IMG/VR virus record: IMGVR_UViG_649633094_000002
Length of the DNA stretch: 32,869 bases
Source: an uncultured virus (IMG/VR IMGVR_UViG_649633094_000002)
Taxonomy: Duplodnaviria > Heunggongvirae > Uroviricota > Caudoviricetes
Strand: one strand, 5' to 3'
Shown here: piece after piece, positions 1-32,869 of the stretch
Numbering within the stretch: the first letter of the stretch is position 1
How the letters are laid out: each line of letters opens with the position of its first letter
Made by a program: the position numbers and the translations under genes
The notes under the pieces: generated by a model
Seen by the model: the letters and a program-made list of their open reading frames with translations, nothing else
Told to the model about the DNA's origin: nothing
Databases searched by the model: none

Positions 1-60
1 GCGGCGTCCTATGTATATAGGAGAACGCTTGTAACATTTCTAAGATATGTTCAGGAGTGG

Positions 61-648
61 ATGAACATAGCCGTGTATCCCGGCTTAATGGGGCAGGAGC
101 ACAGACCCTCTGCCGGGGAGGAAGCCGTAATGGTTATAGTTACAAGGTCTATTTTACCGGAAATGGTATCGGATTATTTAGAGGGAAAAAGTTCCTCACA
201 GGGCTACACTATATATCAGATGTCCGACGAAGATGTTTTAAGCATTCGTGAAGAGTTTACAGGGAAAGAAGCTACGATCAATGAAGATGATCTGATAGCC
301 ATCGGCTCCGACGCATTTCATGTCATTGACTACGAAAGCGTCCTCCCTGTCAAAGTAACCGACCGCAAAGGATTTCTATTCTTCTGCGAAGATAGTGAGG
401 GAGAAGACTATGTTGTACCTTTCCACCGGCTCTTCCGAACCGAGGAAGAAGCTGACAGACTGGTTGCGGAAAGGAATGAACGCCGTAATAGTGCGATTGA
501 ACAATATCATCTTCTTGATTTTACCGATGATAAGAAATTACAGCATGATCGGAAAATAGCGCTTGAATGGCTGCATTATAACCATGATATACCCGAGTTG
601 CTGGCTTATAGGCTCAACAAAGGTATTAAACTGACAACAGCCGTATAA
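61..648 (+). CDS. Hypothetical acidic protein (195 aa)
   Basis: Long ORF with an AGGAG RBS at 53-57 just before the ATG; no recognisable motif. Confidence 0.7.
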   Translation: MNIAVYPGLMGQEHRPSAGEEAVMVIVTRSILPEMVSDYLEGKSSSQGYTIYQMSDEDVLSIREEFTGKEATINEDDLIAIGSDAFHVIDYESVLPVKVTDRKGFLFFCEDSEGEDYVVPFHRLFRTEEEADRLVAERNERRNSAIEQYHLLDFTDDKKLQHDRKIALEWLHYNHDIPELLAYRLNKGIKLTTAV

Positions 649-761
649 GAATAAGAACCGACATCTGAGTTCACTGATTAGGCTTGATTATATATTGGAT
701 GCCGGTGACTACGTTCCAAATGGTCTGAAAAGCGGATATAAAGCCTGCTTCTAAAATGGAC

Positions 762-790
762 TTGCATTATGAGATAAACTATGGTATAAT
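762..790 (+). promoter_or_regulatory. Sigma70/SigA-type promoter for the 833-1195 gene
   Basis: TTGCAT (762-767), 17-bp spacer, TGn-extended TATAAT (785-790). Confidence 0.7.
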
Positions 791-832
791 CTATATAACG
801 GTTGTTACTATAAAAACGAGGAGACTTCATCA

Positions 833-1195
833 ATGGACGACAGCAATAATATTGGAATCAGAATCGTAACGCTATTTGATATACTTGTATCAATATTTGT
901 CGGAATAAAGTGCATACCCTCCGGCGTTCATATCCTGCTGAGAATACTCATTATTTTCGCCATATTCTTTGCAGCTTTCTTTATAATGAACATAAAAAAG
1001 TTCGGCATCGGCTTGATTGCCATTGTCGCCCTAAGCTTATTGTTCACATGGGTCGCAAACGGGATCATTATTGCACCTAAAGTGGAAGATACGGTATGGA
1101 AATGGGTACTAAGAGCCTGCGCTTTTCTGATCTGCTTTCTCGGACACATTAAGCTTACTGTTTGGGACGAGGAGATCAAGGACAGATTTTTTTGA
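833..1195 (+). CDS. Small integral membrane protein with about 4 hydrophobic segments
   Basis: GAGGAG RBS and a consensus promoter upstream; alternating hydrophobic stretches in the translation. Confidence 0.8.
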   Translation: MDDSNNIGIRIVTLFDILVSIFVGIKCIPSGVHILLRILIIFAIFFAAFFIMNIKKFGIGLIAIVALSLLFTWVANGIIIAPKVEDTVWKWVLRACAFLICFLGHIKLTVWDEEIKDRFF

Positions 1196-1199
1196 TTAA

Positions 1200-1241
1200 A
1201 AAACCTGCCTCAGCATCTGCGATGATGTTGGGATAGGTTTT
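1200..1241 (+). terminator. Probable intrinsic terminator
   Basis: Imperfect hairpin AAAACCTGCCTCAGCATC...GATGTTGGGATAGGTTTT immediately after the stop codon. Confidence 0.5.
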
Positions 1242-1360
1242 CCTTTCGTTTACTATATATACCAACATAATGGAGATAAATGTGGCTTATATTATTTTGC
1301 CATGATAATCACATCATGGCATTATGTTTGTTGGCAAGCTCCTTTGTCAATGAACTTCCA

Positions 1361-2776
1361 ATGGCAAATTCATATTATGATAGTTTGCATTATGAGAAGT
1401 TCCCCGATGGTTCGGTGAAGTGCATCGAAGATGAGATACCGTTTGAGCTGCCGGAGGGGTGGCGTTGGGATAGGCTTGGTAATGTATCAATCATTGCAAG
1501 AGGTGGTTCACCACGTCCAATAGAATCGTATATAACAGACGATGAAAACGGTATAAATTGGATTAAAATCGGTGATACAGAAAAGGACGGAAAATATATA
1601 TTTAAGACGAAAGAAAAAATAAAACCTGAAGGATTATCCAAATCACGTTATGTTGAATCAGGCGATTTTCTTCTTACTAACTCCATGAGTTTTGGCAGAC
1701 CATATATATTGAGAACTGATGGCTGTATTCATGACGGTTGGCTTGTAATCGGAAATATAGATACCGTATTTAATCAGGATTTCCTCTACTATGCACTTAG
1801 TTCGGATTTTATGTATCAAACTCTATCGTTGTTAGCAGCAGGATCTACCGTGAAAAATTTGAAATCTGATACTGTTAAATCGGTTCTATTCCCTATACCA
1901 CCTATGCGGGAACAAAAACGGATAGCAGAAAAACTTGATTCTTTAATATCATTCGTTATCAAAATAGAATCTGACAAAACAGACCTCCAAACCACCATAC
2001 AGCTCACTAAATCAAAAATCCTCGACCTCGCTATCAGAGGCAAGCTCGTTCCGCAGAATCCTGATGATGAGCCTGCAAGCGTTCTCCTTGAACGTATCAG
2101 AGCTGAGAAAGAGGAGCTTATCAAACAGGGCAAGATTAAGCGTGATAAGAAGGAATCCGTTATCTTCCGAGGTGATGATAACTCTTATTATGAAACTATC
2201 GGAAGTGAAACCACCAATATTGATGATAAGATACCGTTTGATTTGCCTGATGGTTGGTCATTTGAAAGATTGTGTAATATAGCATCATTTTCAGGAGGTA
2301 AAACTCCATCAACCTCAAAAGATGAATACTGGGGTAATGATTATTTTTGGATCACTTCAAAAGATATGAAAAGTAAGTATATTGATTCTTCTCAAATCAG
2401 TTTAAGTGAAAAAGGCGCAGAAATAATGCAGATAATAGCCCCCGATACGCTTTTGTTAGTTGCAAGAAGCGGTATCTTACGTCACACTCTCCCTGTTGCT
2501 ATTCTAAAAAGACAGGCTACTATCAATCAAGACATTAAAGCAATTTCAATATATAATACCTCTCTTGTTGAGTTTATATACACCTTCTTAAAGGGTATGG
2601 AAAACTCTATACTGCTGAGATACACTAAATCAGGCACAACTGTTGAGAATATCAATTTTGATGAATTTAAGAGTATTGTCATTCCTATACCACCATTAAA
2701 CGAACAAAAAAGAATAGCCGACAAAGTTAGTCAGCTATTCTCCCTGCTTGATTCCATAGCGGAAAATGTGAATTGA
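1361..2776 (+). CDS. hsdS: Silent hsdS cassette with two TRDs and the central conserved region, lacking the N-terminal conserved region
   Basis: LHYEKFPDGSVKCIEDEIPFELPEGW matches the start of TRD1 in the full hsdS. The central KSKILDLAIRGKLVPQNPDDEPASVLL is shared with it, and IPP..EQ.RI motifs close both TRDs. It is inverted relative to the operon. The ORF extends up to 1280, but that extension shows no homology. Confidence 0.88.
   Translation: MANSYYDSLHYEKFPDGSVKCIEDEIPFELPEGWRWDRLGNVSIIARGGSPRPIESYITDDENGINWIKIGDTEKDGKYIFKTKEKIKPEGLSKSRYVESGDFLLTNSMSFGRPYILRTDGCIHDGWLVIGNIDTVFNQDFLYYALSSDFMYQTLSLLAAGSTVKNLKSDTVKSVLFPIPPMREQKRIAEKLDSLISFVIKIESDKTDLQTTIQLTKSKILDLAIRGKLVPQNPDDEPASVLLERIRAEKEELIKQGKIKRDKKESVIFRGDDNSYYETIGSETTNIDDKIPFDLPDGWSFERLCNIASFSGGKTPSTSKDEYWGNDYFWITSKDMKSKYIDSSQISLSEKGAEIMQIIAPDTLLLVARSGILRHTLPVAILKRQATINQDIKAISIYNTSLVEFIYTFLKGMENSILLRYTKSGTTVENINFDEFKSIVIPIPPLNEQKRIADKVSQLFSLLDSIAENVN
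1384..1399 (+). repeat. Shufflon inverted repeat type A (partner at 5682-5697 on the minus strand)
   Basis: TTTGCATTATGAGAAG is an exact 16-bp reverse complement of 5682-5697. Imperfect similarity continues to about 1440 / 5641. Confidence 0.85.
1964..2193 (+). repeat. Long imperfect inverted repeat covering the hsdS central conserved region (partner at about 4888-5117)
   Basis: Both copies encode near-identical IESDKTDLQTTIQLTKSKILDL...GDDNSYYE and end in the CTCTTATTATGA core. Confidence 0.85.
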
Positions 2777-2782
2777 TATATC

Positions 2783-2806
2783 AGCCGTTCTCAGCCGAGG
2801 ACGGCT
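2783..2806. terminator. Hairpin between the convergent hsdS cassette and recombinase genes
   Basis: AGCCGTTCTC-agcc-GAGGACGGCT stem with G-U pairing, located between the two stop codons. Confidence 0.55.
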
Positions 2807-2812
2807 ATTTAA

Positions 2813-3619
2813 TCACCATGTAACGATCTTATCCACGATAGCCTGCTGTTCGCTTGCGGTCTTACGCAGATAGATACGGGTAGTTTCAATGCTCTCATGC
2901 CCCATAAGATCGGCAAGCAGAGCGATGTCATTATACTTCTCCAAAAAGTTCTTTGCATAACGGTGACGGAAAGAGTGCGGATACACTACCTTTTTATCAA
3001 GCCCGTACTTTTCGGCGTAGTTTTTGAGCTGTTGAGATATGCCCCTTGCTGTAATACGCTCACCAAAGCGATTAAGAAACAGGTAGCCAGATGTACGCTC
3101 CTGAGTTTTGAGCCATTCAAGTGTTTCATTGCGGAGCTTCTTCGGAATATACAGCCTGCGGAGCTTACCACCCTTAGAATAGAGATCAAAATAGCCCGTT
3201 TCAACGTGTTCAATCTTAATGCGAATCAGCTCACTCACTCTCGCACCCGTAGCACAAAGATACCATACAACGAAGTACCATTCCATAATGCCGTCCTTTT
3301 TGAGCGACTTTTTCAAAAATTTGTAGTCTGCATTGCTGATTACATTTTCAAGGAAGTTCTTCTGCTGCACCTTGACTGCCTTGATGCGAAGCGACTCCTT
3401 ACCGAGATACACAAGATACTTGTTCATAGCCTGAATACGGAGATTTACGGTCTTAGGCTTGAAATTCTCCATAAGATAGCCCTTGTAGGCAAGCAGGTTC
3501 TCCTTAGTGATACCATCATAGTGTTCCTCGAAATACTTTACCGTCCAGAGATAGACCTCTATCGTGTTTGCCGAGAGATTGGTCTTTTTCAGGAACGCTT
3601 CAAATGTGCTGTCTGTCAT
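2813..3619 (-). CDS. Tyrosine recombinase (probable invertase of the hsdS shufflon)
   Basis: Catalytic motifs TGARVSEL, HSFRH and LMGHESIETTRIY; AAGGAG RBS; located between the hsdS cassettes. Confidence 0.93.
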   Translation of the reverse strand: MTDSTFEAFLKKTNLSANTIEVYLWTVKYFEEHYDGITKENLLAYKGYLMENFKPKTVNLRIQAMNKYLVYLGKESLRIKAVKVQQKNFLENVISNADYKFLKKSLKKDGIMEWYFVVWYLCATGARVSELIRIKIEHVETGYFDLYSKGGKLRRLYIPKKLRNETLEWLKTQERTSGYLFLNRFGERITARGISQQLKNYAEKYGLDKKVVYPHSFRHRYAKNFLEKYNDIALLADLMGHESIETTRIYLRKTASEQQAIVDKIVTW

Positions 3620-3693
3620 TTACTTCTACTCCTTTTTATACTGAATTTGGTGCGAAATTCCTTGTATAATCATTATACCAAAAGAGTAGAAGT

Positions 3694-3741
3694 CTCTTAT
3701 TATGAGAAGATCGGTGATACCGTCACTTGTATTGACGAGGA
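3694..3741 (+). repeat. Shufflon inverted repeat type B (partner at 4852-4899)
   Basis: 48-bp exact reverse complement: CTCTTATTATGAGAAGATCGGTGATACCGTCACTTGTATTGACGAGGA. Confidence 0.9.
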
Positions 3742-4291
3742 ACTGCCGTTTGATATTCCCGAAAATTGGGCGTGGATACGACTTTCAAGTGCTTGCATTA
3801 TCAATCCAAAGAACAATATAAGCGATGATACTCTTGTATCTTTTGTGCCTATGACGCTGATTCAGGACGGATATGCCAATCAGTTTACGTTTGAGCAGAG
3901 GAAATGGGGCGAGGTTAAAAAAGGTTTTACCCATTTTGCTGAAAATGACGTAGGCTTCGCCAAAATAACACCTTGCTTTGAAAACCGCAAATCTGTTGTA
4001 TTCCGTGGTTTGTGCAATGGATACGGTGCAGGAACAACGGAACTATATATTCTGAGAACATTTCCTGATACTATTATGCCTGAATACATACTATATATCG
4101 TAAAGACGGAGAGTTTCTTGGTAGGTGGTAAACAAACCTGTGCAGGCGTTGTAGGTCAACAACGAATAAGCAAGGACTATGTTTGCGATTACTTAGTCCC
4201 TGTACCTCCGCTGAATGAACAGGTACGAATAATAAATAAATGCACCGAGATCATGACAATGCTTCATAATATAGAAAAGAGCCTCAGCTGA
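3695..4291 (+). pseudogene. hsdS: Silent single-TRD hsdS cassette (alternative TRD2), with no start codon of its own
   Basis: SYYEKIGDTVTCIDEELPF is identical to the start of TRD2 in the full hsdS. It ends in VPPLNEQVRI...NIEKSLS, like the full gene. Confidence 0.87.
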
Positions 4292-4307
4292 GGCTCTTTT
4301 CTATATT
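4268..4307. repeat. Perfect 40-bp palindrome at the tail-to-tail hsdS junction
   Basis: AATATAGAAAAGAGCCTCAG|CTGAGGCTCTTTTCTATATT; both strands encode NIEKSLS-stop. Confidence 0.95.
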
Positions 4308-5894
4308 GGTCATGATTTCAAATGCTGCTGTGATAATCTCAATGATACGTTCCTGTTCTGCATAAGGCGGTAGAGCCACTATCAGGTTCTTCAATGTCAA
4401 TGGCTTTAACTCCTTTTGATTGGTTGAGCCTTCACCGAGCTTTTCAAGTTCATGCTGATGTGCTTTCAAAAAATGGTAAATATATTCTGCACTTATTTCA
4501 TTATTAGTTCTTATAACAGTAACGTGAGAATCAGGCACGACAGGCATTTCACGTCTATTATCGGTTCTTCTATATATGCCGACTCTACCGAGAGTTCCTG
4601 TGCCTGTTGAGTTTATTACTGTATCCTTATCCTGCATATATTCATCATCAGGATACTTTACAAGCGTGGATTCATCAAGATACAGAGCTAAGTCCATATT
4701 GATACCGTCATATTTGGTATTACATTTTTGAGCGAACACAAGCGTACCACTGCTTTCGGTGTATTTAGGAGATTTTCCACGCTTTATTTCCTTTTGACAG
4801 CACGTTTGAAGCCGTACCCACGCCCACCCGTCGGGCAGTTCAAACGGCAACTCCTCGTCAATACAAGTGACGGTATCACCGATCTTCTCATAATAAGAGT
4901 TATCATCACCTTTGAAGATGACAGATTCCTTCTTATCACGTTTGATTTTGCCCTGTTTGATAAGCTCCTCTTTCTCAGCTCTGATACGGTCAAGGAGAAC
5001 ACTCGCAGGCTCATCATCAGGATTCTGCGGTACGAGCTTGCCCCTGATAGCGAGGTCAAGGATTTTAGATTTGGTGAGCTGTATGGTGGTTTGTAGGTCT
5101 GTTTTGTCGGATTCTATATTATCCGCAAAAGAAAGTAGTTGCTCTAATTTAGCTGCTATTCGATTTTGCTCGTTAATGGGAGCAACAGGAATCAAGGTTG
5201 TGCGAATGTGTTCCAAATGAAGATTAGGAACGCCAATCCCTTTAAGCGAAGAATTGAAATAGTTTTGTATGGTTGAACTTGCTATTGTTGATAGCAAGTA
5301 TTCAGGAGAGATTATATACCCTATGATTCTAAGTAAAGCCAAACTTACATAGATGTCAAATACACAATCCCTATTAACTATTGCAGCAACACCCGTTGTT
5401 CCGTTTTTAGCAAGAAGAATGTCATTCTTTTGTGGTGCTAATCTTGCATACAGTTCATTATGGAGGGATTCAGGAATATACATTATATTGTCCCAATCAA
5501 TATGTCCAGATGTGACATTTTTTGAAGATAAGAATATGAAGCCCTCATCGCTGTATGTTGGAGTTTTATGAGTGCCGTCGGTAATTGGTTCACATATAGA
5601 CTGTAATCTTGCCCATTCCCACCCCTCCGGCAGATCATAGGGTATCTCATCTTCAATGCACTTTACCGTGCCGTCGGGCATCTTCTCATAATGCAAATTA
5701 TCATCACCGAGGAATATAACAGTATCGTTCTTTATATCCTTAGCTTTCAGCTTGCCGTCCTTGACCATCTGCTGTTTTTCGGCTCTGATACGCTCCAACA
5801 GCACAGAAGCAGGCTCATCGTTCGGATCTTGCGGAACGAGCTTGCCCCTGATCGCAAGGTCAAGGATTTTCTGTCTTAATGCTTTTGTATCCAT
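4284..5894 (-). CDS. hsdS: Type I R-M specificity subunit (full-length copy in the expression position)
   Basis: N-terminal conserved block MDTKALRQKILDLAIRGKLVPQDPNDEPASVLL, two TRDs and a repeated conserved region. Its start overlaps the hsdM stop (TAATG). Confidence 0.95.
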   Translation of the reverse strand: MDTKALRQKILDLAIRGKLVPQDPNDEPASVLLERIRAEKQQMVKDGKLKAKDIKNDTVIFLGDDNLHYEKMPDGTVKCIEDEIPYDLPEGWEWARLQSICEPITDGTHKTPTYSDEGFIFLSSKNVTSGHIDWDNIMYIPESLHNELYARLAPQKNDILLAKNGTTGVAAIVNRDCVFDIYVSLALLRIIGYIISPEYLLSTIASSTIQNYFNSSLKGIGVPNLHLEHIRTTLIPVAPINEQNRIAAKLEQLLSFADNIESDKTDLQTTIQLTKSKILDLAIRGKLVPQNPDDEPASVLLDRIRAEKEELIKQGKIKRDKKESVIFKGDDNSYYEKIGDTVTCIDEELPFELPDGWAWVRLQTCCQKEIKRGKSPKYTESSGTLVFAQKCNTKYDGINMDLALYLDESTLVKYPDDEYMQDKDTVINSTGTGTLGRVGIYRRTDNRREMPVVPDSHVTVIRTNNEISAEYIYHFLKAHQHELEKLGEGSTNQKELKPLTLKNLIVALPPYAEQERIIEIITAAFEIMTNIEKSLS

Positions 5895-7324
5895 TATTCA
5901 TCTACCTCGCCGATAAGACTTTCAAGCTGAGCTACGGCACTTGCGATATTCTCCGATTTTGTCTTTATCGTTTCAAGAAGCTCAGTCAGCGTATAATCAT
6001 CGCTTGTATTCGCTGACTTAATCCAGCTTATATCAAGGCTTGTCTTATCTCGCTCTAAAATATCCTCATATGAGTATCTGCGCCATCTGCCGTTCGGATT
6101 CTCCTCACTCCATGTTTCCTGTCTTGCGGAAATATCCTCAGCATGATAGCACTCTACAAATTCATCAAAGTGACTTTCTTTCAGTGGATTGGTCTTGCCG
6201 AAGGACGGCATTTCGGAACGGAGATCGTATATCCATACTTCCTTAGTGTTGCCCTTATCCGCAGTACCCCTTGTGAAGAAAAGCACATTGGTCTTTACAC
6301 CCTGGGCATAGAAAATACCCGTAGGCAGACGCAGGATCGTATGCAGATTGCATTTTTTCATAAGGTCACGGCGTATCTTTTCACCGTCACCGTCAGCAAA
6401 AAGCACGTTATCAGGCAGAACAACGGCAGCACGAGCATGACCTGACTGATTCAGGCTTCTGTAAATATGCTGTAAGAAATTGAGCTGTTTATTGCTTGTG
6501 GGGAAAGTAAGGTCATCACGGGTAGCACGTTCACCGCCTTTTTTCGTGCCAAACGGCGGATTCGTCAGTACAACGTCAAAACCTTTCATCTGCTTGCCGT
6601 AATTGGAAAGCGTATCACCGAGATAGATCGGACCGCTAATGTCGTGAAGCATAGCGTTCATAAGGGCAAGCCTATGGGTATCATGAACAAGCTCACAGCC
6701 CGAAAATGCTTGTGTACGCTGAAATTCCTGCTCATCAACCGACAAATCGAACAGATCGTCGGTCTGTTCCTTAACGTAGTGATCGGCAGCAATCATAAAT
6801 CCGAAAGTACCGCAGGCAGGATCGTTACAGCGTTCTCCCGCCTTCGGAGCAATCAGCCTTGTCATAACATTGATAAGAACACGGGGCGTGAAATACTGTC
6901 CTGCACCGGACTTCTTTTCGGTAGCATTCTTCTCTAACAGTCCTTCATAAAGGTTGCCCAAGCCTTCTTCCTTTGCACTGTACCAGTCAAACTGGTCAAT
7001 AGTGGTGATGATTTTTTCAAGATTCTTAGGCTCGTCAATGTTAGTCTGTGCGCCTTGATAAATCTCACGCACACGACCTTGACAGTTCTCTCCGAGGTGT
7101 TCCAAAAGCTCTTTATAGAACTTCTTCAACTCAATACCTTGCTTTGAAAGCAGCTTATCCCAACGATATTCTTCGGGAATAGCCTTTTCGGTATCGGTTT
7201 CCTTGCACATCTTCAAAAACAGTATATAGGTAAGCTCCGTAACATACTGCTGATAGGTGATACCGTCATCACGCAGTACGTTACACAGATTCCAGAGCTT
7301 TGCGACAATTTCCTGATTATTCAA
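5894..7324 (-). CDS. hsdM: Type I R-M N6-adenine methyltransferase subunit
   Basis: GQYFTPR, motif I DPACGTFG and motif IV NPPF. Its TTG start overlaps the hsdR stop. Confidence 0.96.
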   Translation of the reverse strand: MNNQEIVAKLWNLCNVLRDDGITYQQYVTELTYILFLKMCKETDTEKAIPEEYRWDKLLSKQGIELKKFYKELLEHLGENCQGRVREIYQGAQTNIDEPKNLEKIITTIDQFDWYSAKEEGLGNLYEGLLEKNATEKKSGAGQYFTPRVLINVMTRLIAPKAGERCNDPACGTFGFMIAADHYVKEQTDDLFDLSVDEQEFQRTQAFSGCELVHDTHRLALMNAMLHDISGPIYLGDTLSNYGKQMKGFDVVLTNPPFGTKKGGERATRDDLTFPTSNKQLNFLQHIYRSLNQSGHARAAVVLPDNVLFADGDGEKIRRDLMKKCNLHTILRLPTGIFYAQGVKTNVLFFTRGTADKGNTKEVWIYDLRSEMPSFGKTNPLKESHFDEFVECYHAEDISARQETWSEENPNGRWRRYSYEDILERDKTSLDISWIKSANTSDDYTLTELLETIKTKSENIASAVAQLESLIGEVDE

Positions 7325-10300
7325 GCTACGATTCCTCCATCGTCATATAAGTATTGGTTCAGTTCCATAATAACCTCATGGAGCTGTCCCTCAAATCGGC
7401 GGTCAATGCCTTTGAATCCGCCATTATTCTTGAAAGCACCCTGTTCAAACATCTGCTCATCAAGCACAGCTTCTTCAAGCATGACCTTCTCTATACGTTT
7501 CAGCCAGTCAAGCTGAACCTTGTTAAACTTGTGGTTCTGTCTCAGCTTTGCAAAGGCATTTTTTACCCTTGTTTCATGACTTATCAGCGCCGAGCCAATA
7601 GCCTGCTGCCGAACAAATGCGATAATATCCGCAACAATATCTTCGTTTGTCATTTCATTCCAAGCTGTATTAAGCTGTTTTTCCGTGAAATCATGACGGT
7701 CAAGCTCCATTTTCAGCTCTTTGAGAGTAGCCCTTGTCAACTCAGAGGGGCGAGTGCATACGATTTTGAGTGCATTTATTTCATTAAGGTTCTCCACAAC
7801 AAATTTTCTGAATGCTTCAATATAGTCTTCGGGTTTGCTTGCCTTGCCGTAACCTCTTTCATGTGATACGACCTCATCATCATGATCGTCTATTACAACT
7901 GGACGCTTTCTATGTGTTCTGTCTTTATCAAGCACAGCAAATGCCTCCGAGCATTCCAAAGCTCTCTTTGTGGAGTCGGCAACTTTGCCGTCATTCAGCT
8001 CTTTTGCAAAAGCATTAAGGTCTTTACCGCCTGTCAGGTATATAAATTGCTCAAGAGCTTTTGCACTGATCTTACGGCTTTTCCTTTGCAGTTTGGCAAT
8101 AATCAAACTGAGCTGATATGCCTGTTTGTCCTTCTCAACAACTCTCAAACCGTTAAGTAAGTCCTCAAAGGTAGTCTGGGGATTTGGTGTAACAGGCTTC
8201 ATATTGCTTACAGGCTCTAAGGTTTCATAGACACCTACGGGATCATAGATCTCGAAGTGGTCTTTGTCTATCTTACTGCACAATCTCGTAGCTCTGCCGA
8301 GCATCTGCTCAAACAGGATACGGGACTTGATACGACGCATAAATACAAGATTGACGATCTCAGGCACATCAATACCTGTTGTCAGCAGGTCAACAGTAAC
8401 AACAACCTTTGGATAGGCTTCATTCTTAAACTGCCGTATCGCTTCAAGTATCTTCTTTTTATTGCCACCCTCTATGCTTCCGGTGATTTTCTTGACTACA
8501 TCGTTATCAATACCGTATTTCGAGTAAATATCTTTCAGTATCTTTACGATAAGGTCAGCATGATCGTCATCGACCGCATAGATAAGCGTTTTGCCCTCAC
8601 CGTCAGGATTGAAGTCCATAGCGATTTCATTAAACACGGCTAAATTGAACTTCTCAGTAATTACGTCCTTATTGAATTTGTCTATTTCAAACTTCATATC
8701 GTCCTCAAGCTCATCGCTGTTGAGGACTTCGCCCGTGTTCGGATCGTAGATTGCGAGCGTTTCACCCTTTTTGTATTCAATGCCGTTATCACGGAGCTTA
8801 GTGTGAATATCATGCGGAGCATCGTGATCGACAAGATAACCGTCAATGACAGCTTCTCTGTAAGAGTATGTAAACACGGGCTTTCCGAAAATCTCTGTTG
8901 TATGCAGAGCAGGAGTAGCCGTGAGAGCAACCTTGACAGCATCGAAATACTCTATAACAGTACGATATTTGCTGATATAATCTTCCTGATTACGATACAG
9001 CATTTCATCATCGCTCAATTCTTTGTCGAGCGTATAACCTCTATGCGCTTCATCAACAACAATCAGGTCATAGTCAGAAACAGAGGGCATTGTGCCATCT
9101 TCGTTGTATATCAGGCGTTTTACAAGGCTCTGGACAGTAGCTATATGTATCTTTGTTTCCTTATCAATCTCTTTTTCGTCAAGACCTTTGATATTATATA
9201 TCTCGTCGAGAGTCATTAAATCCTCTATCTTGACTTCCTTGAATACATCGGCTGCCTGTTCACCGAGCGCAGTTCTGTCCACAAGGAACAGAATACGTCT
9301 GAAACGGTTGCTCTTGATAAAGCGGTATATCATTCCGAGGATTGTTCTGGTCTTACCGGTTCCCGTAGCCATAGACAGCAACGCTGTTTTCTTACCATCA
9401 ATGATAGCATTCTCAGCAGCTTCAATAGCTCTTATCTGATATTCACGCAGATTCAGTCCATCTGGATCACGCAGTAAATCGTATGGGGTATTCTGCAACG
9501 TCTGATTAGCAGAAGCAATATCCTTATCGAGCATTTCCATAAGACCGTCAGGGCTAAACCAACCTTGCAGAGCCTTTGGAGTATTCGCACCGTCACGCAG
9601 ATCAAGAAACCATATTCCGGATTTCAGCTCTATCTGTTTCAGATACTTTCTGCCATTAGTAGCAAACACAAACGGAACTTTATAGCCGTTCCAATCTTTG
9701 ATAACATAATCGCTATGCTCCGATTTTATCATACGGGCATAGTCTTTGCACTGATAGTCTATTACAGACGGAATATCTATACTTGCTTTCTTTGCTTCAA
9801 TAATAGCAACAAGTTTAAGCCCCACAAAGAGAGCATAGTCCGCATAACCACCCTTAGTTACCGTAGAATCAGTCGGAAACTCAGCGATAGCAAGGTTACG
9901 TCCCTTTTGTGGTCTGGTTCCCTTAGAATAGCGAAGATTGTTTGTATCAACCTCCCAGCCGTACTTTCTGAGCTGATCATCAATGATAATGCGTGTTTCA
10001 GCTTCTGAAAGTTCCATTGCTTCTGTAACTTCTGCTGACTTGTCGGCTCTTTCTTTTGAAGTTGATCCGTCGGTAGCTGTTACAACAGGTTCAGCCTTAG
10101 CAGCTTTCGCAAGCTGTTCCTCTAAGCCTTTGATTATGCTTTCATAGTCAGGGATAGGCTCATTCTGGGGCATAACAAAATCAGGTGCTTTGAAGCTGTA
10201 ATCACCATACACCTCCATAAACCACACAGCAAGCCTGAATGCCATTCTGAGCAAAGATTTAGCGGTATCAACCGAATCCTCATACTTATGAACAGCGTCA

Positions 10301-10581
10301 TTACGCTTCATTCTGAGAGAATACAGTATATCATCGATTCTTCCACCACGATCAATAAGCCCCTCACGTTTCAGGATTTTTATTCTATTGGCGTGAGTAT
10401 TATCGTAATCAGGCTCGTCAAGCCCCTCGTTCGCAAATATCTCCTGTACAAGACGTTCAGCAAACATTCCGAGCTTATAAATACACGCATTAGGATCGTT
10501 ATAGAGATAGCTTTCAGCAGTTTTTCCGATTTTAGCAAGAGTTCCCCAATACTTGCTCAAAAAATCAAAATTAGATTTCAT
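7321..10581 (-). CDS. hsdR: Type I R-M restriction subunit
   Basis: Nuclease motif ADYALF...IEAK, Walker A ATGTGKT, DEAH, LTATP and QMLGRATR helicase motifs; GGAGGTG RBS. Confidence 0.96.
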   Translation of the reverse strand: MKSNFDFLSKYWGTLAKIGKTAESYLYNDPNACIYKLGMFAERLVQEIFANEGLDEPDYDNTHANRIKILKREGLIDRGGRIDDILYSLRMKRNDAVHKYEDSVDTAKSLLRMAFRLAVWFMEVYGDYSFKAPDFVMPQNEPIPDYESIIKGLEEQLAKAAKAEPVVTATDGSTSKERADKSAEVTEAMELSEAETRIIIDDQLRKYGWEVDTNNLRYSKGTRPQKGRNLAIAEFPTDSTVTKGGYADYALFVGLKLVAIIEAKKASIDIPSVIDYQCKDYARMIKSEHSDYVIKDWNGYKVPFVFATNGRKYLKQIELKSGIWFLDLRDGANTPKALQGWFSPDGLMEMLDKDIASANQTLQNTPYDLLRDPDGLNLREYQIRAIEAAENAIIDGKKTALLSMATGTGKTRTILGMIYRFIKSNRFRRILFLVDRTALGEQAADVFKEVKIEDLMTLDEIYNIKGLDEKEIDKETKIHIATVQSLVKRLIYNEDGTMPSVSDYDLIVVDEAHRGYTLDKELSDDEMLYRNQEDYISKYRTVIEYFDAVKVALTATPALHTTEIFGKPVFTYSYREAVIDGYLVDHDAPHDIHTKLRDNGIEYKKGETLAIYDPNTGEVLNSDELEDDMKFEIDKFNKDVITEKFNLAVFNEIAMDFNPDGEGKTLIYAVDDDHADLIVKILKDIYSKYGIDNDVVKKITGSIEGGNKKKILEAIRQFKNEAYPKVVVTVDLLTTGIDVPEIVNLVFMRRIKSRILFEQMLGRATRLCSKIDKDHFEIYDPVGVYETLEPVSNMKPVTPNPQTTFEDLLNGLRVVEKDKQAYQLSLIIAKLQRKSRKISAKALEQFIYLTGGKDLNAFAKELNDGKVADSTKRALECSEAFAVLDKDRTHRKRPVVIDDHDDEVVSHERGYGKASKPEDYIEAFRKFVVENLNEINALKIVCTRPSELTRATLKELKMELDRHDFTEKQLNTAWNEMTNEDIVADIIAFVRQQAIGSALISHETRVKNAFAKLRQNHKFNKVQLDWLKRIEKVMLEEAVLDEQMFEQGAFKNNGGFKGIDRRFEGQLHEVIMELNQYLYDDGGIVA

Positions 10582-10648
10582 GACGAATCACCTCCATCAT
10601 AAAGTAACTTCCCATAATACCGTACTATGAGAACTTATTATCTATTCT

Positions 10649-10677
10649 ATTATACCACAATTTGCACAATTAGTCAA
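10649..10677 (-). promoter_or_regulatory. Promoter of the hsdRMS operon
   Basis: On the minus strand: TTGACT, 17-bp spacer, TGn-TATAAT. Confidence 0.75.
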
Positions 10678-10843
10678 TTGTCATACAGCGAAAAAAATAT
10701 AGTTTCACACCGAGCTGATTGATTCATAAGTATCTGAAACAAGCTATAGATCATAGATATTAGATTATTCCATTCATCGCTACATCAACTATTTTCTGTA
10801 GAAAAAACGATAATTTTCTGTCGCGTTATGATAATTTTCTTGC

Positions 10844-11959
10844 ATGGAAAAGTTCATCTATTTTTCTGAGGTGGCATATGCTTGGTTTACGATGAGCCGC
10901 GAGGTTGAAGTAAAAGGAATCAAAATGGTAGCAACAGTCCCTGAAGATTTACAGATTTCTGTTGGTAAGATTACTGCTACCAAGAACCTTAATGACACAG
11001 ATAGCTTTTTGGCTGATTTAAGCAGCGGAAAGGCGATTGCTCCAACGGAAAATATCATGTGGTCGAACACTGTAAATTTAAGCCAGTATTATGAATTTGG
11101 TCGCTTAATTCCTGCTTCATCCTCTAAAGGAACGAATATATTCTTTACTCCCGATGCAACAGAAGAAGGTAAAAATGTTGCAAGAAATGCAAAATATATA
11201 CAAGCAGCAACAGGATTGACGCCTACAACTAGCACTTCTAGTATGATGGCAACACTTCATGCTAGAACGGGTGCCGCTGATGCATGGGCGGCTCCAACTG
11301 GAACGGGTTATACTCAAGCTGTAAACTACATGGATACGCAGGATGATGGATATTATGTTGATATTCCCGTATGGATTAGAACTTCCACCACTGAAAATGT
11401 TGATCTTAAAGTTGAGGGCTTTGTAATTCCTAAGGATGCAACTAATAAAGGTTTAAAGGATGCAACAGCGGCTGAACTGTATAAGGCTACCCGTGTAGCC
11501 ATCTTACCTGCTGCTGGCGATACAACTAATGCCGAAAAAGGTACTAAAGGTGTAATTGACCTTAAGGATGGTGCTGCTACTGATACACCTGGTTGGAGTA
11601 GTGTTACCTCAATAATTGACTATTATGGCACCAGTGCAATGCACGGGATAGCTAATGGTGCAGTTAAAGCTGCAGTAGACGCAAATGGTACAGAGAATCA
11701 CGTTGAGGGTGGTTCAGAAACCAATGCTGATAATTGGTCATTAATTTACGAAGCTGCTACTGTATATAATGGAACAGCGAGCATTGCAACAATTGCAGGT
11801 GCGACAGCTGGTGCAGAGTATGGAACAGCAACACAGCTTTGGATTCGTGTATGGCTTGAAGGCGAAGATCCCGAGTGTTGGAACAAGAATGCTGGGCAGG
11901 ATTGGAATATATCGCTTAAGTTCTCAAAGATTGAACCTGCCGCACCATCTGATCCGTAA
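10844..11959 (+). CDS. Fibre/surface protein cassette 1 (SipW-class YAWF motif, signal peptide absent)
   Basis: Homology to the other two cassettes begins at YAWFTMSREVEV (10877). The 11 codons before it are not a signal peptide, and there is an in-frame TAA at 10832. Conserved blocks: FGRLIPASS, GYYVDIPVW, RVWLEGEDPECW. Confidence 0.75.
   Translation: MEKFIYFSEVAYAWFTMSREVEVKGIKMVATVPEDLQISVGKITATKNLNDTDSFLADLSSGKAIAPTENIMWSNTVNLSQYYEFGRLIPASSSKGTNIFFTPDATEEGKNVARNAKYIQAATGLTPTTSTSSMMATLHARTGAADAWAAPTGTGYTQAVNYMDTQDDGYYVDIPVWIRTSTTENVDLKVEGFVIPKDATNKGLKDATAAELYKATRVAILPAAGDTTNAEKGTKGVIDLKDGAATDTPGWSSVTSIIDYYGTSAMHGIANGAVKAAVDANGTENHVEGGSETNADNWSLIYEAATVYNGTASIATIAGATAGAEYGTATQLWIRVWLEGEDPECWNKNAGQDWNISLKFSKIEPAAPSDP
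10854..10897 (+). repeat. Putative serine-recombinase att-like site 1, overlapping the YAWFTMS codons
   Basis: TCATCTATTTTTCTGAGGTGGCATATGCTTGGTTTACGATGAGC is 39/44 identical to 15799-15842. It has outer TCATC/GATGA dyad symmetry. Confidence 0.7.
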
Positions 11960-11991
11960 CAACCACACTAAACAAAACATGGATATTTGTG

Positions 11992-12022
11992 TCCCCCCTC
12001 CTCGCAGAGGGGGGATTTTTTT
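11992..12022 (+). terminator. Intrinsic terminator after cassette 1
   Basis: TCCCCCCTC-ctcgca-GAGGGGGGA followed by a T run. Confidence 0.85.
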
Positions 12023-12154
12023 AACTATACACATCATCGCGATGCAACACTATACTGTAATCGGCAAAAAAGATGAACCATTAAACATAAAAATATTCTC
12101 ATAATAACGCTGTCACAAAGCCGTGCTATACTTATTCTGAAAGGAGTTGATAGC

Positions 12155-14188
12155 ATGGCTGAAATAACTATAATACAGCCAAGAGAACAGCCCCGCAGAA
12201 AACTTCGCTGCGGGGCATATTGCAGGGTATCGACGGGGCGAGAGGAACAGCAGCACTCATATGAGGCGCAGCGGCTGTGGTTCATGACGCTGCTCGGTGG
12301 CTCGCAGACAGAGGAGCTTGTGGACATCTATGCGGACATAGGGATAAGCGGAACGACCACCGACCGCCCTGAGTTCATGCGTATGCTTAACGATTGCAGG
12401 CATGGGTGCATTGACCGCATACTCACCAAGTCGATCAGCCGCTTCGCCCGCAACACCCGTGATTGTCTTGCAATACTGCGTGAGCTTCGGGAACTGGGCG
12501 TGACGGTTTTCTTCGAGAAAGAGAACATCGACACTGCGAGAACTGCCGACGAAATGATGATAGCGATTATGGGCGGTCTTGCACAGGAAGAATCGCAGTC
12601 CATTTCGAGGAACATTCGCTGGAGCCTGCACCGCAAAATGGCGGCAGGGACGCTCGGCGTGGCGCGTGTACCTTACGGTTATGACAAGGTGAACGGCAGA
12701 CTTGTGATAAATGATGAACAGGCGGCGGTCGTCCGGCGCATTTTTTCGCTGTATCTCGGCGGAATGGGTGCAAGACGAATCGCCGCTCTTTTCAATTCCG
12801 AGGGTCTGCCTGCACCCGAATCCACCGCATGGAACAATATCACTGTCTACAAAATGCTCGCACAGGAGATGTATCTCGGTGATATTCGCTGGCAGAAAAC
12901 AGTGTCCGTGTTTATGGGGACAAGCCACCCGAACACGGGGCAAGCTAACAGCTTCTATGTCAGTGGAAGTCATGAGCCGATAATTGACCGAGAGACTTTT
13001 GAATCGGCGCAGGCTTTGCGGTTAAAAAGCGTTCGTCCCGCCGAAAAGACCAATAACAGCCCGTTTCGTCAAAAGGTTGTCTGCGGAATTTGTGGGAGGT
13101 CGTACTACTTGATTGGTGCGGCTCGCCCTTACTGGCAATGCACGAGGCGATTTGATCTTGTCAAGCCCTGCACGAACGATATTCTGCATGATGAAACGCT
13201 TTCCGACTTGTGGCGAGTGATATGGACAAAGTTCACCAACCATGCCGATGATGTTCTCCTGCCGCTTATTGGGCAGCTTGAAAGGATCGCTGAAAAGGTC
13301 TCTGAAAATGCAGAAAGCGGTCGCCTTGACGAAATAATGCAACAGAAAATGACCCTTCGCAAAATGTGTGCGGAGGGTCTTATTTCTTATGGGGAAGTCA
13401 TAACCTCCGAGACCGAGCTTAACGCCGAGTATTCCTCCTTGATTGAGAATTGCAGAAAACAAAAGGAGCATAATTCACTTTTGATAAATGAGGTAAAAAC
13501 GCTCTACAAAGCGGTTTCCGCTGCTCATAGTGATTGTTGTGCCGATATTCTCAAATCTATCCGATTTGCCCACGATACCGCTGATTTTGAGCTTGTGAGC
13601 GGCATACATATCATTATGAGCATCCCGAAGCATAAAAAACGAATAATTACATCACATAATCCTATAAATGCGATTCGCTCACTTGCCTTGTGCGGAGGCT
13701 GCGGAGGAAGGCTTTCACGGCGCAAGGTCGAGGGTGTATATCTCTGGAAATGCTCAAACCGCCGTTGTTCTTATTGGAGGTCAAAGCATACGGACGAAGA
13801 TATGATAGGCAACACAACTGACGTTTTTTCAAAGGTATACGCTGACCCACGCTTAGTAAGTCTTAAATGTTCCATGACGGAATATCGTCCAACGGAAAGT
13901 GTTCTCACAATGCTGGAAAGCCTTGAAAAGCTGATAGCTTTGGGAGAAAACGCTGAAATGCTTATCAAAGCGGCGGTTCATCTTGCAGAGGAAAAAATCG
14001 GCTGCATTGAGTACAACGTGAAAACCGAGCAGACCGCGCATATAGAGGACGCTATCAAGAATTGTGTGGAGCTGCCGGAGTTTCTAATACAAGCGGTCAG
14101 GCACATCTATGTCACGCCCGACAGAGTGCGTGTTAAGTTCATCAACGGAAAGACGGTCAAAAGTGAAAGGAGCACCAACCATGAGTAA
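12155..14188 (+). CDS. Large serine recombinase with an extra C-terminal zinc-ribbon module (apparent gene fusion)
   Basis: YCRVST catalytic motif, DRILTKSISRFARN, PYGY, zinc ribbon CGICG, and a second CGGCG...C..RRC module; AAGGAG RBS. Confidence 0.92.
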   Translation: MAEITIIQPREQPRRKLRCGAYCRVSTGREEQQHSYEAQRLWFMTLLGGSQTEELVDIYADIGISGTTTDRPEFMRMLNDCRHGCIDRILTKSISRFARNTRDCLAILRELRELGVTVFFEKENIDTARTADEMMIAIMGGLAQEESQSISRNIRWSLHRKMAAGTLGVARVPYGYDKVNGRLVINDEQAAVVRRIFSLYLGGMGARRIAALFNSEGLPAPESTAWNNITVYKMLAQEMYLGDIRWQKTVSVFMGTSHPNTGQANSFYVSGSHEPIIDRETFESAQALRLKSVRPAEKTNNSPFRQKVVCGICGRSYYLIGAARPYWQCTRRFDLVKPCTNDILHDETLSDLWRVIWTKFTNHADDVLLPLIGQLERIAEKVSENAESGRLDEIMQQKMTLRKMCAEGLISYGEVITSETELNAEYSSLIENCRKQKEHNSLLINEVKTLYKAVSAAHSDCCADILKSIRFAHDTADFELVSGIHIIMSIPKHKKRIITSHNPINAIRSLALCGGCGGRLSRRKVEGVYLWKCSNRRCSYWRSKHTDEDMIGNTTDVFSKVYADPRLVSLKCSMTEYRPTESVLTMLESLEKLIALGENAEMLIKAAVHLAEEKIGCIEYNVKTEQTAHIEDAIKNCVELPEFLIQAVRHIYVTPDRVRVKFINGKTVKSERSTNHE

Positions 14189-15779
14189 TATAAAGACAGC
14201 GGCAAACGTGACACTTATCCCTGCAAAGGAGCAGGCAAACAGCGTATTTACAGGCAAAAAGCTGAAAGTGGCGGCTTATTGCAGGGTCAGCACAGACGAA
14301 ACCGAGCAGATGAACAGCTTCGGAGTACAGATCGCGTACTACACCGACTACATCGGCAGCCGACCCGACTGGCAGATGATCGGCATTTTTGCGGACGAGG
14401 GCATCAGCGGCACGCAGACCGAGAACCGCACACAGTTCAACCGCATGATCGAGCTGTGCCGCAAGGGGCGCATCGACCTGATACTCTGCAAGTCGATCAG
14501 CCGTTTTGCGCGGAATACCGTCGATTGCCTTGATTTCGTGCGTGAGCTGAAAAGGCTGAATGTGGCGGTACAGTTTGAAAAGGAGAACATCAACACGCTG
14601 TCGGTCAGTTCGGAGTTTGCGATAACGCTGTACGCAAGCTTCGCGCAGGCGGAAAGCGAGAGCATCAGCCGCAACATAACATGGGGTATCGAAAAGTCGT
14701 TCAAGGAAGGCAACGTGCGGTATCAGATGAGATACACGCTGGGGTATCGGCTGGTGGACGGCGTTCCGCAGATAATCGAGGACGAAGCCGTGATCGTGAG
14801 GGAGATTTTCAGCCTTTTTGCGGGCGGTATGAGTCTGCGAAAGATAGCAGAAAGACTAACCTCTGAGGGTGCAGCCCGCAGAAATGGCAGCACCGTCTGG
14901 AACCGCGACCATGTGAACTCTATCCTCAAAAACGAAAAATATGTGGGAGACGCCATTTTGCAGAAGTACTATACGGTCGATTGCCTGACCCACACCTGTG
15001 CGAAGAACAACGGTCAGAAGCCAAAGTATCTGGTGCAGAACTGTCACGCCCCGATCATCGACCGCGAAACTTGGGACAGGGTGCAGCTGGAGTTGTCCCG
15101 TCGCAGTGCTATGACGAAAGGCAACGCTCGCGGGGGACGTTACCGCACTGAATACGCCCTGAGCGAGCTGCTCGTCTGCGGCAGCTGCGGCTGCAATTAC
15201 AAGCGTGTGCTGTGGAAAAGTGGCACCGGCAAGCGTGCCGTGTGGCGCTGCAAAAGCACTCTTGACGGTGGTAAGGCGAGGTGCGATTCGCCCAGCCTGC
15301 ACGAGGAAGCACTGCACAGCGCGATAGTGAGGGCGATAAACGAGCAGATACTTGACAGTAGCGGCTTTGATAGACAGTCTGCTCTTTCCGCAGATACCCT
15401 TGAATCCGAAAACGCCGACCTTGAACGCAGGATAGCTTCGGTCAGTGCTCGCCTTGGAGAAATAGAAGTTGAGCGTAACCGCCTGCTTGCGGATATTTCT
15501 GCTATTCCTGCCGACGTTCTTGGTAGCAAGTTAAAGCTCCTGCACACGGAGGAACAGGAGCTGAAATCCAAACTTGATGAACTGAACAGCAAGCGCGATT
15601 CGGGGCGGCATGATCTGTACCGTATCAAGGCGGCGAGGAATCTGACGCATGGTATTGAAGCGCTCGGGGAGTTTGATAATGATCTGGTCAGACAGGTTGT
15701 TGAGGAGATCACTGTTAAGAGCGCTGATAAGGTCGTTGTGAAGTTTTGTGGTGGCGAGAAGGTAACAGTTAAGGTTTAA
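14181..15779 (+). CDS. Large serine recombinase
   Basis: AAYCRVSTD, DLILCKSISRFARN, CGSCG zinc ribbon and a coiled coil. The start is moved to ATG 14181, which has an AAGGAG RBS and overlaps the previous stop. Confidence 0.93.
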   Translation: MSNIKTAANVTLIPAKEQANSVFTGKKLKVAAYCRVSTDETEQMNSFGVQIAYYTDYIGSRPDWQMIGIFADEGISGTQTENRTQFNRMIELCRKGRIDLILCKSISRFARNTVDCLDFVRELKRLNVAVQFEKENINTLSVSSEFAITLYASFAQAESESISRNITWGIEKSFKEGNVRYQMRYTLGYRLVDGVPQIIEDEAVIVREIFSLFAGGMSLRKIAERLTSEGAARRNGSTVWNRDHVNSILKNEKYVGDAILQKYYTVDCLTHTCAKNNGQKPKYLVQNCHAPIIDRETWDRVQLELSRRSAMTKGNARGGRYRTEYALSELLVCGSCGCNYKRVLWKSGTGKRAVWRCKSTLDGGKARCDSPSLHEEALHSAIVRAINEQILDSSGFDRQSALSADTLESENADLERRIASVSARLGEIEVERNRLLADISAIPADVLGSKLKLLHTEEQELKSKLDELNSKRDSGRHDLYRIKAARNLTHGIEALGEFDNDLVRQVVEEITVKSADKVVVKFCGGEKVTVKV

Positions 15780-15798
15780 TATTTTATCATCTTTGCGG

Positions 15799-15842
15799 TC
15801 ATCTCTTTTTCAAAAGTGGAATATGCTTGGTTTACGATGAGC
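15799..15842 (+). repeat. Putative att-like site 2
   Basis: TCATCTCTTTTTCAAAAGTGGAATATGCTTGGTTTACGATGAGC, a direct repeat of 10854-10897. Confidence 0.7.
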
Positions 15843-16895
15843 AAGGAAGTTGAAGTTACAGGAATTAAGATGACAGCTTCAGTTCCTGAGAATATTCAAG
15901 TTTCACTTGGTGCTGGTACAAATGGTACAGCAGGTTTAACAGGCGCTTCGTTTGTGGAAGCAAACGATGGTTCAACTCGTACACTTACTGTCACAACTCC
16001 TAGTGTAGCAGACGGAACAACAGATTGGACTAATACTGTTGCAATATCCGATTACTATACTTTTGGTCGTTTGACTCCTGCTACATCAAAAGATGGCAAT
16101 GATATATTCTTTACTTCTGATGCTACTAGAGCTGGTCGTGCGCTGTTACAAGACACTTATGATGCAAATCAAAAAGCACTTACTGGTAAGAGTTATGCGG
16201 CATTCGTTCAAGCAGATACAGCTGCAACAAGTAAATATCAGGCATGGACAGAGCCTAATGATGTAACTGGTGCTTCAATGACCACAACCACAAAGGGTGC
16301 TACTACTAATGTGACTATTGCGGATATTGATAAGACTGGTGGAGGTTACTATGTTGACATTCCTGTATGGTTTAGAACATCTATTACGGGTGCGGAAAAT
16401 GAGAATGTTCAGCTTGCTGTAATCGCAACAATTACTCCTAAAAAGACAGGTGCTACTGCTGATGCAGTAACTACGCCTGATTTGTATCTTGCTGCTCGAT
16501 GTGCATTGATTCCTAGTGGTGGAAGTGCAGTTGGAGCAATTATGGATAGCACAACAAAGTATTACCATACTGAAGAGGGCGCTGTAGATAGTGTTAATGG
16601 TTATGCTCCAGCATCTGCGTATACAGTAAATGCTGCAACCGATAATTCGACTGCTCCTACATGGGTTCAGGTAGATCCTGTTACACAAGCCACAACTGCG
16701 GCTATAAATGATGGAATTGCTGGTGATGGTGAGGCGGTAGTCCTTGTGCCTAAGTCTACATCAACAAGTGGCGAATATGGCTCTGCTGCCGCTTATACTT
16801 TACGTGTTTGGCTTGAAGGCGAAGATGTTAACTGCTGGGATGAAACTGCCGCTCAGGACTTCCAGATTGATCTTAGATTCATAAGAAAGAGCTAA
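15816..16895 (+). CDS. Fibre/surface protein cassette 2 (SipW-class YAWF motif, signal peptide absent)
   Basis: Begins YAWFTMSKEVEVTGIKMTA, with no RBS and no room for a signal peptide after the recombinase stop. It has the same conserved blocks (FGRLTPATS, GYYVDIPVW, RVWLEGEDVNCW). Confidence 0.75.
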   Translation: MEYAWFTMSKEVEVTGIKMTASVPENIQVSLGAGTNGTAGLTGASFVEANDGSTRTLTVTTPSVADGTTDWTNTVAISDYYTFGRLTPATSKDGNDIFFTSDATRAGRALLQDTYDANQKALTGKSYAAFVQADTAATSKYQAWTEPNDVTGASMTTTTKGATTNVTIADIDKTGGGYYVDIPVWFRTSITGAENENVQLAVIATITPKKTGATADAVTTPDLYLAARCALIPSGGSAVGAIMDSTTKYYHTEEGAVDSVNGYAPASAYTVNAATDNSTAPTWVQVDPVTQATTAAINDGIAGDGEAVVLVPKSTSTSGEYGSAAAYTLRVWLEGEDVNCWDETAAQDFQIDLRFIRKS

Positions 16896-16931
16896 TCTTT
16901 ATAGTATATGAACTCATAAATTATGCAATAT

Positions 16932-16963
16932 AGCCCCTCTCTCCAAATTCGGAGAGAGGGGCT
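16932..16963. terminator. Probable bidirectional terminator between convergent cassettes 2 and 3
   Basis: Perfect 13-bp stem AGCCCCTCTCTCC-aaattc-GGAGAGAGGGGCT. Confidence 0.8.
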
Positions 16964-16995
16964 TATGGTATGCTTTATGGTTTTATATACAACTA

Positions 16996-18273
16996 TTAGC
17001 TTTCGATCTTTGCAAACTTCAGAGCAATTGCCCAATCCTGTCCAGCATTATCATTCCAGCATTCAAAGTCTTCACCATCAAGCCAAACTCTTATGATGAG
17101 CTTCTTAGCAGCACCATACTGTCCATTAGTTGTACTACCTGCAACAGTTGCTACATTAGACCAGGCAGAAGCAGCAGAAGTAGGTGTTATGCAAGTGTAG
17201 TCAGTATAAGTACCAGCATAAGTATCAACCACTCCATCACCATCGGGATCAGTTGCTGTTGTAGCTGCTGCACTTACGCCAGCATACATCTGCCCCTCAG
17301 CACCCTTGGCATACTTTGGCTGATTTGCAGCAGTAAGTGCTGACGGAAGAGTTCTGCCAGTAGTAGCAAGGTTAGCAGAGTCGACAACAGATGTAAGAGT
17401 ATTAGCCCACGGATTTGCAACGCCTGTAATAGCTGAAAATGTTCCATCTGTAACATTAGCTGATGTATCCCATGCATCTTTCAAAGGAATTATATTATTA
17501 GTGTTTGCAACTGCTGCATCACCTGCGGTACAAGCAACAGCACCAGTAGAAGCATTTTCAGAAACTGTCTCACCATCAAGGATTGCAACCCTAATTGCTC
17601 TGTACAGTTCAAGATCTGTTTCCTTGTTTGATGCGCCTTCGCCAGTATTTAAACTTCCAGGTAAAACATAGCCATCAACAGAAAGATTTATAGCTTCATT
17701 AGAAGAGGTTCTAAGCCATATAGGAATGTCAACATAATAACCATCATCTTTTGTTTTATTCCAAGTATCTGCCTGAGCATAAGCACCTGTACCTACAACG
17801 TTCCAGTTATCAGCTGTTGAAGTCTTAGCATGCAGCGTAGTTTTGTAAGTTGTTCCAGTGCCAGCGTCCGCAACAGGTGTGAGTTTATCTGTCGCTTGAT
17901 AATAAGAAGCATTACCCTTAACTGTTTTACCAACACCATTTGCATCAGGCGTAAAGAATATCTCTCTGCCGTCATATGAAGATGCAGGTATCAATCTACC
18001 AAACTGGTAATAAGCACTTATATCTGCACTATTTGACCAATCCCACGATTTTTCAGGAGCAGAAGCACCGCCATTGTCAGCAGCACCAGCCGATGCAGAA
18101 TACAGAACACCAGTACTAGCTCCAAGAGAAACACCATTCTCATCAACTTCAGCAGAATTGGGTGTATCGACATCTGCTAATCTTCCTAACGAAATCTGCA
18201 GGTCTTCTGGTACGGTTGCAGTCATCTTAATACCTGTGACTTCAACTTCCCTGCTCATGGTAAACCAGGCATA
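16996..18273 (-). CDS. Fibre/surface protein cassette 3 (SipW-class YAWF motif, signal peptide absent)
   Basis: The frame extends upstream of ATG 18258 as Y-A-W-F-T-M-SREVEVTGIKMTA. An in-frame TAG at 18313-18315 excludes a signal peptide. Conserved blocks: FGRLIPASS, GYYVDIPIW, RVWLDGEDFECW. Confidence 0.75.
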   Translation of the reverse strand, partial: YAWFTMSREVEVTGIKMTATVPEDLQISLGRLADVDTPNSAEVDENGVSLGASTGVLYSASAGAADNGGASAPEKSWDWSNSADISAYYQFGRLIPASSYDGREIFFTPDANGVGKTVKGNASYYQATDKLTPVADAGTGTTYKTTLHAKTSTADNWNVVGTGAYAQADTWNKTKDDGYYVDIPIWLRTSSNEAINLSVDGYVLPGSLNTGEGASNKETDLELYRAIRVAILDGETVSENASTGAVACTAGDAAVANTNNIIPLKDAWDTSANVTDGTFSAITGVANPWANTLTSVVDSANLATTGRTLPSALTAANQPKYAKGAEGQMYAGVSAAATTATDPDGDGVVDTYAGTYTDYTCITPTSAASAWSNVATVAGSTTNGQYGAAKKLIIRVWLDGEDFECWNDNAGQDWAIALKFAKIES

Positions 18274-18296
18274 TATCGCTTTAACGGTATAGATAC
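18253..18296 (-). repeat. Putative att-like site 3, inverted relative to sites 1 and 2
   Basis: Minus strand GTATCTATACCGTTAAAGCGATATATGCCTGGTTTACCATGAGC. The right half matches sites 1 and 2 at 20/22; the left half keeps ATCT at the same offset. Confidence 0.6.
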
Positions 18297-18576
18297 ATAG
18301 CCTTAAAACCGCCTAATATCGTCATTTTTCACACTTTATTTGAACGTTCAAAAAAGTGTGTTTTCGTAGATGACCGAGCCTATTTTGTACCGACTTTCAT
18401 TTTCAATATCTAAAATTGATATTTCGTATATCAATCATTCATAGCTGTGATATTGAACGCAAAAAATAATAATATAATAATTTTAACCTCGCATTTCTTA
18501 TTCATCGTGACAAAATATCGGTGCATTATTTATCCATAGTGAACTTGTAATTTGTTTCGATAAAAGCACAAAGCAA

Positions 18577-18614
18577 TCTCCCCTTGTATCATTGAGAAAT
18601 AATACAAGGGGAGA
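18577..18614 (-). terminator. Hairpin downstream of the AAA/PD-(D/E)XK gene
   Basis: TCTCCCCTTGTAT (18577-18589) pairs with ATACAAGGGGAGA (18602-18614). Confidence 0.65.
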
Positions 18615-18640
18615 AATTATCTCTGTGAAATTTTGAAAGT

Positions 18641-20242
18641 TTACTTTGTGACCGTTTCTATCGTGCAAGTATGAACCTTAGTCTTTTCATCATAGTTGAT
18701 GCCGACAAGTATGATCTTACCTTTACGGTTCTTTAGGATAGTCGGATATTCACGGTCTTTGATCTGCTGAATGGCTGCCGTGTCAGACTTGTTCCATTTC
18801 AGCTCGATAACAAGTGTCGGATCGGTAGCCTTACGAGGAATGAAAACAACATCAGCGATACCCTTACCGCTTGGAAGCTCCTCGATCTTCATGTAGTTAT
18901 CAACACAAACGATATAGGCAAACTTGATAACATACCTGAGTGCCTGCTCGTCATTGTAATAGGTGGGAGCATAGTTCATCATACGAATTTCGTCAATGGC
19001 TTTCGCAACAGCTTCTTCATTTCCGCTTATTGTATCTTGCAGGAGCTTTTTGGAATTACTGAGAAGATCGACCAGCACTTCATGCTTGGTCATTTTAAGG
19101 ATATTGGAAAATTCAAGCCTGATTTCGTCGTTCGGGATATGAACAAACTCCCTGATGATCTCGTCCTCGTCATCGCCCTCTCCGAGTATCTCAACTTTCT
19201 GTTCGTATGCCAGATAGCCGAGGTGAACAAGTAAGGTCAGAACATCGTCTTTCAGCTTGAATCCTGTTACGTCATTCTTAAAACTGCTTGTGTTGATCTC
19301 AATGGTCTCGCCAGCAATAAGCTGTGCAATATCCCCTTGCAGACCTTCTTCGTCCATTTCAATATAGTCAAGCAGATTATCCGCCGCCGAGGTCTGTCTC
19401 CAATACGATGTGTATTTTTTCTTTTTGGCAGCACAGATAACCGAATACGGGTTGTAAACAGACTGAACATCACCAACAGTATAGCCGTCATACCATTTCT
19501 TCATCTTGCGGAAGTCAGCGTGATATTTGTCGCATATCTTATGAACATCTTCTTCCAAAAAACCAGTATATTTTGCAAATTCATCAGGCTCTATGATTGA
19601 ATGTTCCTCAAAATCAGATATAGCAGACTGTGAACCATCTTTCTTTATAGGCAGGATACCTGTCATATATGCTGCGGCAAATATCTTGGGCGTTGTTGAA
19701 CTGCTTTTAAAAAGCATACGCAAGAACAGTAGGTATTCTTTGGAATTGACCATAGACTCACGAATGGGTGCGTCCCACTCGTCTATTATCATCACAATTT
19801 TTCTGCCTGTTTTTTCTACTGCGTTAATAAGCGTTTGATCGAATGATGAACCTTTTATGATGTTTGTATCAGTAGCAAGGATTTCATTTTCAACGTTGTC
19901 CTTAATGAATTGAATCAGCTTCTCAGGTTCAACTTTTTCAAGCAAATTTGTCATATCAAGATAAATAACATGATATTTATTGATATTACTCTCATAGGTT
20001 CTATCGCTGCTGATCTCATACTTTTCAAAAAGGCTGTGAGAATCGCAAGTGTAGTCATAGTAGGCACAAAGCATTTTAGCAGCATAAGACTTGCCGAAAC
20101 GGCGCGGACGGCTGATACACACCAATTTGCTCGGAGTATTGATACGCTGATTTATCAAGGCGATAAGACCTGTCTTATCAATGTAGTCACCATTCAGCAC
20201 TTCCTCAAATCCGCTGTTGCCGGGATTGAGATATGTTCCCAT
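18641..20242 (-). CDS. AAA-ATPase-like protein with a C-terminal PD-(D/E)XK nuclease domain
   Basis: YIDKT, RPRRFGKS Walker A, IIDEWD Walker B, YNPYS, and C-terminal GIADVVF...VIELK. The start is moved to ATG 20242 (GGAGGTG RBS; the promoter lies inside the longer ORF call). Confidence 0.88.
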   Translation of the reverse strand: MGTYLNPGNSGFEEVLNGDYIDKTGLIALINQRINTPSKLVCISRPRRFGKSYAAKMLCAYYDYTCDSHSLFEKYEISSDRTYESNINKYHVIYLDMTNLLEKVEPEKLIQFIKDNVENEILATDTNIIKGSSFDQTLINAVEKTGRKIVMIIDEWDAPIRESMVNSKEYLLFLRMLFKSSSTTPKIFAAAYMTGILPIKKDGSQSAISDFEEHSIIEPDEFAKYTGFLEEDVHKICDKYHADFRKMKKWYDGYTVGDVQSVYNPYSVICAAKKKKYTSYWRQTSAADNLLDYIEMDEEGLQGDIAQLIAGETIEINTSSFKNDVTGFKLKDDVLTLLVHLGYLAYEQKVEILGEGDDEDEIIREFVHIPNDEIRLEFSNILKMTKHEVLVDLLSNSKKLLQDTISGNEEAVAKAIDEIRMMNYAPTYYNDEQALRYVIKFAYIVCVDNYMKIEELPSGKGIADVVFIPRKATDPTLVIELKWNKSDTAAIQQIKDREYPTILKNRKGKIILVGINYDEKTKVHTCTIETVTK

Positions 20243-20287
20243 AAAAATCACCTCCGTGATCGTAACACGATACACTTTATCTATTCT

Positions 20288-20316
20288 ATTATACCCTATA
20301 TCAAACAAAATTGCAA
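20288..20316 (-). promoter_or_regulatory. Promoter of the AAA/PD-(D/E)XK gene
   Basis: On the minus strand: TTGCAA, 17-bp spacer, TATAAT. Confidence 0.7.
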
Positions 20317-20366
20317 GAGGTCACAACTAATTTCTTCCGAAAAATCGTAGGCTGTGACCTCCTGCA
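20312..20366 (-). terminator. Hairpin after the recombinase triplet
   Basis: TGCAAGAGGTCACA (20312-20325) pairs with TGTGACCTCCTGCA (20353-20366), with one mismatch. Confidence 0.5.
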
Positions 20367-20375
20367 TATGTAACA

Positions 20376-22013
20376 TTACTTCTCTACCGCCACATTCATT
20401 TCATGCCCATCCTTGAAGATGATCTGCACCTCGTTCTTGGACAGTACCCTGATAACCTCAATGACCTTGCGGACGGTCACATCGTCATATTCGGCAAGGT
20501 GGCAGTCATGACGGCGCAGCTCCTCACCGACAGCCATGAGAGCGTATTTCTTCTCATCACTCAGCTTGGCTTTGGTCTGCATATCGTCAAGCTGGGTTTT
20601 CAGGTAGGCTTCCTCGTCGTTCAGGCTCTCAAAGTTTTTGTCGAGGGCATCTTCATCGACTGCACCGCTTGTGATCTGACGGACAAGTGAATCCCTCTCG
20701 TCCTCTATTTCTTCAAGGCGTTTCTGTATTTTGGCAGTCTGTTTCTGCATATCGCCATTGTCGCCGATGACAGCAAGGATATTCTGCTCCATTCGGGCAA
20801 GCATATCGCCGTTTCGGGAATAGACAGCGTTCAGAGCCTTGACGATAGCATTTTGCAGGCTTTCTTCGCTGATTGAGGGAGAATGTTTGCAGTATTTACT
20901 GCCGTGATCGAGCCTGCTGATACACCGCCACACGATACGCTTGTGACCGTGTGAAGTCCATGTTACCCTTCGGTATGCCGTTCCGCACTCTCCGCATATT
21001 AGAATATCGGTCAGGGCGTATTTGCTTGAATACTGCCCCAATTCCGTCCTTGCCTTTGCAGAGCGTTTCTTGATCGCTCCACGCTTCGCAAGTTCCTGCT
21101 GAACACGATTATATGTATCACGGTCGATAATGGCAGGGTGGCAGTCATGAACGATGTACTTATTTTTCTCGCCGTTGTTCTTGACACGCTTGTGGGTGAT
21201 GCAGTCGATGGTGTAGCTTTTTTGGAGGATTGCATCGCCTGCGTATTTCTCATTTTTGAGGATGAAATTCACATTCGCCCTGTTCCATGTTGACGAACCG
21301 CTTCGGCGTTTGATACCCTCCGACTGCAATTGATCTGCGATGCCCTGCATACTCATACCGTCAAGAAACATGACATAGATACGGCGGACAATCTCCGCTT
21401 CTTCCTCCACTATATACGGCACACCGTCCTCGCCCATGCGGTAGCCGAGTGTCTTGTCGAGAACATACTTGACCTTGCCCTCACGGAAAGATTTCTCGAT
21501 ACCCCACGATACATTTTTGCTGATACTCTCGCTCTCTGCCTGAGCGAATGAACCATACAGCGATATGATAAATTCGCTGTTCATCATCATGGTGTTAATG
21601 TTCTCTTTCTCAAAAATAACGCCAATGCCGAGCAGTCTCAGTTCACGGATATATTCAAGACAATCCACAGTATTTCGGGCGAAACGGCTGATTGACTTGC
21701 ACAGCACAAGGTCGATTTTCTTTTGCTGACACTTGCGTATCATCTTGTTGAACTGCTTGCGGTTCTTGGTCTGCGTACCGCTGATGCCCTCGTCTGCGAA
21801 TATGCCTGCAAGCGTCCATTCGGGGTTGGAGTTGATGAGGTTCGTGTAGTATTCTATCTGCACCTGATAGCTGTTCGCCTGTTCCTCGCTGTCGGTGGAT
21901 ACACGGCAGTAGGCAGCCACACGAATTTGCCTGTATTTGGACTGTTTCAGCTCGGCAGGCGAGAGGGCAGGTATCATCGTAACATTGGAAGCCATATCGT
22001 TATTCTTCGGCAT
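20376..22013 (-). CDS. Large serine recombinase (third gene of the triplet)
   Basis: AAYCRVSTD, DLVLCKSISRFARN and CGECG; closely similar to 14181-15779; AAGGAGG RBS. Confidence 0.94.
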   Translation of the reverse strand: MPKNNDMASNVTMIPALSPAELKQSKYRQIRVAAYCRVSTDSEEQANSYQVQIEYYTNLINSNPEWTLAGIFADEGISGTQTKNRKQFNKMIRKCQQKKIDLVLCKSISRFARNTVDCLEYIRELRLLGIGVIFEKENINTMMMNSEFIISLYGSFAQAESESISKNVSWGIEKSFREGKVKYVLDKTLGYRMGEDGVPYIVEEEAEIVRRIYVMFLDGMSMQGIADQLQSEGIKRRSGSSTWNRANVNFILKNEKYAGDAILQKSYTIDCITHKRVKNNGEKNKYIVHDCHPAIIDRDTYNRVQQELAKRGAIKKRSAKARTELGQYSSKYALTDILICGECGTAYRRVTWTSHGHKRIVWRCISRLDHGSKYCKHSPSISEESLQNAIVKALNAVYSRNGDMLARMEQNILAVIGDNGDMQKQTAKIQKRLEEIEDERDSLVRQITSGAVDEDALDKNFESLNDEEAYLKTQLDDMQTKAKLSDEKKYALMAVGEELRRHDCHLAEYDDVTVRKVIEVIRVLSKNEVQIIFKDGHEMNVAVEK

Positions 22014-22869
22014 TGTTAACCTCCTTGTATGCGATGCGCTTTCCGTTTCTGAACTCTATCGCTATAACCTTGTTTTCATCAACGGTTATTCTGCTTACGA
22101 TCTGCAATAAAAGCTCCGTATCAATCGTTTCGGAAGGCTCATGTCCTGCAATCAGGTCTTGAAGCTCCTGCGTGATATACGGCTCTCTGCTGTATGTGCA
22201 GGCGTTGTATTTCATGACTGCCAGCGCAAGCGTTTTCGACTTTATCAGCTCATATTCAATGGGCTGAACAGCACAGAGCTGAGATATTTCCTTTTCTGCC
22301 TGCCGTATTTCTTCGGTAGGCTCATACACAGTCAGAGGCGTACCTGTTTCAAGCATATCGGAATTACCGACAACATCGTTCATAATGCTCTGCACCACCG
22401 ACACGAAATAATCATCGGGAATCCTCGGCTTAAAGTTCGCACAGCCCTTACGAGTACACCGCCACCGTTTGTAGCCTGTCCTGTCGGAGAAATGCACCAT
22501 ATTCGTACCGCACACGGTACAATAGGACAGCTTTTTCAGCACCGTGTAGGTATCGGGGACTTTCACTTTTTTGGCTGAGTTTCCGATATTTGAAGCGCCG
22601 AAAATGTCCTCCGAAATGATTGCAGGATAGCCGTCCGCACCGCAGTACCGCCCGTCACGGAGAATGCCGTACACCTTGTCGATAGCTTTTTTCTTATCCT
22701 CCGAGAAATAGGGTATCTGTTCATCATAGAGTGCTGCACCGATCTTACTGCCAGATAAGCCGTTTGCCTTTTCGTCAAAGATACGGCGGATTATCTCGGC
22801 TTCACCAATATCAACAGCGATCCTGCCCTCTGCCCAAATGTAGCCGTAGGGGGTCTTTTTAATTGCCAT
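22000..22869 (-). CDS. Recombinase-domain/zinc-ribbon protein lacking the catalytic domain (middle gene of the triplet)
   Basis: Starts at a TPYGY recombinase-domain motif, with YPAIIS and CTVCG...WRC; no YxRVS motif. The likely start is ATG 22869, overlapping the upstream gene. Confidence 0.82.
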   Translation of the reverse strand: MAIKKTPYGYIWAEGRIAVDIGEAEIIRRIFDEKANGLSGSKIGAALYDEQIPYFSEDKKKAIDKVYGILRDGRYCGADGYPAIISEDIFGASNIGNSAKKVKVPDTYTVLKKLSYCTVCGTNMVHFSDRTGYKRWRCTRKGCANFKPRIPDDYFVSVVQSIMNDVVGNSDMLETGTPLTVYEPTEEIRQAEKEISQLCAVQPIEYELIKSKTLALAVMKYNACTYSREPYITQELQDLIAGHEPSETIDTELLLQIVSRITVDENKVIAIEFRNGKRIAYKEVNNAEE

Positions 22870-24403
22870 TCCTATCCAACCTTTCTGTAAATTCAAGTCC
22901 GCTGGGCAGCCTGAAAGTCAGCGTATCGCCCGAAATGGTGATGCTCTCGACTGCTGTTTCAAGTATCTCCTTACGGGCTTCGGGAGTGCCGTCATAGCCT
23001 TTGAAAAGCTCTGCAAGAGTTTCCATATCATCAATGGTCTTGTCCTTGTTCTCACTTGCCCTGTCCATACTGCGTGACAGGCTGCTGATCTGCATATCAA
23101 TTTCCGTGACCTCACGGTCATACTTCTCGGTGGTGATAAAGCGTTTTCTGTACAGCGTGGCGAGCCTGAGCTTCTGCTCTTTCAGGTCGGCAATGGTTTT
23201 TAGCTGATTTGCTCCCTCTGCCGTACCGTATTCCATAAGTCTTTGAAGCTCCGTGAGCTGTGCATAGCACTTGCCGATGATCTCCGCATTATGGGTATGG
23301 AGCTTGTCGCACAGTGCTGTGAAAGCAGTCTGCAATTCATCAGCATATAAAACAGTGTTATTGCAGGGATTGCCGACATCGTAGCGATAACCGCATTGCC
23401 AATAATCACGCTTTTTGGAGCGTATCAGGGCATATGTGTGACCGCATTTTCCGCAAATCAGCTTCTTTCTGAATGGCGATTCGACCTTAGTGCTTTTCTG
23501 AGGTGTGGACGCTTTCCGCATATCCCTGACAAGGGCGAATTTCTCCTTGCTAATGATGGCAGGGTGGCTGCCCTCGATGTAATACTGCGGCACCTGTCCC
23601 GAATTGGGAATGAACTTCTCACCCATGAATTTGGAGTAGGTTTTCTGCCAGAGTGTATCGCCGATATACTTCTCCTGTTCCAGAATGTTCAGCACCGTCT
23701 TTTGATTCCACGCTTTACCTGTGGGTGAGGGTATGCCCTCATCGGTCAGAGTAAGAGCGATCTTCCTTGCACCCATTCCGCTGATATACATATCGAATAT
23801 CCTGCGGACGACCTCGGCTTTATCGGGTTCGATGATGAGCTTGCCTGTTTTCTTCTCTTTGGTGTAACCGTAGGGGACACGGCAATGCCCGAACGTACCC
23901 GATGCCATTTTCTTTTGAATGCCCCAGCGGACGTTGTTGGATATGGACTGTGATTCCTCCTGCGCCAGACCGCCCATGACGGTTATCATCATTTCGTCCG
24001 ATAGCCTTGCCGTGTCGATATTTTCTTTCTCAAATGCTATGGTGATGCCCAGCTCTTTCAGCTCTCGGATAGATTTCAGGCAGTCCTTAGTATTTCGGGC
24101 GAAACGGCTGATAGACTTCGTGACGATACGGTCGATTTTGCCAGCCCTGCAATCCTCCATGAGCCTTTGAAACTCCACACGCTTATCCATGCTCGTCCCC
24201 GAAATGCCCTCATCTGCGTACACACCGACAAGCTCCGATGTCTCCGAACCTCTGTACAGGCTCGTGAAGTACCGCACCTGTGTTTCGTAGGAATGCTCCT
24301 GATCGTCCTTGTTGCTCGATACTCTGCAATACGCAGCCACTCTGATACGTCCCTGCCTGATCTGCGACACGGCAGGGATCACTGTCATTTTCTTCATAAA
24401 CAT
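22859..24403 (-). CDS. Large serine recombinase (first gene of the triplet)
   Basis: AAYCRVSS, DRIVTKSISRFARN, VPYGY and CGKCG; similar to the first ~490 aa of 12155-14188. Confidence 0.94.
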   Translation of the reverse strand: MFMKKMTVIPAVSQIRQGRIRVAAYCRVSSNKDDQEHSYETQVRYFTSLYRGSETSELVGVYADEGISGTSMDKRVEFQRLMEDCRAGKIDRIVTKSISRFARNTKDCLKSIRELKELGITIAFEKENIDTARLSDEMMITVMGGLAQEESQSISNNVRWGIQKKMASGTFGHCRVPYGYTKEKKTGKLIIEPDKAEVVRRIFDMYISGMGARKIALTLTDEGIPSPTGKAWNQKTVLNILEQEKYIGDTLWQKTYSKFMGEKFIPNSGQVPQYYIEGSHPAIISKEKFALVRDMRKASTPQKSTKVESPFRKKLICGKCGHTYALIRSKKRDYWQCGYRYDVGNPCNNTVLYADELQTAFTALCDKLHTHNAEIIGKCYAQLTELQRLMEYGTAEGANQLKTIADLKEQKLRLATLYRKRFITTEKYDREVTEIDMQISSLSRSMDRASENKDKTIDDMETLAELFKGYDGTPEARKEILETAVESITISGDTLTFRLPSGLEFTERLDRNGN

Positions 24404-24510
24404 CAGCTCCTGTTTTTACTGTTCAGATTTTGATACATATTTACGGTTTAGATGACCTGTTGCTTTTTGAATACGGAACAAGCAATTCGCCTGTTCCGTA
24501 CCAATTCCGT

Positions 24511-24720
24511 TTAATCTTCGTCAGTGCAGTATGTCAGCCCATTCTGCAACTGGATAAAAATGCACTCGTTTCTTTCATGCTCCTCGCCGTCCGATGCCAT
24601 CATCGCTTCAAGAAAGAAATGCTGTGCGTCTTCACGGTCAGACCATACACGTTTTACTCCGTTGCAGACGGTTGTAATCTTGCGACTGCGGTTCATTGCC
24701 AATTCGGGGATTTTAAGCAT
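24511..24720 (-). CDS. Small hypothetical protein
   Basis: GGAGG RBS, overlap with the upstream ORF, and co-orientation with the element's operon. Confidence 0.6.
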   Translation of the reverse strand: MLKIPELAMNRSRKITTVCNGVKRVWSDREDAQHFFLEAMMASDGEEHERNECIFIQLQNGLTYCTDED

Positions 24721-24964
24721 CTGTGATACCTCCTAAACCATAATCTTCGATAGACGGATAACTGGAGAAGATCATATCACGGTCAAGCTCGTCAATTTTT
24801 CTGCGCTGTTCCTCGGTGATAAGGTTCTTGCTGACGAGGTCGGCAAGAATTTCACGGCTGACAGCGTAATAATACTCTGCCTGACCGTAGCGTGTCCGCT
24901 CCGTTACACTGTCGCTCTTTGTACAGAGAGCCGATGTACTTTCGTAGGATATTCCGTTAAGCAT
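24713..24964 (-). CDS. Small protein upstream of the serine recombinases (SHOCT-like; candidate directionality/accessory factor)
   Basis: GGAGG RBS before ATG 24964; the LADLVSKNLITEEQ..KI pattern resembles SHOCT. The function is inferred from position only. Confidence 0.6.
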   Translation of the reverse strand: MLNGISYESTSALCTKSDSVTERTRYGQAEYYYAVSREILADLVSKNLITEEQRRKIDELDRDMIFSSYPSIEDYGLGGITDA

Positions 24965-25304
24965 TGTTCCTCCTTCCCCTTGTCGGGGAGACATGGAATA
25001 CCCTCATCTTCAATGTTACACTTTAAAGCGGTGAAAGTCAACTGTTTCGCAGCAAGTTTGGAGATGCGCCGCAAGAGTGACACTGAAAAGGGATATTCCC
25101 CGGTTGATTTTGCACATACATATAGCAATACAAGAAAATAGCAGCATAAAGATTTCGAGAGAAAATTTCACAGTGCAAGGAAAACGACCGCAGTTGGGCT
25201 GTCGCCCTGCAAGGGAGTTTGACGCAGCAATGTGGAATTTTATCCGAAAGATTTGTGTTGGTATTTTCTTGGATTGCTATAATATAGGTGCGACTTACAA
25301 AAAT

Positions 25305-25465
25305 GGTGTCTTGGTGTCTGAATGGCGTAATATCGCCGTTTTGGGTGTCTGGTTTGCCGTCTTATCAGACAGAAAGGTGTCTGCTCCATACACCCTGCCT
25401 GTCTTTCATACACCATTTCAGACATCTGAAACAACGTAATATCGCCGATAAGACACCAAGACACC
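25305..25465. repeat. Mirror-symmetric GGTGTCT heptamer array (candidate replication origin)
   Basis: Forward heptamers at 25305, 25313, 25344 and 25376; reverse copies ending at 25394, 25414, 25426, 25457 and 25465. A direct repeat CGTAATATCGCCG occurs at 25326 and 25435. Confidence 0.75.
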
Positions 25466-25471
25466 TTAAAC

Positions 25472-26845
25472 TCAGGTCGATATATATTTTATAGCGATAC
25501 CTCTGAATCCTCTGACGGTCTTTCCACCTACTGAGATGTTATTGGTGTACTTGATGCTGAACTGGTCGCTGTTCTGCTTTACCCAGCTTGTGAAAGTGTC
25601 TCGCTTCAATGCCGTCAGAGCATTATCATCACACCATCGGTAATAACTGTCATATAGTGCCGCCGATGAAACGCACAGCTTTTCCCCATACATCACCCTG
25701 TCCGTATCTTCCAGAAACTCCGTGATATTGCAGTTATCCTGCATAGTCTCCATGACGTTCTGCCTTGCCCTGTCGGATATCGTGAAGCGGTAATTGTTGG
25801 CAAGCAGGCGGAGCAGTCCGTCATACATCCAGCAGAAAATCTTCTCTTTCTCAGCGATGAATTTCTCGGCGATATAGGGGTCAATAATTCGCCTTTCGGG
25901 CGGCGGCAGGGTGGTAAGGATTATCATTCGGCGTGAGAAGCCCTTGCTCTTGTCATAGAGCGTTTTGGGACTGCCGTTGCCGAAGCACAAAAGCCGTGTA
26001 TACAAGAGCGCCTGTTCCGACTGCTTGCCCTTTGCTTCAACATCTATGGGCGTTTCGGCGGTGACGAGGTTCTTGATGTAACCCGTTGAGGACAGCGCCT
26101 GCATTTGCATATCGTCATCTATCATAAGCAGACGGTCTTTCAGATTGTAGCGAAAAAAGCGGTCTGTCTCGATTCGGTGGATATTGCCCGTAAGCATATT
26201 ATCCCTGAAAATCTCACGGAGTACGATGCCGATGCGAGACTTTCCCTCGCCGCCCTGACCTATGAGAAACATCATCTTTTGCCCTTTCGTGGAGGGTATC
26301 AACAGATAGCCGAGATATTCCTGCAAAGTGACCACATCTTCCGGTGTGAGCAGTTCCAACAGAAACGTCATGAACTGTTCGGGATAATAAGCACCGTTTC
26401 GGATATTCGGGTCATAGCAGATGTTCAGGCGGTTGGTGCAGAACTCCCTGTTGGGATAGAAGTTCCCTTGGAGGTCCAGCTTTCCGTTCTGAACATGGAT
26501 AAAGTTCATGTCGGGCGGTATAGGCTCGCTGTATGTATAGAGCCTGAGCGCGTCCATTATCTGCACGACTTTCTTTGACAGCCCTATCCACACACCCAGA
26601 CGGAGCATACGATAGACCTCGTTGCCGAGTGCGTTCTCGTCCACAAGTCCGTCATAATCGAAGAACCGTCCGCCGATGCATTTCATAGGGTGCTTCTGCG
26701 TGAACAGCTTGCAGAATTTCAGCTCATTAACGGTGGTCTTGTCCAGCATCCAATCGGGAAGCTCACGCTCTTTCTTCTTTTCAGGTGAAACGGTTGCCGA
26801 GGCATTCTCCCCATTCTTCGATACATCGTTTGTATTCTCGTTCAA
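25472..26845 (-). CDS. SF3 (D5/P4-primase-family C-terminal) helicase
   Basis: LQEYLGYLL, Walker A GQGGEGKS, Walker B MIDDD, GFSRRMII and C-terminal GFRGI; TTG start with a GGAGG RBS. Confidence 0.88.
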   Translation of the reverse strand: MNENTNDVSKNGENASATVSPEKKKERELPDWMLDKTTVNELKFCKLFTQKHPMKCIGGRFFDYDGLVDENALGNEVYRMLRLGVWIGLSKKVVQIMDALRLYTYSEPIPPDMNFIHVQNGKLDLQGNFYPNREFCTNRLNICYDPNIRNGAYYPEQFMTFLLELLTPEDVVTLQEYLGYLLIPSTKGQKMMFLIGQGGEGKSRIGIVLREIFRDNMLTGNIHRIETDRFFRYNLKDRLLMIDDDMQMQALSSTGYIKNLVTAETPIDVEAKGKQSEQALLYTRLLCFGNGSPKTLYDKSKGFSRRMIILTTLPPPERRIIDPYIAEKFIAEKEKIFCWMYDGLLRLLANNYRFTISDRARQNVMETMQDNCNITEFLEDTDRVMYGEKLCVSSAALYDSYYRWCDDNALTALKRDTFTSWVKQNSDQFSIKYTNNISVGGKTVRGFRGIAIKYIST

Positions 26846-27395
26846 TCCTGTCTACCTCCGTTTTTATTTCTTCCTGTTGCTCTTTGTCGAAACGATTGAA
26901 CGTTTCAAGCATATACTCCGCATAGCCGATATTCTGCAAAGCGTATACGAAACGCCTGTCCGTTTCATCATCGGGAGAAGTCGGAACATAAAGCATTTTG
27001 TACTTGTCCAGCAAAGTAAAATACCTGAGCAGAACATCATACATATGCTCCGCCCTTGCTTTCTCTGCCTTACGCTCGGCGATCTCCCTGCGCCGTCTGT
27101 TGACTTTCTCCATATCCGGTGGCTTGTCCACGTCCAGACCAAGTGCAAAATCGCTGTTGAGCTGTTTCACCGCTTCGATAGATGACAAGCCGAAAAGCTC
27201 CTGCACCAGCTTGATAACATCGCCGTGTGCCTGACAACCGAAACAGTAATAGTGGTCATCATACAGCTTGCAGGACGGGTGACGCTCCCTGTGGAATGGA
27301 CAGAGCGCCATGTTTCCTCGGTGGACTTCCACGCCGTAACTGCGGGCGGCGGTGGGTACGTCCACAAGCTCTTTTACTTCATCAAATATTGTCAT
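26781..27395 (-). CDS. CHC2 zinc-finger protein (primase-like N-terminal domain)
   Basis: CPFHRERHPS...YYCFGCQAHGDVI motif; GGAGG RBS before ATG 27395. Confidence 0.88.
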   Translation of the reverse strand: MTIFDEVKELVDVPTAARSYGVEVHRGNMALCPFHRERHPSCKLYDDHYYCFGCQAHGDVIKLVQELFGLSSIEAVKQLNSDFALGLDVDKPPDMEKVNRRRREIAERKAEKARAEHMYDVLLRYFTLLDKYKMLYVPTSPDDETDRRFVYALQNIGYAEYMLETFNRFDKEQQEEIKTEVDRIEREYKRCIEEWGECLGNRFT

Positions 27396-27432
27396 TAAAA
27401 GACCTCCTTCACATACAGCCTTTTTCACCCCA

Positions 27433-27531
27433 AAAGTTGTACGAAAACGTACAACTTTAAATAAAATATGTTTTTATTAAATTAAAAATCATATGTTATC
27501 ACAAAATGAGAGCCTGCATTTTGTGATAACA
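27433..27531. promoter_or_regulatory. Two perfect inverted repeats in the divergent intergenic region (candidate operators)
   Basis: AAAGTTGTACG-aaaa-CGTACAACTTT (27433-27458) and TGTTATCACAAAATG-8 nt-CATTTTGTGATAACA (27494-27531). Confidence 0.6.
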
Positions 27532-27552
27532 GCACAGCACATTTCCCGATAC

Positions 27553-27581
27553 TTGAAATACATATCGCTTTGTGCTATAAT
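27553..27581 (+). promoter_or_regulatory. Promoter of the NTPase-TPR gene
   Basis: TTGAAA, 17-bp spacer, TGn-TATAAT. Confidence 0.7.
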
Positions 27582-27614
27582 GTATATTGGATAATTATTG
27601 AAAGGCGGCTATCT

Positions 27615-30143
27615 ATGTACAAGTTCTGCGACTTTCAGTCTGTTACCAAATTGCTGTACAGTGGGCTGATAAAATCTACGATCAAATCATATAACGTAAT
27701 GATGAGCGACCTTTTTGGTGCATATAACGCCGCTGAAAGAAAACAGGCGTTTACAAGCAGTGAGCTTTCACGTCTGGGCAACGGTAAGCGTGTGCCGTCA
27801 AAAACGTGGGTAGACTTCTATCAGCGGAATGATAAGTCTGTCATGATCGCAGATATTATGAGCATTATTCCAAATATCGTAGATAAAACATCAATGCAGA
27901 AAGCACTGTTTGAGCTTTACACCAACGACAGATTTATCCCCGATGATTATATGCAGATATTTTTATCAAGCCATAAACCTGAATATTCCGATGATAACGC
28001 ACTTGCGGAACTCATTTATGATGTTCTGTTCATTTCTATCGTCCGTCCTTATGAAGAAAAAACAAAGGAATGTTTTGTAGTTATACCCTTTGATGTTTCC
28101 GAGAATGAAGTTCCGTTTACAGATCAGAAAGCCGATGTACTGCCCACTGTAAACATAAAATCTCCGGAATCGCCTGACACATTGTTCGCCAACAGCGAAT
28201 ATGTACCGCCGTGTCCGCATTTCTGCGGTTATGCGTCTGATATTGATGACCTGAACACAATGTTTGCAAAGGACAACAAGCTGTTTGTGACAGGCTATCC
28301 CTGTGTTGGCAAAAGTGAGTTTGTTCGTGCTTATATTGAGAAATACCGTTCCCAATATAAGAAAATCGGTTATTATTTTTACAGCGGCAGCCTGCGTTCG
28401 ATCATTGCAAATATGAACTCGGATATGCCTGTATCGCTGAGTGATACAAATAACGCTCTCTACATAAGCAACCTTAATATTCTCCACACACTTGATGAAA
28501 GCACCCTTATCGTTATTGACAATTTCAACGTCGGCATTGAAGATGATGAATGTGCGGACGATATTCTCAAACTGAAATGCAGGGTCATCTTTACTTCACG
28601 CAGGCGATATGAGGGAGTGACTACATTCAAGCTAAATGGTATTTCCAAGAATGACGGAATGGAGCTTGTAGAAAAGTTTTTTGACAACCCCACGCCTTTA
28701 GCTGAACATAGGCTTAAGGGCATTGTCAGTATGCTCGGAAGAAATCCTCTTTTCATAGAAATAGTCGGCAAAATGCTGATAAAGGGCGGCTGTACAACCG
28801 AAAGATTAGATTTTGAGCTTCTCGCCGGAGACTATTCCAAATTTGATCAAAAAGTAACCTTCACAAAAGATGGAAAACTCATGAAAGAGTCTCTTATCGG
28901 TGTTCTGAGAAATATGTTCGGATTTTCTGAACTCTCGGAGGTTCATCGCAAGGTTCTGTGTATGATGCACGTTGCAGTAGAAGCCCCCATACGAAAAGAT
29001 GCAGCAATAGCCATGTTTGGGATTAACAGCGTTCAGCCGATAGACGATCTGATCGACGCAGGTTTTGTATCGGAAACTTCAAACGGCATGATACAGATGA
29101 GCCATTTCATATCGGAGATTGTTTTCAGCGCCCTGAAACCCGACAAGAATATCTGCCGTGAGCTGATAGACCGAATCAGGCTTATCGGAAAAGATGAAAG
29201 TATTCAGTGCGATTTCGGCGATATAAGAAATATCATAGCTGAGTTTGCATTTTTCCCCATAGTAAAGCCTGACACTGAAGCCGTGGAGGTCGCCTTCGAC
29301 TGTTTCAAATTCTTTTGGCGTATCCATGATATTGAACGTATGGAAGAACTGAATGAGAGAACCTTTACCCTTCGTGGATTGACAGAGCCGAAACAGCTTG
29401 CGATACAAGAACTGGAAGAAGCCGCTATCGAAGCCGAAAAGAGAAATTATGTCAAGGCATTGGAATTTCAGAAAAACGCCATTGAAAAAATCATGGCACT
29501 TGATGATGAATATCTGAAAGCAGAAGCTGTAAGCAGCTATGCCTATTACCTTGAATATTCGGAAACGGCTGATTCCACCGAAGAATTATATGAAGCCTAC
29601 CAAAGAGGTATAGAACTGTTTGAAGGTCTTGAACTTGATAACGGCGGCAAAGTGGAACAATGCCGTATCATCACCCGTTATGCCTACTTGCTCCTCATGA
29701 CCTGTAAAACAGATGAAGCACTTGCGTGGGCTGATAGAGCCGTTAATACACTTGCAAATCTCAGACCAAGAACTGTACCCAGATATGAGTCTTTTGCCGA
29801 TGCGCTATATGTCGGAGGGCTGTGCCATTTGCTTAAAAATGATGATAAAATCGCAAAATTTGAACTGGACAGGGCTTTCCGCATATACTTAATGGATCAC
29901 AAAAGAGAATCCGATTTCATCGAAGACAAGCTCGAATGGGTATTCAATTTTGCCTTAGATGTGGACTCTGATATTATGGAAACGAAGCCTTTGAAATATC
30001 TGTTTGAGGTTGAAGATGATTACGATGATGACCTTGATGATGACGATCTGATCGATGACGATGAAGAGTTCTTCCTTGATCCCGATGCCTTTACAGAAGA
30101 TGAGGACACCGATAAATCCGACTCATCAGATGAAATCGAATAA
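27615..30143 (+). CDS. Putative HTH + NB-ARC/STAND-like P-loop NTPase + TPR-like protein with an acidic tail
   Basis: SSELSRLGNGKR is HTH-like. Other motifs: Walker A GYPCVGKS, Walker B LIVIDN, VIFTSR, GRNPL and helical repeats, followed by a D/E-rich C-terminus. The start is moved to ATG 27615 because the promoter overlaps the longer ORF call. Confidence 0.78.
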   Translation: MYKFCDFQSVTKLLYSGLIKSTIKSYNVMMSDLFGAYNAAERKQAFTSSELSRLGNGKRVPSKTWVDFYQRNDKSVMIADIMSIIPNIVDKTSMQKALFELYTNDRFIPDDYMQIFLSSHKPEYSDDNALAELIYDVLFISIVRPYEEKTKECFVVIPFDVSENEVPFTDQKADVLPTVNIKSPESPDTLFANSEYVPPCPHFCGYASDIDDLNTMFAKDNKLFVTGYPCVGKSEFVRAYIEKYRSQYKKIGYYFYSGSLRSIIANMNSDMPVSLSDTNNALYISNLNILHTLDESTLIVIDNFNVGIEDDECADDILKLKCRVIFTSRRRYEGVTTFKLNGISKNDGMELVEKFFDNPTPLAEHRLKGIVSMLGRNPLFIEIVGKMLIKGGCTTERLDFELLAGDYSKFDQKVTFTKDGKLMKESLIGVLRNMFGFSELSEVHRKVLCMMHVAVEAPIRKDAAIAMFGINSVQPIDDLIDAGFVSETSNGMIQMSHFISEIVFSALKPDKNICRELIDRIRLIGKDESIQCDFGDIRNIIAEFAFFPIVKPDTEAVEVAFDCFKFFWRIHDIERMEELNERTFTLRGLTEPKQLAIQELEEAAIEAEKRNYVKALEFQKNAIEKIMALDDEYLKAEAVSSYAYYLEYSETADSTEELYEAYQRGIELFEGLELDNGGKVEQCRIITRYAYLLLMTCKTDEALAWADRAVNTLANLRPRTVPRYESFADALYVGGLCHLLKNDDKIAKFELDRAFRIYLMDHKRESDFIEDKLEWVFNFALDVDSDIMETKPLKYLFEVEDDYDDDLDDDDLIDDDEEFFLDPDAFTEDEDTDKSDSSDEIE

Positions 30144-30878
30144 CCTCAGCAGCACATCAATCACCACAGCAACAGGTGCGGCATAGTACAAAACATCGCC
30201 AATCGTTCTGACGGTGCAGAAACGTTTTACTGACTTGCTGATTTGCTCGGAAGCATTTTCCGCCGCCGCTGTTGCCGATCTCACGCTGTTGGTGCAGGAA
30301 GTTATATCCTTCTCCATCTGATCGCTGTTTGCCTGCACATACTGCATCAGCTCGTTGATGGCTTCTTTCTCCTGCGCTTTGACCTGATGATAGATGTTGT
30401 AAACACTGTCAGAGACCTCTGTCCTGACGCTTTTTGCGTACTGCTCTTGCAGGCTCAGGTTCTGCATCTGATGTTCGGACAACCTTTGTATTTCGGCGTT
30501 TATAGCTGTCGAATAGTTCTTCAAAAGTTGGCACATCTTTAGCGTTGCCGTTACCAGAAGAAGGACTCTCTCGTCCCTCTGTGCGTCCACTGACGATACT
30601 CCGATCTCCTCCGCCATTTCCCGAACTCTCGTTTCGATTGCGTCCAGTTCCGGCAAAGGTGCTGCCTGTTTCTTGGTTTCCATTGGTCTTACCCCCTGTC
30701 TCTGTGCCTTGTGTGATTGTTCGTACTCCCTGTGGATACGCTCCGCTTCTTTTATCATCTGTTCCCGTGTAAAGACCGCCGTTTGCTGTTTGTGTTCTGT
30801 CTGCGGTTCTTGTACTGTCGGCGGTGAGGGCTTCGGCTCTGTCGGCTTCTTGCCCTCGCCAAATCTTGGTAAGCTCAT
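30126..30878 (-). CDS. Coiled-coil protein with a C-terminal hydrophobic anchor, overlapping the relaxase 3' end (MobB-like accessory candidate)
   Basis: 250-aa ORF with an AAGGA RBS, helical composition and terminal VLYYAAPVAVVIDVLL. It overlaps the relaxase ORF by 470 bp in another frame. Confidence 0.7.
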   Translation of the reverse strand: MSLPRFGEGKKPTEPKPSPPTVQEPQTEHKQQTAVFTREQMIKEAERIHREYEQSHKAQRQGVRPMETKKQAAPLPELDAIETRVREMAEEIGVSSVDAQRDERVLLLVTATLKMCQLLKNYSTAINAEIQRLSEHQMQNLSLQEQYAKSVRTEVSDSVYNIYHQVKAQEKEAINELMQYVQANSDQMEKDITSCTNSVRSATAAAENASEQISKSVKRFCTVRTIGDVLYYAAPVAVVIDVLLRLFDFI

Positions 30879-31698
30879 ATTTGATTCCTTTCACTGTATA
30901 TTTGTCACCCAGCTTACTGCCCCTGACCGAGACAAGTTTACCGTTCTTATCGGTATAATTCGGGTGACGGTAGGATATAGTGTTGCCCTTGACACGGCAT
31001 TCCACATGATAATGCTTCATCAGGGCATTGACCACATCTTCTAAAGTTTTGTTGTTCGAGTCGGCGCACTCGATACGAATGACTTCCCGAAGTTCATCTT
31101 TGAATGTTTCCTTACCCTTAGCTTTCATCTGCTTCTCGGCAAAGGTTTCCTTGTCACGGTCGGGATCATCGTTATAATAATCCTTACGGACAGAGTGTAC
31201 AAGCCCTCGCTTCATGCACTGCTCCCCGAAAAATTCGCACATGGTCTGCAAATCTTTCTGACTGCGGCGGTATGCCTTGCCTGTGACGGTGTGGCAGTTG
31301 CCCAGAAGAAAATGGACGTGCTTGTGCGGTTTGTCGGTGTGAACGGCAAACATGACCTGATAGCCGTCAAAAAACTTCTCGGCGAACTCCTTTGCAATGT
31401 TAAACACTTCTTCATAGGTCAGCTTGTCATTATCATCGGGAGAGAACGACAGCGACATCTTGAACGCAAGGTTCGTCCGCTTGTTATCACGCTTGCCGAA
31501 CAGCTTTCGTGTGGTGAGAATGTCACAAGAATAAATGTTGCGGTCGCAGTTCATCTCCCAGCACAAATGCGGCGCAGTTTTTATGACACCTGCCTGCTGC
31601 TGTTCGGGCAGCTCACCCAGCATATACCGTGAAGCCCGGTCAAGCTGTATCTGCGATTTGCAGGGTTTATAGTCCACATTGACATTTCCGTACATCAC
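30409..31698 (-). CDS. Relaxase (MOBP-like, HUH family)
   Basis: SLSFSPDD motif II and AVHTDKPHKHVHF 3H motif; directly follows mobC with a 4-nt overlap. Confidence 0.9.
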   Translation of the reverse strand: MMYGNVNVDYKPCKSQIQLDRASRYMLGELPEQQQAGVIKTAPHLCWEMNCDRNIYSCDILTTRKLFGKRDNKRTNLAFKMSLSFSPDDNDKLTYEEVFNIAKEFAEKFFDGYQVMFAVHTDKPHKHVHFLLGNCHTVTGKAYRRSQKDLQTMCEFFGEQCMKRGLVHSVRKDYYNDDPDRDKETFAEKQMKAKGKETFKDELREVIRIECADSNNKTLEDVVNALMKHYHVECRVKGNTISYRHPNYTDKNGKLVSVRGSKLGDKYTVKGIKYELTKIWRGQEADRAEALTADSTRTADRTQTANGGLYTGTDDKRSGAYPQGVRTITQGTETGGKTNGNQETGSTFAGTGRNRNESSGNGGGDRSIVSGRTEGRESPSSGNGNAKDVPTFEELFDSYKRRNTKVVRTSDAEPEPARAVRKKRQDRGL

Positions 31699-32048
31699 TT
31701 AACGCCTTTAATGCTGAACTTCGGATTATCCAGAAATGCAAGAATCCGCTTCATGACGGCTTCATTGGTAATTCGGATAGCCCCGATCTCGGCTCTGACC
31801 TTATCGTCCTGCCCGATGTTGGAATAGTAAGCAAGCTGATTGAGGTTCGTGCCGATCTTGCGAATCTCGTGGATAAGCGGTGCGATGTCATCTGCCACGC
31901 TGTAGATCCTGACTTCGCTGTCCCTGATTGCTTGCATCAGATAGTCGGTCTTGCTCAGTCCGCTTGTTTCATGCTTGGTATTCCAGAGCTGAAGCTCCTC
32001 GTCGGTCAGTTTCAGACTGATCGAGTGATAGCGCTTTCTGTTTATCAT
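31695..32048 (-). CDS. mobC: MobC-family relaxosome protein
   Basis: RHH-like N-terminus (ISLKLTDEE...SGLSKTDYL) and the signature EIRKIGTNLNQLA. Confidence 0.9.
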   Translation of the reverse strand: MINRKRYHSISLKLTDEELQLWNTKHETSGLSKTDYLMQAIRDSEVRIYSVADDIAPLIHEIRKIGTNLNQLAYYSNIGQDDKVRAEIGAIRITNEAVMKRILAFLDNPKFSIKGVK

Positions 32049-32110
32049 TTTTATCCTTTCTCCGCCTGCGGCGGTCTTAGGGGAAGGTCTCGGAGGGGGA
32101 ACGTCTCTGA

Positions 32111-32140
32111 GCAGGGAGACCGATGTGTCACTACATCGGT
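32111..32140 (-). other. Candidate oriT
   Basis: Inverted repeat ACCGATGT-6 nt-ACATCGGT next to a minus-strand CTCCCTGC, which resembles the RP4-type ATCCTG/C nick motif; directly upstream of mobC. Confidence 0.5.
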
Positions 32141-32407
32141 GCTACCTGCCCGGCGCAATCCGACGGGTCACGGTCCTGTTATTACAAGACATCACGGCGA
32201 TAAGCCGTTTTTTCATAAGCAATTCGCTCCGCCGATTGCGTTCGAGTCTGCAAATTCCTCTGTGATATTTGCAGGCTTTCTCTTTTCGCATAAAATGCTA
32301 TCGGGCATTTTTGCGTTATATCCCCGATTTTTCCACCGTCTATTGGTTTGTTGCTGTTGTTGTAACACTCCGATATATGTACGGCGGTAAAGCTGTTTCA
32401 AGCAGTA

Positions 32408-32869
32408 TCAGCCGCCGATAAAATCGAAATCAATACCGGAATAATCATCATTTTCGCTGTTATCAGCGTTGCCAAAGCCCTCCGCGGCGCTCGGATTGCC
32501 GCTCACGGCATATCCTCTGCTGTCCATTGTTCCCATGGGAACAGCTCGAATCTCATTGAACTGTACAGGGTAACTGCTGTTCAGACTCAGCATCAGACTT
32601 GCGAGAAACTTCGGCATTTCGGCGATAAACGCCTTGCCTACCTCGCTGACGATCTGCTGAATGAAACGCTCCTCACGCTGACGGGTCTCGAAATACGGGT
32701 CATCAGCCAGTTTTCCCATACGGTCAAAGTAGTCATTGACCGCCGTAATGGCTGCAACATTGGTGGACTTGATCTTGTCCTTATCATAGTTATGAAGATA
32801 GTCCCAGGCTTTGGCGTGTTCGGGGTTATCCATATTGAAGCGGAAACAAGTAGTCAGAACCTTGCTCAT
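32408..32869 (-). CDS. Hypothetical protein of the mobilizable element
   Basis: 153-aa ORF co-oriented with the mob genes. The ATG is at the window edge, so the true start cannot be confirmed. Confidence 0.7.
   Translation of the reverse strand: MSKVLTTCFRFNMDNPEHAKAWDYLHNYDKDKIKSTNVAAITAVNDYFDRMGKLADDPYFETRQREERFIQQIVSEVGKAFIAEMPKFLASLMLSLNSSYPVQFNEIRAVPMGTMDSRGYAVSGNPSAAEGFGNADNSENDDYSGIDFDFIGG

Follow-up and report, generated by a model that had tools for sequence, protein, structure and literature searches.

Headless genes and large serine recombinases at the signal-peptide junction of a SipW-associated, fibre-like protein

The window considered here, that is, the whole stretch of DNA that was analysed, comprises 32,869 nt and contains three paralogous genes without a signal peptide, cas1, cas2 and cas3. 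The explanation that we favour, and to which as a whole we would give a joint probability of roughly 0.55, is that these headless genes supply alternative bodies for one and the same secreted, SipW-associated fibre-like protein, and that large serine recombinases (LSRs) have parted them from promoter and signal peptide at a single TA dinucleotide. In the case of cas3, insertion and excision of an element, W, exchanges mature domains at this junction. In the array around a second recombinase module, Y, recombination at the junction would appear to exchange mature domains as well. The features of the window are collected in Table 1.

Table 1. Features of the window, with their basis or component parts
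Feature	Position	Strand	Basis or remark
Outer flank of cassette array	681..1240	+	82% over 569 nt to L021 6224-6790, collinear with solo arm
Type I restriction-modification island (two hsdS, hsdM, hsdR)	1280..10581		Pfam
Solo Y-type left arm (P-type half-site and about 25 nt more), before cas1	10827..10876	+	Alignment of six arms; 81% to G034 cas_a arm region
cas1	10877..11959 (ORF start 10844/10877)	+	Headless mature-domain allele; crossover TA 10877-10878
Degenerate inverted B'-like half-site and TA (12053-12054), left junction of module Y	12032..12054	-	Sequence, arm alignment
Module Y	12055..15821	+	P' arm 12055-12079, SR677 12155-14188, SR556 14109-15779, P arm 15797-15821
cas2	15822..16895 (ORF start 15816/15822)	+	Headless mature-domain allele; crossover TA 15822-15823
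Tail-to-tail spacer cas2/cas3, terminator-like hairpin	16896..16995		Sequence
cas3	16996..18273	-	Mature part of resident expressed gene (head2/cas3 = P0001); crossover TA 18273-18272
Right 14.6 kb of element W (continues beyond window)	18274..32869	-	35,567-nt repeat, Pfam, junctions, mobility
W P arm	18275-18299
W AAA-ATPase/PDDEXK gene	18641-20308
W SR545	20376-22013
W recombinase paralogue without catalytic domain	22000-22896
W SR514	22859-24403
W DUF5906 gene	25472-26845
W relaxase	30409-31698

Headless genes and the junction at which they begin

In the DNA alignment the homology of the three cassettes opens at ATATGCYTGGTTTACSATGAGC, which reads Y-A-W-F-T-M-S, and the ORFs agree with the first-pass annotation that all three genes become homologous at this same codon. 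The crossover TA forms the first two bases of the Tyr codon in ...T/YAWFTMS (here and below a slash marks the junction). It is also confirmed that none of the three has a signal peptide and that stops lie in frame upstream, at 10832, 15777 and 18313-18315; the stop at 15777 is that of the upstream recombinase gene, SR556, 43 nt before the crossover TA of cas2. The common site of about 44 bp that had been described holds in part, in that all three sites share only the right 21-22 nt, whereas a left arm of about 50 nt is common to cas1 and cas2, that of cas3 being different and forming the end of W. A search of the 4.48-Mb genome with the 21-mer, allowing up to three mismatches, returned three occurrences (reversed control, 0), and a fourth headless copy, cas4, lies outside the window on the minus strand at G000:C3:99166-100284.

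The heads, comprising promoter and signal peptide, are found on another contig, C1, together with an operon encoding a SipW-type peptidase, such that the promoter and signal peptide elsewhere in the genome which the first-pass annotation had supposed do exist. A homologue with signal peptide, P0001 (460 aa), consists of cas3 at 100% identity and a 40-aa head; its head, head2, lies at C1:2559747-2559643 and is followed by the TA and the left end of W. A further orphan head stands 225 nt upstream of head2, behind a TTGACA-17-TATAAT promoter. Among the 120 best homologues, 80 carry a signal peptide (head of at least 25 aa) that closes in ...STST/YAWFTMS. The homology begins where a recombinase crosses over, at the boundary between signal peptide and mature domain, as had been proposed. 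P0002, a protein 83% identical to cas3, begins MA/YAWFT, as is expected downstream of a solo arm.

The peptidase gene adjoins the heads. Its orthologue in the relative G034, 80% identical to the C1 gene, scores 95.8 bits against TIGR02228 (cut-off 51.85) and is thus a SipW-type (archaeal/ER-type) signal peptidase I, with a Bacillus SipW equivalog score of 111 bits that lies under the cut-off of 190. Of the 54 loci of relatives, 25 have the operon next to the full gene. With respect to the secreted protein itself, the three cassettes match no Pfam family and full-length P0001 matches no NCBIfam family, the SipW-cognate signal-peptide model included. With the suggested TasA/CalY-type fibres the locus shares a SipW-type peptidase, but no family match places the protein with TasA or CalY. 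A structure model of mean pLDDT 69 gives no Foldseek match at E ≤ 0.001, the TasA fibre chain 8aur_A standing at E 0.35; VIA-wide, the best Z is 5.0, and donor-strand pilins and archaeal TasA-like pili lie at Z 3.4-4.2.

Insertion and excision of element W at the cas3 junction

The lack of a head in cas3 is due solely to the presence of W at the TA. W is a repeat of 35,567 nt, present at 99.994% identity at C3:261546-297111 and C1:2524077-2559642, whose edge falls exactly at window position 18270, and among its genes are three for serine recombinases and one for a relaxase. On C1, W stands between head2 and the 3' part of an FtsX-type permease gene, and on C3 between the 5' part of the same permease gene and cas3. 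Two contigs of the assembly are accordingly linked by this 35.6-kb repeat, and they are joined differently in other cultures.

Indeed, in contigs from other cultures of the same organism head2/cas3 is one intact gene and W is placed elsewhere. The restored junction is seen in run X2 as a 58-letter unitig at a depth of 203, against 234 for the W/cas3 junction, in X4 within a contig of 22,713 letters and in X5 within one of 13,999 letters. X2 carries both forms together, X4 and X5 the restored gene only; in other words, the precisely restored and the interrupted gene are both present in the same organism. Since the junction occurs in three runs of three studies, an assembly chimera is an unlikely source for it. 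In X1 the junction of permease 5' part and cas3, at a depth of 7.9 against 28, is a precise excision product. The right end of W is also found joined to the 3' part of the permease gene and to two other sequences (X4, X5), while P0001 is encoded on seven contigs and the permease-cas3 fusion, P0130, on one. The sites of W that are observed therefore comprise attL (C1), attR (window 18273), a second attL/attR pair in the permease gene and attB, which is head2/cas3 (X2, X4, X5 and P0001). These sites have only the TA in common, as a 2-bp overlap, and the end arms of W are 25-bp imperfect inverted repeats (15/25 matches). The expectation that a cassette would be fused to a promoter and signal peptide by recombination is thus realised for cas3 in other runs, through entry and exit of W and not through cassette swapping.

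That LSR genes lie between or next to the cassettes is confirmed by Pfam at five ORFs. SR677, SR556, SR545 and SR514 all contain PF00239, PF07508 and PF13408 (Resolvase, Recombinase and Zn_ribbon_recom) above the cut-offs, and PF00239 is absent from the ORF at 22000-22896, which at a guess could be the recombination directionality factor of W.

W is not alone at this TA. The arm before cas4 and the arm after head1 are inverted repeats of each other (17/25 matches) and define a further element, V; G034 has two orphan heads with the same arm after each, and six orphan heads with V- or W-type arms are found in four loci of relatives. Judging from the sequences, W and V would each bring a fibre gene of their own, 125-141 nt inside the left end, and the left arm of each would create a TAA stop right after the orphaned head. 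Insertion would consequently silence the resident allele and put that of the element behind the host promoter, and tandem orphan heads may well be the scars of such insertions. Across the 54 loci of relatives, 12 headless junctions occur in eight loci with at least four different left arms, and LSR genes adjoin them in six of these eight; in L034 both arms run on for at least 400 nt as element DNA. For the other element families, the headless copies are accounted for by plain insertion into two convergent genes.

Module Y and its array of cassettes

Module Y is 3.77 kb long and consists of two recombinase genes (677 and 556 aa) between arms, P' and P, that are inverted repeats beginning G(G/T)TCATCT. 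The only site types seen for Y were hybrid-type junctions and the two inverted arms, and cas1 and cas2 appear to occupy hybrid (P-arm/TA/B') sites; the B'-like half-site at the left junction of Y matches at 12 of 21 positions. In the W-free form, head2/cas3 lies tail to tail with cas2/Y. The outer flank is homologous to DNA directly adjoining the solo arm in G034, from which it is there separated by 19 nt. The restriction-modification island is a 9.6-kb insertion relative to G034 between flank and arm, and is outside the recombination system.

The array skeleton comprises the SipW operon, orphan heads, the expressed gene, a tail-to-tail silent cassette, Y, a second tail-to-tail pair, the solo arm and the outer flank. 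Its non-coding and recombinase DNA is 81-84% identical in the second species, G034 (Y, 84% over 3857 nt; outer flank, 82%; solo arm, 81%), and the SipW-operon proteins of G034 are 76-84% identical to those of C1. The layout in G034 is head/E>, <cas_c /Y/ cas_b>, <cas_a/solo arm, with two tail-to-tail pairs; the six arms that were aligned have about 50 nt in common. Y is inverted in orientation between G000, the genome of the window, and G034, and stands in both between two inverted B' half-sites. As this skeleton is common to G000, G034 and the metagenome contig L081 at 81-84%, the array is old. The cassettes of G034, in contrast, are all non-orthologous to those of the window (31-49% amino acid identity) yet intact; indeed, the ORFs of all five Y-type cassettes are intact, with no orthologous pair between the species. 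Moreover, an allele, E, that is fused to a head in G034 is joined to the solo arm in L081. Up to the TA, the two copies show 98.9% identity across 1177 nt, and the solo-arm flank of L081 is 81% identical to that of G034. Their seven differences in 1053 coding nt are all synonymous, and four of the seven fall within the first 54 nt. The tail-to-tail partner of E differs between L081 and G034, such that simple inversions of a G034-like array cannot yield it.

Neither a head for cas1 or cas2 nor a left end of a Y-type element occurs in the complete genome. The protein cluster of cas1 (two members, the 371-aa form being on 26 contigs) has no head-bearing member, and in that of cas2 (four members at 90%, including the head-bearing P0126 from another sample) the window's own cas2 does not occur fused to a head. 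Alternative junctions, for which the first-pass annotation had suggested a search, were absent at the cas1 site (10877), the cas2 site (15822) and the left end of Y (12053) from the contigs of all four runs, a result that sets only a loose upper limit, since contigs drop rare variants; in the same data the variants at the cas3 site are visible, with about 28-87% of the depth that the contig or junction next to them has. In X4 and X5 an intact head2/cas3 site coexists with intact Y genes. Y-type sites are found in 2 of 39 genomes of the genus, in none of 400 other genomes sampled from the family and on one metagenome contig. The exchange proposed at the cas1 and cas2 sites thus draws its support from comparison between genomes, namely from the E alleles and the non-orthologous cassettes.

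The conserved skeleton, the intact but non-orthologous cassettes and the presence of E at two sites lead us to read the array as an allele store. Stored alleles would trade places with the one at the expression site, again at the TA, most likely through the recombinases of Y, which might, for example, integrate at a head and then excise against another of the hybrid sites. The rate would have to be so low, or so dependent on conditions, that the contigs of four runs do not reveal it. In its most specific form, which we put forward tentatively, Y would be a domesticated two-LSR 'shufflon' in which all silent cassettes occupy attR-type hybrid sites, the expression site is an attB and the mature domain under one signal peptide is swapped by canonical integrase chemistry, with V and W supplying new alleles to the expression site and Y archiving them; the palindromic TA core would permit inversion of DNA in addition to excision. 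The layout is that of an invertible cassette, in which inverted sites flank alternative gene parts and a recombinase gene adjoins. The recombining sites are not alike as in a DNA-inversion shufflon, however, since the outer arms of the silent sites are of the GTTCATCT type and that of the expression site is signal-peptide coding DNA, with no similarity between them. Canonical serine integrases recombine only attP with attB, or attL with attR plus a directionality factor (PMC3783163), and a direct reaction of head site with hybrid site would therefore be unorthodox.

A plainer account, which we regard as somewhat doubtful, is that cas1 and cas2 are debris in the same way as cas3 and cas4, being the 3' halves of fibre genes struck by LSR elements, and that the heads of cas1 and cas2 were deleted later (for instance, by homologous deletion between two copies of Y inserted into divergent genes); the cassettes would have no further role, the differences between species reflecting independent insertions and horizontal replacement of whole segments. 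W acts in exactly this manner, and several element families use the TA as an insertion hot spot. As decay predicts, a 21-nt remnant is all that is left at one cassette position of the window, and L056 contains a truncated cassette; the contigs of four runs, moreover, showed no switching. What this account explains less readily is that so old a skeleton keeps its solo arm at the same outer flank in all three genomes, that every Y-type cassette in it is intact without being orthologous, that the complete genome lacks the missing heads and Y-type left ends, and that the fixed solo arm of L081 carries an allele which is head-fused in G034 with synonymous changes only; the position of Y between two inverted B' half-sites in both species, moreover, cannot be given by simple insertion.

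It is improbable, in our view, that the cassettes are instead silent donors for RecA-dependent gene conversion, as pilS is to pilE, with the recombinase sites incidental and with use being made either of the blocks conserved at the 5' (YAWFTMSREVEV) and 3' (RVWLEGED...AGQDW) ends or of the spacer hairpin, which is likewise conserved. Conserved blocks of 70-120 nt do occur at both ends of otherwise unrelated cassettes, the hairpin is kept in the tail-to-tail spacers, the clustering of E-allele differences in the first 54 nt is what a conversion tract edge might leave, and it is a single cassette, not a pair, that differs between L081 and G034. The blocks, however, reach no more than 74-84% identity and match perfectly over a stretch of about 21 nt, which makes them a poor substrate for homologous exchange, and the homology of all silent copies halts exactly at the TA, where recombinase-type arms are present and where identity in L081 drops from 98.9% to 81%. 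Hardly credible at all is the possibility that the genes naturally begin at MSREVEV (or at an upstream ATG or GTG) as cytoplasmic proteins, their common start being an ordinary domain boundary. Gene callers do begin about 19 of the 120 best homologues in this way, and 40 of the 120 are without a head of at least 25 aa, but a cytoplasmic protein is contradicted by the typical signal peptides that end at the junction in the other homologues, by the head of P0001 on the exact cas3 sequence, by the SipW-type loci and by the head2/cas3 contigs.

Relation to known systems

As the locus shows, DNA coding for a conserved signal-peptide cleavage region can be a common attachment site for several families of serine-integrase elements. 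Insertion at the TA would replace a surface fibre by the element's version behind the host promoter and keep the old version as an intact stored allele; in this way surfaces could vary, and fibre alleles spread horizontally, in rumen Firmicutes. Were Y to shuttle stored alleles, serine integrases would take their place beside invertases, tyrosine recombinases and Piv among the engines of programmed surface variation, and the natural sets of attB, attP and hybrid sites, with unusual pairing rules, would be of interest to integrase engineering. The shufflon reading of Y, if true, would make this the first surface-fibre variation system based on large serine recombinases, and the first to cut exactly at the signal-peptide/mature junction.

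For gene-interrupting elements whose loss restores the gene, the concept of 'active lysogeny' has been introduced. The LSR elements SPbeta in spsM (SprA/SprB) and skin in sigK rebuild the gene upon excision (PMC5499854, PMC5025042). W resembles these in being an LSR-bearing element inside an ORF at a 2-bp crossover, in the precise restoration of one intact gene upon its loss and in its attP arms, which are likewise imperfect inverted repeats. It differs in that it inserts where the signal peptide meets the mature part of a secreted fibre-like protein, that it brings its own paralogous fibre operon, 141 nt inside the left end, with an arm that makes a stop after the orphaned signal peptide, that several element families use the same TA, and that it has a relaxase, no phage genes and secondary targets. 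Module Y, for its part, is similar to CcrA/CcrB of SCCmec in that its entire recombination module consists of two adjoining LSR genes. CcrB is indeed the best NCBIfam match of SR677 and SR556, at 124 and 144 bits, far from equivalog-level similarity to CcrA, CcrB or CcrC (cut-off 900). Unlike SCCmec, Y does not target rlmH, has no cargo and is flanked by two half-sites of one kind in inverted orientation.

TasA and CalY are SipW-processed biofilm fibres with the motif T-x-A-x-F-(S/T/N). The protein described here shares with them a SipW-type peptidase in the locus and a signal peptide that closes in a similar motif, T-Y-A-W-F-T. Donor-strand fibres and TasA-like pili are among its weak fold matches. 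It is about twice as long as TasA and matches no Pfam or NCBIfam family.

Invertible-cassette systems, such as the G segment of phage Mu with Gin, the Moraxella tfpQ/tfpI pilin genes inverted by Piv and the R64 shufflon with Rci, keep the N-terminus of a surface protein constant and exchange its variable part. The array has in common with them a constant promoter and N-terminal part outside, alternative C-terminal parts tail to tail, sites exactly at the constant/variable junction and recombinase genes adjoining the invertible DNA. It is unlike them in that a pair of large serine recombinases takes the place of a small invertase, a Piv/IS110-type or a tyrosine recombinase, that the outer half-sites of expression site (attB-type) and silent sites (hybrid) are dissimilar, and that the constant part is the signal peptide only, with no inversion isomers in the contigs of four runs. 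In Neisseria, pilE and pilS undergo RecA-dependent gene conversion within conserved blocks, and there too promoterless, N-terminally truncated silent copies of a fibre subunit lie near or away from one expression locus; here, by contrast, every silent copy stops at the recombinase crossover and bears a recombinase-type arm.

Cassettes, heads and the secreted protein

The alignable DNA of cas1, cas2 and cas3, the three headless paralogues of the window, begins at ATATGCYTGGTTTACSATGAGC, the codons of Y-A-W-F-T-M-S, in agreement with the first-pass annotation, which had placed the onset of their homology at one codon. Its accompanying statement that signal peptides are absent and in-frame stops lie upstream is likewise correct, the stops standing 14-15 codons before all three cassettes. 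When up to 3 mismatches are allowed, the 21-mer site has three occurrences in the 4.48-Mb genome and its reversed control none. The notion of a common site at all three genes survives in part, in that the start at ATATGCYTGGTTTACSATGAGC is shared, but the left arm (~50 nt) is common to cas1 and cas2 and different in cas3. Large serine recombinase (LSR) genes do lie between or next to the cassettes, as had been described, there being five recombinase-like ORFs, four of which have the Resolvase, Recombinase and Zn-ribbon architecture of LSRs in Pfam. A further headless copy, cas4, was missing from the earlier list.

Coordinates of the cassettes, heads, elements and associated features (window, C1 and C3 belong to genome G000; L numbers are loci of relatives)
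Feature	Location	Strand	Description
cas1	window 10877-11959	+	paralogous ORF
cas2	window 15822-16895	+	paralogous ORF
cas3	window 18273-16996	-	paralogous ORF
cas4	C3:99166-100284		fourth headless copy
Module Y	window 12053-15823		recombinases SR677 and SR556 (numbers are aa lengths) and two inverted arms beginning G(G/T)TCATCT, nothing else
head1	C1:2559971-2559870	-	downstream of a TTGACA-17-TATAAT promoter
head2	C1:2559747-2559643	-	identical to the head of protein P0001
head3	C1:2559499 onward	-	start of a complete, distant paralogue
Element W, C3 copy	C3:261546-297111		window 18270 onward
Element W, C1 copy	C1:2524077-2559642
Short recombinase paralogue	window 22000-22896	-	between SR514 and SR545
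3.0-kb repeat	C3:277303-280310		inside W, outside the window
Second W-like recombinase pair	C3:135099-139119	+
Iteron-like repeats	L005 2640-2760 (C3:~100590-100710); C3:159096-159218		first set upstream of cas4
Type I R-M island	window 1280-10581
hsdS inverted repeat	window 1964-2202 / 4888-5120
Hairpin	L021 7920-7945, 14200-14225; L081 215-240		L021 is the G034 locus
Recombinase remnants	L030 11263-13037		Ruminococcaceae bacterium FB2012

The promoter, signal peptide and sipW gene that were expected elsewhere in the genome are found on contig C1, where tblastn with head peptides places three tandem heads on the minus strand, a head being the promoter-side signal-peptide part, cut at the TA of the Tyr codon. 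Both head1 and head2 terminate in ...ST and then run directly into a TAA stop across the junction. Divergent from the heads, and just upstream of them, is a three-gene operon for an EAL-domain protein, a 239-aa protein and a SipW/archaeal-type signal peptidase I, the last of which, tested as its G034 orthologue (80% identical), scores 95.8 bits with TIGR02228 (cut-off 51.85) and 111 bits with the Bacillus SipW equivalog, under the cut-off of 190. Neither heads of cas1 and cas2 (tblastn with nine heads) nor left ends of Y-type elements (arm searches, up to 6 mismatches) were found in the genome.

A large protein collection holds 503 relatives. In 80 of the best 120 of these a signal peptide, MKAN..KK(L/I)(I/V)PAAG..SA.ML..ST, has its last residue right before YAWFTMS; the other 40 start at or after this point or are truncated at contig ends. 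P0001 matches cas3 at 100% identity and carries a 40-residue head in front of it. Among 54 loci from other genomes the usual state is a single full gene adjoining the three-gene operon. The suggested membership of a TasA/camelysin-type family is not established, since neither the cassettes nor the full protein belong to any family in Pfam or NCBIfam, and the AlphaFold model (mean pLDDT 69) has no Foldseek match in the PDB at E <= 0.001, the TasA fibre chain coming at E 0.35. A VIA-wide structure search gives a best Z of 5.0, with donor-strand pilins and archaeal TasA-like pili at Z 3.4-4.2, such that the modelled fold is suggestive of a fibre and nothing firmer. In view of the signal peptides, the SipW-type operon and these weak fold matches, it is nonetheless reasonable to label the protein as SipW-associated, secreted and probably fibre-forming.

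Element W and the signal-peptide/mature junction

The two copies of W, a 35.6-kb LSR/relaxase element, are 99.994% identical over 35,567 nt. From Pfam, W carries an AAA-ATPase/PDDEXK gene, the recombinases SR545 and SR514, a recombinase paralogue without a catalytic domain, a DUF5906 primase-like gene and a MobA/VirD2 relaxase, and its far (left) end holds a complete fibre operon, the first gene of which, the head3 gene, begins 141 nt inside W. On C1, W lies between head2 and the 3' part of a gene for an FtsX-type permease, and on C3 between the 5' part of the same permease gene and cas3, with TA at each boundary. The dinucleotide TA is the only sequence common to the four junctions, and the ends of W are imperfect inverted repeats of 25 nt (15/25 matching), which is the layout of an attP of serine integrases; for the A118 integrase, PMC3783163 describes a half-site of 25 bp.

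Four public runs of this organism (X1, X2, X4 and X5) supply contigs for comparison with window 10000-20000. At the cas3 site X2 has two 58-letter unitigs, one joining W to cas3 (depth 234) and the other head2 to cas3 (depth 203). A 22,713-letter contig of X4 runs from the window through cas3 directly into head2 sequence and 10,121 letters beyond, and a 13,999-letter contig of X5 makes the same join; in X4 and X5 the right end of W also meets permease-3' and two additional sequences. X1 has the reference form, together with a unitig at depth 7.9 (versus 28) that joins cas3 to the permease 5' part and is what W leaves on precise excision from the C3 form. Protein clusters contain the intact 460-aa head2/cas3 gene (P0001) on seven contigs and an in-frame permease-cas3 fusion on one. 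W thus inserts, excises and relocates, and its excision restores the fibre gene, by conservative recombination of the LSR type with TA as the crossover. From the W junctions, the run contigs and the protein clusters taken together, cas3 belongs, as its mature part, to a resident and expressible gene which W splits and releases. The predicted fusion of a headless gene to a promoter and signal peptide elsewhere does occur, cas3 joining head2 in X2, X4 and X5, but it comes about by W excision.

Several further features of W deserve mention. The permease-cas3 fusion left by W loss from the C3 form has the first 222 residues of the permease in frame and is known as the 647-aa protein P0130, from one contig, and as the X1 unitig. 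C1 and C3, with their flanks crossed at W (head2-W-permease3' and permease5'-W-cas3), are related by exchange over the W repeat, and X4 and X5 contigs join C3-left directly to C1-right; in some cultures, therefore, the 352-kb contig may belong to the 3.69-Mb one or exchange with it. The short paralogue between SR514 and SR545 has Recombinase and Zn-ribbon domains and no catalytic resolvase domain, and one might guess at a directionality factor or some accessory role; L022 too has such a short ORF, upstream of its recombinase gene. Full-length copies of the 3.0-kb repeat number at least 12 more on C1, C2 and C3 (99.7-99.97% identity), with diverged and partial copies as well, and the repeat is an active insertion element or intron. 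The second W-like recombinase pair (64% aa identity to SR514, 73% to SR545) is encoded ~4.5 kb upstream of minor-subunit-like protein genes with AWFT signal peptides.

A second element type, V, seems to have left scars at the same junction. TA+ACTCGTTGATACCAAATAGTTGACGG after head1 is the inverted-repeat partner (17/25) of the 25 nt preceding cas4, which suggests that V split an original head1/cas4 gene. V would then have brought head2/cas3, 125 nt inside its own left end, in parallel with W bringing head3. In the relative G034, a congeneric species, the expressed gene is preceded by two orphan heads, and the same V-type arm comes after each of them; its 125-nt unit and that of G000 are about one base apart, and no V-type right arm is present in G034. 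Tblastn with 80 heads gives six orphan heads with V- or W-type arms across four loci of relatives (from 16 rows, six at >=44 bits being kept and ten at <=25 bits dropped as chance matches, minor-subunit paralogues or a mis-registered head). Such tandem heads can be read as the scars of repeated insertion and loss. Both arms begin TA-A, and an orphaned head therefore ends at once in TAA; the element's own fibre gene would then stand behind the host promoter, such that V and W would replace the expressed fibre by their own version and push the former mature part aside. The sequence CAAAACNGTTGAC, or GTCAACNGTTTTG when read on the opposite strand, forms iteron-like direct repeats near cas4 and at a second place on C3; these resemble the distal part of the V-type arm.

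The Y array as a possible allele store

The right arm of the two-recombinase module Y meets cas2 at TA, and its left arm, also at TA, meets a degenerate inverted cassette half-site (12/21 matches) and then the cas1 terminator. Before cas1 itself stands a solo arm, ~50 nt of Y type with no recombinase gene behind it. The Y of G034 has 84% DNA identity to that of the window (82% and 90% aa). From the SipW-type operon, G034 reads: two orphan heads; head/E>; <cas_c /Y/ cas_b>; <cas_a / solo arm, E being its head-fused allele, and the W-free form of G000 reads: one orphan head; head2/cas3>; <cas2 /Y inverted/ (remnant)>; <cas1 / solo arm. Homology between the two extends beyond the solo arm into the outer flank (82% over 569 nt), although in G000 a type I R-M island of 9.6 kb stands between flank and arm. 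Since Y is 84% identical, the layouts match and the outer flank is homologous, the array skeleton is shared and old. The cassettes, within and between the two genomes, have only 31-49% aa identity.

The metagenome contig L081 has the solo arm and flank (81% to G034), joined exactly at TA to a cassette 98.9% identical over 1177 nt to E, with 7 differences in 1053 coding nt, all 7 synonymous. The head-bearing P0126 falls in the 90% cluster of cas2, and P0002, 83% identical to cas3, begins MA/YAWFT, as behind the solo arm; the contig with P0002 and P0063, from outside the 39 genus genomes, is likely to be a third Y-type array. From E in G034 and L081, P0126 and P0002, alleles move between head-type and arm-type left flanks with the break at TA. 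The proposed swapping of silent cassettes at the signal-peptide/mature junction therefore stands as regards the TA crossover and E, which is found at both head and arm, but for cas1 and cas2 we infer it from comparison between genomes.

The Y-type junctions probably arose by the same chemistry as those of W. According to PMC3783163, the pairing rule of serine integrases admits attP x attB, or attL x attR with a directionality factor, and no other combination. Since the head is attB-type and the silent site a hybrid (a P-arm/TA/B' junction), direct reaction of the two would break this rule. Canonical reactions alone would nevertheless suffice in a two-step route: Y would be excised as a circle and integrated at the head (attP x attB), and the new head/P' site would then react, in the attL x attR manner, with a hybrid site other than its original one, leaving another cassette fused to the head. 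The crossover TA is palindromic. Ghosh and co-workers, in 2003, are said to have found that the orientation of Bxb1 integration is set solely by the central dinucleotide, and the palindromic core may likewise bear on orientation here; it would explain why Y is inverted between G000 and G034 and flanked by two inverted cassette half-sites.

Overall, a probability of about 0.55 is assigned to the reading in which the array is an allele store exchanging with the expression site, with the Y recombinases as catalyst. Several observations count against it: neither cas1 nor cas2 of the window is present in head-fused form in the protein collection, no candidate directionality factor came to light, one window cassette position has decayed to a remnant, and the tail-to-tail partner of E differs between L081 and G034. 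This last difference means that single cassettes also move by a route other than pair inversion; gene conversion as the route of exchange is, all the same, improbable. That the headless cassettes are pure debris, the leftovers of insertions, is a weightier alternative and still an unlikely one; all five Y-type cassettes are intact ORFs. The alternative junctions anticipated by the first-pass annotation are seen at cas3, where the contig data hold variants at 18273 at roughly 28-87% of neighbouring depth, but at 10877, 12053 and 15822, that is at cas1, Y and cas2, there are no joints or loose ends, 10000-18273 being one unbranched contig in all four runs. As these are contigs, not reads, and suppress rare variants, the missing joints are weak counter-evidence to exchange, and slow or conditional switching at the Y array would be compatible with them.

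Two other features of the array region may be recorded. A hairpin, CCCCCTCATTTCGGTGAGGGGG, is conserved in the tail-to-tail spacers of G034 and L081, and the 98.9% homology of allele E stops just past it in L081 (at 207) and, in G034, no more than 10 nt from it; the hairpin may serve as a terminator or as another point of exchange. In the type I R-M island, which G034 lacks at this place, two oppositely oriented hsdS genes share an inverted repeat (233-239 nt, 92% identity), a candidate for specificity-switching inversion; no recombinase gene was recognised between the hsdS genes, the 464-aa ORF at 2897-4291 having only a weak HsdS-like C-terminus.

Distribution and relation to known systems

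In relatives there are 12 headless junctions across 8 of the 54 loci, with at least four kinds of left arm, and LSR genes share the locus in six of the eight. For this count L028 and L021, one contig (that of G034), were entered once, and L038 (cut by the contig end), L058 (its head shows no Met over the length inspected) and the minor-subunit paralogues at L025, L033 and L053 were left out. In L022 the resident operon is interrupted by a W-like end, a plain insertion. L034 was considered as a solo-arm case and rejected; both inverted arms run at least 400 nt into element DNA, and it therefore represents two related elements in two convergent genes. The Y-type site pattern is confined to 2 of 39 genus genomes (G000 and G034) and L081, a 2.8-kb contig, with none in 400 other genomes sampled from the family nor in a plasmid collection, from which the organisms' own records were possibly left out. 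The Eubacterium ruminantium loci L031 and L055 have no allele in common. In L030 a frameshifted SR556-like gene (70% aa) and an SR677-like C-terminus remnant lie inverted, directly 3' of the expressed fibre gene, with no cassettes or recognisable arms left; the pair is a decayed Y-like module.

No account of such a system came up in word searches of open-access papers, nor anything related on TasA phase variation by a recombinase at the signal peptide. By title or abstract, none of the listed matches on inversion and phase variation by large serine recombinases describes an LSR cassette switch and none of the papers on SipW in Ruminococcus concerns such a system; no open-access paper bringing SipW together with a serine recombinase was found. 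The Y array resembles the Mu G segment, the Moraxella Piv pilin switch and the R64 shufflon, but differs from them in that its recombinases are an LSR pair and its outer half-sites are unlike each other; isomers in a population, one defining feature of that kind, were not seen in the contigs of the four runs. W, in turn, resembles the gene-interrupting LSR elements SPbeta/spsM and skin/sigK, sharing the features of that kind that were tested. What is new by comparison with SPbeta and skin is that the target is the signal-peptide/mature junction, that this same target is common to several element families, that the elements supply a replacement fibre operon together with a built-in stop codon, and that past events are marked by tandem head scars.
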